A DNA stretch of 64,000 nt from Myxococcales bacterium (GTDB taxonomy: Bacteria > Myxococcota_A > Polyangia > Polyangiales > JAFGIB01), in contig JASFKR010000001.1 of assembly GCA_050118535.1 (NCBI GenBank), positions 20,277 through 84,276 of the forward strand, in the 5' to 3' direction. The position numbers were made by a program, and so were the translations under genes. This document shows positions 1 through 64,000 of the stretch, piece by piece (the first letter of the stretch is position 1; each line of letters begins with the position of its first letter). The notes beneath the pieces were generated by a model. That model made no database searches, was not told the origin of the DNA, and saw only the letters and a program-made list of their open reading frames with translations.

Positions 1-975
1 AACGACGTCTACCTGACCACGCTCGGCCAGCACTGGGACCGGCTCCGGGGTCTCTATCATCCGGCGTTCGAAACGGACGCATCCATCCTGCGCAGCTGCG
101 TGGAAAAGAACCGAATGTATCGCGTGGCGCAGGACGCCGACGTGCCCTACCCCCGCAGCGTGACCGATCCGCCGGATGCGGCCGCGGTCTCGCATCTGCG
201 TTACCCGCTGATCGTCAAGCCATCAAACCGGAACACCCCCGAGAACATCCGAGCCGGGATCTTCCGCATTCGCCAGTGCGCCACCCCGGACGAGGTGACC
301 GACGCGATCACGTTTCTACACGCGGCCGGCACCGAATTCGTCGTGCAGGAGTACATCCCCGGAGACGACTCCGAGCTGTTCACGGCGGGCATCGTGGGGC
401 ATCGGGGCAACTTGCTCGCTTCGTTCACGGGCCGAAAGCTCAGGCAATTCCCCATCCACGTGGGAGAGTGCGCGTTCGGAGAGGCGGTTCGGGAGCCGCG
501 TATTACCGAGTACGCACGGCGCCTGGTGGAGGCCACGGGCTTCACGGGAATCGCCCAGGTCGAGTTCAAGCGCCACGCCGGCGAATTCTACCTGATGGAA
601 ATGAACCCGCGATCGTGGAGCTGGATCGGGCTCGCGGTCGACTGCGGCGTCAACCTGCCCTGGATCGCCTGCTGCAGCGTTGCGGGCATTGACTTGCCCC
701 CCAAGGACGTGCAGCAGACCGACTTCTCCGCCACCTGGCAGTACATGGAGGTCGATTTCCTTCACAGCGTGCTGACCAACCATTCCGTCAGCCTGCCGAA
801 GTTCGTGCGCGACACCTTCCATGCACGGTCGCGGGCCCATTTCCGAATGGATGATCCGGTGCCCGGACTGGTGTCGTTGGCGAGCTTCACCGTCGACCAG
901 ACGCCTGGGCTGCGAAAGACCGTGGAGAGTGTCGTCCGCCGCGCGAAAGCACTACGCGGCGACACGGGCGGTTAG
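1..975 (+). CDS. ATP-grasp family enzyme (carboxylate-amine ligase-like), 5' end outside window
   Basis: Frame 1 has no stop from base 1 up to the listed 100..975 ORF. Motifs LIVKPS, EYIPGDD and AQVEFKR..FYLMEMNPR are typical of the ATP-grasp fold. Third-codon positions are G/C-rich. Confidence 0.7.
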   Translation, partial: NDVYLTTLGQHWDRLRGLYHPAFETDASILRSCVEKNRMYRVAQDADVPYPRSVTDPPDAAAVSHLRYPLIVKPSNRNTPENIRAGIFRIRQCATPDEVTDAITFLHAAGTEFVVQEYIPGDDSELFTAGIVGHRGNLLASFTGRKLRQFPIHVGECAFGEAVREPRITEYARRLVEATGFTGIAQVEFKRHAGEFYLMEMNPRSWSWIGLAVDCGVNLPWIACCSVAGIDLPPKDVQQTDFSATWQYMEVDFLHSVLTNHSVSLPKFVRDTFHARSRAHFRMDDPVPGLVSLASFTVDQTPGLRKTVESVVRRAKALRGDTGG

Positions 976-2579
976 CGGCGGCGGCGCTCTCCCAGCACGC
1001 GGAACACGTGCAGCGGCTGGGCCTTGTTCTTCACCTGGACGGGCGGCAACTCCTCGGTGCGGAAGTAGTCCTTCACCTGCTCGTGGGTGCTGGCGCTGAC
1101 CAGCACCTCGCCCGCCTTGGCGGCCGAGCACAGCCGCGAGGCCGTGTTCACCACGTCGCCGATGACCGTGTACTCCAGTGCCCGGCTGCTGCCGAGGTAG
1201 CCCGCAACCACTTCTCCGGTGTTGATTCCGATACCCACGTGGATCGGCTCCTCACCCTCGGCGACGCGCACGAGGTTCCACTCCTCGAGCGCGTGCATCT
1301 GCTCCACCGCGACCTTCACGGCCCGATAGGCGTCGTCCGGGTGACTCACCGGTGACCCGAAGAGCGCCATGATCTCGTCGCCCACGAACTTGTCGAGGGT
1401 GCCCTCGTGCTTGAAGACCATCTCGACCATCAGCTCGAAATATTCGTTGAGCATGTCGACGATCTGCTGCGCGGAGCGGCGCTCGCTCATGGCCGTGAAG
1501 CCGCGAATGTCGCTGAAGAAGACCGTGGTCTGACGGCTCTGACCGCCCTTCTCCACCTCCACCTCGCCGCTGACGACGAGGTCGGCGATGGCGGGCGACA
1601 GGAGTCGTTCGAAGCGCTGCCGCGTGAGCGCCTCGCGCTCGATCTTCTGGGCGTAGAGGCTGTTCTGAATGGCGACCGCCGCCTGATCGGCCAGGGCCTG
1701 GGTGAGCTGCAAATCCTTGTCGGTGAAGGCGTTGGCCGCCACCTGGGAGTCGAGCACCATGACCCCCAGGAGCTCGTCGGAGTAGATCAGCGGCACCGCC
1801 ATGCTCGAGCGAATGCCCTGCATGATGATCGACTGAGCGCCCTTGAAGCGCTGGTCCATCAGCGCATCGCTGGAAAGCACCGCCGTGCGGTTCTGGACCA
1901 CCTCGTTGATGATGGTGGTCGACAGCGCGACCTCTTCGCTGTTGTCGCCGCGCTTGGTCCGTACGCAGGCCGGCTTGAGCTCACCGCCGTCATCGAGCAG
2001 CAACACGACGCCGCGGTCGGATGCCAGCAGCTCGAAGGCGGTCTCGAGGATCTTCGCCAGCAGCCGGTCGACGTCGAGCTCGCCCGCGATGGCCCGCGTC
2101 AGCTCGAAGCTCACACGTAGCTTCTCGTAGTCGCGCCGCAGGACCGACTGGTCGTCGATCAGGCGCTCGGGCATGAAGTTCTGCGAGTGCTGCTGCGCGA
2201 GCTTGGCGCGCACGTGGCTCTCGACCATGCCCGGCGTCATGGTGACCCGGCCGACCTTGGCCGCCCCCTGCCCCGCCGGCGCCGGCTTTCCAGCCCCCCC
2301 GTCGAACAGAATCTTCGTCGACCCCAGCGTGATCTCGTCGCCCGCGACCAGAACCTGCTCGCCGGAGACCCGCTCGCCGTTGACGTAGGTGCCATTGAGC
2401 GAGCCCAGGTCCTTGAGCACGTAGCCCTGGTCGCCCGAGTCGATGTGGCAGTGGTTCTTGGAAACGATGCGGTCCAGGATCTGGACGGTATTGTCCGGGT
2501 GCCGCCCCAGCGTGTTGTGCGGCTCGAGCTCGACCGTCCGCTCGTTCCCCTCGGGCGCGATGATCCGCAGAAACGCCAT
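972..2579 (-). CDS. FHA - GAF - class III adenylate/guanylate cyclase
   Basis: N-terminal FHA pattern (LGRHPDNTVQI..SKNHC..LGSLNGTYVNG). Central GAF-like segment (LLAKILETAFELLASDRGVVLLLD). C-terminal cyclase motifs (VFFSDIRGFT, GDEIMALFG, IGINTGEVVAG, YTVIGDVVNTASRL). Confidence 0.9.
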   Translation of the reverse strand: MAFLRIIAPEGNERTVELEPHNTLGRHPDNTVQILDRIVSKNHCHIDSGDQGYVLKDLGSLNGTYVNGERVSGEQVLVAGDEITLGSTKILFDGGAGKPAPAGQGAAKVGRVTMTPGMVESHVRAKLAQQHSQNFMPERLIDDQSVLRRDYEKLRVSFELTRAIAGELDVDRLLAKILETAFELLASDRGVVLLLDDGGELKPACVRTKRGDNSEEVALSTTIINEVVQNRTAVLSSDALMDQRFKGAQSIIMQGIRSSMAVPLIYSDELLGVMVLDSQVAANAFTDKDLQLTQALADQAAVAIQNSLYAQKIEREALTRQRFERLLSPAIADLVVSGEVEVEKGGQSRQTTVFFSDIRGFTAMSERRSAQQIVDMLNEYFELMVEMVFKHEGTLDKFVGDEIMALFGSPVSHPDDAYRAVKVAVEQMHALEEWNLVRVAEGEEPIHVGIGINTGEVVAGYLGSSRALEYTVIGDVVNTASRLCSAAKAGEVLVSASTHEQVKDYFRTEELPPVQVKNKAQPLHVFRVLGERRRR

Positions 2580-2628
2580 CTGCTGGAATTGTACGGTAAG
2601 CGCGCGGCCGACAGCTAGTGCAAGTCGC

Positions 2629-3222
2629 TCAGTGCAGCAGCTTCTTGGAGCCGGGCCTGGGCTGGGGAACGACCCCGCGCCGCCGCAGCCTGCGAGCGAG
2701 CTCCGGTGACGCCGTGTCCAGCCAGCGATCGTAGAGCGCGATCAGCTCGCCATCGGTCGCCATCGCCGTGCGTTCGCGCACCTCGTCGATGACCCGGGAC
2801 AGGTCGGGAAAGCGCTCCGCCAGCTCGTCATACACCTGACCACGCCCACGCTGTCCGCCGGCGCGGGCCGCCTGCCCGACCACCAGGTATGCGCGGCCAC
2901 CCATGGCGCGGACGTAGGCCCGCGTCAGCCCTCGACGCTCGAAGCTGTCGGGGAAGAAGCCGTTGAGCAACAGGGCCACGTCGCCCAGGTCCTTCATCCG
3001 CAGCAGTCGCTCGGGCCCCTGCGCGTGGAGTGCCTGCTCGAACAGGACCACCAGCGGCGCGGACAGGGCTGGTATCCGTTCGGATACGGCGAAACCGCTC
3101 AACAATTCGACGAGATAGGTGTGGGTGTCGGCCTGGGTCTCGACCCGGAGCTCGCGCATGGCTTCCTCGAGGTGCTCTTCAAAGAAGCTTCGAATGTCGT
3201 CGCACGGCTCGATCGTGCCCAT
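2629..3222 (-). CDS. hypothetical protein (about 197 aa), family not recognised
   Basis: Start chosen at ATG 3220-3222 (MGTIEPCDD), preceded by GGGAGG 5 nt upstream. GC3 is high. The longer 3306 start would run through the promoter-like region. Confidence 0.6.
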   Translation of the reverse strand: MGTIEPCDDIRSFFEEHLEEAMRELRVETQADTHTYLVELLSGFAVSERIPALSAPLVVLFEQALHAQGPERLLRMKDLGDVALLLNGFFPDSFERRGLTRAYVRAMGGRAYLVVGQAARAGGQRGRGQVYDELAERFPDLSRVIDEVRERTAMATDGELIALYDRWLDTASPELARRLRRRGVVPQPRPGSKKLLH

Positions 3223-3277
3223 CGGACCTCCCGGGATACCGGGACGGCGGCTGCCCACCACCATCCAAGTACTGGAC

Positions 3278-3306
3278 ATTATCCCACTACTTTGTGGGAC
3301 AGGCAA
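3278..3306 (-). promoter_or_regulatory. sigma70-like promoter with inverted repeat in the spacer (candidate operator) for the 2629..3222 gene
   Basis: Read on the minus strand: -35 TTGCCT (3301-3306), a 17 nt spacer, and an extended -10 TGgGATAAT (3278-3286). The inverted repeat TCCCAC-N6-GTGGGA (3282-3299) fills the spacer. Confidence 0.35.
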
Positions 3307-3332
3307 CGTCGCAGGTGGCCCCCGGGCGGCCC

Positions 3333-3360
3333 TTGACAGGCCCCGGAGGCTGGTTAGGTT
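3333..3360 (+). promoter_or_regulatory. candidate sigma70-like promoter of groES-groEL
   Basis: Perfect TTGACA at 3333-3338, a 16 nt spacer, then TAGGTT at 3355-3360, about 58 nt upstream of the groES ATG. No CIRCE-like inverted repeat is visible. Confidence 0.35.
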
Positions 3361-3417
3361 GCCGCGCGCCGTGAGGCCGGGTGGGCCGGACCGCCCGAAA
3401 GCGGAGGAAGAAATTCA

Positions 3418-5353
<1,936 letters not shown>

Positions 5354-5377
5354 GCGGACGACCGCTCACACGCAGGA

Positions 5378-5412
5378 CGCCGGGCTCCCCGCGGGGCCCG
5401 GCGTTTTTCTTT
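5378..5412 (+). terminator. rho-independent terminator after groEL
   Basis: Stem CGCCGGGC (5378-5385) pairs with GCCCGGCG (5396-5403), with inner CCCC/GGGG pairs. It is followed by TTTTTCTTT. Confidence 0.75.
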
Positions 5413-5436
5413 CCGTCTTCGCCTTCGACGGCGGGC

Positions 5437-6939
5437 TCAATCCAGCAACGCGAAGAGCGCGTCGAGTCGGTCCCGTGCGACGGGGCCGTCGTCCGCGCCG
5501 GAGCGCAGGGCTCGCACGGCGCCCTCGAGCGCCGCCAGGTGGCTGCGCGCGTGCTCGAGTGCCTCGGACAGCTCGCTGTGCTCGGCACGCATCCGGTCGA
5601 ATGCCTGATCGCGCTGCTCGGCGGCCGCCGCGCTCGTGCCCCGGGCCTCGCTGAGCTGCTGCTCGAGCCGCCGGATCCGGTCGTCGCGGGCGGCCACCTG
5701 CTCTTCGAGGGCCTCGATGGCGTCGATGTGCACGGGCACGCCGGGCTCCGTCGGATCCGACGCATCCTCCGTCGGCCCTCCGCTCCGCACCTGTGCCCGC
5801 ACGCTGTCGGCGATGGCTGCGAGCGTGGCGCGCGCCTCATGCAACGCCGCGCGTAGCTCCTGCACCTGCCGCCGCTGCTCGGCGGTGCCACGCTGGGCAG
5901 CGTCACGCTGAGCCTCCAGGGTCTCCTCCCGCCGACCGCGCGCGTCATCGGCCTCGCTCGCGGCCGCCCGCAGGCGCTCCCGCTCACCCCGGGTCTGGCT
6001 GAGCTCGGTCCGCAGCATCAGGACCTGCGCCTGCGCGCGCCCCCGCTCGTCCTCGAGCGCCCGACGCTTTTCCTGCTCGCGCGCGAGCAGCCGCTCGAGC
6101 TCACCGATGCGGTCGTGCAGCGAGCCGCGTTCGGAGGCCGCCGCGCCAAGCTCCGCCCTGGCGGCACCGAGCTCGTCGCCGCTACGCCGCGCCTGCCGCC
6201 TCGCCGCGTCCACGGCGGCGACCGCCGCGGCGTGAGCTCGCTCCGCTTCTTCGAGCCGGGCGCGTAGACCCGCCACCTCGCCGGCCAGCGCCTCGCCACG
6301 CGCGCGGCCCGAGTCCCACTCGGCCTGCTTGGCCGAGGCCCGCGCAATCTGCAGCTCGAGCTGCTCGCGCGCCTCGGCGACCTCCCGCCGACGGCCGAGG
6401 TTCTCTTCCCGCGCAGCCGAGAGGTCGTGCTCTGCCAGCAGCAGGCGCGCCTCGAGCATCTCGCGGGCTTCCTGCGCCTCGGCCAGCGCCGAGCGCAGCC
6501 CCCGGGCCGTTCCGCTCAGCCGCGCATGCTCGAAACTGTCGCCCTCGCGGCCGTCCCCCCGCGGCGCCTCGCGGGCCTCGGCCAGAAAGCCCATGGCCTC
6601 GTCCAGGTGCAGCGACACCTCGGCGCAGCGCGCCTCCGCTTCCAGCGCCCGGGACACGGCCGCGTCGCGCTCGGCGCGCAACGCTTGCTGCCCGTCGGCG
6701 GGGCCCTCCGGCCCGCTTGCGCCATCCGCCCCGGCGCCCCCGAGCTGGGCGAAGTGCGCCAGCGCGTCCCGCAGCACGCCGCGCAGATGCGTCAGCTCCG
6801 CCCGGGCCGCGCGCAGCTCGCGCGCCCGCTCCAGGAGTTGCAGCTCCAGCCGGTCCACATCCGCCAAGGGCGACTCGGCCGTCGTGGACGACGTCTGGGA
6901 TGACTGCTGGGGCGTTCCCTGGGTGCTCGGACCGGCCAT
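5437..6939 (-). CDS. Ala/Arg/Glu-rich coiled-coil protein, function unknown
   Basis: A 500 aa ORF with heptad-like, coiled-coil composition throughout (LERARELRAARAELTHL and similar). GC3 is high. Competing plus-strand ORFs look like GC shadows. Confidence 0.65.
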   Translation of the reverse strand: MAGPSTQGTPQQSSQTSSTTAESPLADVDRLELQLLERARELRAARAELTHLRGVLRDALAHFAQLGGAGADGASGPEGPADGQQALRAERDAAVSRALEAEARCAEVSLHLDEAMGFLAEAREAPRGDGREGDSFEHARLSGTARGLRSALAEAQEAREMLEARLLLAEHDLSAAREENLGRRREVAEAREQLELQIARASAKQAEWDSGRARGEALAGEVAGLRARLEEAERAHAAAVAAVDAARRQARRSGDELGAARAELGAAASERGSLHDRIGELERLLAREQEKRRALEDERGRAQAQVLMLRTELSQTRGERERLRAAASEADDARGRREETLEAQRDAAQRGTAEQRRQVQELRAALHEARATLAAIADSVRAQVRSGGPTEDASDPTEPGVPVHIDAIEALEEQVAARDDRIRRLEQQLSEARGTSAAAAEQRDQAFDRMRAEHSELSEALEHARSHLAALEGAVRALRSGADDGPVARDRLDALFALLD

Positions 6940-7008
6940 CTATCGGGCTCCGGGAGCGGCCGATTCTCCACTACTTTCGCCAGGCGCGCCAGCCCGCCGC
7001 GGGCCTGG

Positions 7009-10000
7009 TTGTGCGCGCTCCGACACGGCTCACGTGCTAGCTTCTCACCCGTGCCCCCCCCGACGCAGTCCACGGCGACGCGCATCGTCGCCGGATACGT
7101 GCGCAGCCTCCGCCGCCGGGCCTCGACGCTGTACGCGCTGCGGTCCCTGGCTGCGGCCGGCGGGGCCGGAGCGCTCGGCTTCGCGGCCCTCGCCGGGCTG
7201 TCGGGCCCCATCATCACGCCCGCCTATGCGGGCGGCAGCCTCGGGTCGCTCGCCGTGCTGGCCATCGGTGTGGGCGTGTGGATGCTGCGTCCCCTGTTGG
7301 GGCTGCGCGACCTGGGTAGCTGTCGCCTGATCGAGCGCATCGACGCCCCGCTGGCCTCGCGCGTGCGCAGCGCCCTGGAGATGTCGCATGGCGCGCCCGA
7401 GGGCGCCTCACAGGCGTTGATGACCGCGCACGCCAGCAGCGTCCGCGAGGCCCTCGCCAACGTGCCGCCGGCGCGGGTCCTGCCCCTGTCCACCCTGCGC
7501 CACCCGGCGGCGGTGGCCGGTACCCTGGCCCTCGCCGCGAGTGCCCTCGCCTTGCTCGGCGACGGCGGCCTGCGCGCCGGCGCCTACGCCCTGACCCACC
7601 CCGCCCGTATCCGTGATGATGGCGTCCGCGTCGCGCCGGTGCTGTCGGCGACGCGCGCCCGTCTCATCTACCCGAGCTACCTGGCACTGCCCCCCACCGA
7701 AGTCGAGGACGTGCGCAAGCTGGAGGTGCCGCGCGGGACCACCATCGAGATCAGCGTGACGCCCCGGCTGCCCAGCCGCGACGGTGTGCTGCAGGTCGGC
7801 GAAGCCTCCGTGCGCCTGAGAGCCGTGCCCGACGGCGAGCTCTTCGCTCGCTTCGTCGCCCGCGAGGACGCGGAGCTGCGTGTACGCATTCACAGCGACG
7901 ACGTCTGGTACCAGGACAGCCGGACGCGCAGCCTGCGCGCCGTCGCCGACCAGGCGCCGCAGGTGCGGCTGCTCGACCCTGCGGACGGCGCCATCGTCGA
8001 AGCCACCGCCCGCGTGCCGGTGCGGCTCGCGGCGACCGACGACCACGGCCTGTCGTCCATCGAGCTGGCCGTGCGCCTGCCCGATGGGCAGGAGCAGCGG
8101 CGCCGTGTGTGGTCCTCGGTCACCGGCGACGGTCCCCGGCGGGCCCTGGAGGACGGGACGCAAATCGTCCCCGCGGAGCTAGGTGCGCGCGAGGGCGACG
8201 TGTTGCTGTTGTGGATCGAGGCGCGCGACGCCGACGCGGTGGCCGGCCCCAACCTGGGCCTGTCGCGCGCCGTGACTTTGGAGGTGGCCTCCGACGCCCA
8301 GAAGCTCTCCATGCACATCCCGCGCCTGCGGGCCGCCCTCGATGGCGCCCTCGACGTGCTGGCCGACCGCCTCGAGTTCCCGCTGCCCCAGGCCGCCGGC
8401 CAGGCCCGGTTGCGCATGCAGGAATTGCACGATGTCGCCGGGCGCTGGCTCGACGATCTGGAGACGCTGGTGAAGGACGCGACTGTCGACGCGGAGCGTC
8501 TGCCCATCGACGTCGACCAGCTGCGCGGCATCGTCAAGCGCACCCGCCGCGAACTGCGGCGAGAGCGAGCCGTCTACCGCAGCGACGACGGCCCCGGCGA
8601 GCGACGGGTGGCGGTCGACGCACGCGTCGTCGAGGAGCACGAAAAGGACGTGCTGCTGCTCGCCGACACCCTCGCACAGACACTGGTGGACGAGGCCCGC
8701 GCACTGACCGACGAGCTGGCCCAGCTCAAGGAGGAGATCCGCGACCTGCTCGAACGCTTCAAGAACGAGGACAGCCCCGAGGCCAAGCGCGCGCTGCTCG
8801 CCGAGATCGCGAAGGCCCAGCGGCGCCTGCGTCAGCTCGCCGAGAGCCTCTCGCAGCTCTCCAAGCGGGTGCCCAGCGAGTTCATCAACCGCGAGGCCAT
8901 CCCCGAGGGGAACGCACGCAGCAGCGCCGAGGACCTCAAGAGCGCCATCGAGTCGGGGGACATGGACGCCGCGGAACGCGCGCTGCAGGCCCTGTCGGAG
9001 CAGATCGACGAGCTTGCCCAGCACATCGACAGCGGTGGCGCGCGTTTTCGCGAGGCGCGCTTCGGCGAGCGCGACCGCGCCATCGCGTCTGCCCGACGCC
9101 AGCTGGACATGCTGGCCGAGGAACAGGAGCGGCTCGTGGAACGCACGCGCGACGTGGTGCGGCGCGCGACCGATCGCGCCCAAGCCCAGGCGCGTCCCGA
9201 GGGCGCCATGCGCGGCATGCAACAGCTCGCGGAGCGAATCGAGCAGACCCTCGACGAGCTCGGCCGCGACACCGCGGGCAGCTACGAATCGCGAATGCTG
9301 GAGCGGGCGGGCGACCGCATGCGCGACGCCCGCGACGCGCTCAAGACCGGCGACATGGCCGAGGCCAGTCGCATGGCCTCGCGCGCCCAGGGCAGCCTGG
9401 ACCAGGCCGCCGCGAGCCTGGAGGCCTCCGCCCGCATGGGTCGTCGACGCGACGGACAGGCGCGGCAGCACGCCGAGGACGCGAGTCGCGCGGCCGACGA
9501 TTTGCGCAACCTGCAGCAGCAACTCGCCGAGATCACCCCCGGGCTGGGCGAACACGTCACCGAAGGCGAGCGGCGACAGCTCGCCGGTGACGCCCAGCCG
9601 CAGCGCGCGGCGCGCGACGCCGCGGAGTCGCTGGAGCGCAAGCTCGGAGAAGGCAGCGGCAAAGCGGACCCCCCCCTGTCCCCGGAGGGCGCCGAGTCGA
9701 TGCGCGAGGTGGAGCAGGCCATGCGTCGGGCGGAGCGCGCGTTGCAGGAAGGCGATCCGCAGCAGGCGGCGCTCGAGCAGCAGGACGCGGCGGAGCGCCT
9801 GCGCCGGGAGGAGGAACGGCTCGCCCGCAAACAGGAGCGCCGGGGCGGCGGCGGACAGGGCCAGGATCCGTCGCGCCCCGCCCGTGAAGGCGAAGGCGGC
9901 GACGGCCCCATGAACGGCGAGGTCGAGATCCCGGGCGCCGAGGAGTTCAGCGGCCCGGTGGCGCGCCGCCGGCGCTTGCTCGACGCCATGCGCGAGCCCG

Positions 10001-10056
10001 CTCCCTCGGGCTTCGAGGCGGCGGTGCAGCGCTACTACGAGGAGCTGTTGCGATGA
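7009..10056 (+). CDS. large membrane-anchored coiled-coil protein, first gene of the MoxR/Bat-like operon (family not recognised; start uncertain, TTG 7009 or GTG 7051)
   Basis: N-terminal hydrophobic segments (GALGFAALAGL, LAVLAIGVGVWML). The C-terminal half is long, charged and coiled-coil. Its stop overlaps the next start (ATGA at 10053-10056). Confidence 0.65.
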   Translation: MCALRHGSRASFSPVPPPTQSTATRIVAGYVRSLRRRASTLYALRSLAAAGGAGALGFAALAGLSGPIITPAYAGGSLGSLAVLAIGVGVWMLRPLLGLRDLGSCRLIERIDAPLASRVRSALEMSHGAPEGASQALMTAHASSVREALANVPPARVLPLSTLRHPAAVAGTLALAASALALLGDGGLRAGAYALTHPARIRDDGVRVAPVLSATRARLIYPSYLALPPTEVEDVRKLEVPRGTTIEISVTPRLPSRDGVLQVGEASVRLRAVPDGELFARFVAREDAELRVRIHSDDVWYQDSRTRSLRAVADQAPQVRLLDPADGAIVEATARVPVRLAATDDHGLSSIELAVRLPDGQEQRRRVWSSVTGDGPRRALEDGTQIVPAELGAREGDVLLLWIEARDADAVAGPNLGLSRAVTLEVASDAQKLSMHIPRLRAALDGALDVLADRLEFPLPQAAGQARLRMQELHDVAGRWLDDLETLVKDATVDAERLPIDVDQLRGIVKRTRRELRRERAVYRSDDGPGERRVAVDARVVEEHEKDVLLLADTLAQTLVDEARALTDELAQLKEEIRDLLERFKNEDSPEAKRALLAEIAKAQRRLRQLAESLSQLSKRVPSEFINREAIPEGNARSSAEDLKSAIESGDMDAAERALQALSEQIDELAQHIDSGGARFREARFGERDRAIASARRQLDMLAEEQERLVERTRDVVRRATDRAQAQARPEGAMRGMQQLAERIEQTLDELGRDTAGSYESRMLERAGDRMRDARDALKTGDMAEASRMASRAQGSLDQAAASLEASARMGRRRDGQARQHAEDASRAADDLRNLQQQLAEITPGLGEHVTEGERRQLAGDAQPQRAARDAAESLERKLGEGSGKADPPLSPEGAESMREVEQAMRRAERALQEGDPQQAALEQQDAAERLRREEERLARKQERRGGGGQGQDPSRPAREGEGGDGPMNGEVEIPGAEEFSGPVARRRRLLDAMREPAPSGFEAAVQRYYEELLR

Positions 10057-11648
10057 GTCGGAAACGACGACGACCGCTCACGCTGCTCGCGACGCTCGCA
10101 CTGTGCGCGCCCACTGCGCACCTGCGCGCCGCGCCGGAACCGCCGTCCGCCGCGATTCGCCCGGCTGCAAACCGGCTGGACGAGCTGGCAGAGGCCATCA
10201 CCTCGCTTCGCCTCGATCGCGCCGAGCGGCTGCTGGCGGAGCTGCCCACGGGCGATGCCGACAGGCCCACCGCTCTGTACCAGCAGGCGCGCCTCCTGTT
10301 TCACCGGGGGCTTTACGCGGACGCCGTGGCGGTGGGAGAGCGCGCCGTGCAGGGCGCCAGCGGCCGGCAGCGGGAGCGCTATGCCGAGCTGCTCGAGCTG
10401 ATGCGCGCCAGCCAGCAGGTGACCGCCGACTACACGCGACTCGCGTCGGACGACGGGCGCTACGTCGTGCTCCACCCTCCGGGCAAGGACGAGGTGCTCG
10501 CCCCCTACGCCCTGGAGGTGCTGCGCAGTGCCGACCAGGCACTGACCGACATCTTCGGCGTGAAGCTCCCTGGCCCGCTGCGGCTGGAGATCTACCCGGG
10601 ACCCGAGGTGCTCGCGCGCGTGTCCACGCTCACCGTCGAGCAGATCGAGACGACCGGCACGGTCGCCCTGAGCAAGTGGAACCGATTGATGGTGACCAGC
10701 CCCAAGGCACTGGTACGTGGCTACCCCTGGGCGGACACGGTCACCCACGAGCTGGTGCACATGATGCTCTCCTACGTCAGCGGCGAACGGGCGCCGGTGT
10801 GGCTGCAGGAGGGCACGGCCAAGCTCTTCGAGCGCGCCTGGCGAAAGCACGGAGCGGGACTGCTGCTCGACCCGGCGTCCCGGCAGATGCTGGGCGAGGC
10901 GGCCCGTGACGGCAAGCTGCTGACCTTCGAGCAGATGCACCCCTCCATCGCCATGCTTCCCTCGGAGGACGACGCGGCACTGGCCTTTGCCCAGGTGTCC
11001 ACCTTCATGGAGCAATACGTGGAGCGCCACGGCCAGCAGGCATTGCGCGACGCCTTCGCGCGCATCGAGGCAGGTACCGACGCGCGCGACGCCCTGGCCG
11101 AGGCCGCGGGCGAGCCGTTCGCCCGAATGGAGCGCGAGTGGAAGACCACCCTGCCGAAGATCGAGGGCGGTGACCTGCATCGGCTCAAGCGGCGCTTCAA
11201 GGTGGGCGACGGCCCCGCGGACGAGACCGAGGAGGTCGAGGAGAGCGAGGCGCGGAGATTCATGCGCCTGGGCGACCTGCTCTGGGACCGGGGTCGGATC
11301 GGGGCCGCGGCGCGCGAGTACGAGAAGGCGAGCTCGGCCGATCCGCTCGATCCGATCGTCGCGGCCCGCTGGGGCCGCGCGGCGCTGCAGGCCGGGGATC
11401 CGGCCGGCGCCGTCCGGGCCCTCGCACCACAGCGCGAGCGCTACCCCGGCCACGCCCCCACCCACGCCGTGCTCGGGGCGGCCTACGTGGAGCTGGGCAG
11501 GCTGGCCGACGCCCGCGGCCCCCTGCGCGAGGCCATCTGGATCAACCCCTTCGACCCGGCGCCGCACTGCGGCCTGGCCCGCGCCACCGACGACGCCTCC
11601 GAGCGCCAGCGAGAGGCCCGGGCGTGCCAGCGGCTGAGCGGGCGGTGA
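10053..11648 (+). CDS. secreted peptidase-MA-like HExxH protein with C-terminal TPR repeats
   Basis: Signal peptide MSRKRRRPLTLLATLALCAP. Motif HELVHMM...WLQEGTAKLFE (HExxH plus a downstream E-G-x-A). The C-terminus is TPR-like (AAREYEKASSADPLDP...). Confidence 0.7.
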   Translation: MSRKRRRPLTLLATLALCAPTAHLRAAPEPPSAAIRPAANRLDELAEAITSLRLDRAERLLAELPTGDADRPTALYQQARLLFHRGLYADAVAVGERAVQGASGRQRERYAELLELMRASQQVTADYTRLASDDGRYVVLHPPGKDEVLAPYALEVLRSADQALTDIFGVKLPGPLRLEIYPGPEVLARVSTLTVEQIETTGTVALSKWNRLMVTSPKALVRGYPWADTVTHELVHMMLSYVSGERAPVWLQEGTAKLFERAWRKHGAGLLLDPASRQMLGEAARDGKLLTFEQMHPSIAMLPSEDDAALAFAQVSTFMEQYVERHGQQALRDAFARIEAGTDARDALAEAAGEPFARMEREWKTTLPKIEGGDLHRLKRRFKVGDGPADETEEVEESEARRFMRLGDLLWDRGRIGAAAREYEKASSADPLDPIVAARWGRAALQAGDPAGAVRALAPQRERYPGHAPTHAVLGAAYVELGRLADARGPLREAIWINPFDPAPHCGLARATDDASERQREARACQRLSGR

Positions 11649-11699
11649 CCCCCGCCCGCGCGCCGGCAACCATTGGGTTGGCACGCCGGCGCGCGGGGG
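11649..11699 (+). other. GC-rich stem-loop in the 100 bp spacer before moxR
   Basis: GCGCGCCGGC (about 11658-11667) pairs with GCCGGCGCGC (about 11685-11694), flanked by CCCCC/GGGGG. The loop is aaccattgggttggcac. No T-run follows. Confidence 0.4.
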
Positions 11700-11748
11700 A
11701 GTAGGCTCCCCCTGCGCGCTGGCCGAAAACCGAGCCAACGCGAAACCC

Positions 11749-12755
<1,007 letters not shown>

Positions 12756-12759
<4 letters not shown>

Positions 12760-13700
12760 GCCCAGCCGCCCCCGCGCAGGTGGCGGTGCTCGACCAGGAG
12801 ATCGTCCAGCGCATCGCCACCCTGCGGTTGCGCGCGCGCCGCGCCGTCGAGGGGGTGCGCTCCGGCATCCACCGCAGCCCGCACCGGGGCGCGAGCGTGA
12901 TCTTTGCCGAGCACCGCGACTACCGCCCGGGCGACGACCTGCGCCTGCTGGACTGGCGCGCCTATGCGCGCAGTGATCGCTACACGATCAAGCACTTCGA
13001 GCAGGAGACGCACCTGCGCGCGCACCTGCTCTTCGACGTCTCGGGGTCCATGCGCTACGGCGGGGAGACCGCCCCGGGCAGCGGCACCCACCCTGGCGCC
13101 CTGGGAAAGCTCGACTACGCGGCGACCCTGCTGTCGGCGATGGCCTTCATCCTGCTCGGCCAGGCGGACGCCGTGGGCGTGCATACCCTGGGCGAGGGCG
13201 TGATCGACAGCCTGCAGCCCAGAGCCCGCCCGGGGCAGCTCGACGCGATCCTGCGCGCCCTGGCCGCGCCCCCCGACAGCGACGGCCCCACCCACTTGCA
13301 CGCAGCCCTGGAACAGTGCGCCGAACGCGCCGGCCGCAGGGCGCTGATCGTCCTCGCCAGCGACCTGCTCGACTTCGAGCCGAGCGCGCTCGAACCGCTC
13401 ACGCGGATGCACGCGGCGGGCCACGACGTCATCGTCTTCCACGTGCTGCATCCCGACGAGCTCGACTTCCCCTTCGAGGCGCGCTCGCGCTTCGTGGATC
13501 CGGAGAGCGACGAGATGCTGGACACCGATCCGGAGGCCGTCCGCGAAGCCTACATGGATCGGATGGGACACTTCTTGATCGACAGCCGCAAGCGCTGCAC
13601 CGCCGCGGGCGCGCGCTACGCCCTGGCGCGCACCGACGTGCCCGTACAGCAGGTGATCAGCGCCGTCCTCTCGGGCGGCACGGTGCGCACATGGGCCTAG
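12756..13700 (+). CDS. DUF58 domain protein (MoxR partner)
   Basis: GTGA start/stop overlap with moxR. Motif HRSPHRGASVIFAEHRDYRPGDDLRLLDWRAYARSDRYTIKHFEQE is the DUF58 signature. Confidence 0.85.
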
Positions 13701-15703
13701 AGACACCCCTGGCGCTGCTGGGTTTGCTGGCGGCCGGCTTGCCACTTCTGGTGCACCGGATCCGGCGGCGGGACCTGGTGCCCATCCCGCTGCCCACCTT
13801 CGCGCTGCTGCACCAGGCCGAGGCGCGCAAGCGGCGCAGCCGCGGCCTCACCGACCTGCTCCTTCTCATCCTTCGCGTCGCCATCATCACCCTGGCATGC
13901 CTGGGCGCCGCCGCGCCCTACGTCACGGCGCGCCTGAGCTTCGGCGACGGCAGCCTCGCCAGCGTGGCGATCGTGATCGACGACTCCATGTCGATGATGC
14001 GCAGGGAGGGCAGCAGCACGTTGCTTTCGATGGCCGTGGAGAAGGCGCGCGAGGCCATCGACTCACTCCCGGAAGGCTCGGAGGTGGCGCTGGTGGCGGC
14101 CTCACGACGGCCGCGCGTGTTGCTGCGCCGGACCGACACCCTGTCGCTGGCGCAGGTCGAGCTCGACGGCATCGACGACGAGTCCATGCGCGGCACGGAC
14201 CTGAAGGGCGCGGTGGAGTTGGCGCTGGGCCAGCTTTCCGCAGCGCAACACCAGAACCGCCGCATGCTCATCATCAGCGACCTGGCCGCCCACGGCGGCC
14301 TCGATCCTCGAGACCTGGCCCTGGAGGGCGTCGAGGTGACCGTCGAGCGCGTCGGCAGCCCGGAGCCTCCGGTCAACGTGCACTTCGTGTCCGCCAGCGC
14401 CTTGCCTGACCCGACCACGCCGGGTCAGACATCGCTGGCCTTCGAGCTGGCGGCCGACGGCGAGACGCCGGCACCGGTGCCGGTGCGGGTGCGCAGCGGT
14501 GACCGGGAGGTCGCCCGCGCCGAGGTGACCCTGGTCGACGGGCGGGGTCGCACCACGGTGCACGTGCCCACGCCCGGGCGCGAGCAGGACCCCGCGGCCC
14601 TGCTCGAGATCGAAAGCCACGATGCGCTCGCCGAGGACAACGTGATGGGGGTGCTGCTGCGGCGTGCTGACGCGCTGCAGGTGATGTTCGTCAACGGCGA
14701 CCCGCACCCCGCCAGCGACGCCGACGAGCTCTACTACGCCCAGGCCGCGCTGCGCCTGGCGCCCACCTCGACCGGCGCCCTGTCTCTGCGCACGGTCGAT
14801 GCCAGCGTTCTGGGCAAGTACGACCTCTCGGGCACCGACGTGGTGGTGATGGCGAATGCGCCGGCACCTCGACCGGGGGTGGCGGCACGGCTGAAGGACT
14901 TCGTCCGTGACGGCGGCGGGTTGGTCATCAGCGCCGGCGACCGCGTCGACCCCCGCGCCTACAACGCCGCGCTGGGACCGGTGCTGCCGTGCCGGCTGCT
15001 TTCGCGAGGCGGCGGCGCGGCACTCGACATCGACTCCGGCAGCGGCGGGCCGCTGATGCCGGGTGGTCCCAGCGGGCTGTCGAAGGTGACCGTCGCGCGT
15101 CGGCTCATGCTGGAATGCGAGCACGGCGCCCAGCTCACCTTCGACGACGGCGCCCCGGCCGTGGCCGTGGGCGAAGCCGGACGCGGGCAGGCGGCGATCC
15201 TGGCGACCTCCCTCGACGACGACTGGAGCGACCTGCCCCTGCGGCCGGGCTACCTCCCGCTGCTGGTCAACCTCTTGCGACACACCTCGCGCACGCACGA
15301 TCTCCAGAGCGGACCGGTGCAACCCGGCGCCACGGTGCGGATCCCGGTGCCGCCGGGTGCCGCCCGCCTCGAGGTGGTGACCCCCGCAGGTCTCCGTCGA
15401 CGCTACGACGACCTGGACGACGAGAGCCGCGTGGAATTCTCTGACACGCGCGCCGCGGGCCCCTATCGCGTGATGGTGTCGAGCGCCGGTGGCGCCCTGG
15501 TCGACGCCCCGCGCGGCGCCTTCGTCGTGGAAGCCCCCCGTGACGAGAGCGACCTGACGCCCGACCCGGAGGCTCGCCAGCTGGTCTCGGGGGAACGGGG
15601 CGGCGGCGGCGCCACCGTGCACCGCTCATTGGCTTCGCTGATCTTCCTGCTGTTCGGGGTGGTGGTGATCGGCGAGGGGCTGGTCCGCCTGCGCCGGGGC
15701 TGA
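13691..15703 (+). CDS. BatA-like membrane protein: aerotolerance-regulator N-terminal domain + vWA domain + C-terminal anchor
   Basis: Start ATG 13691 (MGLETPLALLGLLAAGLPLLVHRIRRR), overlapping the DUF58 stop. MIDAS-like VAIVIDDSMSM. C-terminal TM segment LIFLLFGVVVIGEGL. Confidence 0.8.
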   Translation: MGLETPLALLGLLAAGLPLLVHRIRRRDLVPIPLPTFALLHQAEARKRRSRGLTDLLLLILRVAIITLACLGAAAPYVTARLSFGDGSLASVAIVIDDSMSMMRREGSSTLLSMAVEKAREAIDSLPEGSEVALVAASRRPRVLLRRTDTLSLAQVELDGIDDESMRGTDLKGAVELALGQLSAAQHQNRRMLIISDLAAHGGLDPRDLALEGVEVTVERVGSPEPPVNVHFVSASALPDPTTPGQTSLAFELAADGETPAPVPVRVRSGDREVARAEVTLVDGRGRTTVHVPTPGREQDPAALLEIESHDALAEDNVMGVLLRRADALQVMFVNGDPHPASDADELYYAQAALRLAPTSTGALSLRTVDASVLGKYDLSGTDVVVMANAPAPRPGVAARLKDFVRDGGGLVISAGDRVDPRAYNAALGPVLPCRLLSRGGGAALDIDSGSGGPLMPGGPSGLSKVTVARRLMLECEHGAQLTFDDGAPAVAVGEAGRGQAAILATSLDDDWSDLPLRPGYLPLLVNLLRHTSRTHDLQSGPVQPGATVRIPVPPGAARLEVVTPAGLRRRYDDLDDESRVEFSDTRAAGPYRVMVSSAGGALVDAPRGAFVVEAPRDESDLTPDPEARQLVSGERGGGGATVHRSLASLIFLLFGVVVIGEGLVRLRRG

Positions 15704-15708
15704 ACGGC

Positions 15709-16572
15709 TCAACCCACGCGACGGGCCTGCACGACGCGCTCCACGCCCGCCAGGTCGTCGTGGAGCTGTACGCCCGTCAGCTGCGGATCCTCCTGCAGCC
15801 AGCCCGCCACCGTCTCCGCCTGACCCGCGCCCACCTCGATCAGGAGCGCGCCGCCGTGCGCGAGGTGAGCGGGCGCCTCGCTGCAGAAACGGCGGATCAG
15901 GTCCAGCCCGTGGGGTCCCGAGGTCAGGGCCACGCGCGGCTCGTGGCGTGTGATCTCCGGCGCCAGCCCCTCCCAGTCGCCTTCCGCCACATAGGGCGGG
16001 TTGATGGTGATCAGATCGAAGCGGGCGCTCCCGTCCACGGCCTGGAAGAGATCGCCGTGGCGCAGCTGCACGCGATCCGCCACACCCAGGGCCTCGGCGT
16101 TGCGACCGGCCACCTCGAGCGCCTCGTCCGACAGGTCGCTCGCGACCACCGTCAACTCGGGACGCTCGGCGGCGAGCGTGATGGCGATGGCGCCGCTGCC
16201 GGTGCAAAGGTCCAGGGCGGAGCTTGCCCCGTCCGGCAGCGCCTCCAGCGCCCGGTCCACCAGGATCTCGGTCTCCGGACGCGGAATGAGCACCGTACGG
16301 GTCACCAGGAACGGGCGCTTGTAGAATTCCTTGCGGCCCAGGATGTAGGCCACTGGCTCCCGCGCTCGCCGCCGCTTCACCAGCGCGCGAACGGCGTCGA
16401 GCTCGGCCGGGTCCAGGGGCCGGTCGGTCTCCATGTACAGCCGCACCCGCTCGCAGGACAGGGCGTGGGACAGCAAGAGCTCCGCATCCAGGCGCGGAGA
16501 GCCCACCCCGACGCGACCGAAATCTTCGGTCATCCAGGCCAGCATGCGTCCGATGGTCCAGGACTCGGGCAC
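15709..16572 (-). CDS. prmC: release-factor glutamine N5-methyltransferase PrmC/HemK
   Basis: SAM motif LDLCTGSGAI, catalytic ITINPPYV, and EPRVAL..G..GLD. Confidence 0.9.
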   Translation of the reverse strand: MPESWTIGRMLAWMTEDFGRVGVGSPRLDAELLLSHALSCERVRLYMETDRPLDPAELDAVRALVKRRRAREPVAYILGRKEFYKRPFLVTRTVLIPRPETEILVDRALEALPDGASSALDLCTGSGAIAITLAAERPELTVVASDLSDEALEVAGRNAEALGVADRVQLRHGDLFQAVDGSARFDLITINPPYVAEGDWEGLAPEITRHEPRVALTSGPHGLDLIRRFCSEAPAHLAHGGALLIEVGAGQAETVAGWLQEDPQLTGVQLHDDLAGVERVVQARRVG

Positions 16573-16575
16573 GAC

Positions 16576-17457
16576 TCAGCGCATGCGCCGCTGCATCTTG
16601 GGCTGGGCTGCACCGCCGAGCACCTGACGCGCCAGCTTGATCAGCTCCGGCGGGTTGCCCTTCTGCAGGAACGCGGCGACCAGGTTGGGCTCGATGCGCG
16701 ACAGGGCCTGCATGGCCTCGGTGGCGCGACCGCGCTTCTTCTGGGCGATGAAGGTGTAGACTTGGGCGCGCAGGAGCATGGCGCGAATCTCGTTGCCGTC
16801 GCTGTTGGCCGGGTCGTAGGTCTCGAGCAGCTTTCGCGCTTCGCCCTCGCTGCCCGTGCGCGCGTAGGCTTCGGCCATGATCGCGGCGTAGAGGGCCTTT
16901 GTCTTGGGGTCGGGGCGGCGATCGAGGCGCACCTTGTCGGTGAGCTCCCGCGCTTCACGGGTCCGGTTGTTGCGCAGGTAGAGCATGGCGGTCTGGGCGC
17001 GCAGGTCGTCCTGCAGCACTGCCGGCGCCTTGTCCACGTCGATCTCCTCGAGCACCTTGAGCGCGGCGCCGGGGTCGGTCTGTGAGAGCAACTGCGCCCT
17101 CGCAAGCGTCTTCATGGCGTCGCTGTTGCCGGCCGCCTCGAGCTCGGCCAACGCCCGGGCCCGCCCCTCGTCGTCGGTGGCCTGTTTCATGATGTCGACC
17201 ACGGCCCGCGACTTGGAGGTCAGCCGATAGACGTAGATGCCGAAGCCGATGGCAACGGCCGTGAGCACCGCCACGATGCCCACGACCCAGTAGCCCACGT
17301 AGGGCACCAGCATGAACGCCGTGACCCACAGGATGGCGAACGCGCCCGCAATTTTGGCCACGGCGCCCCACTTGAACGTGGGCGTCTCCTGCTGGGCGAT
17401 GGCCTCGCCGAGGTCGGCGGAGAGGCCGGATTTCTTGGGCTTGGCCACGGCGGCCAA
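16576..17457 (-). CDS. membrane-anchored helical-repeat (TPR-like) protein, function unknown (TTG start as listed)
   Basis: Two TM segments (IAGAFAILWVTAFMLV, WVVGIVAVLTAVAIGFGIYVY) are followed by a soluble Ala/Leu-rich helical domain. It directly abuts the upstream gene's stop. Confidence 0.55.
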   Translation of the reverse strand: MAAVAKPKKSGLSADLGEAIAQQETPTFKWGAVAKIAGAFAILWVTAFMLVPYVGYWVVGIVAVLTAVAIGFGIYVYRLTSKSRAVVDIMKQATDDEGRARALAELEAAGNSDAMKTLARAQLLSQTDPGAALKVLEEIDVDKAPAVLQDDLRAQTAMLYLRNNRTREARELTDKVRLDRRPDPKTKALYAAIMAEAYARTGSEGEARKLLETYDPANSDGNEIRAMLLRAQVYTFIAQKKRGRATEAMQALSRIEPNLVAAFLQKGNPPELIKLARQVLGGAAQPKMQRRMR

Positions 17458-18480
17458 TTAGCCCGTCGCAGTGCGCGCGGCAAGGCCGCTGGCCATTCGC
17501 CGGTAGAGCACCGCGGCCCCGGCGCTGGTCAGCAACATGGCCACGGCCAGCCCCGATGCGGCCCAGGGGCCCAGGCGGCGGCCGACTTGATCGGCCAGCC
17601 CCACCCCCTGCCCGTAGGCCAGCACGATGTGCAGTACGTAGATGACGAGTGTCTCGCCGGCCAAGCCCAGGACCCACGACGGCAGTCGCCGCCCCGCTTC
17701 GGAAGCCCCGTCCAGACCCGCGCAACCCAGCGAGACCCAGCCCAGACGCGACAGGTGCACCGCCCAGGGGGCCACGCCCGCCGACTCGGCGCCCCACCCG
17801 AGGGCCAGCAACCCCCCGGCTACCGCCAGGAAGCGGGCGCTGCGACGACCCGAGAGCAGCCACGGGGCGAGGGCGGCGCCGATCAGCATGTGCGCCGCCC
17901 ACGGCACCAGCGGAAAGATGGAGCCGCCGGCCGGCGTGACGTAGTTGAGCAGCGGCCGCAGGGGACCGGCCGGGTCCAGTGTCGACACGAGCGGAGCCAC
18001 GCCCAGCAGGGCCACGCCGAGGGCGCCGCTGACCCACGCCACCCGCCGCGCGTCGCGCAGCCATACGGCGAGCAGCTCCAGCAGGGCCAAGGTCAGGCCG
18101 ATGCACTGCAAGACATCGGCGATCACCGCCTCGGTCAGGGCCGCGCTGCGCGCCACCGGGTCGTCCGTGAACAGCGCTGGTAGTGGAAAATGCAGCGCGT
18201 AGCCGGTCAGGATCAGCGTGCCCGCGCGCCGGAACCGGGCGGCTGCCGCGCCGGGTCGCGAGAGGTGGCGCGGCAGCGCGCGGAGGGTGGCCAGGTGAAA
18301 CGACAGCCCCGCCACGAAGAGGAAGGCGACCGAGGTCAGCCCCCGCAGCCACAGCCAGCCGTCGTGAATCGGCCCCGCCCGATAGGCGTCCGACAGCACG
18401 GCATCGACCGTGTGGCCCTGGACCATCTGGGCCGTGGCCACCAGGCGCAGGAGGTCCACGACCATGACCCGACCGACCAT
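17458..18480 (-). CDS. polytopic membrane protein, DUF1624/acyltransferase-3-like (start uncertain)
   Basis: Start set at MVGRVMVVDLLRLVATAQMVQGH, because the longer ORF would overlap pilB. Multiple hydrophobic helices. The family call is from the N-terminal D-L-L-R...H pattern only. Confidence 0.5.
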   Translation of the reverse strand: MVGRVMVVDLLRLVATAQMVQGHTVDAVLSDAYRAGPIHDGWLWLRGLTSVAFLFVAGLSFHLATLRALPRHLSRPGAAAARFRRAGTLILTGYALHFPLPALFTDDPVARSAALTEAVIADVLQCIGLTLALLELLAVWLRDARRVAWVSGALGVALLGVAPLVSTLDPAGPLRPLLNYVTPAGGSIFPLVPWAAHMLIGAALAPWLLSGRRSARFLAVAGGLLALGWGAESAGVAPWAVHLSRLGWVSLGCAGLDGASEAGRRLPSWVLGLAGETLVIYVLHIVLAYGQGVGLADQVGRRLGPWAASGLAVAMLLTSAGAAVLYRRMASGLAARTATG

Positions 18481-18683
18481 CGCTCGCCCGTTCACGGCCT
18501 GCTCACGGCTGCGCGCCCCATGCCCGAGGGTGTACGACACCGCCGGATAGGGGTCCAGGGACGCGGATTTGTATGCCTTCACTGGATCTTCCTTGACAAG
18601 ATCGTCGCCCTTCAAGGACCCTCGATCGTAAGCTTCTGGGCTTGCGCGCACCGGGCAAGCGGGCCCCCACTTCCAAGGTTGAT

Positions 18684-20390
18684 ATGTCTGGCGATCGTAT
18701 CGGTGAGCTACTCGTACGGCAGAAGCTGATCAGCCTTCAGCAACTGCGCAAGGCGCAGGAAGAGCAGCGAAAGGACGGCACTTCACTCGGCTACGCGCTG
18801 GCCAAGATGGGGTTCGTCTCCGACCAGCAGATCACCGACTTCCTGAGTCAGCAGTATCGCGTGCAGGCCGTCGACCTGCGCGAGTACGAGATCGATCCCG
18901 ACGTGATCAAGCTGCTGAACTCCGATGTCTGTGAGCGGCACAAGATCATCCCCGTCTCCCGCGCCGGGTCCTCGCTGATCGTGGCCATGGCGGATCCGAG
19001 CAACCTGCACGCCATCGACGACATCAAGTTCACCACCGGCTACAACGTCGAGCCCGTCGTCGCTTCCGAGGCGGCGATCATGGAGGCGATCGACCGCTAC
19101 TACAACCAGGAAACGAACATCTCCTATGACGAGATCATGGAGGGGTTCGACGAGGAAGAGATCGAGTTCGCCGAGGAGGAGCTCGACGAGGGCGGCATCG
19201 ATCTCGAGCGGGCATCCGAGGACGCGCCCGTCGTGCGTTTGTGCAACGCGATTCTCCTGAGCGCGATCAAGAAGGGCGCCTCCGACATTCACATCGAGCC
19301 GTACGAAAAGCAGATCCGCGTGCGCTACCGCATCGACGGCGTGCTTCACGACGAGATGCATCCGCCGATGAAGCTGAAGAACGCCATTGCGTCACGCTTG
19401 AAGATCATGAGCTCGCTCGACATCGCCGAGCGGCGCTTGCCTCAGGACGGTCGCATCAAGCTCAAGCTGGGCAAGGGCCGGGAGATGGACTTCCGCGTCA
19501 ACTGCCTACCGACGATGTGGGGCGAGAAGATCTGCATGCGTCTGCTCGACAAGAGCAACCTGCAGCTCGACATGACCAAGCTGGGCTTCGGGCAGAAGGC
19601 CCTCGAGGATTTCAAGGACGCCATCCACAAGCCCTTCGGCATGGTGCTGGTCACGGGCCCCACCGGCTCCGGTAAGACCACCACCCTGTACTCGGCCCTG
19701 TCGGATCTGAACAAGATCTCGACCAACATCTCCACCGCCGAGGATCCGGTCGAGTACAACCTGATGGGCATCAATCAGGTCCAGATGCACGACGACATCG
19801 GCCTGAACTTCGCCGCCGCCCTGCGCGCCTTCCTGCGCCAGGACCCGGACATCATCATGGTCGGCGAGATTCGTGACTTCGAGACGGCGGAAATCGGCGT
19901 CAAGGCGGCCCTCACGGGCCACCTGGTGCTATCGACCCTGCACACCAACGACGCGCCCAGCACCATCTCGCGTCTGCTCAACATGGGCATCGAGCCCTTC
20001 CTGGTCACCGCCTCGGTGAATCTGGTGCTCGCCCAGCGTCTGGCTCGACGCATCTGCTCCGAGTGCCGCGTCGAGACCGAGGTGGACGAGCAGGTGCTAC
20101 TCGAGGCGGGGTTCACGGATGAGCAGGCCAAGGGGCCGCTCTATCGGGGCACCGGCTGTCGGACCTGCGGCGACACCGGCTACAAGGGCCGCGTGGCGCT
20201 CTACGAGGTCATGCCCATGACCGACCGGCTCAAGGAGATGGTCCTGCAGGGCTGCTCCAGCGCCGAGATCAAGGCCCAGATGATCGCCGGCGGCGTCGAC
20301 AGCCTGCGCATGGCGGCCATCAAGAAGGCCCTCGACGGCATCACGACCATCGACGAAGTGCTCCGTACGACGGTGCACGACAACCAGTAA
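18684..20390 (+). CDS. pilB: type IV pilus assembly (extension) ATPase PilB
   Basis: N-terminal MSGDRIGELLVRQKLISLQQLRKAQEEQ (T2SSE_N type, closely resembling my recollection of the Myxococcus PilB N-terminus). Walker A GPTGSGKTTT. Asp and His boxes. Tetracysteine CSEC...CRTCGDTGYKGR. Confidence 0.93.
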   Translation: MSGDRIGELLVRQKLISLQQLRKAQEEQRKDGTSLGYALAKMGFVSDQQITDFLSQQYRVQAVDLREYEIDPDVIKLLNSDVCERHKIIPVSRAGSSLIVAMADPSNLHAIDDIKFTTGYNVEPVVASEAAIMEAIDRYYNQETNISYDEIMEGFDEEEIEFAEEELDEGGIDLERASEDAPVVRLCNAILLSAIKKGASDIHIEPYEKQIRVRYRIDGVLHDEMHPPMKLKNAIASRLKIMSSLDIAERRLPQDGRIKLKLGKGREMDFRVNCLPTMWGEKICMRLLDKSNLQLDMTKLGFGQKALEDFKDAIHKPFGMVLVTGPTGSGKTTTLYSALSDLNKISTNISTAEDPVEYNLMGINQVQMHDDIGLNFAAALRAFLRQDPDIIMVGEIRDFETAEIGVKAALTGHLVLSTLHTNDAPSTISRLLNMGIEPFLVTASVNLVLAQRLARRICSECRVETEVDEQVLLEAGFTDEQAKGPLYRGTGCRTCGDTGYKGRVALYEVMPMTDRLKEMVLQGCSSAEIKAQMIAGGVDSLRMAAIKKALDGITTIDEVLRTTVHDNQ

Positions 20391-20478
20391 GTCGAGGTCG
20401 ATCCGGAAGAAGGCCGGACATCCCGTCCGGTTGCAACCGATCGGTGCAGTTCGCCGCGGATCGTTGGGGGGTCGTAGT

Positions 20479-20530
20479 GCGCCCGATCGGGGGCAGATCG
20501 CCGACGATCGGGCGCGGCGATCGCATTTTT
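20479..20530 (+). terminator. compound GC hairpin(s) plus T-run downstream of pilB
   Basis: An 11 bp perfect stem: GCGCCCGATCG (20479-20489) with CGATCGGGCGC (20505-20515). A second possible stem: GATCGCC (20496-20502) with GGCGATC (20516-20522). Then GCATTTTTAA (T-run 20526-20530). Confidence 0.45.
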
Positions 20531-20658
20531 AATCTCCCGGGCAACCGCTTTGATTCCAATGACTTGCAGCCCAATCCGATCTATGAAATGACATTTTGTG
20601 ACACTACATTACGCGCCACCCATTGTCGTGTACCAGATCGCCTGCTAGCTTCCCGTTC

Positions 20659-20958
20659 ATGAGGATCTCGAACAGCTTTTCCGAGGGCGAAATCCAGGTG
20701 ATGGACTTCATCGTGCAGACGCTCCTGCGGGGGGGCACCCCCAGCATGGCCACGCGTCACAAGGAGTTCGCCTCCCTGTGCCGCAAGGTCATGGCGATGA
20801 AGGCCAAGGTCAACGAGCGCAATCGCCAGGTCCCGGAGGAGTCCTCCGTGGGCACGGTGAGCTCGCCCCATTCCGAGGCAGCCGAGACGGCCGAGGCAGC
20901 CGAGGCGTCGGAGCCGGCCAAGACCGGCAGCGACGACGACCTGGCCACCGCGGTCTGA
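20659..20958 (+). CDS. small hypothetical protein (99 aa; alternative start 20701)
   Basis: High GC3 in this frame. Acidic, Ala/Glu-rich C-terminus. No recognisable family. The overlapping 258 aa minus-strand ORF looks like a GC shadow. Confidence 0.5.
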   Translation: MRISNSFSEGEIQVMDFIVQTLLRGGTPSMATRHKEFASLCRKVMAMKAKVNERNRQVPEESSVGTVSSPHSEAAETAEAAEASEPAKTGSDDDLATAV

Positions 20959-21059
20959 GCCGAACGCCATGGTGGAACCACCACCCGTCGCGTGCCGACG
21001 GCGGGGGCCCTCCTCCATGTGTCCGCGTTCTCCCGCGCGCCCGGCCTGCCCAGTGCCCA

Positions 21060-21088
21060 TTGACACCCCGGCGGCGCTCGCGTACTCG
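21060..21088 (+). promoter_or_regulatory. candidate promoter of pyrC-carA
   Basis: TTGACA at 21060-21065, a 17 nt spacer, and a weak -10 TACTCG at 21083-21088, just upstream of the pyrC ATG at 21097. Confidence 0.25.
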
Positions 21089-21096
21089 GCCGAGCC

Positions 21097-22392
<1,296 letters not shown>

Positions 22393-22399
22393 GCGAGTC

Positions 22400-23527
22400 A
22401 TGAGCAGCGCACTCCAGCAGCCCCGCCCCTCCGCACGACTGGTCCTGGCCGACGGCACCGTCTTCGAGGGCCGCGCCATCGGCAGCGAAGGCACCACCAC
22501 CGGCGAGGCGGTCTTCACCACGGGCATGACGGGCTATCAGGAGGTCATCACCGATCCCTCCTACTGCGGACAGCTCGTCACCATGACGGCGCCCCAGATG
22601 GGCAACACCGGCGTCAACGCCGAGGACCCGGAGTGTCGCAAGCCGAGCGTGGCCGGCTTCGTGGTCCACGAGCTGTCGACCATCTCCAGCAACTGGCGGG
22701 CCGAGACCAGCCTCGACGACTACCTCGAGCGGCACGGCATCGTGGGAATCGAAGGCGTGGATACCCGCACCCTCACCCGGCACATCCGCGACCGCGGGGC
22801 CCAGATGGCGGCCATCGGCACCGACAGCGCCGAGGCGCTCCACGAAAAGGCGAAGGCCGCGCCGCCCATGGCCGGGCTGAACCTGGTCCCGCGGGTTTCG
22901 GCCGAGAGCGTCTACGAGTGGACGGAGGGGACCGGGGCCTGGGCCCTCGGCGAGGTGCCGCCGGCAAAGCGTCACGTGGTCGCGATCGACTTCGGCGTGA
23001 AGCTCAACATCCTGCGCTGCCTGGTGGACGCCGGCTGCAAGGTGACCGTCGTGCCCTCGAGCACGCCCGCCAGCGACATTCTGGCCATGGACCCGGACGG
23101 CATCTTCCTGTCCAACGGCCCGGGTGACCCGGACGCGGTCAAGGACGGCATCGAGACCGTCGGCGCGTTGCTCGGCAAAAAGCCCATGTTCGGCATCTGC
23201 CTGGGCCACCAGATCCTGTGCCTGGCCCTCGGCGGCAAGACCTACAAGCTGAAGTTCGGGCACCGCGGCCTCAACCAGCCGGTCAAGGATCTGGCCACGG
23301 GCCGGATCGAGGTCACCACGCAGAACCACGGATTCTGCGTCGACATGGACTCGCTCGCGGGCAAGTGCGAGGTCACCCACGTGCACCTCAATGACGGCAC
23401 GTGCGAGGGCATCCGTCACACAGCCTCGGGCGCCTTCAGCGTGCAATACCACCCGGAGGCCGCCGCCGGCCCCCACGATTCACGCTACCTCTTCAGGCGC
23501 TTCACCGACGAGATCGACGCCGCCTGA
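22400..23527 (+). CDS. carA: carbamoyl-phosphate synthase small (glutaminase) subunit
   Basis: GMTGYQEVITDPSYCGQ, catalytic FGICLGHQ, and VQYHPEA. Confidence 0.95.
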   Translation: MSSALQQPRPSARLVLADGTVFEGRAIGSEGTTTGEAVFTTGMTGYQEVITDPSYCGQLVTMTAPQMGNTGVNAEDPECRKPSVAGFVVHELSTISSNWRAETSLDDYLERHGIVGIEGVDTRTLTRHIRDRGAQMAAIGTDSAEALHEKAKAAPPMAGLNLVPRVSAESVYEWTEGTGAWALGEVPPAKRHVVAIDFGVKLNILRCLVDAGCKVTVVPSSTPASDILAMDPDGIFLSNGPGDPDAVKDGIETVGALLGKKPMFGICLGHQILCLALGGKTYKLKFGHRGLNQPVKDLATGRIEVTTQNHGFCVDMDSLAGKCEVTHVHLNDGTCEGIRHTASGAFSVQYHPEAAAGPHDSRYLFRRFTDEIDAA

Positions 23528-23589
23528 CGCCCTCCGCTGTTGGCAAAACCCCGCGCGGGGGCTATGTCGGCTGCGACCGGAGGGTGTCC

Positions 23590-25206
23590 ATGAGATCGAT
23601 TCGACGTGCCGCGGTGATGACCGCGGTCCTGTGCTGCGCCGTCCCCGCCACGGCACAGCAAGCGCCCGCGAGGCCGCCCGAGCCCAAGGCTGCGCCCGAA
23701 CCCAAGGCTGCGCCCGAACCCAAGGCTGCGCCCGAGCCCAAGGCTGCGCCCGAGCCCGAGGCTGCGCCCGAGCCCGAGGCTGCGCCCGAACCCGAGGCTG
23801 CGCCCGAGCCCAAGGCTGCGCCCGAGCCCGAGGCCGCTCCGGGCGCCGAACCCGCAGCCGCCCCGGAGACGGAACCCGACACTCCTCCCGCCCCCGAGGA
23901 GCCACAGCCCGCCCCCACCGCGCCTGCGGAGCCCGAGGAGAGGGCGCCGCCGCCGGCACCCCTCGACCAGGATGAGGACGACGCCATCCCGGGACTGCCC
24001 CTGCGCCCCATCGGCATCTTCTTCAGCCGCTTCGAGCTGCGCGACAACCGCGCGCAGGTGGCGCTGCCCGACTCCGACCGCATCCGCTTTCGCACCCGTT
24101 TCGGCCTGCAAACCTCGGCGCTGCCGGCGGGCGGCAGCCGCACCATCACCCTGCGGTTCGTGCCCCAAGCGAGCGGACTGTGGCACGTGGGCGGCAACAT
24201 GCCGGAGGATTCGCCTCCCTACGACCCCAACCTGAGCCTGCACGAGGGCGTGCTGTCACTGCACGATCATGGCTACCGCGTGGATGTAGGCCGCTTCGAG
24301 ATGCTCTACGGGGAGGGACTCCTCATCGGCAACCGGCCGTGGAACCCGACGGGCCGAAGCTTCGATGGCGCGCGGCTGCGCGTCCTCGCCGGCGACAGCG
24401 GTGCCTGGGTGGACGTCTTCTCCACCGTGATCGACGAGGGCGTGGCCGCGACACCGCCGCGAGATGACCCCTTCGGATCCGGCGACCGTTATTTCAACGG
24501 CGTCTACGCGGGCCTTGGCGAGCTGATCGCCGAGGGCTACGAGCTCGACGTCTACGCCCTGGCGCTGATCGACCTGGCCGACCGCGATCCCATCACGAGC
24601 GTGGAAGAGGACCCGGCGGCCCGCGCCACCCTGGGCATGCGCGTCAAGAACCGCATCGAGGCCGTCGACTACCGCTTCGAAGGTGGTGTGCAGGCGGGCA
24701 GTGACCAGGGCGATCGGGACATCTTCGCCTACCAGCTCGACGCCGAAGTGGGCGCGATGCTGCCCGGCGACACCGTGCGGGTCGGACTCGAGGGTCTGAT
24801 CGCGTCGGGCGACGACCTGGACACCGCCGACACCAACGAGGGCTGGGACCCGATGTTTCCGACCATCCACCGCTGGCTGGGCACGTCGGACATCATCGGC
24901 AACCGGCAGAACATCGGCGGCGGTGCCCTGCACCTGCTGGCCCACGGCCCGTCCAACCTGGACTTCACCGGCGACGTGCACCTCTTCGTGCGGCCGGAGA
25001 CGCCTGACGATGTGGAGAGCTACGCGGGCGCCGAGGTCGACGTGGGCGTCCTTTACAACGTGGGTGGAGGCTTCGTCACCCGTGGGAGCTACGCCCTGTT
25101 CATGCCCAACGATGGCCACTACACCGGCGGCAACGGCGAACCGGTGCACTTCCTGGAGCTCGAGGTCCGCTACGACCTGGAGGATCCGGACCCGCGCGGC
25201 CGTTGA
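23590..25206 (+). CDS. outer-membrane beta-barrel protein, alginate-export-like, with Pro/Glu/Ala repeat linker
   Basis: Start ATG 23590 (MRSIRRAAVMTAVLCCAVPATAQQ signal peptide). GRFEMLYGEGLLIGNRPWNPTGRSFDGARL resembles the alginate_exp family motif. The C-terminus has alternating beta-strand character. Confidence 0.6.
   Translation: MRSIRRAAVMTAVLCCAVPATAQQAPARPPEPKAAPEPKAAPEPKAAPEPKAAPEPEAAPEPEAAPEPEAAPEPKAAPEPEAAPGAEPAAAPETEPDTPPAPEEPQPAPTAPAEPEERAPPPAPLDQDEDDAIPGLPLRPIGIFFSRFELRDNRAQVALPDSDRIRFRTRFGLQTSALPAGGSRTITLRFVPQASGLWHVGGNMPEDSPPYDPNLSLHEGVLSLHDHGYRVDVGRFEMLYGEGLLIGNRPWNPTGRSFDGARLRVLAGDSGAWVDVFSTVIDEGVAATPPRDDPFGSGDRYFNGVYAGLGELIAEGYELDVYALALIDLADRDPITSVEEDPAARATLGMRVKNRIEAVDYRFEGGVQAGSDQGDRDIFAYQLDAEVGAMLPGDTVRVGLEGLIASGDDLDTADTNEGWDPMFPTIHRWLGTSDIIGNRQNIGGGALHLLAHGPSNLDFTGDVHLFVRPETPDDVESYAGAEVDVGVLYNVGGGFVTRGSYALFMPNDGHYTGGNGEPVHFLELEVRYDLEDPDPRGR
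23677..23838. repeat. 18 bp tandem repeat x9 (CCCGAGCCCAAGGCTGCG variants) encoding (PEPKAA/PEPEAA)n
   Basis: Nine consecutive in-frame 18-mers. They differ mainly at the GAG/GAA and AAG/GAG positions. Confidence 0.9.
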
Positions 25207-25224
25207 GGAAAGGGACGAGCCCGG

Positions 25225-28200
25225 TCAGCCGTCGAGTGCCCGACGCAGGGCCTCGGCGGTGTGGCTGCGCTTGCGCTCGAGGATCTTCTCCGGGACGCCC
25301 TGGGCCACGATCCGCCCGCCGCCCTCGCCCCCCTCGGGACCCAGGTCCACGATCCAGTCGGCGCGCACCATCACGTCCGGATGGTGTTCGATGATCACCA
25401 CCGTGTCGCCGCGGTCGACGAGTCGATCGATCACGTCGAGCAGTCGGGCCACGTCCTCTCGGTGCAACCCGGTGGTCGGCTCGTCCATGACGTAGAGCGT
25501 GCGCTTCTTGCCCGCTGCGTTGAGCTCCGACACCAGCTTGAGGCGCTGGGCCTCGCCGCCGCTGAGGGTGTTGCTGGGCTGTCCCAGCTTCAAATAGCCA
25601 AGCCCCAGATCCGACAGCAACGACAGGGGGCGCCGCACCTTCGGGAAAGCCGTCAGCAGCTCCGCCACCTCGTCCACGTCCTTCTCCAGCAGCTCGCCGA
25701 TGCTCACACCGTGGAGCTGCACGGAGAGCGTCTCGGGATCGAAGCGAAGGCCGTCGCACGTCTCGCACGTCACCAGCGCGTCGGGCAAGAACGACATCTC
25801 GACGCTCGTGGCGCCCTGGCCTTCGCAATCCTCGCAGCGCCCCTTGGCCACGTTGAACGAAAATCGCGAAGCGTCGTAGCCGCGGGCGCGCGCCTGGGGG
25901 GTACTGGCGTAGAGCTTGCGGATCTCGTCGAAAGCACCCACGTAGGTCGCTGGCACCGAACGCGGGGTACGGCCGATGGGCGTCTGGTCGATCTCCACGG
26001 CGCGCATGACCGCGGGGGCACCCACCACCCGATCGTGCGCTCCGGGCGGCTCGCTCTCCAGCCCCAGACTGCGGCGCACCGCGCGCAGGAACACCTCGCG
26101 CACCAGCGTGCTCTTGCCCGAGCCGCTCACGCCGGTGACCACCGTCAGCCGCCCCACCGGAATGCGCAGATCGACGTTGCGCAGGTTGTGCTCCCGCGCG
26201 CCCCTGAGCTCGATCCATTGCACGTTGGGCGCCTTGGCTACCGGCCGCCGAGCCTCCGGCATGGTCAACGGGCGCGACAGGGAACGCCCCGTGATCGACT
26301 CGGGGCTTCGAAGCAGGCGCCCGGGCGTCCCCTCGGCCACGACGTGGCCACCGGCCTGTCCGCCGGTGGGTCCGATGTCGATCATGTGATCTGCAGCGCG
26401 GATCGTGTCGGCATCATGCTCGACCACGAGCACGGAGTTGCCCTGATCCACGAGCTCGCGCAGCGCGCGCAAGAGCCGCCCCGTATCCCGCGGGTGCAGG
26501 CCAATGGTGGGCTCGTCCAGCACGTACAACACGCCCGTGAGACCGCTTCCGAGCTGTGCCGCGAGGCGTACCCGTTGCATCTCGCCGCCGCTCAGCGTCC
26601 AGGCCGCCCGATCCAGCGACAGGTAGGACAGGCCCACGCGCTCCAGGAAGCGCAGGCGAAGCAGCGCTTCGGAGACGGGCACGTGCGCCACCTCGGCGGC
26701 CTTGCCCTCGAGCTTCACGCGCGACAGCCGCTCACTGGCCGCCCGCACCGACAGTGCGAGCAGCGACGTGATCGGCTCGCCGTCGAGTGTCGTGTGCAGG
26801 GCGAGCCCGGCCAGGCGGCTACCACCGCAGTGCGGGCAGGTCTTCAGCTCGGGGTCGACCCGCCCCCTGCGACGCCGGCGACGGACCGCCTCCACCTGGC
26901 CGCGGCCCTCGCAGGTGGGGCACGCGCCCTGTCGTGTGTTGAAGGAGAAGAAGCGCGGATCGGGCTCGGGAAAGCCCGTGCCGCAGGAGGGGCAGCCCCG
27001 ACTGCTCGACAAGAGCAGCCAGTCCCGGCCCCGGTGCACGTGCGCCGCACCGTCCCCATCCCGCAGGGCCCGGCCCAGGAGCTCGCGCACCTCGGCGCTG
27101 GCGTCGGCGCGGACCTGCCCCAGGCAGATGGCCACGTCATGCTCGCGGTAGCGGTCGAGCTTGAGCCCGGCGACGAGTTCCCGCAGCTCGCCGTCGATGC
27201 GCGCCCGGGTCGTGCCGGAGGCCCGCGCGCGTTCCAGAATGTCCCGGTGGGCGCCCTTCTGCCCGCGCACCACCGGCGCGAAGACCTCCACCCGCTTGCT
27301 GCCGAATCGCTGCTTCACGTCACCCACCATCGCCTCGAGCGAGCGCGGCTCGATGGGCACCTCGCAGTCCGGGCAGTGCAGCACGCCCGCCCGCGCGTAG
27401 GCCAGGCGCAGGTAGTGGGCGACCTCGGTGACCGTGGCGACGGTGGAGTTGCGCCCGCCGCCGGTCTGGCGCTGTTCGAGGGACACGCCCGGGGGCACCC
27501 CTTCCACGCGGTCCACGTCCGGCCGTGGCAGCTGCTTGATGTATTGCCGGACGTAGGGCGACAGGGTCTCGAGATAGCGCCGCTGGGACTCGGCGTAGAC
27601 CACGTCGAACGCCAGGGTGCTCTTGCCGCTGCCGCTGGGGCCCGTCACCACCACGAGCGCGTCGCGCGGGATGCTCACTTCCAGTCCCTTGAGGTTGTGC
27701 TCGCGCGCACCGTGGACGGTGATCGCGTGGGCCTCCGGACGACGCGCTTTCTTCGCCGTCCGCCTGCCACCGCCATGCGGCCGTCTCGAGGCGAGTGCTG
27801 CCTTCAGAAACGGCGCCGTCGCCGACTCGGCGCTGGCTGCCACCTCTTCCGGTGTGCCGCTGGCGACGATGCGACCACCCTCCTCGCCCGCGCCTGGGCC
27901 CAGGTCGACCACGTGGTCCGCGCGCGCCGCAAGCCGCATGTCGTGCTCCACGACGACCACGGTGGCGCCGCGCTCCACGAGCCCGTCGATGGCGTCGATC
28001 AGGGGCTCGATATCGGAGCTGTGCAGCCCTGCCGTGGGCTCGTCGAGCACCACCAAGCTGGTCTCGTCCACCTCGCCCAGGGCCGACGCCAGCTTCAGGC
28101 GCTGTGCCTCGCCGCCGCTCAGGGTGTTGAGGGGTTGACCCAGGGTCAGGTAGCCGGCCCCCGCCTCGCACAGGGCCCGCAGTCCGGCGACTGACCTGCC

Positions 28201-30585
28201 CAGCACGTCGTCGAAGCGCTCGAGCGCCTGGGCAGCGGTCAGCTCGAGCAGATCCGCCGCGCTCAGCCCGTCGAGTCGCACGTCGAGCACCGGCCCCACG
28301 AACCGGCGCCCACCGCACTCGGGGCAGTCGAAGCGCACGTCGGCGAGAAACTGCATCTCCACGGTCTCGGCACCGTCACCCTTGCAGGCCTCGCAGCGTC
28401 CACCGGGAACGTTGAAGGAAAACATTCCGGCCTTGTAGCCGCGGGTGCGGGCGAGCTCGGTGGACGCCAGCTTCTTGCGAAAGGCATCCCATACCCCCAG
28501 GTAGGTGGCGGGGTTGCCCCGCGAGGTGCGGCCCAGGGGAGCCTGGTCCACCTCGACGAGCCGCCGGACGCCCCCGAGCCCCGATAGGCGGTCGTGCTCG
28601 AGCGGTCTCGGAGCCGGCTGCTTCACCGCCCGCGCCACCGCGGGAACCAGCGTCTCGGCCACCAGGCTGCTCTTGCCCGAACCACTCACCCCCGTGACGC
28701 AGGTCAGCGCGCCGAGTGGCAGCTGCAAATCGACGCCCTGCAGGTTGTGACCGCGTGCGCCCTTCAGAGAGAGCGTGCCGCGCGGTCGCCTGCGCTCGCG
28801 CGCGCCCGCCCTCGCCCGCGCGCGCAGGGCCCTGCCGGTGGGAGTCTTGGCCCGCGTCAGCTGCACCGGGCTTCCGTCGAAGACCACCCGGCCGCCGGCC
28901 TCGCCTGCGCCGGGCCCCAGCTCCACGACCCGGTCGGCGGCACGTACGAAGCTCTCGTCGGACTCCACGACCAGCACCACGTTGTCGCCCCGCGTCAGCC
29001 GCCGCACCGCGGGCAGCAACCGCTGCACGTCGGCCGGGTGCAGGCCCACCGTGGGCTCGTCGAGGGCGAAGAGCGTGCCGCGTAGTCCGGAGGCCAGGCC
29101 GCTGGTCAGACCCACACGCTGAAGCTCGCCTCCCGAGAGGCTGCGCGCGGTGCGGTCGAGGGTGAGGTAGCCCAGGCCCACGTCACGCAACGTCCGTAGC
29201 CGCGAGGCGGTCTCGTCGAGCACGCGCGCGGTCGTCACGTCGTGCTCCCGTTCGCTGGCAACGCGTTCGATCACCTCCGCGGCGCGCGTCACCGGAAGCG
29301 CGAGCATCTCGGAGATGTTGCGCCCCGCCACCTTCCAGCCGAGGGCTTCGGGCTTGAAACGACTGCCTCCGCAGGCTGCGCAGGGCTCGTACTTGCGATA
29401 CCGCGACAGCAGCACGCGCACGTGCATTTTGTAGGCCTTGGTCTCCAGCCAGGCGAACCAGCGCCGCAGGCCGGGGAAGCCATTGCGCCATCCGCCTCCG
29501 TCGCCCTCGATCAAGGAAGCGCGCTGCGCGGCCGTCAGTCGTCGCAGGGGCACGTCCATGGGGATGCCCTGACGCTTGCAGTGCCGCGACAGCAGGCGTC
29601 GCTCCCACGTGGTCGCGCGCCCGTTCCAGGGGCGAACCGCGCCCTCCTTCAGGCTCAGGTCCTCATCCGGAAACACCTTGTCCCAGTCCACCGCGATGGT
29701 GCGGCCGAACCCGCGACAGGTCTCGCACGCCCCCACCGGACTGTTGAAGGAGAACAGCCCGGGCGAAGGTTTGCGAAAGCTCGCGCCACAGCCATCGCAG
29801 CGCAGACCGCGCGAGACGTCGATCAGCTCACCCTCCGGGCTTGCGATGCGCGCCTGCCCGGAGCCGCGCTCGAAGGCAGCCTCCACCGCCTCACTCAGTC
29901 TCCCCCGGTCGCGCTTGCGCGTGGTGGTCCGGTCGGCGACCACCTGCAGCATGGGCGGTTCGCTGCGCCGTCTTTCGGCGCCACCGAGCGCCTCGCTGGG
30001 TGGGATCTCGTCCAGGTCCCTCACGCGACCGTTGAGCCACAGCCGTCGATAGCCGGCCCCCAACAGCGACTCTCGGACGGAGAGGTAGTCCTCTTCGGAG
30101 AGCACACTCACGGGGTAGCTCACGACCACCCGCCGCTCGGGCAGCCGTTCGGCGGCGAGAGTGGCCGCGGAGCTGGGCGAGAGGGGCCGCACGGGTGCGC
30201 CGCAGTGGGGGCAGTCGAGCTCGGCCCGCGATGCCCAGAGCTGCTTGAGGTAGTCGCTGAGCTCGGTCAGCGTCGCCACGGTCGATCGACTCGTCTTGAC
30301 GGTGCCGCCACGGTCGATCGCGATCGACGCCGGCATCCAATCCAGGTCGTCGAGCGGCGGTCGGGCCAGACGTTCCAGGAATTGCCGCGCATAGGCGCTG
30401 AAGCTCTCGACGTAGCGACGCTGCCCCTCGGCGTACAGCGTGCCGAACACCAGCGACGATTTGCCGGCGCCCGAGGGCCCGCAGACCACGACCAGGCTGC
30501 CTGGCTGCAGGGTCAGGTCCACCCCTCGGAGGTTGTGGGTGCGGGCGCCGCGGAGCTCGATGGGGTGCATGGGGGCCGGGAGCAT
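25225..30585 (-). CDS. uvrA: tandemly duplicated UvrA-like ABC ATPase (four nucleotide-binding sites; start 30585, 30570 or 30645)
   Basis: Four Walker A sites: [40 protein letters not shown]. Four LSGGE signature motifs. Each half has its own set of Cys4 zinc modules (e.g. [30 protein letters not shown], then [30 protein letters not shown]). Confidence 0.9.
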
Positions 30586-30645
30586 AGCACCGCTGCCGCG
30601 CGCCGCCCGCGGGCCGGTGGCCGCCGTATACGGTATGCTTCCCAC

Positions 30646-31389
30646 ATGGACCTTCGCACGACTTGCCTGCTCGTCGGCGCAGCCATGCTGTGGCTCGGCG
30701 CCTGCAGCGACGACTCCGGTAGCGACGCGCCGCTGGCGCCGGGCGGTGGCACCAGCACCACGCGCTCGGGCGGCTCCACGCCACCCGCCGACGCCGGGGG
30801 CGGCACCGACGACGAGGACGCGGGCAGCGACGACGGCCCCGTCGACCCGGTCATCGCCCGCGAGTGCATGGCGGTGGACCCCGTGGATTTCATGGGCGAG
30901 GACATGCCCCTCGACGGCAGCTTCTACAACACGGTCACGCTGCCGGACGACTTCACCGTCACGCGGGTGGAAACCACATGGGGCGAGGACTGCGCGACAC
31001 CGACGATCCGCCTGCTCATGTCGACCGGGCGATGCTCACAGCCGGGCGATCACGTGCTCGAGATCGCGATGGAGGCCGACGCGATCGACCGGCGCGACCT
31101 CGTCGTGGGCCAGAACGTGGTGCAGCCCGCGCCGGCCGATCGCGGGCTGCAGGTGCGTTACACGCGCCCGTCCGGGCGGTCGCCTTCCGGCACCTGGGGC
31201 AACTGCGAGGGCGCCGACGGCAGCGTCGACTTCATCGCGCTGGGGACGGATGCGCGCGACGACCTTCAGGCACAGTTTCAGTTCTTGCTGACGCCGTGCG
31301 ACGATGAGACGGCGGGAACCCAGTCGGTCCAGGGCACCTTCGATGTGGTGTTGCGGCGCGGCGTCGACGACGCCTGCCCCGCCGAGTGA
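30646..31389 (+). CDS. Cys-containing lipoprotein, function unknown
   Basis: Start ATG 30646. Signal plus lipobox MDLRTTCLLVGAAMLWLGAC, followed by a Ser/Asp/Gly linker. High GC3. Divergent from the uvrA-like gene. Confidence 0.65.
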   Translation: MDLRTTCLLVGAAMLWLGACSDDSGSDAPLAPGGGTSTTRSGGSTPPADAGGGTDDEDAGSDDGPVDPVIARECMAVDPVDFMGEDMPLDGSFYNTVTLPDDFTVTRVETTWGEDCATPTIRLLMSTGRCSQPGDHVLEIAMEADAIDRRDLVVGQNVVQPAPADRGLQVRYTRPSGRSPSGTWGNCEGADGSVDFIALGTDARDDLQAQFQFLLTPCDDETAGTQSVQGTFDVVLRRGVDDACPAE

Positions 31390-31412
31390 CCAGGGGGCGT
31401 GCCTAGCTTCTG

Positions 31413-33638
31413 CTAGCGCAGGCCCCAGGCGCGGCGCGCGGCCCATTCGGCTGCGAAGACCAGCGCCACCCACAGGAAGAACCAGGGCGACGCGAAGGGG
31501 GCGTGGACGGCGGTTCCCAGGGCGCGGGCGCGCGTGCGGTCGAGAGCGTCCAGGTCGGGCGGATCACCTTCGCGAAAGTGCTCGCCGCCGGTGACCGCTG
31601 CCACCTCGGCGAGCACCTCCGGGCGCGGCTGGGGGTCGGCAAGCTCGTCGCCTCCTGCCTCCACCACGAAGCCCTCGTCGGCGAGCTCCTGCCCGGTGTC
31701 GGGATCGCGCACGGTCACGCGGTAGCCGCCCGGCGCCTCGGGCGCGAGCAGCTCCACACTGGCCTCGCCGGCGGCGTCGCTGACCACCCGCTGCTGACTG
31801 ACGACGCCCCCGCTGCCGTCCATGATCAGCACCTCGAGCGACTCGCTCGACAGCGCCTGGTAGCGCGCGTCTCGCAGCCGCGCCTGCGCCCGCACCCGCG
31901 CGCCGGGCCCGTAGCGCTCCCGGTCGGTCTGCACGCGGGCGGGATCCAGAGACGGATCGCGCGCCAGCCAGCGCAGCGACCGATCCCAGAAACGCTCGTA
32001 GGCCGAGGGGTCACCGGTGCGCCCGGCCGTGGCCATGCCCCAGCGCCAGCTCGCATCGACGCCCAGCGCCATCACTCGGCCCTCGCCGGCGCTGCCCACC
32101 ACGAGCACCGGCATGGGCCCGCCGTCGCCGTCGCGCTCCGTCGGGTGGCTCAGTAGCGTCAGCCCGTCACCCCGAACGCCCGCCAGGCGGTTGGCGCCAA
32201 GCAGCGGGGCCAACGTGCGCCAGGCCGCCAGGTTCTGCGCCGGGTCGGGCACCAGCTCCACGATCGGGTGCCGCGCGGTTTCCTCCTCGAGCACGGGCCG
32301 GAACTCGCCCGTGGTCACCGCGTTCTCTCCGGGCAACATGCGCACCGGCAGGATGTCGGCGATGGCGGTGCGGATGTAGCCGCCGGCTCCGAACGCCCGG
32401 TTGCCGCCGATCATGGCAAAGGCGCCGCCCCCGCGGACGTAGTCGCGAACCCGCGGCAGGTAGCGGGCCATCTGGTAGGGGCCGTAGTTGAAGTCCTGGA
32501 AAATGACCAGGTCGAAGCTGTCCAGGTGCTCGCGGAAGAGCTCGTCGGTCGGGAAGGGAATCAGCGACAGTTCCTCGGGCGGCGCCATGGTCAGGTCGGT
32601 CGCAGTGCGGAGGATGAAGAAGGTGATCAGGTCGATGGCTGGATCCGACTTGAGGAAGGCGCGCAAGAAGCGGGTGTCCCAGCTCGGCGCACCGCACACG
32701 AGCAGCACCCGCAGCTTGTCGCGCGTCACGCGCACCAGAAACGCCCGCTCGTTGTTCTCCGGGACCGAATCCTCGGCCGACAGCGGCACCGACAGGGTGT
32801 AGACGGAGCGCCCCAACCGCTCGGGCGTGAACGGCAGCGTCACCGTCCCCTCGCCGTGCTCGTCGAGCTCCGCGGCCGCCTCGGCCACCACCTGGTCGTC
32901 CCGGCGCAGGGTGACCATCAGCGCCTGGTCGCTGGCGCGCGTCGAACGCACCGTGACCTCCACCTGGGCAGCCTGGCGCAGGAAGCTCACGGGGTCGGCG
33001 CGAACGCGCACGATGCCGTCGTCCACCAACGTGCGGTCGGAAGCCATGGCGAGGGTGTGCACGCGCACGCCCAGGCCCTCGAGCTGCGCGGGCGACCAGC
33101 CCGGGGCCATGTCGGCACCGTCCGACACCAGCAAGACCGCGCCCAGGTCGTCTCCGTAGTCCTCCGCCAGCCCCTCCAGCGCCCGCTGCACCCGCGTGTC
33201 GTCGTCCTTCGCCAGGCCGGCTTCCCCCAGTTCCGCCAGGTTGATGGGCCGCAGCTCGGAGCCAAACCCATACGAGTCGAAGGGCACGTCGGCATCCGCC
33301 GCCAGCGTCGACAACAATCCCCGCGCCCGCCCGGCGCGGGTCTGCAGACCATCGCGGATGGACATGCTGCGCGAGACATCCAGAAGCACCGCGAGCCGTC
33401 CCTGAACGTTCTCCACGCGCTCGGTGATCCACTCCGGTTGCAGCGCGAGCATTGCGGCCATCAGCACGCCCAGGAGCCGTAGCCCGAGCAGCGCGATGCG
33501 GCGCCCCGTGCCCTGGACGCGCAGCGTCTGTGGAACGCCCGCGGCAGCCACGACCAGCAGCGCGACGGCCAGCGCGATGCCCACCGTGGTGCCGCCCGGG
33601 TTGCCCAGGCGCAGGCTCCAGCTCGAGAGCTCCCCCAT
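31413..33638 (-). CDS. membrane protein with vWA domain and GATase1-like domain (Bat-like)
   Basis: N-terminal TM pairs. MIDAS-like LLDVSRSMS. Central LRVLLVCGAPSWDTRFLRAFL...FDLVIFQDF...GGGAFAMIGG is GATase1-like. C-terminal TM WFFLWVALVFAAEW. Confidence 0.7.
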   Translation of the reverse strand: MGELSSWSLRLGNPGGTTVGIALAVALLVVAAAGVPQTLRVQGTGRRIALLGLRLLGVLMAAMLALQPEWITERVENVQGRLAVLLDVSRSMSIRDGLQTRAGRARGLLSTLAADADVPFDSYGFGSELRPINLAELGEAGLAKDDDTRVQRALEGLAEDYGDDLGAVLLVSDGADMAPGWSPAQLEGLGVRVHTLAMASDRTLVDDGIVRVRADPVSFLRQAAQVEVTVRSTRASDQALMVTLRRDDQVVAEAAAELDEHGEGTVTLPFTPERLGRSVYTLSVPLSAEDSVPENNERAFLVRVTRDKLRVLLVCGAPSWDTRFLRAFLKSDPAIDLITFFILRTATDLTMAPPEELSLIPFPTDELFREHLDSFDLVIFQDFNYGPYQMARYLPRVRDYVRGGGAFAMIGGNRAFGAGGYIRTAIADILPVRMLPGENAVTTGEFRPVLEEETARHPIVELVPDPAQNLAAWRTLAPLLGANRLAGVRGDGLTLLSHPTERDGDGGPMPVLVVGSAGEGRVMALGVDASWRWGMATAGRTGDPSAYERFWDRSLRWLARDPSLDPARVQTDRERYGPGARVRAQARLRDARYQALSSESLEVLIMDGSGGVVSQQRVVSDAAGEASVELLAPEAPGGYRVTVRDPDTGQELADEGFVVEAGGDELADPQPRPEVLAEVAAVTGGEHFREGDPPDLDALDRTRARALGTAVHAPFASPWFFLWVALVFAAEWAARRAWGLR

Positions 33639-33641
33639 CGG

Positions 33642-34436
33642 TTACCTCTGGCCCGCGCGCCGCCGCATGATGATGGGCGAGTGGACCTGGTCGTCCTTGT
33701 AGTCCAGGCACAGGGCGTAGAGCACCAGGTTGACGCCCAGGCGAATCGCCCTCTCGCGCTGGCCGCTGCCGCCGGGCTGCACCGGGTAGCGAAAATTTCC
33801 GAGGTTGTCCCGGTCCCAGGCGCCGCCCAGATCGTGGCGCGAGTAGATGACGGCGGCCCGACCGCCGCGCTCGACGGCCTCCAGGTTCTCGGGTCCCTCG
33901 ACCCGACCGTAGGGTCGCTGCAGCAGATAAAAGGAGCGGTAGACGGTGTGGTTTGCCGGCAGCGGCAGCAAAGCCCCTTCACCAAAGGCCCGGTCCAGGG
34001 CACGGCGCACGCTGCGATCGAAGCCGTCCTGGTCCGGCGACGCGTCGTCGATCAGCACGAAGCCCCCGAACTCGACGAAGCGGCGCAGACCGGTGATCTC
34101 CGCGTCGCTCAGCGGTTCGAAGGAGCGCTCGCCGCTCCAGTAGACGAACGGCGAATCGAAGAGCGAGGGATCGTCGAGCCGCACGTCGGTCGGCTCCAGC
34201 AGGGTCTCGACGCTGGTGCGCTGGCGGATCTCCCACGCCAGGCGGCGGGGCGCGCTGGGACGCGGCGCCACACTGCGCCCCGCATGCACCACGCTGCGGA
34301 TGTCGAGCGCCGTGGCGACGCCGATGGCGTCCGCGGGTGGTGGGCCCAGCAGCCACGGCCCGAAGGCGGTGGCCAGGAACGCCAGCAGCGAAACACACAC
34401 CGGCGGCCACACCCGGCTCTGCGCGGTCGCGCCCAT
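33642..34436 (-). CDS. DUF4159 domain protein (start uncertain: 34436 or 34478)
   Basis: FVYWSGERSF..LSDAEITGLRRFVEFGGFVLIDD...HTVYRSFYLL...AAVIYSRHDLGGAWD...AIRLGVNLVLYALC matches my recollection of the DUF4159 pattern. Its stop lies 3 nt before the next gene's start. Confidence 0.65.
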   Translation of the reverse strand: MGATAQSRVWPPVCVSLLAFLATAFGPWLLGPPPADAIGVATALDIRSVVHAGRSVAPRPSAPRRLAWEIRQRTSVETLLEPTDVRLDDPSLFDSPFVYWSGERSFEPLSDAEITGLRRFVEFGGFVLIDDASPDQDGFDRSVRRALDRAFGEGALLPLPANHTVYRSFYLLQRPYGRVEGPENLEAVERGGRAAVIYSRHDLGGAWDRDNLGNFRYPVQPGGSGQRERAIRLGVNLVLYALCLDYKDDQVHSPIIMRRRAGQR

Positions 34437-34542
34437 CGCTCTCACGCCGGGGAGGTGAGCACAGCCCCGCATGCGCATCAAGCCGAAGCGCCAGGCAGGC
34501 TGGCGTTGCCGGGCGCGGCCGGATCGCCGATGATGCGCGTCC

Positions 34543-35697
34543 ATGACCCGCGGACGATCGGTGGCGCCGATCCTGTGCATGCTGCTGACGGCGGCCTGCG
34601 ATCCGCGGGCGGATGCGTCTCCCGCGCCCACGGTCCCGGCACCGAGCCCAGGTAAAGCCCCGAGCAAAGCCCCGAGCAAAGCCCCGAGCAAAGCCCCATC
34701 CAGGGTGGAGGCGCCGACCCCGGAGGCCGCAGCCGAGGAGCCCCTCTTCCGCCGCTCGCGTCAAATGATGGGCACGATCATCGCGATCACCGTGGTCGGG
34801 CAGCCGGACGCCGTGGCGGCGCCGGCGGTCGACGCCGCCTTCCGCGAGATGGAGGGGCTGGAGGCGATCCTCAGCGAATGGCGGCCAGACAGCGAGATCT
34901 CCCGCATCAACGCCGCCGCCGGCAAGGGACCGGTGAAGGTCGGCGAGCACACCCTGGCCGTGGTTCGTGCGGGCCTGGAGGTCTCGCGCTGGAGCCAGGG
35001 GGCCTTCGACCTGTCCTGGGCGGCGCTGCGGGGCATGTACACGTTCCAGCCGGGCGAGGAGACCGTGCCGGACGCGGAGGCGCTGGCGAGCAGGCTGCCC
35101 CTGATCGACTATCGCCGGATCGAGCTCGACGAGAAGAAGCACACGGTGGAGCTGCTCGACGCGGGGATGAAGATCGGAACCGGGGGCATCGCCAAGGGTT
35201 ACGCCCTCGACCAGGCTGCAAAGGTCCTGCGAAAAGCGGGCATCGATCGCTTCATGCTCTTCGGCGGTGGCCAGGTGCAGGTCTCCGGGCAGCGCAAGGC
35301 CGGCCGCGGCTGGCGGGTGGGAATTCAGCACCCCCGGAAAGATGACTACTTCGGTTTCATCGAGGCCACGTCGGGGTCCATTTCGACCTCCGGGGACTAC
35401 GAGCACGCATTCATCAAGGACGGCCGGCGCTGGCACCACATACTCGATCTGAAGACCGGCCTACCGGTCGAGCACACCACGTCGGTCACCGTCCTGGCCG
35501 ACTCCGGGCTCTATGCCGACGCGGTATCGACGGCGATCTTCGCGCTGGGCGCCGAGCGCGCCTGGCCGCTGCTCGCAGACGCCCCGGGTAACCCGCGCGT
35601 GGTCCTGGTGGACCGGGACATGCGGCTGCACGTGACGGAAAACCTGGGCAAGGGCCTCGTGCTGCGGACCGAGCTGAAGGACGGGCGCCTGCCCTGA
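34543..35697 (+). CDS. apbE: FAD:protein FMN transferase ApbE (lipoprotein)
   Basis: Lipobox CMLLTAAC. MGTIIAITV, GGIAKGYALD, SISTSGDYEH. Confidence 0.88.
   Translation: MTRGRSVAPILCMLLTAACDPRADASPAPTVPAPSPGKAPSKAPSKAPSKAPSRVEAPTPEAAAEEPLFRRSRQMMGTIIAITVVGQPDAVAAPAVDAAFREMEGLEAILSEWRPDSEISRINAAAGKGPVKVGEHTLAVVRAGLEVSRWSQGAFDLSWAALRGMYTFQPGEETVPDAEALASRLPLIDYRRIELDEKKHTVELLDAGMKIGTGGIAKGYALDQAAKVLRKAGIDRFMLFGGGQVQVSGQRKAGRGWRVGIQHPRKDDYFGFIEATSGSISTSGDYEHAFIKDGRRWHHILDLKTGLPVEHTTSVTVLADSGLYADAVSTAIFALGAERAWPLLADAPGNPRVVLVDRDMRLHVTENLGKGLVLRTELKDGRLP
34654..34698. repeat. 12 bp tandem repeat (AAAGCCCCGAGC x3 plus a partial copy) encoding (KAPS)n in the ApbE linker
   Basis: Direct reading of 34654-34698. 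Confidence 0.85.
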
Positions 35698-35791
35698 CCC
35701 GTACGCTCGATTTTTAGTTATTTATTTCAGGCACTTGCCGACCAGATGCAACGGACGGCGAGTTTTCTCGAGGATCGAAACGACCGCAGAT

Positions 35792-36433
35792 TCAGCCGCG
35801 CTCCACCTCGAGGCCCTCGGCCTCCCAGTCCAGGAAGCCGCCGGCGAGGAAGCCCACCTGGGCGCCCGCCTCGCCCGCCGCGCGCGCGGCTTCTTTGCCC
35901 TCGTCGCCGCCGCGCCCGTAGAGGACGCGAACGCGGCCGTCCGTGGGCTGCAGCTCGGACAGGCGAGACGGCAGCTCGGCGACCGGCACGTGGAGGGCGC
36001 CCGGGATCCGGTAGCGGCCATACGCGGCCGCATCGCGCACGTCGACTGCGACGGCACGTCCGGACTGCACCAGGGCCGCCAGGTCCTTGGCGGTCACCTC
36101 CCCCGCCTCACGGGGCATGACGCGCTCCAGGGCCTCCAGGATCGTCTTCTTGTCGACCAGCCCAACGAGCTGGTCCACCGGTCGCCCCTGGTGCATCAGC
36201 ACCATCATCGGGATGGATTGCACACGGAAGGCCTGGGCGATGGCCGGGCTGCGCTCCACGTCGATGCGCACCACCTTCACCTTGCCCTCCACCTCCCGGG
36301 CCACCTCCTGGAGGATGGGCTCGAGCTGTTTGCACGGCTGGCACCAGTCGGCGTAGAGGTCGATCAGGACGGGAAGCTCGGAGCGCAGGACCTGGGACTC
36401 GAAATCCTGCTCCGAAACCAGCGGGATGGTCAT
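35792..36433 (-). CDS. thioredoxin fused to a rhodanese-homology domain lacking the catalytic Cys
   Basis: Start ATG 36431-36433 (MTIPLVSEQDFESQV). Active site WCQPC. The C-terminal rhodanese-like fold (AVDVRDAAAYGRYRIPGALHVP...) has VLYGRGGDEG where the active-site C-x-x-G-x-R loop is expected. Confidence 0.8.
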   Translation of the reverse strand: MTIPLVSEQDFESQVLRSELPVLIDLYADWCQPCKQLEPILQEVAREVEGKVKVVRIDVERSPAIAQAFRVQSIPMMVLMHQGRPVDQLVGLVDKKTILEALERVMPREAGEVTAKDLAALVQSGRAVAVDVRDAAAYGRYRIPGALHVPVAELPSRLSELQPTDGRVRVLYGRGGDEGKEAARAAGEAGAQVGFLAGGFLDWEAEGLEVERG

Positions 36434-36495
36434 GTCGGGCTCGCCTCCTTCCCCGCAGGGGGCAGTGGTCCGACATACTAGCGCTGGGCGGCGCG

Positions 36496-37152
36496 TCAAG
36501 CGATCAGCGCGAGTCCGGCGCTGGTCCCCAGCCGATCGGCGCCGGCGTCGAGCAGCGCAAGCGCCTGCGCCCGCGTCCGGATGCCGCCCGACGCCTTGAT
36601 GCCCACCCCGGGGCCCACGGCCTGTCGCATGAGGGCCACGTCGTGGGTCGTCGCCCCGCCGCCCCCGAAGCCGGTCGATGTCTTCACGAAGCTCGCCCCC
36701 GCGAGCACCGCAGCCGCACAGGCCGCGCGCTTCTGATCGTCGTCCAGCCGCGCCGTCTCCAGGATGACCTTGACCGGCTGCCCGGTCGCCGCCTCGACCA
36801 CCGCGGAGACGTCCCGTTTCACCCGCTCCCAGTCCCCCGCGCGGGCAGCGCCCAGATCGAGGACCATATCGATCTCGTCGGCGCCTTCGCCCACCGCCAG
36901 GGCGCACTCGTAGGCCTTGGTCTGACTGCGATTGGCGCCCAGGGGAAAGCCCACGACGGTCACCAGCCGCACCGGGCTGCCGCCCAGCAGCGCTCGGCAT
37001 CGCGGGACGTGGGTGGGGTTCACGCAGACCCCCGCAAAGCGCTGCCGCAACGCCTCGTCGCACAGCCGACGGACCTGATCCGCAGTTGCGTCGGCCGCGA
37101 GCAGGGTATGCTCGATGGCTGCGCGCAGGCGTTGCTCGGCTGTCGGGCCCAT
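36496..37152 (-). CDS. deoC: deoxyribose-phosphate aldolase
   Basis: Start ATG 37150-37152 (MGPTAEQ). VCVNP, EIDMV, KVILET, FVKTSTGF. Confidence 0.9.
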   Translation of the reverse strand: MGPTAEQRLRAAIEHTLLAADATADQVRRLCDEALRQRFAGVCVNPTHVPRCRALLGGSPVRLVTVVGFPLGANRSQTKAYECALAVGEGADEIDMVLDLGAARAGDWERVKRDVSAVVEAATGQPVKVILETARLDDDQKRAACAAAVLAGASFVKTSTGFGGGGATTHDVALMRQAVGPGVGIKASGGIRTRAQALALLDAGADRLGTSAGLALIA

Positions 37153-37273
37153 GGTTGGCTCCGGCTCGGGGTGTGACGTGCACCCACACGCGTCGTCGGG
37201 GGACGCGACGCCGAGTGTCGCGAATTGACCCGCACAACGCGAGGACGCAGGATCCCCCGACCCCACGCCTACC

Positions 37274-39262
37274 ATGGACGTCACGTGCGATCGCTGCGGC
37301 ACCGTCTACGAGTTCGAGGAGGCGATGATCGCGTCCACGGGCACGACCGTGAAGTGCACCGATTGCGGTCACCTGTTCAAGGTCACCCGCACCGGATCCG
37401 CGGCGGATAGCGCCGCGCCGTCGCAGTCCGTCCCCGACGACGGCCACTGGCGCGTTCGACGCAGCGACGGCGGCATGATTCCGCTCGAGAACCTGGCCGA
37501 GTTGACCCGGCTGATCGGGGATGGCGAGCTGGGCCGGGACGACGAGATCTCGCGCACCGGACGGGCGTGGCGGCGCCTGGGCGAGGTGGAGGAGCTCACC
37601 CCGCTGTTCGAGGCCAGGCGACGGCGTCCCACCCCCGAGGGGCGCGCACTGAATCTGGGACTGGTGCGGCGCGCCGCGGGGGCGGATGCCACCGACCCCG
37701 GCCAGGGCAGCGCCTCCGCCGAGCCGCGATTCGAGTCCATGGGCCACGAAGTGGACGTGCGTCTGGGCCCGGGCGCAGTGGGCGCGCTCGAAGAAGAGCC
37801 TACCACGCCCGGCTTCGACTCACCTGCGACGGACCAGGAGCCCCCGGGACCTCCGGGCGCGTCGGGTGCGCCCCCCGCCGCGCCTCCCGCACCGGCGGCG
37901 ACACCACAGGCCATGCCCCCGGCGCCGGGGCCCTCCGCGGTGCCGCCGCCCCCTTCACCATCACCGCCGTCGCGGCTGTGGCCGTGGTTGCTGGTGGCGA
38001 CGCTGGCGACGGTCGGGATCGGCATCGGCGTGGTCCTCCTGCGGCCCCGGCCGCAGCCACCGGGCAACGAAGTGGAGCGAGACCCGAGTGGGGAGTTCAT
38101 CGAACGCGGCGACGCCGCCCTCGCCTCCCATCATCCGCAGCGCTTCCAGGAAGCCATCAACGAGTACACCAAGGCGCTGGCCTTCCACCCGGGGAACCCG
38201 CGGATCCTGAGCTCCATCGCCCGGTCCCACGCGGTGTGGGCGCAGCTGTTGCGCTTTCGTTTGCAGGCGCTGCCGGCGGATGATCCCGCGACCGAGGTGG
38301 AGCGCGCCAGCCTCGATCAGCAGGCCCGACGCCTCACCGAGGAGGCACGGCGGCACGCCGAGCAGGCTGCCCGACGCAACCCGGGCAACGAAGAGGCCGA
38401 GGTGGCCCTGGCCGATGCCCTGCGCCTGAGCGGGAACCTGGTCGCGGCACGCGCCGAGCTCGACCGGGCGCGTCACAGCGGCGGCGTGACCGACGCCGAG
38501 GGGCTGCGTGTGGCCGCGCTGCTGGCCATCGACGAAGCGGGCGGCGAGCTGCAGGCTGGCTGCAAGCTGGCCGAGCAGGCGGTCGCCCGCGACGGGAGTC
38601 TGATCCGAACGCGGCTGTTGCTGGCGCGCTGCCTGCGCGAACGCGGCGACCGGGCCGCACTGGCGGCGCAGGTGCAGACCCTGCGCCGCCTGGCTCCGGG
38701 GCTCCCCGAGCTCGAGCCCTTCGCAGAGCCCAAAGCCGCGCCGCGAACCGCGCGCGACGCTTCGGCACCCCGGACCGCGGCGCGACCAACGCCGCCCCCC
38801 CGGGCATCCGAGGGCGGTGACGGCGACGGCTCCGGAGAGCCCGCGGACGCGCTGGCCCTGATCCGTCGCGGCGAGGCCGCGCTGGAGCGAGGACACGTGG
38901 ACGCGGCCCAGACGCTCTTCGAGCGGGCGCTGCGCGCCTCGCCGGGCCAATCGCGGGCGCGCACCGGGCTCGGCTACGTGGCACTGGAGCGCAGTCGGCC
39001 GCGGCAAGCGATCAAGCACTTCCGTTTCGGCAAGTCCCGCGGCAACCCCGAGGCATTCATCGGCCTCGGCGACGCGTACCGGCGACTGGGGCGCGTCCGC
39101 GACGCGCTCGCCACCTATCGCGCGTACGTGAAGCGCTTCCCCGGCGGGCCGCGGCGCTCCATCGCTGAGCGTCAGATCGAGATCCTGAGTGAACAGGTGG
39201 CCGAGGACGCCCGGCCTGGCGCGATGGAAAACCCCTACCAGCAGCCCCCGGAGGCCCCGTGA
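37274..39262 (+). CDS. MJ0042-type zinc-ribbon / GYF-like / Pro-rich / TM / TPR protein
   Basis: MDVTCDRCGTVYEFEE...VKCTDCGHLFKV is a zinc ribbon. WRVRRSDGGMIPLENLAELTRLIGDGEL is GYF_2-like. TM segment LWPWLLVATLATVGIGIGVVLL. TPR repeats run to the C-terminus. Confidence 0.75.
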   Translation: MDVTCDRCGTVYEFEEAMIASTGTTVKCTDCGHLFKVTRTGSAADSAAPSQSVPDDGHWRVRRSDGGMIPLENLAELTRLIGDGELGRDDEISRTGRAWRRLGEVEELTPLFEARRRRPTPEGRALNLGLVRRAAGADATDPGQGSASAEPRFESMGHEVDVRLGPGAVGALEEEPTTPGFDSPATDQEPPGPPGASGAPPAAPPAPAATPQAMPPAPGPSAVPPPPSPSPPSRLWPWLLVATLATVGIGIGVVLLRPRPQPPGNEVERDPSGEFIERGDAALASHHPQRFQEAINEYTKALAFHPGNPRILSSIARSHAVWAQLLRFRLQALPADDPATEVERASLDQQARRLTEEARRHAEQAARRNPGNEEAEVALADALRLSGNLVAARAELDRARHSGGVTDAEGLRVAALLAIDEAGGELQAGCKLAEQAVARDGSLIRTRLLLARCLRERGDRAALAAQVQTLRRLAPGLPELEPFAEPKAAPRTARDASAPRTAARPTPPPRASEGGDGDGSGEPADALALIRRGEAALERGHVDAAQTLFERALRASPGQSRARTGLGYVALERSRPRQAIKHFRFGKSRGNPEAFIGLGDAYRRLGRVRDALATYRAYVKRFPGGPRRSIAERQIEILSEQVAEDARPGAMENPYQQPPEAP

Positions 39263-40989
39263 TCCGCCAACCGCTGACGACCCTCATCACCCTGCTCCCC
39301 TGCCTGGCGATCGCCGGTTGCGGGGCGCCCCCGCAGCAGCCCAAGGGACCGCGGGCAATCGAAATCCGCCTGCCCGGACCGCTGACGGAGTCACCGGAGG
39401 CGAGTCTCTTCGCGGCCACGGCCACGACGCACCACCGGTTGCTGGAGCGGCTGCACGACATCGCGCAGGACGACGAGCTGCGCGGGCTTCTGCTACACGT
39501 GCCCGAGATGGGCGACGCCTTCGCGCGCGCGGCCGACCTGCGCAACGCGCTCGAGGCCGTGCGCGAGGCCGGCAAGCCGGTGCACTGCTACTTCGAGAGC
39601 ACCGACAACCTGGGCTACGCCCTGATGGCCGCCGGCTGCGAGCGCATCAGCGCGACGCCGAGCGGCCTGCTGAACCTGGTGGGGCTGGCCGCCGAGGCGC
39701 TCTACGTCAAGGAGCTACTCGATCGCGTGGGCGTCCGCGCCGAGCTGATGCAGGTGGGTCGCTTCAAGGGGGCCGCCGACACCTTCACCCGCACGGAGAT
39801 GCCGCCGGAGGTCCGCCAGACGCTCGACGCCATGCTCGACGACCTGCACGGTAGCCTGCTGTCGGCCATCGCCGAGGGACGCGATCTGTCCAACGCCCAA
39901 GTGCAGTCGCTCGTGGACGACGGCCCCTACACCACCCCGCTGGCGCGCCAGGCCGGTCTGATCGACGACGTGGGCTTTGACGACGAGGCGCGGGAGCACC
40001 TGCGGGAGGCCGCCGACGTGAAGCACGTGGAACACGAGGCGCTGGGTGGCGAGAAAAAGGAGGTCGGGCTTTCGGACCTGCTGAAAGCCCTGAGCGGCGG
40101 TGAGAAGGATGCGAAGCCATCCGGCCGGCGTCTGGTCGTGGCCAACCTGGAGGGGACGATCATGCGAGGCGACGAGCGCAGCCTGCAGAGCGCCCACGCC
40201 GTGCCCTTCGTGGAGGCCTTGCGCGGGATGGCCGACGACGACGACGTGCGCGCCCTGGTGCTGCGCATCAACTCGCCGGGGGGCTCGGCCACCGCATCGG
40301 ACCTGATGTGGCACGCCGTCCGCCGCGTGGCCGCCCGCAAGCCGGTGATCGTGTCGGTGGGCGACATGGCAGCCTCGGGTGGTTACTGGGTGGCATCCGC
40401 GGGGACACGTATCCTGGCCGACGAGAGCAGCCTGATCGGATCCATCGGCGTGGTCGGCGGAAAGATCGTGATCGAGGATCTGGGACAGCGGGTGGGGCTG
40501 CGCAGCACGCGCCTGAGCCGCGGGGAGCGCGCGGGCTGGATGAGCTCGCTGCACGGCTTCGACGCCGGCGAGCGCGAGGCCTTCCGCCGCTCGCTCGAGT
40601 ACACCTATCGCCTCTTCCTGCGCCGGATCTCGCAGGGGCGTGGGATGGATCGCGCCGCCATCGAGCCGCTGGCCGAAGGTCGGCTGATGACGGCTCGCAG
40701 GGCGCTCGAGGGCGGGCTCGTGGATCGCCTCGGTGGGCTACGCGAGGCCATCGCCCTGGCTCGCGAGGAGGCCGAACTGCCGGACGACGTCGAGGTGCAA
40801 GTCTGGCCCCCGCAGCACACCTTCCTGCAGCAGATCGCCAGGCTCGCATCGGGCGCCGATGCCCGGAGTCTGGCGCTGCAGCAGCTCCGAGGCGCAGCCG
40901 CCGCCGACCCACGGGGCCTGGTGGAGGCGCTGGTGGCAGGTCGCGACACCCACATCGCCGCCCTGCCCTACCAGCTGTCCATCCACTAG
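39259..40989 (+). CDS. sppA: signal peptide peptidase SppA (lipoprotein form)
   Basis: GTGA overlap with the upstream stop. Lipobox LAIAGC. Two ClpP-like halves, with INSPGGSATASD and GDMAASGGYWVA. Confidence 0.9.
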   Translation: MIRQPLTTLITLLPCLAIAGCGAPPQQPKGPRAIEIRLPGPLTESPEASLFAATATTHHRLLERLHDIAQDDELRGLLLHVPEMGDAFARAADLRNALEAVREAGKPVHCYFESTDNLGYALMAAGCERISATPSGLLNLVGLAAEALYVKELLDRVGVRAELMQVGRFKGAADTFTRTEMPPEVRQTLDAMLDDLHGSLLSAIAEGRDLSNAQVQSLVDDGPYTTPLARQAGLIDDVGFDDEAREHLREAADVKHVEHEALGGEKKEVGLSDLLKALSGGEKDAKPSGRRLVVANLEGTIMRGDERSLQSAHAVPFVEALRGMADDDDVRALVLRINSPGGSATASDLMWHAVRRVAARKPVIVSVGDMAASGGYWVASAGTRILADESSLIGSIGVVGGKIVIEDLGQRVGLRSTRLSRGERAGWMSSLHGFDAGEREAFRRSLEYTYRLFLRRISQGRGMDRAAIEPLAEGRLMTARRALEGGLVDRLGGLREAIALAREEAELPDDVEVQVWPPQHTFLQQIARLASGADARSLALQQLRGAAAADPRGLVEALVAGRDTHIAALPYQLSIH

Positions 40990-41048
40990 CAAGCTGCAAC
41001 CGCGTTCGCCCGCCGCGGCGGGCGGGCGTCTGCTATCCTCGGCTCTCC

Positions 41049-44000
41049 ATGGATGGCCGGCCGCTGGACGCCAGTCCCCTGGCAGCGCTTCTGCTGGACC
41101 TCGCCGCGCGGCGCGCGACGGGGCGGTTGGCGTTCGGCGGCCGCGCGGTGCTGCTGCGCCGCGGCGAGCTGCTCGACGTGCTGCCCGCCGCCGACGACGC
41201 GCCACTGGCGCGCTATCTGGTGGAGGGCGGTCGTATCAGCGCCGACGGGCTGGAGCGCTTTCGGGCGCGGGCGGAGCGCGAGCGGACCAGCCTGCTCGAC
41301 TTGCTGCAGCAGGAGGGGGCCATCGCGGCCGACATCCTGGAGGAGGCGCGTCGTGACGTGCTGCTCGACCGGCTCCTGCGCGGCCTGCAGTCCTCCGAAA
41401 GACACGACGAGCCCCTCCCCGTGCTCGAGCCTGCCCCGGAAGCCGGCGATGCCTCCGCCGCGCCCCAAGACCTGGTGGGTGCAGTGCTATCGACGCTCAC
41501 ACGGGAGGCGCAGGGGAGCGCCACGGACGCACTCAGCTCCGCCTTGAATCATCGGCTGACGTTGCGTGCCGGCGAGCACCAGGAACGCGCCCGCGCGTTC
41601 TGCAATCTGGAACCGGCACCCGAACGGCCCGCCGTCGCCACGATCCTGGCCCGCGACCCCAGCGCGGCGGCACGCGTGATGGCCTTGCTGCGGGCTGGCC
41701 TGGCCACCCTCTCGCCACCGGGTCACTCCCACCCATCCGAGCAACGCGGGGGAGGCACACTTCCCCCGGCGCCGATGCGGAGTTCGGCGTTCCCCACCGG
41801 GGTGACGTCCGCGCCGCCACCGGGCGACGACCCCCTCGCCGGCCTGTCCGAACGACCGCCACGCACGCGGCTGGACCCCGGCCTGGCCGACGCCTCCACC
41901 GAGCCGCTGTCACCGACCCCCCTGCCTCGTCTACCCGAGCCGACGTTGGCGCTCGACGATCCCATGCGGCCGCTCGAGCAGAACCTGCAGGCGCTCGAGG
42001 CGCGTGGCGCCCCAGGCCCCGAGCGCGCACGGGTGCTACGCGCGATGGCCGAGATTTGGCGAACGCGCTTCGGTTCCGTGGAGCGGTCGTGTCGCTGGTT
42101 GCGCGAGGCCGTGGCCGCCGACCCGGACGATGCGCGCTTGCTCGAGCAGACGGCGTTGTGTTGCCACCACATGGGCGACCCGGAGCTGGCGGCGCGCTAC
42201 GCGGAAGCGGCCGTCGCCATGGCCGGAATCTCGATCGAGCGCGCCAGCGCACAACGTCTGCGAGCGACCGTGCTGCGCGCGTCCGGAGACGCCGACGGTG
42301 CAGTGGAGGCACTCTGCGAGGCGGCGGCCGACGATCCCACGAGCCCCGAGCCCCACGAACTGGTTGCGGGCGTCCTGCTGGCGCGCGGCAATGCCGAAGG
42401 CACCAACGCCCACGCGCGACTCGCCGCGGCGGCCCACCAGGACGCCGATCCCGAACGGGCCCGCGCGCTGCTCGACTGGGCTTGGTCGCTGCAGCCCACG
42501 AACGTACCCACCACGGTGGAGTATGCCTCGCTCCTCGACATGACAGGACGACGCACCGGCGCGGTCGCAGTGCTGGCTGAAACCGCCGCGCGCAGCACCG
42601 ACCCCGACGGCAGACGCAAGTTGCGTCTGGCGGCGGCACAGAGGGCGGAGGCTGCCGAGCGCCCCGACATGGCCGCAGAGCTGCTGCGCGAAGCGTTCGA
42701 CGTGGAGCCGCATTTCGATTTGCTCTACGCACCGCTCGAGGAAGACCTCCGCGATGCGGTCGAGCCGGCGCTGCACGCCGCCGTGATCGAAGACATCGCC
42801 TCCGCCTGCCCCGACGGTCAGCGCGCCCACTGGCTGACGCGGGCAGCACATGCCATGGCGCGGGTGGAGGCAGGCCACGAGGCGGCTGCGTGGCTGTTCT
42901 ACGAGGCCATGCTCACGGATCCGATGCAGGCACAGGCCCTCGACGGCCTGCGCGCGCACGCTCGCTCGCGACGGGAGCTGCTGCTGCTCGCGCACGCGCT
43001 GCGGACGCACATCGCAGCGGGCCTGGGCGGCGGCCTGGACATGTCCTCCGAGTTGCGAACCCTCGGGGAGATTGCCGAGGAGCAACTTCACAACCCCGAC
43101 CTGGCCCTCGCGGCATTCACGCAGCTGCGACGCCTGGGAGGAGGCGACGAGGCAATTGACGCGCGCGCGGACCGCCTCGCTGAAACATGCGAGGAACGTC
43201 GTGAGCGGCTCGCGGAGGCCGAGAGCGCATTGCGCGCCGCGACGCCGGAGCAGCGCGCCGGCCGGGCCGTCGAGGTCGCAGGGCTGCTGCCGGACCTACC
43301 GGAGGAATGGCCGCGCACCGTGTCGCTGCTGCGCGACGCCCACAGGGCCGAGCGGCTGCGCGGCAGGGACCGGGAGAGGCTCGAAACGCTGCTTGGGCTG
43401 AGTCGAGACGCCGAGGCGTTGCTCGATCACCTCGAGAGCGAGAGCGAGCACGCCGGTGCGCTCGACGAGCGGCTGCGGCTGCTGCATCGCATCGCGGCGG
43501 TCCACACGGTGCGCGGTGACGCCCGCAAGACGGCAATCACCGCCGAACGCATCTTGGCACAGGCCCCCGGGGACGCCCTGGGCCTGGCCCGGCTGGAGCG
43601 CGCCGGACGACGGCTGCGCGACCCAGACCGCATCGGCCGCGTTCTCGCACTTCGGGCCGACGCGGAAAAGCAGCCCGCACGCCGCGCTCGCACGCTGGCG
43701 CGGCTCGCGCGCTTGCAGGAATCACTGCACGAAGAGGGTGAAGCTGCGAAGCATGCCGCACAGGCGCTCTCACTCGATGCGACTGCGGCGGACGCGGCGC
43801 TGGTGCTCCTGCGTACCGCACACATGCTGCCCGCGGGGCAGGCCCTGCCGGCCGTGCGCCGCGCGGCCGACGCGCTGGGCGTGTCCCGCCGCCTGTGTCG
43901 AGTCTGGTCCACGGCCGCCACCACTGCCGGCGACCGGGCAGCGACGCAAGAGGCTTTGGAGCGCTGGGTGAGAGTGTTGCCCATGGATGTGGAAGCGCGA

Positions 44001-46793
44001 GCCGCGCTGATCCGCGCCCAGGCCCCCACGGCCGACCCCGATCCGCTGGTCGAACGTTGTGTCGAGGCGCTCGGCGTGGCCAACGCCGAGGAGGTGCTGA
44101 TGGCGGTCCGTGAAGCGATTGCCGCGCTGACGCGACGGGGCGCGCACCTGCAGGCGGCGCGACTGTCGCTGGAGCTCGCAGAGCAAGCGGGTCTGCCCGA
44201 CGAGTCGTTTTCGCGCCGGGCGCTGCAGGCTGCTCGACTGGCACACGACTCCCTGCTGACGACCCGTGCACTGGAACGTCTCGCCACGTCTCTGGACGGC
44301 CGGGACCGCGTCGGGGTGTTGCTCGAGCTCTCCGCGCACCATCGCGACCACGGCGACCACGCGGCCGAGGCGCGCGTGCTGCTTCGGGTGCTGGAGCTCG
44401 ACGGCGCACACCCCGTAGCCTTGCGTCAGCTCGAAACGATTTTTCGTGCCGCTGGCGACGCCGTGCGCCTACATGCGGTGTCGACGCTTGCGCTCGAGGC
44501 CGAGGAGGACCCCGAGGCCCGGCGTCGGCGCCTCCTGGAGCTCGCGGGGCTTGCCTTCGGACCGTTGGGCGACCGCGAGCAGGCGGAGCTCCACCTGAGG
44601 GCCCTGATCGCGGAGAGCGCCACGGACGCTCAGTGGATGCGCCGCGCCGCAGGGCTGCTCCTTTCGATGGGCGACCTGCCCTGGGCACTCGAACGCTGCG
44701 TCGACCTGGCGGACGAATGCCCGCCCGAGCTGGGCGCGCGCCTCTACCTCTGGGCAGCGGTCACGGCCGAAAACCGCCTGACGGACGATGATCTGGCCCT
44801 GCGCCTCGCCCTGCGTGGCACCCGCCGTTTTCCGATGCAGGCGGAGCTCTTGCTGATCGTCGAGCGCATCACGCTTCAGCGCGACGGCGTCGACACCGCG
44901 ATGGACACGTACGATTGGCTGATCGATTCGTCTGTCGGACCACATGGCCGACGCGCGCTCCTGTATCGAGCAGGACGCTGGCTGGAGCGTACGGGACGGC
45001 TGGGCGGAGCACTCTCCCGCTACCGGCAGGCCTTCGAGCTCGGCCCGAGCGGAGGCGTCGCGTTCAAGGCGCTGGAGCGAGTCGCCTGCGAACTCGGCGA
45101 TCATGACGCGCTGTGCGACTGTTACGAGACACTCGCCCGGCACGTGGACGACGACTCCGCGCGTGTGGCGCTGCTACGCGAGGCCGCCGGACTTTGTCAG
45201 ACGCAGAGCGGACGTCACGAGCGCGCCCTGTCGTTGTTGCTCGAAGCCAACGCGGCGACGGCAGGGCACACGCTGGACGGCGAGGTGCTCGAAGCGGCGC
45301 GGTTGCTCGCGCGAGCAAATCCGGAAGCCGGGCGGGCCGGTTGGAACCGGGTACGGCAGGCGCTGGAAGCGAGGGTCGAGCTTCTGTGGGACGGCCCCGA
45401 CAAGGCCGCCACGCTGGTGCGACTGGCGGAGATATTCGGCAACGAGCTGGATGACCACCCGCATGCCCTGGGCTGTCTGGAACGGGCCGAAGCGCTGGCG
45501 GTGCGGGAAGAGCTGGAGCCGGACGTGCGGACCGACATCGCCGTCGCGCGGGCCGAGGAGCTGCTACGCACCGGCAGGCGGGCCGAGGCTCGGCGCGCCA
45601 TGGCCGACGCACTGCAGCAGACGCCCGACCATCCCGGCGCGTTGCGGATGAACGAACGCCTGGCGGCGGATCGGGAGGTCGACAGTTCTCAGGTTGCGCC
45701 ACCGCCCGCCGTGTCCACACCAGAGGCCGGCAGACGCGTCACCCTGGAGCTCGCCCGGCAGCTGCTGGGCGAACGAACCGGCACCGTGCGTGCCAGAGAG
45801 CTGTTGCGTGATTTGTGCATCCGCGAGCCCGGCAACGTGGAAGCGCTTCACACGCTGTACGAGGCGACCGCCGCTTCGGGATCCGGCGCCGAGTACTGGG
45901 TGGCCGCCACTCTGATGTCGGTGTTCGACCCGAGCGTGGAAGCCCCACCCGCCCCCGCCTTCCACGCCGCCCTTTGGCGAGACCACGACCTGCTGGGCGC
46001 GATCGGAGAACCTTTCGACCCGGAGGTCTCCCGGTTTCTGGAGCGCCTCTGGGAATGCGCGCGCGCCGTCCCACGCTACCGGGGCTCCCTGCGCGCGCAC
46101 GGTATCAGCGAGCGTGACCGCATCTCCCGCCAGACGGTCGGACCGGTGGCAGAGGCCTACGGCCAGGCCGCACGGGCGCTGCGCATCCAGGACGTACCCG
46201 TCTTCCTGGGATTGCAGCCGGACCCGCTCGTCCGCGTGCTCCCCACGCATCCACCGTCCCTCGTGGCGGCACGGCTCGGCGCCCCGTCGGAGTCCGTTCT
46301 GATGCACGAGATCGCGCGCGGACTTTGGCTGGCGCAGCCCCGCTTCGCCGTCACGGGTGCGGTCACGGCAGAGGAATCACGAACACTCCTCGACGCGGCC
46401 GTGGCGACGTTTGGCGGCTCCGCGATTGCGAAGCTCGGCGAAGACGCACGCGACGTGGCGGCGGCGCTGTATCAGGCGGTGCCGGCGATCGAACAGCGCG
46501 GTCTCGGGAAGGTCGTGCTCGCGCATCGCAACGTCTTGCGCTCGGAGACGGTACGCTCCCGCGTCATGCGCTCCGCTGCCAGGGCCGCGCTGCTCGTTTC
46601 CGGAGCGCTGCGCGAAGCCATCGGTCTCGTTGCAACGCGCGAACCAGAGCTCGCCGACCTCGACGTGAGCCGGTCCGCAGATTTCAAGACGGGCTGCGAA
46701 CGCTCCTCCGAGCTCGCCGAGATCGTTCGATGCGCTCTGGAGGAACCCTTCCTCGGTGCCCTCGACCGGGCCCTGCACGCGCGACAGCGCTGA
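41049..46793 (+). CDS. giant (about 1914 aa) DUF4388(PATAN-like)-TPR/helical-repeat protein
   Basis: Start ATG 41049 (MDGRPLDASPLAALLLDLAARRATGRLAFGGRAVLLRRGELLDV is a DUF4388-like N-terminus). The rest is Ala/Leu/Arg-rich helical and TPR-like repeats. The 2161 aa listed ORF is over-extended into sppA. Confidence 0.7.
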   Translation: MDGRPLDASPLAALLLDLAARRATGRLAFGGRAVLLRRGELLDVLPAADDAPLARYLVEGGRISADGLERFRARAERERTSLLDLLQQEGAIAADILEEARRDVLLDRLLRGLQSSERHDEPLPVLEPAPEAGDASAAPQDLVGAVLSTLTREAQGSATDALSSALNHRLTLRAGEHQERARAFCNLEPAPERPAVATILARDPSAAARVMALLRAGLATLSPPGHSHPSEQRGGGTLPPAPMRSSAFPTGVTSAPPPGDDPLAGLSERPPRTRLDPGLADASTEPLSPTPLPRLPEPTLALDDPMRPLEQNLQALEARGAPGPERARVLRAMAEIWRTRFGSVERSCRWLREAVAADPDDARLLEQTALCCHHMGDPELAARYAEAAVAMAGISIERASAQRLRATVLRASGDADGAVEALCEAAADDPTSPEPHELVAGVLLARGNAEGTNAHARLAAAAHQDADPERARALLDWAWSLQPTNVPTTVEYASLLDMTGRRTGAVAVLAETAARSTDPDGRRKLRLAAAQRAEAAERPDMAAELLREAFDVEPHFDLLYAPLEEDLRDAVEPALHAAVIEDIASACPDGQRAHWLTRAAHAMARVEAGHEAAAWLFYEAMLTDPMQAQALDGLRAHARSRRELLLLAHALRTHIAAGLGGGLDMSSELRTLGEIAEEQLHNPDLALAAFTQLRRLGGGDEAIDARADRLAETCEERRERLAEAESALRAATPEQRAGRAVEVAGLLPDLPEEWPRTVSLLRDAHRAERLRGRDRERLETLLGLSRDAEALLDHLESESEHAGALDERLRLLHRIAAVHTVRGDARKTAITAERILAQAPGDALGLARLERAGRRLRDPDRIGRVLALRADAEKQPARRARTLARLARLQESLHEEGEAAKHAAQALSLDATAADAALVLLRTAHMLPAGQALPAVRRAADALGVSRRLCRVWSTAATTAGDRAATQEALERWVRVLPMDVEARAALIRAQAPTADPDPLVERCVEALGVANAEEVLMAVREAIAALTRRGAHLQAARLSLELAEQAGLPDESFSRRALQAARLAHDSLLTTRALERLATSLDGRDRVGVLLELSAHHRDHGDHAAEARVLLRVLELDGAHPVALRQLETIFRAAGDAVRLHAVSTLALEAEEDPEARRRRLLELAGLAFGPLGDREQAELHLRALIAESATDAQWMRRAAGLLLSMGDLPWALERCVDLADECPPELGARLYLWAAVTAENRLTDDDLALRLALRGTRRFPMQAELLLIVERITLQRDGVDTAMDTYDWLIDSSVGPHGRRALLYRAGRWLERTGRLGGALSRYRQAFELGPSGGVAFKALERVACELGDHDALCDCYETLARHVDDDSARVALLREAAGLCQTQSGRHERALSLLLEANAATAGHTLDGEVLEAARLLARANPEAGRAGWNRVRQALEARVELLWDGPDKAATLVRLAEIFGNELDDHPHALGCLERAEALAVREELEPDVRTDIAVARAEELLRTGRRAEARRAMADALQQTPDHPGALRMNERLAADREVDSSQVAPPPAVSTPEAGRRVTLELARQLLGERTGTVRARELLRDLCIREPGNVEALHTLYEATAASGSGAEYWVAATLMSVFDPSVEAPPAPAFHAALWRDHDLLGAIGEPFDPEVSRFLERLWECARAVPRYRGSLRAHGISERDRISRQTVGPVAEAYGQAARALRIQDVPVFLGLQPDPLVRVLPTHPPSLVAARLGAPSESVLMHEIARGLWLAQPRFAVTGAVTAEESRTLLDAAVATFGGSAIAKLGEDARDVAAALYQAVPAIEQRGLGKVVLAHRNVLRSETVRSRVMRSAARAALLVSGALREAIGLVATREPELADLDVSRSADFKTGCERSSELAEIVRCALEEPFLGALDRALHARQR

Positions 46794-46848
46794 GCGAATG
46801 GCAGCTGCTTCGGCCGACGGGTGCGTTCGCGACCTCAGCCGGCGAGAC

Positions 46849-47577
46849 TCAGCACCCCGGATCGATGCAGGTCCGGCCGTCCGCACCGGCGTTGTCGGGG
46901 CACTGATCGCCTACGGCCTCTTCGATGGTCAACCCCACCTCCAGCAGGTCCTGCAGGCACGCGGTCAGGCAACCATCGCAAATCTCGATCGGATAGATGA
47001 ACGGCTTGAAGTCCACGTCCACGTCGCCCGTGGTGGTACCGAAGATCTGGATCTCCGCGAGGATCTGGGTGCCAGTGAAGCTGTTGAGCTGCTTGGCGTA
47101 CGGCAGCGGAATCGCCTCGACCGACGCGATGCCGGTGGTTGGGTTGTCACCCTGCGAGGGGGGCAGCGAATTGTTGGTGGTGACGAGGAACGGGTTGGGG
47201 AGCGGCGGGTTCACGCGGTCGAAGTAGATGGTCTCCTTCGCAACCGTCATCAACCGGACCTCGGCGCTGTGAATCTGGAGGATGTTCGGCTCCGCGCGAC
47301 CGAGCTCCTCATCTCGGTTGCTTCGGAGGTAGCTGTTGATGAGCAGGTTGACGAAATACGGATTCTCGCAGAAATCGCCCAGGCCGTTTCCGCCAGGCGA
47401 GATGTCGTACAGGCCGTTGGGCAGGAAGACGCCGCCACCGCCCTCCGGGGATACGGTGCAGGAAGAATCCGGCGGGACGTTGAACGTCACGAAAGCCGAT
47501 GGCCCTTCGGGAGCACACGCGGACACGAACGAGAACGCAAGCAGCGCAAGAAATCGCAGGGCACGGCCCATGGCCAC
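46849..47577 (-). CDS. lipoprotein, function unknown
   Basis: MAMGRALRFLALLAFSFVSAC (signal plus lipobox). GGAGG lies 6 nt upstream of the ATG. Cys pairs at both ends. Visibly lower GC than its neighbours. Confidence 0.65.
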   Translation of the reverse strand: MAMGRALRFLALLAFSFVSACAPEGPSAFVTFNVPPDSSCTVSPEGGGGVFLPNGLYDISPGGNGLGDFCENPYFVNLLINSYLRSNRDEELGRAEPNILQIHSAEVRLMTVAKETIYFDRVNPPLPNPFLVTTNNSLPPSQGDNPTTGIASVEAIPLPYAKQLNSFTGTQILAEIQIFGTTTGDVDVDFKPFIYPIEICDGCLTACLQDLLEVGLTIEEAVGDQCPDNAGADGRTCIDPGC

Positions 47578-47631
47578 CTCCAGAAACGGGGAACCCGTGT
47601 TCCAGATCCTAGCGCCTTGGCCGGGAAAGCC

Positions 47632-47652
47632 AAAAAAATGCGGGGGAGCCGC
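47632..47652 (-). terminator. weak rho-independent terminator after aroKB
   Basis: Minus strand reads TGCGG-ctcc-CCGCA followed by TTTTTTT. Confidence 0.45.
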
Positions 47653-47654
47653 AC

Positions 47655-49226
47655 CTACATGCGCAGCAGGTCGCCTACCTGTTCGAGGGGCAGCGGCCGG
47701 AGCTCGACCTCGCCCGGCGCGCCCGGAATCACGAACGTGACCTGCCCTCCCCGGCGCTTCTTGTCGGCTGCGATGTAGGCCAGCGTCGCAGCGTCGAGCC
47801 GGCCCTCCACGTCGACGGGCAGCCCCAGCGAAGACAGCAGTGCGCGCGCGCGCTGCTGGTCATCGGTCCGAGCGCTGCCGAGCTTCACGGCCAACTTGAA
47901 CGCCGCGACCATTCCCAGGGCGACCGCCTCACCATGGCGCAGGCCCGCGTAGCCTTCGGCAGCCTCCAGCGCGTGCCCGACGGTGTGCCCCAGGTTCAGC
48001 AACGCGCGCGTCCCTGACTCGCGCTCGTCCTCGGTGACGATTCGGGCCTTGAGCGTGGCCGACATGCGGACCGCGCGGATCAGTGCCTCGGGCTCGCCGC
48101 GACGCAGGGCCGCTGCGTCATCCTCGATCGCTGCCACCTCCGACTCACCCGCGAGCCAAGCGGACTTTGCGATCTCGGCCAGCCCGCTGATTCGATCCCG
48201 CTCGGGGAGCGTCCCCAGCACCTCCACGTCACAGGTCACGAAGCTGGGCTGGTGGAAGGTGCCCACGAGGTTCTTGCCGTGGCGGGTATCGAAGCCGGTC
48301 TTGCCCCCGATGGCGCTGTCTGCCATCGACAGCACCGTGGTCGGCAGGTGTCCCACCGGGATTCCGCGCAGCAGCGTGGAGGCCGCAAAGCCGGCGAGGT
48401 CGCCCACGACGCCGCCGCCCAGGCTCACCACGCCGCAGCCGCGATCCATCCCGCCGTCGAGTGCGCGCTCCCAAATCAGGTTCACGGTCTCGATGGACTT
48501 GTGCTCCTCGCCGGGCGGCAGGACAACCTCGACCACCTTTCGCCCCTCGGCCTCGAGAGCACCTCGCAGCGAATTCGCCCAGTGCGGCGCCACGTTCCGG
48601 TCGCTGACCAGCAGCAGTTTGTCGCCATCGCACATGGCGGCCGCGTGGGCGCCACTACCGTGCCGTACGCCCGAGCCTACCTCCACGCGATAGGTCCGCC
48701 GCCCAAGCGGCACGGCGATCAACTCACGTCGGGCCAATGCCACCACGTCTTCTGCGATGGCTCTCGGATCACGGGCGCCGGAAGGCACGCGGCCATGACA
48801 TTCGGCGTAGGCGTCAGCTCGTGACGAGAGCAACTCCCGAAGCCGCCGTTCCGGGTCCACGCCCTGCAGCAAGGGGCGCCCGCCCTCGCCGGCGACACGA
48901 CGCACCAACTCCGCCAGGTCGGCATCGAGCGTCACGAGCGTCCCCGCGCGAAGCAGGGCGTGGCGGCTCTCGACGTTCGCCACTGTGCCGCCGCCCAGGG
49001 CCACGACCGCATCCTCGACATCGCCCAACAATAGGCGCAGCGTCTCGACCTCGAGGGCGCGGAAGGCTCGCTCCCCTTCCCGTTCGAAGAGTGTCGGGAT
49101 GTCGACTCCGGCCCGGCGCTCGATCTCGGCGTCCAGATCCAGGCACGGCACCCCCAGACGGTGCGCCACCTCCCGGGCCACCGTCGACTTCCCGCTACCC
49201 ATGAGACCCGAGAGAAAGATTCGCAC
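47655..49226 (-). CDS. aroKB: bifunctional shikimate kinase / 3-dehydroquinate synthase
   Basis: N-terminus GLMGSGKSTV (AroK). C-terminal part GGGVVGDLAGF, DSAIGGKTG, NLGHTVGHALE (AroB). Confidence 0.92.
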   Translation of the reverse strand: MRIFLSGLMGSGKSTVAREVAHRLGVPCLDLDAEIERRAGVDIPTLFEREGERAFRALEVETLRLLLGDVEDAVVALGGGTVANVESRHALLRAGTLVTLDADLAELVRRVAGEGGRPLLQGVDPERRLRELLSSRADAYAECHGRVPSGARDPRAIAEDVVALARRELIAVPLGRRTYRVEVGSGVRHGSGAHAAAMCDGDKLLLVSDRNVAPHWANSLRGALEAEGRKVVEVVLPPGEEHKSIETVNLIWERALDGGMDRGCGVVSLGGGVVGDLAGFAASTLLRGIPVGHLPTTVLSMADSAIGGKTGFDTRHGKNLVGTFHQPSFVTCDVEVLGTLPERDRISGLAEIAKSAWLAGESEVAAIEDDAAALRRGEPEALIRAVRMSATLKARIVTEDERESGTRALLNLGHTVGHALEAAEGYAGLRHGEAVALGMVAAFKLAVKLGSARTDDQQRARALLSSLGLPVDVEGRLDAATLAYIAADKKRRGGQVTFVIPGAPGEVELRPLPLEQVGDLLRM

Positions 49227-49292
49227 GTTCCAGCCCTCGCGAGCGGGAGTGTATCCGGCCTCGCCTGCAGTGCAACGACCCGCCCAAATTGA

Positions 49293-49324
49293 CCGAGGGG
49301 CCGCGTACGGACGCAGCCCCTCGG
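49293..49324 (-). other. 9 bp GC stem-loop between pilQ and aroKB
   Basis: CCGAGGGGC (49293-49301) pairs with GCCCCTCGG (49316-49324), with a 14 nt loop. The minus strand is followed by tcaatttggg, a poor T-run. Confidence 0.4.
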
Positions 49325-49348
49325 AAAGGACGAAACCGTCGCGGAGGC

Positions 49349-51517
49349 TCAGCGACTGAGGGCCTCGCTGCGATTGACGATCCGCGGCGTGAGAAAGATC
49401 AGCAGTTCGTTGCGAGCGTCGCGCTGCTGGGACTGCCGGAACAGGATGCCGAGGATCGGTATGTCACCGAAGAAGGGAATTTGCTGGAGACCTCGACCGG
49501 TGTTGCGAGTGTAGATCCCGCCGATGACGGCAGTGTGGCCATCCTGCACCAGCAGACTCGTGTTGGCCGACCTCTTCAGGATGGTCGGGTCACCGCGCGC
49601 GCTCGTCTGGTTGAAGTCGGGTTCGTCGCGCGTGATGGCCACGTCCATCTGAACGGCCCCGTCGCTGGTCACGTGCGGCGTGACGTTCAGGCTGAGCTTG
49701 GCCTCCTGGAAGGCGGTCTGAACACCCTGGGCGCTGACCTGCGAGTAGGGGATCGACGTGCCCTGCTCGATGTTCGCGGCGTGATTGTCCAGAGTGAGGA
49801 TGCGTGGCGAGCTGATGATCCGCACGTGACCGCTGGTCTCGAACGCCGACAGCCGCACCGCCACGTTGAAGTTGCCGGCGAGGCTACCGAGGGACAGACC
49901 CAGCGCGGCACCCTGCCCGGTGCCGGCCGGAGCCGGAAAGTTCACTACGAAGTTGGGGTTGGGAACCGCGGCTGCAAACGGGGACAGGCCCGCGGTGGGC
50001 GTCTGCCCGTCGGTGGCACCGCCGGCGACGGTCAGGTCGCTGGGGAAGGTGAGCCCCGTCGGGTTGCCCGTGGCAGAGCTCATCACCATGCTGCCGCCCC
50101 ACTGAATGCCGACCTGGTGAGTGAAGCTGGTCGTGGCCTCCACGATGCGCGCCTCGATCAGCACCTGCGGAGTCTGACTGTCGAGGCTCCGGACCAACTC
50201 CTCGACGTTGTCGAGATTCTCCGCCACGTCTCGCACGACCAGGATGTTGGTGCGGGTGTCCACCGAAGCCGTGCCTCGCTCGGAAAGCAGCTCGCTCGCC
50301 CGCGCCTTGAGTTCGTTCGCGGTGGCGTAGCTGACCGGAATGAGACGGGTCTCGAGAGGCGCGAGCTCGATTCGCTGCTTCTGTCGCGCGATGGCCATCT
50401 CGCGCTCCTTCTCGAGCGTCGCCTGAGGCGCCACGCGGAGCAGGTTGCCGCGGCGCACCATTCCCAGCCCCTTGGCGGTCAGGATGACGTCGAGGGCCTG
50501 ATCCCAGGGCACGCCCTTCATCTTGATCGTGACCGATCCCGCGACGTCGTCGGCGGTAATGATGTTGACGTTCCCGACCTCGGAAAGCAGACGCAGGATG
50601 TTGTGGATGTCGGCGCTCTTGAGGTCGAGGTCGATCCGGCGGCCGGTGTACTTGCGCCGCTGGCGCGCCCCCCCGATCTGCATCGGGACGTCGCTCAGGA
50701 AGGCGGCGACCTCCGAACCGTCGATCTCCACCGACTCCTGCCGGGCCACGGTGCGGGTCCCGCCGACGCCCTCGGAGTCACCTTCCGCCGCGGCGAAGAG
50801 CCAGACGATGCGATTGCCCTCACGAATCGCGGTCGTGCTCGCCCCTTGCTTGCGGTCCACCTCGAGAACGATGCGCCCTGCGCTCCGTTTGACATCAACG
50901 GTGCGGATCACCGACGACGAATCACCCTCGAGGTGACGCAGGACGTCGTCGCGAAGCTCGGCGCCCGTGATCTCGAGACGCGCAGGCCCGCCGGTTCCGG
51001 GCAAGACCCGGAACTGCCCGGGACGAGAGAGCTCTGCCACCACCCGATCCCGACCGTTTCGACGCTCGATGATCACGTGTTTGACCTCGAGCGGATCCTT
51101 GGCCGACCCGCGCTCCTCGGATGCGAACGCACCCTCGGACGCGTCGAAGACGACGCGGATTCGCCCCCGGTCGCTGAACGCCCGGTAGGCGGCGGGACGC
51201 GTCAGGTTGACGACGACGCGAACTCCCTTGGCGGTCGTGCTCGCAGTGGTCCGCACCACGAGCGCCGCCGTGCCGCGCACGTCGACCCCGCGATCAGCGA
51301 GCGCTGCGCCGGCGACCTCGACCACCACCTGCTTGCCGCCGTCGAGCGGCCGGATGGAATAGTCGGGAATGGCGAAGCCGCCGGCAATCGAAACCTCGGC
51401 GTGGTCTTTTTCACCGGTAACGTGAAGGGTTGCCACGCGGGCGCCGTCGTTTGCGAACGCGGTGGCAGCGGAAAACAGCGTGAGGGCAAGTGCAATGAAG
51501 CCGCACGTCAGGCGCAT
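49349..51517 (-). CDS. pilQ: type IV pilus secretin PilQ
   Basis: Signal peptide, two AMIN-like N-terminal repeats, and a secretin C-terminus (VIGGIYTRNTGRGLQQIPFFGDIPILGILFR...ELLIFLTPRIV). AGGAG lies upstream of the ATG. Confidence 0.93.
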   Translation of the reverse strand: MRLTCGFIALALTLFSAATAFANDGARVATLHVTGEKDHAEVSIAGGFAIPDYSIRPLDGGKQVVVEVAGAALADRGVDVRGTAALVVRTTASTTAKGVRVVVNLTRPAAYRAFSDRGRIRVVFDASEGAFASEERGSAKDPLEVKHVIIERRNGRDRVVAELSRPGQFRVLPGTGGPARLEITGAELRDDVLRHLEGDSSSVIRTVDVKRSAGRIVLEVDRKQGASTTAIREGNRIVWLFAAAEGDSEGVGGTRTVARQESVEIDGSEVAAFLSDVPMQIGGARQRRKYTGRRIDLDLKSADIHNILRLLSEVGNVNIITADDVAGSVTIKMKGVPWDQALDVILTAKGLGMVRRGNLLRVAPQATLEKEREMAIARQKQRIELAPLETRLIPVSYATANELKARASELLSERGTASVDTRTNILVVRDVAENLDNVEELVRSLDSQTPQVLIEARIVEATTSFTHQVGIQWGGSMVMSSATGNPTGLTFPSDLTVAGGATDGQTPTAGLSPFAAAVPNPNFVVNFPAPAGTGQGAALGLSLGSLAGNFNVAVRLSAFETSGHVRIISSPRILTLDNHAANIEQGTSIPYSQVSAQGVQTAFQEAKLSLNVTPHVTSDGAVQMDVAITRDEPDFNQTSARGDPTILKRSANTSLLVQDGHTAVIGGIYTRNTGRGLQQIPFFGDIPILGILFRQSQQRDARNELLIFLTPRIVNRSEALSR

Positions 51518-51576
51518 GGAGCTCTCCTAATGCTGACTAGTCCCGCTGATTTTCCGATGCCGGAGCGCCCCAACGC

Positions 51577-51656
51577 AAAAAACTGGTGCATGCACCGTCC
51601 GACACTGCCCTGCTGCCCGCAAACGAGAACGGGCGGCGAGTCCAAACCCGCCGCCC
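51577..51656 (-). other. two hairpins in the 168 bp pilP-pilQ spacer
   Basis: Read on the minus strand. First, GGGCGGCG-N10-CGCCGCCC (51631-51656). Then the palindrome GGTGCATGCACC (51585-51596), followed by AGTTTTTTG (A-run 51577-51582 on the plus strand). Confidence 0.35.
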
Positions 51657-51685
51657 GGTGAGCGTTCAGTCTACACAACGCCCGT

Positions 51686-52297
51686 TCAGCGCTCTGCCAC
51701 TTCCTCGTTCAGCACGATGATCTTGGTCAGCGCCGTCCGGGTGGGATCGGCCGGGTCCTGTTGAGTCAGAACGACCTCGTTCTCCCGAATGCGGTCGACG
51801 CGCCAGTTGAGCTGCATGGACACGCTCCCACTGGCCTGGATGACCTTCGGGCGCCCGATGTAGTCGCCGCGCTGGACCACGTGGCCCACGTTGGCGCGGT
51901 CCACCAGCATCGCCTTGGGCCGGGGCAAGCCGGTGATGATCGCGATCAGCCGCATTTCGTCGACCGACGTCGATGGCATGAGCACCCGCCGCTGAATGTC
52001 CTCCGGCGCCTCGGCGCTGAAGACGGTGCTGTAACTCATGAACGGATCCCGGTTTCGGAGCGACTCGACGAAGTCGTCGTCCGTGAACACCACGGGCTCG
52101 GCCTCCTTGGCCTCATCTCCCTCGCCCGGCTCCTGCTCGGCAGCTTCGGCCTTGGCCGCACCTCCGCCCCTGCCACCCCCACGGGTGTTCGATCGTTGCG
52201 GCTCATCGCCGCAGCCCGTCGCGCCCCCGACGAACGCGACCAGCAGAAGCGTGCGAAGCCCGTGATTCTTTCCGCTCGTCATCATGTGCCTCGTCAC
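51686..52297 (-). CDS. pilP: pilus assembly lipoprotein PilP
   Basis: Lipobox FVGGATGC. Gly/Glu-rich linker. The C-terminal beta domain and its position between pilO and pilQ fit PilP. Confidence 0.75.
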   Translation of the reverse strand: MTRHMMTSGKNHGLRTLLLVAFVGGATGCGDEPQRSNTRGGGRGGGAAKAEAAEQEPGEGDEAKEAEPVVFTDDDFVESLRNRDPFMSYSTVFSAEAPEDIQRRVLMPSTSVDEMRLIAIITGLPRPKAMLVDRANVGHVVQRGDYIGRPKVIQASGSVSMQLNWRVDRIRENEVVLTQQDPADPTRTALTKIIVLNEEVAER

Positions 52298-52299
52298 GG

Positions 52300-52908
52300 C
52301 TAGTTGCCCTGCTTCCCGCCACCACCTTGGCCATCGTTGGCACGCCGGAAGGTGGTCGCACTGACGCGCACGGCAAGGGTCACGGCATCGTCATCGTTCT
52401 TCTTGCCGACCGACAGCGAGATGTCCTCCATGTTGATCGCCCGCTCCAGCCTGCTGATGTTGTAGAAGAACTTCGCCAACTGGTGATACCGCCCCTGGAG
52501 TCTCAGCTCGACCGGTACCGCGACGAAGAACTTCTCCGCGCGTTCCGAGGCCGGCGAAACATTCGCCATCTCGAGACCGCTGAGCTCGGCCAGGCGGTTG
52601 AGGTCGTCGAGAAACGCAGGGATCTCGGCGTTGACGGGGAGGATGCGAAGGTTCTGCTGGTCGAGCGCTTCCCGCGCGGCCACCTCCTCGCGCAGCTTCA
52701 AATATTCTTTCTGACGGTCGTGAGCCTCCTCGAGTTGACGCTCGAGGGCTCCGTGCTTGCGCTCAGCCGACTCGATCTCTTCGACCAGCGTCATGTGAAA
52801 GCCGACGTAGTAGCCAGACGTCATCAGGATCATGATGACGAAGAGCAGGAACACCTTCGCACCGATCGGCAGCGCACCGAAGCTGTTGGCCTGAATCTTG
52901 GGAGCCAT
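52300..52908 (-). CDS. pilO: pilus assembly protein PilO
   Basis: A single TM (VFLLFVIMILMTSGYYVGF), a coiled coil, then the PilO-type core (LPVNAEIPAFLDDLNRLAELSGL...LRLQGRYHQLAKFFYNISRLERAIN). Confidence 0.8.
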   Translation of the reverse strand: MAPKIQANSFGALPIGAKVFLLFVIMILMTSGYYVGFHMTLVEEIESAERKHGALERQLEEAHDRQKEYLKLREEVAAREALDQQNLRILPVNAEIPAFLDDLNRLAELSGLEMANVSPASERAEKFFVAVPVELRLQGRYHQLAKFFYNISRLERAINMEDISLSVGKKNDDDAVTLAVRVSATTFRRANDGQGGGGKQGN

Positions 52909-52909
52909 G

Positions 52910-53551
52910 TCAGTACTCCACCTTGCAGGAGAGGTTGAACTTCACCACCGGCAGCTGGGTCTCGGGGTCGGTCCCGGACGAGGTCGACTCCAAAGTCACT
53001 TCGGAGAAGAGCTCTGAGATGTTGAGGCGGCGCAGGAACTCGGCCACGTCTTCGTTGCTCTTGCCGAAGCCCGACATGGTGCACATGTGCGAATTTTCAT
53101 CGAACGTGGTGAGCCACAGCCGCTTTACGTCCCAACCCGGATTGTAGACGAGCAGCGGATTGTCGCGGCGCATCTCCTCGAGTCGCTCGGGATCGATCGA
53201 GGGTCCGCCACCCTCGCTGAGGATGCGGCTGAGCTCCATCAGCATCCTGGTGGGACCCTGCCGCGCACTCTGCAGCCCGCCTACGACCTCCTCGAGCTGC
53301 CGACTCTTGGCCAGCGCCGCCTCCACCTCGCCGATGTCCTTGCTCTGGGCCTTGGCGCGGTCGATTTGGGCCTGGAGGTCGGAGTTCTTCGCCTTCTGTT
53401 CATCGAGCTCGGCGGACTTGTTCAGATAGAAGAGGAAGAGCGCGACACCGAGCGCAGATGCGGTCAGCAGGTAGACGACCGCCCACATCTGCGCGCCGCC
53501 GCCCGTGGCGGCCTGCCGCTTGGCCTCCGGCAGTAGGTTGATGCGAATCAT
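52910..53551 (-). CDS. pilN: pilus assembly protein PilN
   Basis: Canonical MIRINLLPEAKRQ N-terminus, a TM segment and a coiled coil. ATGA overlap with pilM. Confidence 0.85.
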   Translation of the reverse strand: MIRINLLPEAKRQAATGGGAQMWAVVYLLTASALGVALFLFYLNKSAELDEQKAKNSDLQAQIDRAKAQSKDIGEVEAALAKSRQLEEVVGGLQSARQGPTRMLMELSRILSEGGGPSIDPERLEEMRRDNPLLVYNPGWDVKRLWLTTFDENSHMCTMSGFGKSNEDVAEFLRRLNISELFSEVTLESTSSGTDPETQLPVVKFNLSCKVEY

Positions 53552-54606
53552 GACTCGCGCCGCTCCCTGTCCTTGCGCAGCGCCAGGCCATAGGCCACGA
53601 CCGCCTGCGCGGTGCGTCCCTGGAGCGCCATCGGGTCGACGCTCTTGGTGTCGGGCTGGGCCACCAGCAGCGGGTCCAGCGGCACCACGTCGACCTGACA
53701 GCGCTCCGCGATCTCGTCGTGCAGGGCCTGCACGTTCGCGGTCCCACCGGACACGTAAACCTTGTGGATTTCACGATCGCCGCTGGTCGCGAGGTAGAAG
53801 TCGAGCGACCGCTGAATTTCGCCCGCGAGACTGTCGACCACGTCGCGAGTGATCTGCGCCACCTCGTCGGGGACAATCCCCTGGGCGCTGCCGCACTTGT
53901 AAGCCTCCGCCTCCTCCTGACTGATCCCGAGCTGCCTCTGGATCTCTTCAGTGATGGCGTTGCCCCCATTGACAACGTCCCGGGTGAAGGCCGTCGTGCC
54001 CTGGGCGAGGATATTGAGGGTCGTCAACGACGCCCCGACGTGCAGGAGCACGGTCGTCTGCTCCGGGTCGGGCGGACCGTAGGCCATTTCGAAGCAGTTC
54101 TGAACGGTGAAGGCGTCGAGGTCGACGATCTTGGGACGCAGCTTCGCTTCGAGCGCCAAGTTCGTGAGATCACCGATCTCTTCCTTCTTGGCAGCGACGA
54201 GCAACACGTCCATCTGCCCCTGGTCCTCGCGCCGTGACACGACCTGGTAGTCGATCTGGACGTCCGCCAACTCGAAGGGGATGTGCTGCTCCGCCTCCCA
54301 GTTGATCTGCTCGGCGAGCTCCGCCGCGGTCATCACGGGCATCGTGATCTTCTTGATGATCACACTGTGCCCGCTGACCCGCAGCGCCACGTCGCGGCGC
54401 TTGACCTTGTGGAAGAGGCGCTCGAGCCCCTCCACAATGGCGCCAGCGTTCATGATGTGCCCGTCGACGATGGTCTGCGGCGGCAGCGGGTGGTAGCCGA
54501 AACGGACGAGCGAACGCCCTCCCTTCCGGTCCTCCTTGATCTCGCAGACCTTGATCGAGCTGGTGCCGATGTCGACACCGACCAGGTTCTTACCTTCTGA
54601 GGCCAT
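53548..54606 (-). CDS. pilM: pilus assembly actin-like ATPase PilM
   Basis: VGVDIGTSSIKVCEI, VDLDAFT, and a GGTANV-type phosphate motif. 352 aa. Confidence 0.92.
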   Translation of the reverse strand: MASEGKNLVGVDIGTSSIKVCEIKEDRKGGRSLVRFGYHPLPPQTIVDGHIMNAGAIVEGLERLFHKVKRRDVALRVSGHSVIIKKITMPVMTAAELAEQINWEAEQHIPFELADVQIDYQVVSRREDQGQMDVLLVAAKKEEIGDLTNLALEAKLRPKIVDLDAFTVQNCFEMAYGPPDPEQTTVLLHVGASLTTLNILAQGTTAFTRDVVNGGNAITEEIQRQLGISQEEAEAYKCGSAQGIVPDEVAQITRDVVDSLAGEIQRSLDFYLATSGDREIHKVYVSGGTANVQALHDEIAERCQVDVVPLDPLLVAQPDTKSVDPMALQGRTAQAVVAYGLALRKDRERRES

Positions 54607-54615
54607 GTAAGGGCA

Positions 54616-55071
54616 TCACTCCTCCTCGCCGAACACGCGCACGCGATCCGCGAGACTCAGTCCCAGAGCCTCGAGGATTTTGCGCTTTGTATCCATGCGA
54701 CACCCCAGGCCCTTTTCGACGCGATCAATCGTCAACACCGAGAGCCCCGCGCGGCGTGCCAACTCGGCTTTGGACATCATGCGCTCGATCCGGACCTCCC
54801 GGACCCGATTCGCATGTGGGGGTTTCTTGGGCTTGCCCTTCGAACCCTGACCGGACTTCGTTCTACTGGCCCCACCGGACGACGAGGTATCACGAGACGA
54901 GGCACTCGAACCCTTCGCCCGTCCCGCAGCCCGCTTTGCGGGCTTCTTCTTGTCCGCCTTGCCCTCGACTTTGTCGACGTTCTCGGACTTGGACGCACCC
55001 TTGTCTTTGGAAGCGTCCGCCGACACCGCCGTCACATCCATGGAAGTGGAAGACTTTTGGTTCTGTTCCAT
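54616..55071 (-). CDS. XRE-family helix-turn-helix protein with Lys/Ser-rich disordered N-terminus
   Basis: C-terminal VREVRIERMMSKAELARRAGLSVLTIDRVEKG is an HTH_3-like motif. Its stop lies 9 nt upstream of the pilM start on the same strand. Confidence 0.8.
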   Translation of the reverse strand: MEQNQKSSTSMDVTAVSADASKDKGASKSENVDKVEGKADKKKPAKRAAGRAKGSSASSRDTSSSGGASRTKSGQGSKGKPKKPPHANRVREVRIERMMSKAELARRAGLSVLTIDRVEKGLGCRMDTKRKILEALGLSLADRVRVFGEEE

Positions 55072-55125
55072 GGTCGCGAGACCCGCCCGTGCACCCTCCG
55101 ATCAGGATACCCGGGCATGTGGAGC

Positions 55126-55155
55126 ATGTTAGGCCCCCGGCGAGGCGAGCGTCAA
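55126..55155 (-). promoter_or_regulatory. candidate sigma70-like promoter of the HTH-pilMNOPQ operon with AT-rich upstream tract
   Basis: Minus strand: TTGACG (55150-55155), an 18 nt spacer, TAACAT (55126-55131), about 50 nt upstream of the HTH ATG. The AT-rich tract at 55156-55215 is unusual for this genome. Confidence 0.35.
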
Positions 55156-55324
55156 GCAAGTTTGGGTAATTTTTCACAAAGTTAAGCGTCAATTATGCCT
55201 AAATTAGATGTCTCTCAGTGCAGCCAGCCGATCTCGTTCACCGGCTGTTGCCACGCGGATTCTCTCGATTGTCAAGGAACGACCAACGCCGACTACCATG
55301 GTGGCGGAAGCCGCTGGGGAGATC

Positions 55325-55353
55325 AAAAAAGGCGCCCCTACTGGGAGGGGCGC
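55325..55353 (-). terminator. rho-independent terminator
   Basis: Minus strand: GCGCCCCT-cccagt-AGGGGCGC(C), followed by TTTTTTG. Confidence 0.8.
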
Positions 55354-55430
55354 ACCGCCCTGGCCGGCGCTCCGGACCGGACCGTGCGCTCGTTTCGGCG
55401 GGCGCACACGAGGTGCAGCCGGCCTGTGGC

Positions 55431-55673
55431 TCAGCGCCTGCTCGATACCCCGTGGTCGCAAATAAGCACGCGCGATACGCCGCCATCTGCCGGGCGCTCG
55501 CAGTAGCCCATGATGCACAGGCGCAGCACCCCGCACTCCCCCGCATCGCTGGCGTTGCACTCGGCATCCCGCTCACACGGCTCGCCCCGCCCCGTCGGCA
55601 CTTCAGGGTCGGGTGCGCAAGCCGACGCCCCGACCACCACACACGCCACTCGCAACCAGCTCGACCAACCCAT
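55431..55673 (-). CDS. small Cys-rich lipoprotein (80 aa)
   Basis: ATG 55671-55673 is preceded by GGAGAT. MGWSSWLRVACVVVGASAC is a signal plus lipobox. Six further Cys (CERDAECNASDAGECGVLRLCIMGYC). High GC3. Confidence 0.55.
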   Translation of the reverse strand: MGWSSWLRVACVVVGASACAPDPEVPTGRGEPCERDAECNASDAGECGVLRLCIMGYCERPADGGVSRVLICDHGVSSRR

Positions 55674-55693
55674 CCTATCTCCGTCTTGGAGCA

Positions 55694-60802
<5,109 letters not shown>

Positions 60803-60865
60803 GGAGGCAAGCTACCATCCGGCCCATTCCTGCACAACCTGACACATCGGGCCAGGGGCACAAGA

Positions 60866-60881
60866 TGGCACACTAGCGGCA
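60866..60881 (+). promoter_or_regulatory. sigma54-like -24/-12 element, divergent from the EBP-fusion gene
   Basis: TGGCAC (60866-60871), then GC at 60879-60880, giving the canonical GG-N10-GC spacing (TGGCACactagcgGCA). The -12 TT is not conserved. It lies inside three GGCACA direct repeats. Confidence 0.3.
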
Positions 60882-60891
60882 CACCTCACGT

Positions 60892-61176
60892 CGACGCCAG
60901 CTGGCGAACCCAGCCGTGCTCGTAGTCGTAGTCGTGGTCAAGAGAAGTGGATGGCGTGGGAGGGAGCGCGACCTTGCGTGGGGGTGGGTGGACGCGCGCC
61001 TTCCGCCGCGCGTCCGCGCTACCGCGCGGTGGGATTCGCTGCGCTCGGATGACGGGGTGCGCGGGTCCTGGGCGCGGAGTCGGACGCGGTCGCGGACTCG
61101 GAGTCGGTCACGGACTCGGAATCGGGATCGGAATCGGTCCCGGCGATCAAATTCCCGCCCCATGGGGCGGGTTTTA
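60892..61176 (+). ncRNA. hypothetical structured transcript (candidate sRNA or leader) between the sigma54-like element and a palindromic terminator
   Basis: Inferred only. There is no convincing ORF. Palindrome CGCCAGCTGGCG (60895-60906). 9 bp hairpin 60990-61015. Palindrome ACCGCGCGGT (61022-61031). Period-6 tract 61076-61147. Terminator-like hairpin 61154-61171 plus TTTT. Confidence 0.2.
61154..61176 (+). terminator. 18 bp perfect palindrome plus T-run (terminator-like, possibly bidirectional)
   Basis: CCCGCCCCATGGGGCGGG (61154-61171) followed by TTTTAC. On the minus strand it is followed by AATTTGATC. Confidence 0.5.
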
Positions 61177-61321
61177 CAAACCAAAAACTACCAAATTTGA
61201 TATTTTATAAATCAAAAGGACCGCGGCGCCCGCGACCACCACCGACCCCACCGCCACAGAGACGGGCGCGGCGGGCGCGGGCGCCGCGAGCGACCCCACG
61301 TCGGGCACCGCTCCGATCCCC

Positions 61322-61567
61322 ATGGACGACGCCACGACGATGACGGTCGACGGCGACGACACGCCGATCGAGCGCCTCTGGCTCGACAAGAACTCCCCCG
61401 AAATCGTCGGCCTGCGCAACTACTTCGGCAACACCGCCTTCCTCTACGGCGCCCCGCTGGAGTTGAGCACCATCTACCGCGTGAAGATCGTCGGCACCTA
61501 CGCCGGCGGTGCGCTCGACGTGGAGCGGACCTTCACCACGGGCTCCATGCGGCCCTGGGGCGCCTGA
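61322..61567 (+). CDS. small hypothetical protein (81 aa) or 3' remnant of a longer gene
   Basis: Very high GC3 from 61322 to the stop. The frame stays open upstream to 61211, translating as a Thr/Pro/Ala/Gly-rich linker with no ATG/GTG/TTG. It is separated by a single TAA (61208-61210) from an in-frame upstream ORF. Confidence 0.45.
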   Translation: MDDATTMTVDGDDTPIERLWLDKNSPEIVGLRNYFGNTAFLYGAPLELSTIYRVKIVGTYAGGALDVERTFTTGSMRPWGA

Positions 61568-61591
61568 GGCAGCCCCGGGGTCAACCCAAGG

Positions 61592-62791
61592 TCAACCCGC
61601 GATCAGCCAGCCCTCGTCGCTGATCGCGGCCTCGATCTCCTCGATGTGATCGAAACCGCGCGTCTCCAGCACCAGCTCCACCGCCGTCAGCCCCGGATCG
61701 GTGCGGGGCGCGAAGCGGTCGTGGTGCACCTCCAGCACGTTGGCCTGGCACCGCGCGGTGGTGGCAAGCAGCGACGCGAGCGCCCCCGGCACGTCCGGGA
61801 TCAGCACCCGCACGCGCATGCTGCGCCCGCTCTTGACCAGGCCCCGCTCGATGATCCGAGCCAGCACGTTCACGTCGATATTGCCGCCCGTCAGCAGCAT
61901 CACCACGCGCTTGCCCGCGATCGGCAGTTGCCCCTGCAGCGCCGCAGCCAGGGGTGCGGCGCCCGCCCCCTCTGCCACCGTCTTCTCCTGCTCCAGCAAC
62001 AGCAGGATGGCCTCGGCGATCTCCTCCTCGTCGACCAGGGCGATTCCGTCGAGCAGCCGGCCGTGCTCGAGGGTGCGCGCCGAGACGCTGCGCACGGCGA
62101 TTCCGTCGGCGAGCGTGCGCCCGGGTCCCACCGCCACCGGCTCGCCCGCCGCGAGCCCGCGCTGCATGGATGGCAACACGCTCGGCTCCACCCCGAAGAC
62201 CTTCACCTCCGGGCGCAGACCCTTGATCGCGACCGCCACCCCTCCCGCCAGGCCGCCGCCGCCGACGGGCACGAGCACCGCCTCCACGTCGGGCACCTGC
62301 TCGAGCACCTCCAGCGCCACCGTGCCCTGCCCCGCCATCACCGCGTCGTCATCAAAGGGGTGCACCTGGGTCAGCCTCCGCGCCTCGGCCAGGCGCCGGG
62401 CCTCGGCCGCCGCGTCGTCGTAGCTCTCGCCGTGCAGCACGACCTCGGCCCCGTGGCGGCGCGTGGCGCTGACCTTGATCAGTGGCGTGCCCACCGGCAT
62501 CACGATGGTCGTCGCCACACCCTCGCGCAGGGCCGCGAACGCCAGCCCCTGGGCGTGGTTGCCGGCGCTGGCGGCGATGACGCCGCGCGCCCGCTGCTCG
62601 TCGTCCAGCAAGAGCAACTTGTTGAGCGCGCCGCGCTCCTTGAAGGAGCCGGTCATCTGCAGGTTCTCGAGCTTGAGGTGCAGCTCGCAGCCGGTGAGCT
62701 CCGAGAGCCGCTGCGAGCGCGGACACGGCGAGTAGTAGATCCGCTCCTTCACCCGCTCGCGGGCGGCCTGCACGTCGGCGACGGTGATCAT
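61592..62791 (-). CDS. ilvA: threonine ammonia-lyase (threonine dehydratase), short form with one C-terminal ACT-like domain
   Basis: PLP lysine motif LQMTGSFKERGA, SAGNHAQG, GGGGL loop. 399 aa. Confidence 0.88.
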   Translation of the reverse strand: MITVADVQAARERVKERIYYSPCPRSQRLSELTGCELHLKLENLQMTGSFKERGALNKLLLLDDEQRARGVIAASAGNHAQGLAFAALREGVATTIVMPVGTPLIKVSATRRHGAEVVLHGESYDDAAAEARRLAEARRLTQVHPFDDDAVMAGQGTVALEVLEQVPDVEAVLVPVGGGGLAGGVAVAIKGLRPEVKVFGVEPSVLPSMQRGLAAGEPVAVGPGRTLADGIAVRSVSARTLEHGRLLDGIALVDEEEIAEAILLLLEQEKTVAEGAGAAPLAAALQGQLPIAGKRVVMLLTGGNIDVNVLARIIERGLVKSGRSMRVRVLIPDVPGALASLLATTARCQANVLEVHHDRFAPRTDPGLTAVELVLETRGFDHIEEIEAAISDEGWLIAG

Positions 62792-62813
62792 CGCGCGCCT
62801 CCCCGCCGTGCCG

Positions 62814-64000
62814 TCAGGAGTCGGCGTCCTCGCGCAGGCGCCGCTCCAGGTCGTTCATGAAGTTACCGTCGCCCGGCTTCTTGTCGTCGCGCGCCTTGCG
62901 CTTGGGCGAAAGCAGCACCACGGGCTTGACCTCCGAGTCGTCATCGAAGGCATCGAGGCCCAGGGAGTCGGCCTGGCCGCCGTCGCCGCGACCGCCCCAG
63001 TCGTCGTCCTCGAGCAACAGCTCGTCCGGGTTGAGCTCCTCGATCTCGGTCTCGAACTCGTCGTCCACGTCGGACCTGTCGACCGGCGTCGTCGGCGACT
63101 CGGCCTGCACCTCGCCCGCGGCGGCGGGTCCGGCTCCCGCCGCTGCGCCCGCACGCCCCGATTGCAGCGCCCGCAGCTCCTCGACCAGCAACCGCTCCTC
63201 CAGCTCCGCCGGCGACTCGGGCATGGACGGCCGCGATGCCGACTGCGCATCCGGACCGCCGCCCGGCGGCGGCGCCTCGGAGACCTGCGCGATCCCCATC
63301 CCCACCTCGTGGGCGCGCTCGTACGGAAAGAGGGAGCGCACGAAGTGGGAGACGACCAGCGGGCCCGAGACCAGCCCGTGGCGCATGCAGAACTGGTCGA
63401 GCGCCAGGGCCATGTGGGCCGCGCTCGGTGTGCGCTTGCTGCGATCGCGCGTCAGGGCGCCGAGGACGATCTCTTCCAGGTCCTGCGGGTAGTTGCGAAT
63501 GTGCTGGGACGGCGGAGGCACGTCCTGTTCGACGATCTGCGTCATCACCTGGATGTCGCTGCCGCGGAAGAGGCGCCGGCCCGTGGTGAGCTCGTAGAGG
63601 ATCACCCCCAGGGCGAAGACGTCGGCCCGCTTGTCCAGCGCCTTGCCGCGCACCTGCTCGGGCCCCATGTACGCGTACGTCCCGCGCACCGCGCCGGCGT
63701 CCGTGTCCACCCGCGCGGTGGTCTGGGCGACGCCGAAATCCAGCACCTTCACCACGGCGTCCAGGGAGATCATGATGTTCTGCGGCGTGACGTCGCGATG
63801 CACGATGCGCAGCGCCCTGCCCTCCCGGTCGCGCCGCTCGTGCGCGTGGTGCAGCGCCATGCAGACCTGGGAGACGACCCCAATGGCCACGGCCAGGGGC
63901 ATGGGCCGACTGGCCTTGGCCGCCGCGCGGCACAGGTCGGCCAGGCTCACCCCGCGGACGTGCTCCATGGCCAGATACCAGTAGCCGTCGGCGTAACCGA
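62814..64000 (-). CDS. Ser/Thr protein kinase with acidic low-complexity C-terminus, 5' end outside window
   Basis: HRDVTPQN, DFGVA, GTYAYMGPE. The frame stays open to base 64000 (…GYWYLAMEHV), so the N-terminal lobe lies beyond the window. Confidence 0.85.
   Translation of the reverse strand, partial: GYADGYWYLAMEHVRGVSLADLCRAAAKASRPMPLAVAIGVVSQVCMALHHAHERRDREGRALRIVHRDVTPQNIMISLDAVVKVLDFGVAQTTARVDTDAGAVRGTYAYMGPEQVRGKALDKRADVFALGVILYELTTGRRLFRGSDIQVMTQIVEQDVPPPSQHIRNYPQDLEEIVLGALTRDRSKRTPSAAHMALALDQFCMRHGLVSGPLVVSHFVRSLFPYERAHEVGMGIAQVSEAPPPGGGPDAQSASRPSMPESPAELEERLLVEELRALQSGRAGAAAGAGPAAAGEVQAESPTTPVDRSDVDDEFETEIEELNPDELLLEDDDWGGRGDGGQADSLGLDAFDDDSEVKPVVLLSPKRKARDDKKPGDGNFMNDLERRLREDADS

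Follow-up and report, generated by a model that had tools for sequence, protein, structure and literature searches.

A tandem-fused UvrA in a Myxococcales genome: two unequal copies in one polypeptide

The stretch of DNA that we analysed (64 kb, hereafter the window) carries an intact, real gene for a tandem-fused UvrA, in which two unequal UvrA copies follow each other head to tail in a single polypeptide. The protein is a further member of a family that is already annotated as UvrA in many bacteria and is little studied; the searchable literature yielded neither biochemical nor genetic work on a fused UvrA. The best explanation of the whole, to which we give a probability of about 0.6, is a tandem-fused UvrA of an old, multi-phylum family that would form a lopsided pseudo-dimer within its own chain.

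The gene and its two modules

The gene had been described from its letters as encoding a UvrA-like protein of about double the usual size, and this is borne out: there is a single continuous ORF on the minus strand (Table 1). Its head-to-tail duplication is equally clear, with each half aligning to solved UvrA structures at E-values of 1e-211 to 1e-249. These alignments, one of the checks proposed earlier, showed the halves to be UvrA-like throughout, including beyond the ABC motifs. The GTG that opens the ORF at 30645 is an unlikely start because a divergent lipoprotein gene begins at 30646. The coordinates originally given for the gene, 25225-30585, do end at an in-frame ATG (Met21), but most homologues start near Met26, which is the start favoured by the N-terminal alignment of 121 homologues.

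The whole protein scores 1809.6 bits against the UvrA model TIGR00630 (cut-off 729.8) and 1868.5 bits against NF001503 (cut-off 1147). Taken alone, the N and C modules still exceed the first cut-off (834.7 and 980.6 bits, respectively) and stay under the second (865.4 and 1007 bits). The N module is 39% identical to E. coli UvrA and is collinear from end to end with the UvrA structures of T. maritima (3PIH, residues 1-915) and B. stearothermophilus (2R6F, residues 23-971). The C module is 45-50% identical to the E. coli protein and covers 2R6F in two stretches, 24-302 and 420-956. Residues 303-419 of B. stearothermophilus UvrA have no counterpart in the C half, where the flanking CxxC pairs are only 24 residues apart. 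The two modules are joined by the least conserved segment of the protein (mean pairwise identity 0.34), a linker that measures 22-69 aa (median 35 aa) across the wider family and is basic and rich in Ala and Pro.

The earlier note had placed the inserted domains in both halves. This holds for the UvrB-binding type, which is found twice, and fails for the insertion domain, which is found in the N half only. In class I UvrA that domain sits between CxxC pairs two and three. The pattern is constant among the 121 homologues: the insertion domain is always in the N half (110-118 aa) and is always reduced in the C half to a remnant of 19-45 aa, a loop with 34% Arg+Lys and a median net charge of +5. 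The UvrB-binding-type domains differ in another respect. In E. coli UvrA, R216 and E222 are UvrB-contact residues (PMC3025350). Their N-half equivalents, R249 and E255, are kept in 121/121 and 119/121 homologues, whereas the position of R216 in the C half is Arg in 0/121; the contact pair is thus present once per chain and not twice. The C-half domain is as conserved as its N-half counterpart (0.54 against 0.55); it may still bind UvrB through an altered interface, or have a different partner. Of the arginines that bind DNA (E. coli R712, R722, R724 and R730), the N half retains three and the C half all four.

ATP sites and zinc modules

Four Walker A motifs, four LSGGE signatures and two full sets of zinc modules had been counted from the sequence, and we recovered them all, the twelve CxxC pairs making up three zinc modules per half and six in total. 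The Walker A, Walker B and LSGGE motifs are complete in both halves, which is a feature of class I UvrA, and they do not vary among the 121 homologues. In these proteins the Lys of every Walker A motif and the Asp-Glu pair of every Walker B motif are essentially invariant; the 24 zinc-binding Cys are kept as well, with one position being His in 11 proteins.

The proximal ATP site of the N module departs from this regularity. The Gln of its Q-loop (E. coli Q87) is replaced by Arg in 121/121 homologues, whereas the remaining three Q-loops have Gln in 121/121. The His of its H-loop is kept in 87/121 homologues and is Ser in 31/121, among them the window protein (VVESD vs VVEHD). The motifs of the C module are canonical at both sites. 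Because of the Q-loop Arg and the H-loop Ser, the N-module proximal site is degenerate and is probably a binding-only, regulatory site. Full-length ABC transporters, and other ABC proteins that are single-chain or heterodimeric and have one degenerate site, offer a parallel of duplication, fusion and division of labour, in which one site loses the catalytic residues of the Q- and H-loops while the partner site stays canonical. The likeness is one of working principle only, the function being unrelated and membrane domains being absent from the UvrA. In normal UvrA2, stable engagement with damaged DNA goes together with suppressed hydrolysis at the proximal site (PMC6486640).

Table 1. Features of the fused uvrA gene; positions are those of the window and residues are numbered from the GTG.
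Feature	Residues	Position	Strand	Remarks
Whole ORF including stop		25225..30645	-	1806 codons from GTG; no interruption
Probable CDS start	Met21 or Met26	ATG 30585 or ATG 30570	-	1786 aa or 1781 aa
N module	26-950	27796..30570	-	complete class I-type UvrA copy
Walker A 1, GPSGAGKS	56	30457..30480	-	N module, proximal site
Arg112	112	30310..30312	-	N-module proximal ATP site; replaces Q-loop Gln
N-module UvrB-binding domain	149-282	29800..30201	-	134 aa; PF17760 match and alignment
R249	249	29899-29901	-	= E. coli R216; N-module UvrB-binding domain
E255	255	29881-29883	-	= E. coli E222; N-module UvrB-binding domain
N-module insertion (DNA-binding) domain	311-421	29383..29715	-	111 aa; PF17755 match
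LSGGE signature 1	503	29125..29139	-	
Ser562	562	28960..28962	-	N-module proximal ATP site; replaces H-loop His
Walker A 2, GVSGSGKS	652	28669..28692	-	N module, distal site
LSGGE signature 2	842	28108-28122	-	
Inter-module linker	951-973	27727..27795	-	23 aa
C module	974-1806	25228..27726	-	UvrA copy without insertion domain
Walker A 3, GPSGSGKS	1002	27619..27642	-	C module, proximal site
C-module UvrB-binding-type domain	1095-1217	26995..27363	-	123 aa; PF17760 best stretch 1102-1204
E1185	1185	27091-27093	-	at E. coli R216 position; C-module UvrB-binding-type domain
G1191	1191	27073-27075	-	at E. coli E222 position; C-module UvrB-binding-type domain
Short basic loop	1246-1269	26839..26910	-	24 aa; replaces insertion domain
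LSGGE signature 3	1351	26581-26595	-	
Walker A 4, GVSGSGKS	1505	26110..26133	-	C module, distal site
LSGGE signature 4	1694	25552-25566	-	

Distribution of the family and origin of the fusion

Homologues of the whole protein fall into more than 120 clusters, all from Myxococcota, of 1740-1855 aa with 59-74% identity and 98-100% coverage. In GTDB species genomes we found 80 full-length genomic matches (42-64% identity), running from residue 1 or 4 to residues 1775-1781. Full-length relatives occur in at least six phyla, including in the cultured Ralstonia, Achromobacter and Luteolibacter. The fused layout is found in Ralstonia megaplasmids, in Achromobacter, in Verrucomicrobiota and in an endosymbiont with a 0.82-Mb genome, and RefSeq names all of these proteins UvrA. 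The earlier note had called duplicated forms rare, which proved wrong: about 130 of the best 150 representatives in a search with the C half (representatives being 50%-identity clusters) are tandem UvrAs, of 1500-2340 aa.

Fused UvrAs from Ralstonia solanacearum (megaplasmid, QHB61293.1, 1945 aa), Achromobacter (WP_043542437.1, 1920 aa), Neopusillimonas maritima (WP_119441073.1, 1912 aa) and Ca. Kinetoplastibacterium crithidii (WBF65371.1, 1809 aa) are named members of the family. Such proteins from Burkholderiales and other groups have the same architecture as the window protein and are 42-48% identical to it over residues 4-1779; the Ralstonia megaplasmid gene is 43.9% identical over 99% of its length. 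The architecture is common to the members from Ralstonia, Achromobacter, Neopusillimonas, Zoogloea, Luteolibacter, Lentisphaeria and Steroidobacteraceae, which belong to the same family. Their N copies group with other N copies and their C copies with other C copies. Differences are found in length, the Burkholderiales proteins being 100-160 aa longer than the window protein, and in a few residues. All named fused members analysed have the R216 equivalent in the N copy; in the C copy all have lost it except those of Luteolibacter and Prosthecobacter. The N-half Q-loop has Arg in the window protein and its Myxococcota relatives but Gln in the named members elsewhere, and the window protein's subclade further differs from them in its H-loop Ser.

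The two halves share only 35-49% identity as proteins and 64.5% as DNA (over 919 nt). This low identity indicates that the duplication is ancient and not an artefact of assembly, with no recent repeat that could have collapsed. The chance that two adjacent uvrA genes were misjoined in assembly or gene calling is accordingly negligible: the check for a stop between the halves found neither a stop codon nor a change of frame over the junction, and the same fusion recurs in the protein clusters and in the 80 independent genomes, which include complete chromosomes and megaplasmids. The sole apparent stand-alone C half (P0217) is a truncated protein whose start is 197 bp away from the end of a contig. 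The earlier note had also proposed a phylogeny of the two halves. In a neighbour-joining tree (694 core columns, 157 half-sequences), the two halves of 46 representatives fall into separate clades, one made up of N copies and one of C copies, and the window protein has a half in each. A four-member test clade that includes the window protein is pure in 49/60 bootstraps for the N copies and 34/60 (57%) for the C copies. The split between N and C clades suggests a single origin of the fusion in the tandem family.

Among described systems, canonical class I UvrA (E. coli b4058; 2R6F; 3PIH; the 9GXK series) shows the same domain order and motifs as each half, with two ABC modules, three zinc modules and a UvrB-binding-type insert; the insertion domain is shared by the N half only. 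The window protein differs from it in having two unequal copies per chain (1781-1806 aa) instead of being a homodimer of the single-copy, ~940-aa form. NF001885 (PRK00635, 'excinuclease ABC subunit A', 1809 positions) also describes a double-length UvrA, and presumably was built on the ~1786-aa chlamydial protein. The window protein crosses the junction of this model (residues 413-1254 on model positions 390-1220), but it is not an equivalog, because its score of 1066.1 bits is below the cut-off of 3054. Class II UvrAs (D. radiodurans UvrA2, 2VF7; Ecm16, 7SH1; DrrC) are likewise DNA-binding ABC ATPases of the UvrA fold, but they have no UvrB-binding domain and work independently of UvrB. We rejected membership of the UvrA2/class II type because both halves of the window protein carry this domain (112-123 match-state residues over E. 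coli positions 131-248, with PF17760 matching in two stretches). Tandem proteins of class II type also exist (~1590-1680 aa, 23 representatives) and constitute a class separate from that of the window protein.

Proposed pairing of the copies and probable role in the cell

The residues of the dimer interface and of the DNA wedge were taken from those listed for Ct-UvrA (PMC12796330). The equivalents of E. coli R52, Y53, Y60, Q63, F64 and L505 are kept in both halves and across the family, so the halves fit a covalent pseudo-dimer, as the earlier note had suggested. Such a pseudo-dimer would not be symmetric, since the C half has neither the insertion domain nor the UvrB-contact Arg and the proximal ATP site is degenerate in the N half. 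From the conserved interface residues and the fusion itself, we infer that the N and C copies pair inside one chain through their ATP-binding-I domains. This would reproduce the head-to-head UvrA2 dimer, with one polypeptide replacing two. The protein most likely acts as a single-chain pseudo-dimer in damage sensing, with UvrB docked through the N half. It would scan duplex DNA in an ATP-dependent way and recognise distorting lesions. An insertion domain and canonical UvrB/Mfd docking residues (R249, E255) occur in the N module alone; the C module has canonical motifs in its two ATP sites, the full set of DNA-binding arginines and, where the insertion domain would be, the short basic loop. Damaged DNA would therefore most likely be passed to UvrB docked on the N module.

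Two variants of this arrangement are worth weighing. One, towards which we are sceptical, is that the protein works as a naturally 'heterodimeric' UvrA whose halves have obligately separate tasks: the N module would load UvrB or Mfd, and the C module would be the ATP-driven motor and second DNA clamp. If true, the N-module proximal site would be permanently ATP-bound and non-hydrolysing, and each sensor would load one UvrB in an orientation fixed relative to itself, unlike the symmetric textbook UvrA2B2. It is also unlikely that N and C modules of different chains pair to give domain-swapped dimers or higher oligomers with eight ATP sites. The full dimerisation surface on both halves is compatible with pairing within or between chains, and the linker is as short as 22 aa in some members; yet this flexible and unconserved segment generally looks like an intramolecular tether, and the complementary specialisation of the halves, conserved across phyla, would follow most readily if every N module always met the C module of its own chain.

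The single-chain pseudo-dimer could serve general repair or a narrower purpose. The earlier note had held that the window does not tell a housekeeping from an accessory UvrA, and we agree: it is roughly an even bet whether this is the sole UvrA of the organism or a second copy beside a canonical one. A specialised paralogue, with a canonical ~950-aa uvrA elsewhere in the genome doing general excision repair, has a chance slightly below even. Such a protein might handle particular lesions, stress conditions or a transcription-coupled hand-off, all compatible with the pseudo-dimer mechanism. The large size and many paralogues of Myxococcota genomes favour this reading, and family members are carried on secondary replicons in 134 Ralstonia records and in Burkholderia and Mycetohabitans, with a Ralstonia megaplasmid member labelled uvrA_2 in one record. 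In Cupriavidus metallidurans CH34, uvrA1 is assigned to chromosome 1 (CHR1) and uvrA2 to chromosome 2 (CHR2), so the fused protein in that lineage may be a second, possibly specialised copy; the identification of Rmet_4549 as the fused form is however putative, and it was not found in the 980-1130 kb region of CHR2. The gene's neighbours in the window include no ssb, uvrB or uvrC, in line with the earlier note, which had seen no uvrB or uvrC adjacent. They are instead housekeeping genes (carA, a dihydroorotase-like gene, a pilB-like ATPase, a Bat/MoxR operon, pilMNOPQ and groEL), and the locus is partly syntenic among relatives: carA, dihydroorotase and T2SSE genes adjoin P0217, and a Bat operon adjoins the Sandaracinus gene, which speaks against a paralogue. 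The same is true of the UvrB-docking residues of the N module, invariant or nearly so, unlike in the accessory class II UvrAs.

A UvrB-independent ATPase for drug resistance, which like DrrC or Ecm16 would remove natural products bound to DNA, is very improbable. Myxobacteria make many DNA-active metabolites, and the Sandaracinus homologue has a gene for a polyketide synthase ~6 kb away. Against this, a UvrB-binding-type domain is present in each half, the 64 kb of the window contain no biosynthetic cluster, and the class II structures 2VF7 and 7SH1 score well below those of class I. The family is also found in organisms without such metabolism, including Ca. Kinetoplastibacterium crithidii, where the member is on a 0.82-Mb contig. 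That so small an endosymbiont genome keeps a gene of 5.4 kb makes a dispensable paralogue unlikely there.

Organisation of the fused uvrA gene

The tandem UvrA observed in the window is real and lies far beyond chance. The protein, a fused UvrA made of an N half and a C half, is classified as UvrA by NCBIfam (1868 bits on NF001503, 1810 bits on TIGR00630), and Pfam detects two UvrB-interaction domains and a single UvrA DNA-binding (insertion) domain. The GC3 of the frame (0.88) is at the level of the other genes in this window of 71% G+C.

The GTG that opens the frame is probably not the true start, because a divergent lipoprotein gene begins at the next base and most homologues start, in the alignment, at the position of Met26 (ATG at 30570). 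The end coordinate given in the earlier note, 30585, corresponds to Met21. The ATG of the lipoprotein gene, which is transcribed divergently from uvrA and whose 247-aa product matched no Pfam family, abuts this GTG. The 60-75 bp that separate the two likely starts contain a perfect 10-bp palindrome. An SOS (LexA-type) operator was rejected as an explanation for it, as the upstream regions of 23 Myxococcota relatives show no conservation of the palindrome.

Features of the fused uvrA gene, its protein and its flanks (nucleotide positions are those of the window)
Feature	Position	Strand	Details
uvrA-like ORF	30645 to 25225	minus	single open frame, 1806 codons from GTG
Walker A motifs (4)	aa 56, 652, 1002, 1505		motif count, coordinates re-translated
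LSGGE signatures (4)	aa 503, 842, 1351, 1694		motif count
Walker B DEP motifs (4)	aa 529, 868, 1377, 1721		alignment of homologues
CxxC pairs (12)			motif count
Palindrome	30624-30633		CCGTATACGG
Divergent lipoprotein gene	30646-31389	+	247 aa predicted, signal peptide with LGAC lipobox; begins MDLRTTCLLVGAAMLWLGAC
MoxR, DUF58, BatA/VWA genes	11749-15703	+	10 kb to one side of uvrA
DUF4159, GATase1-like/MG2 genes	31413-34691	minus	opposite side of uvrA

Asymmetry of the two halves and its conservation

Both halves were aligned to UvrA references and each of them aligns, with identities to E. coli UvrA of 39% (N half) and 45-50% (C half). The N half (aa 26-950) matches T. maritima and B. stearothermophilus UvrA from end to end. 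The C half (aa 974-1806) aligns to residues 24-302 and 420-956 of the B. stearothermophilus protein, which leaves the insertion domain without a counterpart. In the earlier note both halves appeared to keep inserted domains; this holds for the N half, which carries both of them, but in the C half the CxxC pairs that normally flank the insertion domain are separated by 24 residues. We then compared individual residues in E. coli numbering, with their roles taken from Manelyte et al. (PMC3025350). The distal ATP sites have canonical Q-loop and H-loop residues in both halves. The symmetry that had been assumed for a pseudo-dimer is thus absent: the insertion domain, the UvrB-contact pair and the proximal ATP site differ between halves.

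Functional residues compared between the two halves
E. coli UvrA	N half	C half
UvrB-contact pair R216 / E222	R249 / E255	E1185 / G1191
DNA-binding Arg R712, R722, R724, R730	3 of 4 (R730 is Met)	4 of 4
G502	Ala	Gly
Proximal-site Q-loop Gln (Q87)	Arg112	Gln
Proximal-site H-loop His (H546)	Ser562 (VVESD)	His

When 5.8 billion proteins were searched, more than 120 clusters (1740-1855 aa) were retrieved, with 59-74% identity to the query across 98-100% of its length. The named ones are nearly all Myxococcota (Polyangiales, Sandaracinaceae, Sandaracinus amylolyticus), with one under the older label Deltaproteobacteria bacterium. In an alignment of 121 sequences (these homologues and the window protein), the four Walker A lysines are invariant, as are the four Walker B Asp-Glu pairs save that the N-half proximal site has Glu for Asp in two sequences (D119/E2). 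The zinc cysteines are invariant at 23 of 24 positions, the remaining one being His in 11 of the 121 sequences. The asymmetry is conserved as well. The N-half insertion domain measures 110-118 aa in all 121 sequences, and its C-half remnant 19-45 aa throughout, rich in Arg and Lys (median net charge +5). R249 is present in 121/121 and E255 in 119/121, and the C-half position equivalent to R216 is never Arg (0/121). The N-half proximal Q-loop residue is always Arg, and the other three Q-loops always have Gln (121/121 in each case); the H-loop Ser occurs in 31 of the 121 sequences, including that of the window. The altered UvrB-binding-type domain of the C half is still under constraint, given that its mean pairwise identity (0.54) is close to that of its counterpart in the N half (0.55) and above that of the linker (0.34).

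Distribution of the family and age of the duplication

Using the C half as HMMER query, we scanned 1.84 billion representatives of 50%-identity clusters and considered the best 150, which are almost entirely proteins of 1500-2340 aa; more than 591 relatives were found in a scan of GTDB species genomes. The earlier note had described duplicated forms as rare, and these numbers contradict that. The proteins were sorted by architecture after alignment of each copy to a profile of E. coli UvrA. Among the best 150, 44 have a complete copy followed by a copy without insertion domain, like the window protein, 42 have two complete copies, 23 have two class II-type copies that both lack the UvrB-binding domain, and the remainder are fragments. 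In the first of these types, R216 is present in 38/44 N copies versus 13/44 C copies. Two tandem proteins, P0124 (2334 aa) and P0129 (2343 aa), have two complete UvrA copies up to approximately residue 1985, followed by some 350 C-terminal residues. The class II-type tandems (P0199 and 22 other representatives, approximately 1590-1680 aa) have an insertion domain in both copies, and may be what older reviews called duplicated UvrA. A 'class III' of duplicated UvrA was reportedly defined by Goosen and Moolenaar (DNA Repair 2008). Our full-text literature search found no paper describing fused or duplicated UvrA and no experimental study of the family of the window protein.

The best 80 GTDB relatives all match from residue 1 or 4 to approximately residue 1779. 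They include Myxococcota (top match 64%, to a Sandaracinaceae MAG, in a collection that lacks the source genome of the window), Burkholderiales (Bordetella sp., Achromobacter sp. RTa, Neopusillimonas maritima with a complete genome, Limnohabitans, Pigmentiphaga, Zoogloea), Steroidobacteraceae, Nevskiaceae, Lentisphaeria and Verrucomicrobiota (Luteolibacter, Prosthecobacter, Akkermansiaceae). RefSeq and UniRef name these relatives 'excinuclease ABC subunit UvrA', and all the named ones that we analysed are lopsided like the window protein and belong to the same family. Members were also found on MAG contigs labelled 'Coxiellaceae' (L010, 59% to the window protein) and 'Klebsiella pneumoniae' (L039, 45%), labels that fit poorly with the other occurrences and possibly reflect binning or naming errors. 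When plasmid records were searched with tblastn, a 1945-aa member was found on the ~2-Mb megaplasmid of 134 Ralstonia records, and others on Burkholderia and Mycetohabitans secondary replicons. On the megaplasmid of R. solanacearum CFBP 8695, the gene directly upstream of the fused uvrA (L083, 261-5762) has the same orientation and encodes an 1833-aa WGR-domain protein. The window protein, whose identity to any protein found does not exceed 74%, is a fairly divergent new member of this large family. It scores 1066 bits on the double UvrA model NF001885 (1809 positions) versus a cut-off of 3054, and is thus not an equivalog.

The two halves of the window protein are 35-49% identical, and the best DNA self-match within the gene is 64.5% over 919 nt, so there is no near-identical repeat able to mislead an assembler. 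We rejected an assembly artefact because the halves are diverged and the fusion recurs, with conserved anatomy, in more than 120 clusters. The phylogeny of the halves, a check suggested by the earlier note, points to an old duplication. In a neighbour-joining tree of 694 core columns and 157 half-sequences, to which the UvrA of E. coli, B. stearothermophilus and T. maritima were added, the window falls in a 46-protein group (with Sandaracinus, a Polyangiaceae MAG, 'bacterium HR30' and Ca. Kinetoplastibacterium crithidii, the latter on an 816,901-bp contig) in which N copies and C copies form a clade each. This separation across 46 proteins means that the duplication is much older than the organism of the window. 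We bootstrapped this with four test members (the window, P0213 from Ca. Kinetoplastibacterium, P0121 from bacterium HR30, and P0230): the smallest clade containing their N copies was made purely of N copies in 49 of 60 replicates, and the one containing their C copies purely of C copies in 34 of 60. At least two other groups of tandem UvrA are found elsewhere in the tree. The insertion domain of the C copy seems, from these sequences, to have been lost inside an already fused lineage. A shorter homologue, P0217 (854 aa), was considered as a stand-alone C-half gene or unfused ancestor and rejected as a truncation, because its start lies 197 bp from the end of its contig, and the locus shows synteny with the window.

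Possible function and genomic neighbourhood

Ordinary UvrA is a homodimer in which every mutation is present twice, so the contributions of its four ATP sites, two insertion domains and two UvrB docks are hard to separate; the number of UvrB molecules needed is still under debate. The idea of a covalent pseudo-dimer put forward in the earlier note is reasonable, although without the assumed symmetry. In the cryo-EM structure of Ct-UvrA, residues of ATP-binding domain I form the dimer interface and wedge into bent DNA (PMC12796330). Their equivalents (E. coli R52, Y53, Y60, Q63, F64 and L505) are kept in the N and C halves alike, in the window protein as well as across the family. The linker has 22-69 unconserved residues rich in Ala, Arg, Pro and Gly. 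In the simplest reading, the N and C modules would pair within the chain as UvrA2 subunits do. Kinetic work on normal UvrA2 shows that hydrolysis at the proximal sites is suppressed by damaged DNA, which also favours stable UvrB complexes (PMC6486640). The N module is the sole carrier of the canonical UvrB dock and of the insertion domain, and its proximal site, in which the Gln of the Q-loop and the His of the H-loop are replaced, would be compatible with a regulatory site that is ATP-bound by design. The C module would contribute a second surface for DNA binding along with two canonical ATP sites, and has a short basic loop in place of the insertion domain. Symmetry is already broken in a natural single-chain UvrA where the insertion domain, the canonical UvrB dock and the degenerate ATP site each occur once, so that each element can be addressed separately. 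The existence of such a protein suggests that in many lineages a sensor apparently manages with a single insertion domain and a single R216-type dock. For the window itself the result is mostly clarifying (a real gene in a large family already called UvrA in databases, and no rarity); what is of interest, and merits specialist attention, is the conserved asymmetry.

The fused UvrA may be the only UvrA of the organism, acting as a fully competent damage sensor, or a second copy beside another uvrA; the two are about equally likely. A competent sensor is favoured by the invariant UvrB-docking residues of the N module, by the retention of a member in a 0.82-Mb endosymbiont genome, by the housekeeping gene context in the window, and by Chlamydia trachomatis, whose sole known UvrA has ~1786 aa. 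A second copy is suggested by the label uvrA_2 of the megaplasmid gene in one Ralstonia record, and by Cupriavidus metallidurans CH34, where uvrA1 and uvrA2 are listed on chromosomes 1 and 2, respectively (PMC2864759); this uvrA2 (Rmet_4549), a candidate fused form, was absent from the 150 kb of chromosome 2 examined. The GTDB scan returned fused relatives only, one per genome. In protein searches, double-length proteins outrank single ones because the scores of both halves add.

Around uvrA, the window encodes a pilB-like ATPase, a dihydroorotase-like protein, carA, a porin-like protein, a Bat/MoxR operon and ApbE, and further genes include pilMNOPQ, an aroK-aroB fusion and groEL. As noted earlier, uvrB and uvrC are not adjacent; neither they nor ssb were seen within the 64-kb window. 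The window also lacks a biosynthetic cluster, and a role as self-resistance gene of such a cluster was rejected. In Sandaracinus amylolyticus (L002, 1-8866), a full MoxR-DUF58-VWA-BatD-TPR operon lies directly upstream of the fused uvrA, and MoxR/DUF58/VWA genes near fused uvrA may represent a loosely conserved neighbourhood.

Elsewhere in the window, a 2161-codon frame (40308-46793, plus strand) has no family match bar a sub-threshold TPR; it failed the codon-position GC filter and part of it is possibly non-coding. The aroK-aroB fusion (shikimate kinase/3-dehydroquinate synthase, 523 aa) adjoins a pilM-pilN-pilO-(203 aa)-secretin pilQ cluster (47655-54606, minus strand). Two multidomain proteins are encoded on the minus strand: a 535-aa FHA-GAF-adenylate/guanylate cyclase protein (972-2579) and a 1702-aa single-chain regulator (55694-60802) that combines a Ser/Thr kinase, a STAND-type AAA_16 NTPase, TPR, GAF, a sigma-54 activator and a Fis-type HTH.

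Follow-up and report, generated by a model that had tools for sequence, protein, structure and literature searches.

The gene-free gap at positions 60803–61321 of the window (the whole 64,000-nucleotide stretch of DNA that was analyzed) is best explained, with a probability of about two in three, as a composite of two unrelated parts: a minus-strand control region serving a kinase-activator gene, and a decayed remnant of a lipoprotein gene that is confined to this lineage. About 80 bp of the ~520 bp gap is a conserved putative promoter/operator, and the remainder lies within a lineage-specific segment of ~700 bp. The part at 60803–60884 is conserved, the segment at ~60885–61591 is missing from relatives, and the small open reading frame (ORF) within it is truncated. 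The original prediction was of a plus-strand transcript of ~285 nt made up of a promoter-like element, hairpins, and a terminator, with a decayed gene remnant as the fallback. A conserved small-RNA gene at 60803–61321 is rejected, as the hairpin-bearing segment is missing from four syntenic relatives.

The biology of the region itself is probably not of wide interest. Where a genome has 70% GC, low-complexity linker-coding sequence and insertion junctions can leave behind palindromes, hairpins, and short-period tracts in gaps between genes; dense structure in such a gap need not mean an RNA gene, and comparison with syntenic relatives quickly tells which is the case.

Layout of the Region

The gap is flanked on the left by a minus-strand kinase-activator gene (55694–60802; 1702 aa; start codon at 60800–60802 in the ORF list), in which Pfam identifies Ser/Thr-kinase, STAND, TPR, GAF, sigma54-AAA+, and HTH_8 domains. 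The protein belongs to an unusual family of ~1700 aa that joins Ser/Thr-kinase, STAND/TPR, GAF, and sigma54-activator parts in one chain, and that is found in Sandaracinaceae- and Polyangiales-type myxobacteria. The right-hand conserved flank is a threonine dehydratase (PALP; Pfam) gene, also on the minus strand (61592–62791), whose product is named both "threonine dehydratase" and "threonine ammonia-lyase" in the sources.

According to codon scores, a coding-like frame is absent from 60800–61010, and weakly coding-like frames follow at 61010–61160 (+0) and 61220–61567 (+2). The gap had been described as the longest stretch of the window without a credible ORF; in a crude coding-score scan it ranks second (630 bp of low-coding sequence), the longest such stretch being 54961–55830 (870 bp). 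A tRNA/tmRNA scan gave no match, and comparisons of the region with the fetched loci and with the window itself (blastn, tblastx) gave chance-level matches only. Every motif that had been listed for the gap was found, although the ACCGCGCGGT palindrome is shifted by 1 nt, to 61021–61030.

Conserved Control Region of the Kinase-Activator Gene

Four syntenic relatives (loci L094, L096, L097, and L016) have kept the sequence at 60803–60884 in front of their orthologous kinase/sigma54-activator gene. On the minus strand, this sequence contains a sigma70-like promoter, TTGTGC-N17-TAGCTT (60809–60837), in which the −35 hexamer TTGTGC occupies 60837–60832 and the −10 hexamer TAGCTT, after a 17 bp spacer, occupies 60814–60809. 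Five-way alignment and a regular-expression search recover the pattern TTGTG(C/T)-N17-TA(G/A)(C/G)NY, placed 6–7 nt before an ATG or GTG, in the window and in all four relatives. At five loci, the hexamer spacing thus falls within 16–18 bp, the hexamers are conserved between orthologs, and the start codon coincides with the point where transcription is predicted to begin. The element looks like a sigma70-type promoter that would give a leaderless mRNA, and, because the gap between the −10 hexamer and the ATG is just 6 nt, the kinase-activator mRNA is probably leaderless. A generic sigma70 promoter scan missed this conserved promoter, which came out only by comparing relatives. When read by eye, the upstream sequence of a further locus (L014) contains TTGTGC-N17-TATCTT.

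Six phased repeats, GGCACA-like on the plus strand and TGTGCC-like on the minus strand, span 60821–60883. They start (plus strand) at 60821, 60831, 60841, 60857, 60867, and 60878, with spacings of 10, 10, 16, 10, and 11, and within this interval GGCACA with at most one mismatch occurs six times against 0.35 expected. The position and orientation of the array are kept in L094, L096, L097, and L016, and the motif is found also in L014 and L017. Three of these repeats (at 60857, 60867, and 60878) had been reported before and are present, but they are incomplete as a description, being the distal three of the six-copy array. They had also been taken for a plus-strand promoter-like element; they are conserved, yet they lie within the control region of the gene on the opposite strand. 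The TGTGCC array presumably serves the kinase-activator gene as an operator or as a binding array for an activator; its six helically phased repeats over and upstream of the −35 hexamer would bind a regulator. The compact conserved promoter and operator so defined offer a starting point for work on the regulation of this gene.

The same repeats figure in the case for a plus-strand non-coding RNA of ~285 nt, a very unlikely alternative in which transcription starts after the GGCACA repeats at the sigma54-like element TGGCAC-N5-CGGCA and ends at 61154–61176; the neighboring activator might switch on this RNA, which would fold into hairpins. The order of elements is correct for such a transcript, and GGCACA copies 2 and 3 (TGGCACactagCGGCA; plus strand, 60866–60881) have the proper GG-N10-GC (−24/−12) spacing. 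However, the equivalent repeats of the relatives lie at distances of 9, 10, or 16 nt, which means that the sigma54 spacing has not been kept; the window has two instances of the relaxed sigma54 pattern against 1.8 expected, which is chance; and the −12 element CGGCA does not contain the conserved T residues. An activator site that overlaps its own target promoter is atypical of enhancer-binding proteins, which counts further against such an RNA.

Lineage-Specific Segment of ~700 bp

The segment at ~60885–61591, delimited by blastn, global alignment, and the lengths of the relatives' spacers, has no counterpart in L094, L096, L097, or L016. The distance from the dehydratase stop codon to the activator start codon is 789 bp in the window, compared with 183 bp in L094, 146 bp in L096, 157 bp in L097, and 189 bp in L016. 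Window positions 60760–60884 correspond to 8043–7936 of L094, and 61606–61688 correspond to 7802–7720 of the same locus (blastn, global alignment); by the same methods, nothing in 60885–61605 is alignable with the relatives. This segment contains every hairpin, together with the 81-codon ORF, the period-6 tract, and the AT-rich island. Three independent assemblies of the window's strain are identical in sequence here, and the segment is therefore not an assembly artefact. The sole other copies of the region (L012 and L013) are identical to the window across it.

The nearest syntenic relatives are distant (~75–78% nucleotide identity and 65–79% protein identity), and for this reason the choice between an insertion in this lineage and repeated loss elsewhere rests on parsimony. 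A search of the genome collection with the kinase-activator protein gave only orthologs with ~52–55% identity, one of them (L001) without upstream DNA and the other (L002) without a dehydratase neighbor. It is distinctly unlikely that the segment is ancestral, with a resident gene in decay here that was lost independently in the relatives. That history is consistent with the distance of the relatives and with the observation that, outside the repeats, their spacers fail to align even among themselves. However, four loci at different distances all have spacers of 146–189 bp, which would call for several independent, near-complete deletions. The ends of the segment do not show the terminal inverted repeats and target-site duplication of a transposon- or MITE-type insertion: no inverted or direct repeats of at least 7 bp link 60870–60960 to 61520–61612.

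The 81-Codon ORF Is a 3′ Gene Fragment

The plus-strand ORF P0001 (61322–61567; 81 codons) was compared with family profiles, HMMs, and an AlphaFold model. It is what remains of the 3′ end of a CAP + Ig-like lipoprotein gene: 61331–61543 corresponds to the last 70 positions of the 342-position family profile, and the family HMM matches the ORF at positions 272–341 of 342 only (E = 2.7e-14). The closest homolog, P0002, is matched with 65–68% identity over its residues 76–150 only (phmmer E = 1.7e-23). A family search gave 204 matches, in which the Ig-like domain is C-terminal in proteins of 300–480 aa; full-length members have a signal peptide, a lipobox, a long low-complexity linker, and a CAP domain. 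In the AlphaFold model of the P0002 domain (pLDDT 90), eight strands form an Ig-like fold, and alignment of the window ORF to this model starts only at the end of the fourth strand, so that about half of the β-sandwich is missing. The similarity to the family is therefore significant but partial, and it leaves out essential parts of the protein.

When the rest of the lipoprotein gene was sought in all six frames of 60701–61650 (tblastn of 152 family proteins; hmmsearch with the full-length family HMM), nothing beyond the 3′ fragment was found, and the flanking DNA holds compositional hints only. In the two-part reading, ~60885–61591 would be the decayed remnant of a plus-strand CAP + Ig-like lipoprotein gene of which only the last ~70 codons, from the Ig-like domain, would survive as the 81-codon ORF. 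The fallback in the original prediction, a decayed gene remnant, is thus partly favored: the ORF next to the gap is a 3′ lipoprotein fragment, 61217–61321 is coding-like, and 61053–61151 is weakly so, but 60885–61050 has no recognizable homology or coding signal.

Coding-Like Stretches Upstream of the ORF

Directly upstream of the ORF is a stretch without a start codon (plus strand, 61217–61321) that reads RTAAPATTTDPTATETGAAGAGAASDPTSGTAPIP in the frame of the small ORF, a Thr/Ala/Pro/Gly linker-like sequence. The frame is open from 61211, and its first start is the ATG at 61322. The stretch is probably past coding sequence of the truncated gene, judging from its codon log-odds (+0.2 to +0.4) and its GC3 of 0.94 (gene mean, 0.90; sd, 0.07), although the antisense shadow frame has an equally good score.

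A second stretch (61053–61151) has period 6/18 (TRF call at 61073–61137) and reads RGARVLGAESDAVADSESVTDSESGSESVPAIK in the plus-strand +0 frame, resembling an acidic Ser/Asp/Glu linker, with codon log-odds of +0.1 to +0.33 bits per codon. Its GC3 is 0.85 in the +0 frame compared with 0.67 and 0.55 in the other plus-strand frames; a minus-strand frame (TDSDPDSESVTDSES) is nearly as coding-like, with a GC3 of 0.80, so that either strand could have been the coding one. The tract is probably past linker-coding sequence. The Thr/Ala/Pro-rich stretch, and probably the acidic period-6 tract too, would then derive from the linker, and codon repeats would explain the 6, 9, and 18 nt periodicities. Two further candidates were discarded. 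A signal-peptide-like RYRAVGFAALG followed by TGA (+0 frame, 61017–61052), which resembles family N-termini, requires reversal of a nonsense codon and has a GC3 of 0.70 and no statistical support. The I1 and I2 inverted-repeat pairs between the period-6 tract and the linker, considered as an inversion, are not collinear and reflect low-complexity similarity.

The JGI pipeline calls a gene on the minus strand at 61323–61174 that would encode a small hydrophobic protein of 49 aa (MGIGAVPDVGSLAAPAPAAPVSVAVGSVVVAGAAVLLIYKISNLVVFGL). It is called in both L012 and L013, its frame has a positive codon score at 61220–61400, and the sequence can be read as containing a plausible transmembrane stretch. 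That this is a real protein is nonetheless scarcely credible: the score is a shadow of the plus-strand frame, because third-codon positions are common to both; its final 15 codons have an AT richness seen in no gene here (GC3 ~0.9); no Shine–Dalgarno sequence lies upstream; and the ORF is missing from relatives.

Hairpins, Palindromes, and the AT-Rich Island

The left part of the segment (60885–61050) is G-rich, with a plus-strand GC skew of +0.2 to +0.35. It has no coding-looking frame, and neither a coding signal nor a homolog was found for it. It contains the 12 bp palindrome CGCCAGCTGGCG (60895–60906), GTAGTCGTAGTCGTGGTC (60922–60939; the (GTAGTC)n tract has a TRF score of only 33), and the best hairpin of the region, a perfect 9 bp stem with an 8 nt loop, GGACGCGCG-N8-CGCGCGTCC (60990–61015). 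Palindromes of 10 bp and 12 bp occur 94 and 23 times in the window, respectively, and are therefore ordinary. Perfect stems of at least 9 bp are enriched: two are found in the 519 bp of the gap and ten in the other 63.5 kb, and two stems of at least 8 bp are reached in only 1% of shuffles.

Farther to the right, an 18 bp perfect palindrome, CCCGCCCCATGGGGCGGG (61154–61171; a GC stem of 7 bp with a CATG loop), is followed on the plus strand by TTTT, giving a terminator-like site (61154–61175; local fold, −16.2 kcal/mol). It is one of three 18 bp palindromes in 64 kb. The adjoining AT-rich island (61172–61218; ~20% GC by base composition) is the most extreme of the window's four, its GC content falling to 18% against a 70% GC background, and contains TTTGAT-N9-ATCAAA (61196–61216). 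A sigma70 consensus was found on neither strand of the island, and exact-pattern scans of a viral contig collection with the palindrome and the island gave no match.

The AT-rich piece (59–65 bp; CCCGCCCCATGGGGCGGG...TTTTATAA) and its GC-rich palindrome are bracketed by ATCAAA direct repeats 65 bp apart (61146–61151 and 61211–61216), with no inverted termini, and removal of 65 bp puts the +0 frame of the period-6 tract in phase with the +2 frame of the small ORF. The 65 bp piece could have arrived as a small insertion that duplicated a 6 bp target, so that ~60 bp of AT-rich sequence with its palindrome would interrupt the past linker-coding stretches; this is only suggestive, because a 6 bp repeat lies in AT-rich DNA and the phase has a 1-in-3 chance of agreeing.

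These structures bear also on the ~285 nt RNA. The enrichment of perfect stems, the hairpin with TTTT at 61154–61175, and the plus-strand fold, a check that the original prediction had proposed, speak for it, the last only modestly (z = −2.37; 4 of 200 shuffles fold equally well). Pxr is a precedent for a sigma54-driven sRNA that adjoins an activator gene (PMC5568312). Against the RNA, its entire proposed body is missing from the four syntenic relatives, so that on the prediction's own terms, by which the hairpins should be conserved, the transcript fails; half of it shows codon-like periodicity; and the run of just four T is not called by the terminator scan. Structure-preserving changes in relatives, as expected of a generic trans-encoded sRNA, are accordingly not seen in L094, L096, L097, or L016. 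Covariance-model searches of Rfam, also proposed at the outset, matched no family: a permissive search of 60300–61900 (E up to 10) and a gathering-threshold search of the whole window gave only noise (snaR-A, snoRNAs, and P9, far below threshold).

The hairpin enrichment and the fold z of about −2.4 are not what a reading of the segment as pure junk would predict. A young, lineage-only sRNA born from the decayed lipoprotein fragment is conceivable but highly improbable. In it, the insertion junction together with the resident TGGCAC array would have produced a correctly spaced sigma54-type TGGCAC-N5-CGGCA promoter (60866–60881), switched by the activator, and the transcript would end at 61154–61176. 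If true, such an RNA would illustrate the origin of an sRNA from pseudogene debris.

Terminator-Like Sites and a Possible Insulator

On the minus strand, a terminator-like stem, GGTCGCGG-GCG-CCGCGGTC followed by CTTTTGATTT, lies at 61209–61237. The terminator scan made two overlapping calls on this strand against 0.6 expected, and did not call the plus-strand palindrome because it is followed by only four T. The hairpin/T-run sites at both edges of the AT-rich island may now act as terminators. We infer that the minus-strand site would end transcripts that arrive from the threonine dehydratase gene, and it would thereby separate the dehydratase transcript from the kinase-activator promoter.

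Possibly, though this is unlikely, the segment now serves as a transcriptional insulator that leaves the kinase-activator gene with its own promoter only; the site at 61237–61209 would end the dehydratase transcript, and antisense transcription would be halted at the plus-strand palindrome. The calls on the minus strand favor such a role, as does the layout of two hairpins with T-runs that point into an AT-rich spacer from their own sides, which is classic for convergent terminators; by-eye inspection of the relatives' short spacers shows no hairpin with a T-run. However, the minus-strand stem may be fortuitous, because it includes two G–T pairs and lies in coding-like sequence, and ~380 nt of antisense small-ORF sequence must be transcribed as a 3′ untranslated region. 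As a secondary function, insulation is compatible with the two-part reading.

Comparison With Known Systems

The control region resembles sigma70-type leaderless promoters in having −35- and −10-like hexamers 17 bp apart and a start codon 6–7 nt past the −10 hexamer, and it resembles leaderless promoters with direct-repeat operator arrays in having repeats phased at ~10–11 bp upstream of and over the −35 hexamer. TTGTGC and TAGCTT are far from the E. coli sigma70 consensus.

In Myxococcus xanthus, pxr encodes a 108 nt RNA, is transcribed from a sigma54 promoter, and is located downstream of nla19, between this gene and a NADH dehydrogenase gene (PMC5568312); it is conserved, with three stem-loops (PMC5568312; PMC5684412). 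The original prediction is right that pxr adjoins an activator gene, the gene being nla19, but the layout differs from that of the region here (PMC5568312). The candidate resembles Pxr in adjoining a sigma54-activator gene in a myxobacterium, in having a TGGCAC-type motif upstream, and in its predicted multi-hairpin folds. Unlike Pxr, it would be ~285 nt long, lies upstream of and divergent from the 1702 aa kinase-activator gene, has threonine dehydratase as its other flank, is missing from relatives, and matches no Rfam family. Neither a multi-stem-loop sequence or structure of ~108 nt nor a location between nla19 and a NADH dehydrogenase gene is found, and the one correctly spaced TGGCAC-N5-CGGCA, as a Pxr-type sigma54 promoter, is at chance frequency with a spacing that is not conserved in relatives. 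The Rfam 15 scans (60300–61900 and the whole window) gave no Pxr match, in a release that may include no Pxr model.

The closest likenesses of the segment are to CAP (SCP/PR-1) lipoproteins with a C-terminal Ig-like domain and to truncated gene fragments in bacterial intergenic DNA. With the former, the window ORF shares the last 70 residues, including YRVK..G and WTFTTG; it differs in having no signal peptide, lipobox, CAP domain, or first half of the Ig-like sandwich. With the latter, it shares a family match at the 3′ end only, no ribosome-binding site, start-less coding-like composition upstream, and absence from the orthologous site in relatives. Unlike such fragments, the rest of the gene is unrecognizable by homology here, and the survivor has stayed well conserved (68% identity to P0002; GC3 0.98), which implies that the truncation is recent or that the fragment has been retained for some reason.

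Setting and Composition of the Gap

The gene-free gap at 60803–61321 is real and unusually structured, as the original prediction held, and is a composite of ordinary things: a conserved putative promoter/operator region and a lineage-specific lipoprotein gene remnant with an AT-rich junction. Its left flank is the kinase-activator gene (55694–60802, minus strand), which encodes 1702 aa with Ser/Thr kinase, AAA_16/STAND, TPR, GAF, sigma54-interaction AAA+ and HTH_8 domains, an unusual fusion. The right flank encodes a PALP enzyme, named threonine dehydratase by its sources (61592–62791, minus strand), beyond which lies another Ser/Thr kinase gene. An 81-codon ORF (61322–61567, plus strand) stands between the two flanking genes, oriented against both.

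All motifs originally listed were located by direct reading of the region and an exact search for each: GGCACA direct repeats at 60857, 60867 and 60878, the 12 bp palindrome CGCCAGCTGGCG (60895–60906), the GTAGTCGTAGTCGTGGTC tract (60922–60939), the 9 bp hairpin GGACGCGCG-N8-CGCGCGTCC (60990–61015), the 18 bp palindrome CCCGCCCCATGGGGCGGG followed by TTTT (palindrome, 61154–61171) and TTTGAT-N9-ATCAAA (61196–61216). The palindrome ACCGCGCGGT is present at 61021–61030, one base from where it had been placed, and Tandem Repeats Finder calls a period 6/18 tract at 61073–61137.

These motifs are not all unusual. Perfect palindromes in the 64 kb window (70% GC) number 94 at 10 bp, 23 at 12 bp and 3 at 18 bp. 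Perfect stems of at least 9 bp are rare, and the region has two of the window's 12; dinucleotide shuffling of the region yields two or more stems of at least 8 bp in 1% of cases. Of the window's four AT-rich islands, the one in the gap is the most extreme. The gap had also been described as the longest stretch without a credible ORF; by a codon-usage scan it ranks second (630 bp low-coding), behind 54961–55830 (870 bp), immediately downstream of the kinase-activator gene. That longer stretch contains an AT-rich island (55148–55223), where AAGCGTCAA occurs twice, and a JGI-called 80 aa ORF (55431–55673) without a known family.

Comparison With Related Loci

The lineage is poorly sampled; two contigs of the same strain (L012, L013) match the window exactly over the region. 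Among more distant loci, four preserve the order kinase, threonine dehydratase, kinase-activator, and in these the distance between the dehydratase stop and the activator start is 183 bp (L094; 74–78% nucleotide identity to the window), 146 bp (L096; dehydratase 79% identical in protein), 157 bp (L097; dehydratase 73%) and 189 bp (L016; about 65% protein identity), vs. 789 bp in the window. The window and L094 align well at 60760–60884 and again at 61606–61688, and between these blocks, which are separated by 721 bp in the window and 133 bp in L094, there is no alignable sequence. Features from the 12 bp palindrome onward, and the small ORF, therefore lie in lineage-specific DNA (about 60885–61591).

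Terminal inverted or direct repeats were looked for at the ends of this segment and none was found. The tandem direct repeat GGTCAACCC-AA-GGTCAACCC (61579–61598) at its right edge, the second copy of which includes the threonine dehydratase stop codon (TCA, 61592–61594, plus strand), may be a junction scar. In L094 (ENA ERZ25039536 contig_91402, 5000–14000), the dehydratase and kinase-activator gene calls are fragmented, yet the DNA can be aligned to the window along its whole length; this assembly probably carries frameshift errors, and its spacer length should be reliable despite the fragmented calls.

MAGs of Sandaracinaceae, Polyangiales and Myxococcales contain kinase-activator orthologs with 45–66% identity (L094, L096, L097, L016, L014, L017, L001, L002). 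At the 45%-identity loci L014 and L017, the dehydratase gene (8637–9824 and 11118–12305, respectively) is downstream of and convergent with the kinase-activator gene, not upstream; the linkage is kept despite the different order.

A Conserved Putative Promoter and Repeat Array Ahead of the Kinase-Activator Gene

Immediately upstream of the kinase-activator start codon, the window and the four syntenic loci align well. All five carry TTGTG(C/T)-N17-TA(G/A)(C/G)NY on the sense strand of the gene, with a spacer of exactly 17 bp and the start codon 6–7 nt later. The window copy, TTGTGC-N17-TAGCTT, lies at 60809–60837 (minus strand), with equivalents in the syntenic loci and in the more distant ortholog L014, which by eye reads TTGTGC-N17-TATCTT-N7-ATG. 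In L096, translation probably begins at a GTG downstream of the annotated start. We infer a putative sigma70-type promoter yielding a leaderless mRNA, as the 6–7 nt between element and start codon imply leaderless translation.

TGTGCC-like hexamers, phased at about 10–11 bp, overlap the –35 element and continue upstream of it; their plus-strand readings in the window are GGCCCA, TGCACA, GACACA and three GGCACA (60821–60883; six matches vs. 0.35 expected). Because this six-hexamer array is phased and conserved upstream of the kinase-activator gene, the three GGCACA repeats are best read as the distal half of a putative operator/activator array of that minus-strand gene. By coincidence, the second and third copies show sigma54 –24/–12 spacing on the plus strand (TGGCAC-N5-CGGCA); however, the relaxed sigma54 pattern is no more frequent in the window than chance predicts, and the corresponding copies in the relatives lie at distances of 9, 10 or 16 nt that do not suit sigma54. 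The conserved control region of this gene family is the most useful by-product of the analysis.

A Lipoprotein Gene Fragment

Besides the ORF (P0001, Myxococcales MAG), a word-indexed search with it returned a single homolog (P0002), which aligns to the window over residues 76–150 only, with 65–68% identity. Full profile searching yielded 204 relatives, in which a domain of ~145 residues is C-terminal in proteins of 300–480 aa; full-length members have a signal peptide and lipobox, then a long Gly/Ser/Ala/Thr linker, then a CAP (SCP/PR-1) domain. This C-terminal domain of the CAP-domain lipoproteins (P0003–P0152) has no Pfam model. Its confident AlphaFold model (pLDDT 90) shows an Ig-like sandwich of eight strands, for which CopC and the Ig-like domains of LdtMt2 are the nearest solved folds; the alignment of the window ORF to this domain begins only at the end of strand four.

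When a family profile of 342 positions, built from 41 full-length members, was searched in six frames of 60701–61650, only positions 272–341 were matched, at 61331–61543, and there were no other matches. On reading the sequence, no obvious ribosome-binding site precedes the ATG at 61322. The frame is open upstream to 61211 with no start codon there, and this stretch reads as a Thr/Ala/Pro/Gly linker (GC3 0.94, codon log-odds positive). These alignments mark the small ORF as a gene fragment. No family members encoded elsewhere in the window or in 98 fetched loci were found. The JGI pipeline called a 49 aa hydrophobic ORF on the strand opposite the linker-like stretch (61174–61323, minus strand). 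It shares its CCATGG start site with the small ORF, its final codons are AT-rich and fall within the island, and it is probably a shadow-frame artefact.

Farther upstream, the period-6 tract (61053–61151) is weakly coding-like in the +0 frame (GC3 0.85), where it reads ESDAVADSESVTDSESGSESVPAIK, which resembles the acidic linker type found after the lipobox in CAP-domain lipoproteins; on the minus strand, the tract reads almost equally well. The AT-rich island and palindrome lie between two ATCAAA direct repeats spaced 65 bp from each other, and taking out 65 bp joins the tract (+0 frame) and the small ORF (+2 frame) into one reading frame. This is suggestive, rather than proof, of a small insertion into a once-continuous linker-coding sequence. 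Even after the removal, an in-frame TGA at 61050 persists and a convincing signal peptide is lacking. At the island edges are a plus-strand hairpin followed by TTTT (61154–61175) and a minus-strand hairpin with a T-run (61237–61209), the latter called by a terminator scan; together, they may be convergent terminators. At 60885–61050, the site of the 9 bp hairpin, the plus strand is rich in G and a coding signal is absent in all frames.

Small RNA Hypothesis

The region had been proposed to specify a non-coding or small-peptide transcript. The plus-strand fold of 60890–61180 has a moderately greater stability than its shuffled versions (z = –2.37; minus strand, z = –1.63). Conservation fails because no relative contains the sequence, and Rfam returned no match. 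A discrete sRNA here is very improbable. The parallel drawn with Pxr, the Myxococcus xanthus sRNA, is a loose one only: pxr is 108 nt, lies downstream of nla19 and has a sigma54 promoter (PMC5568312).
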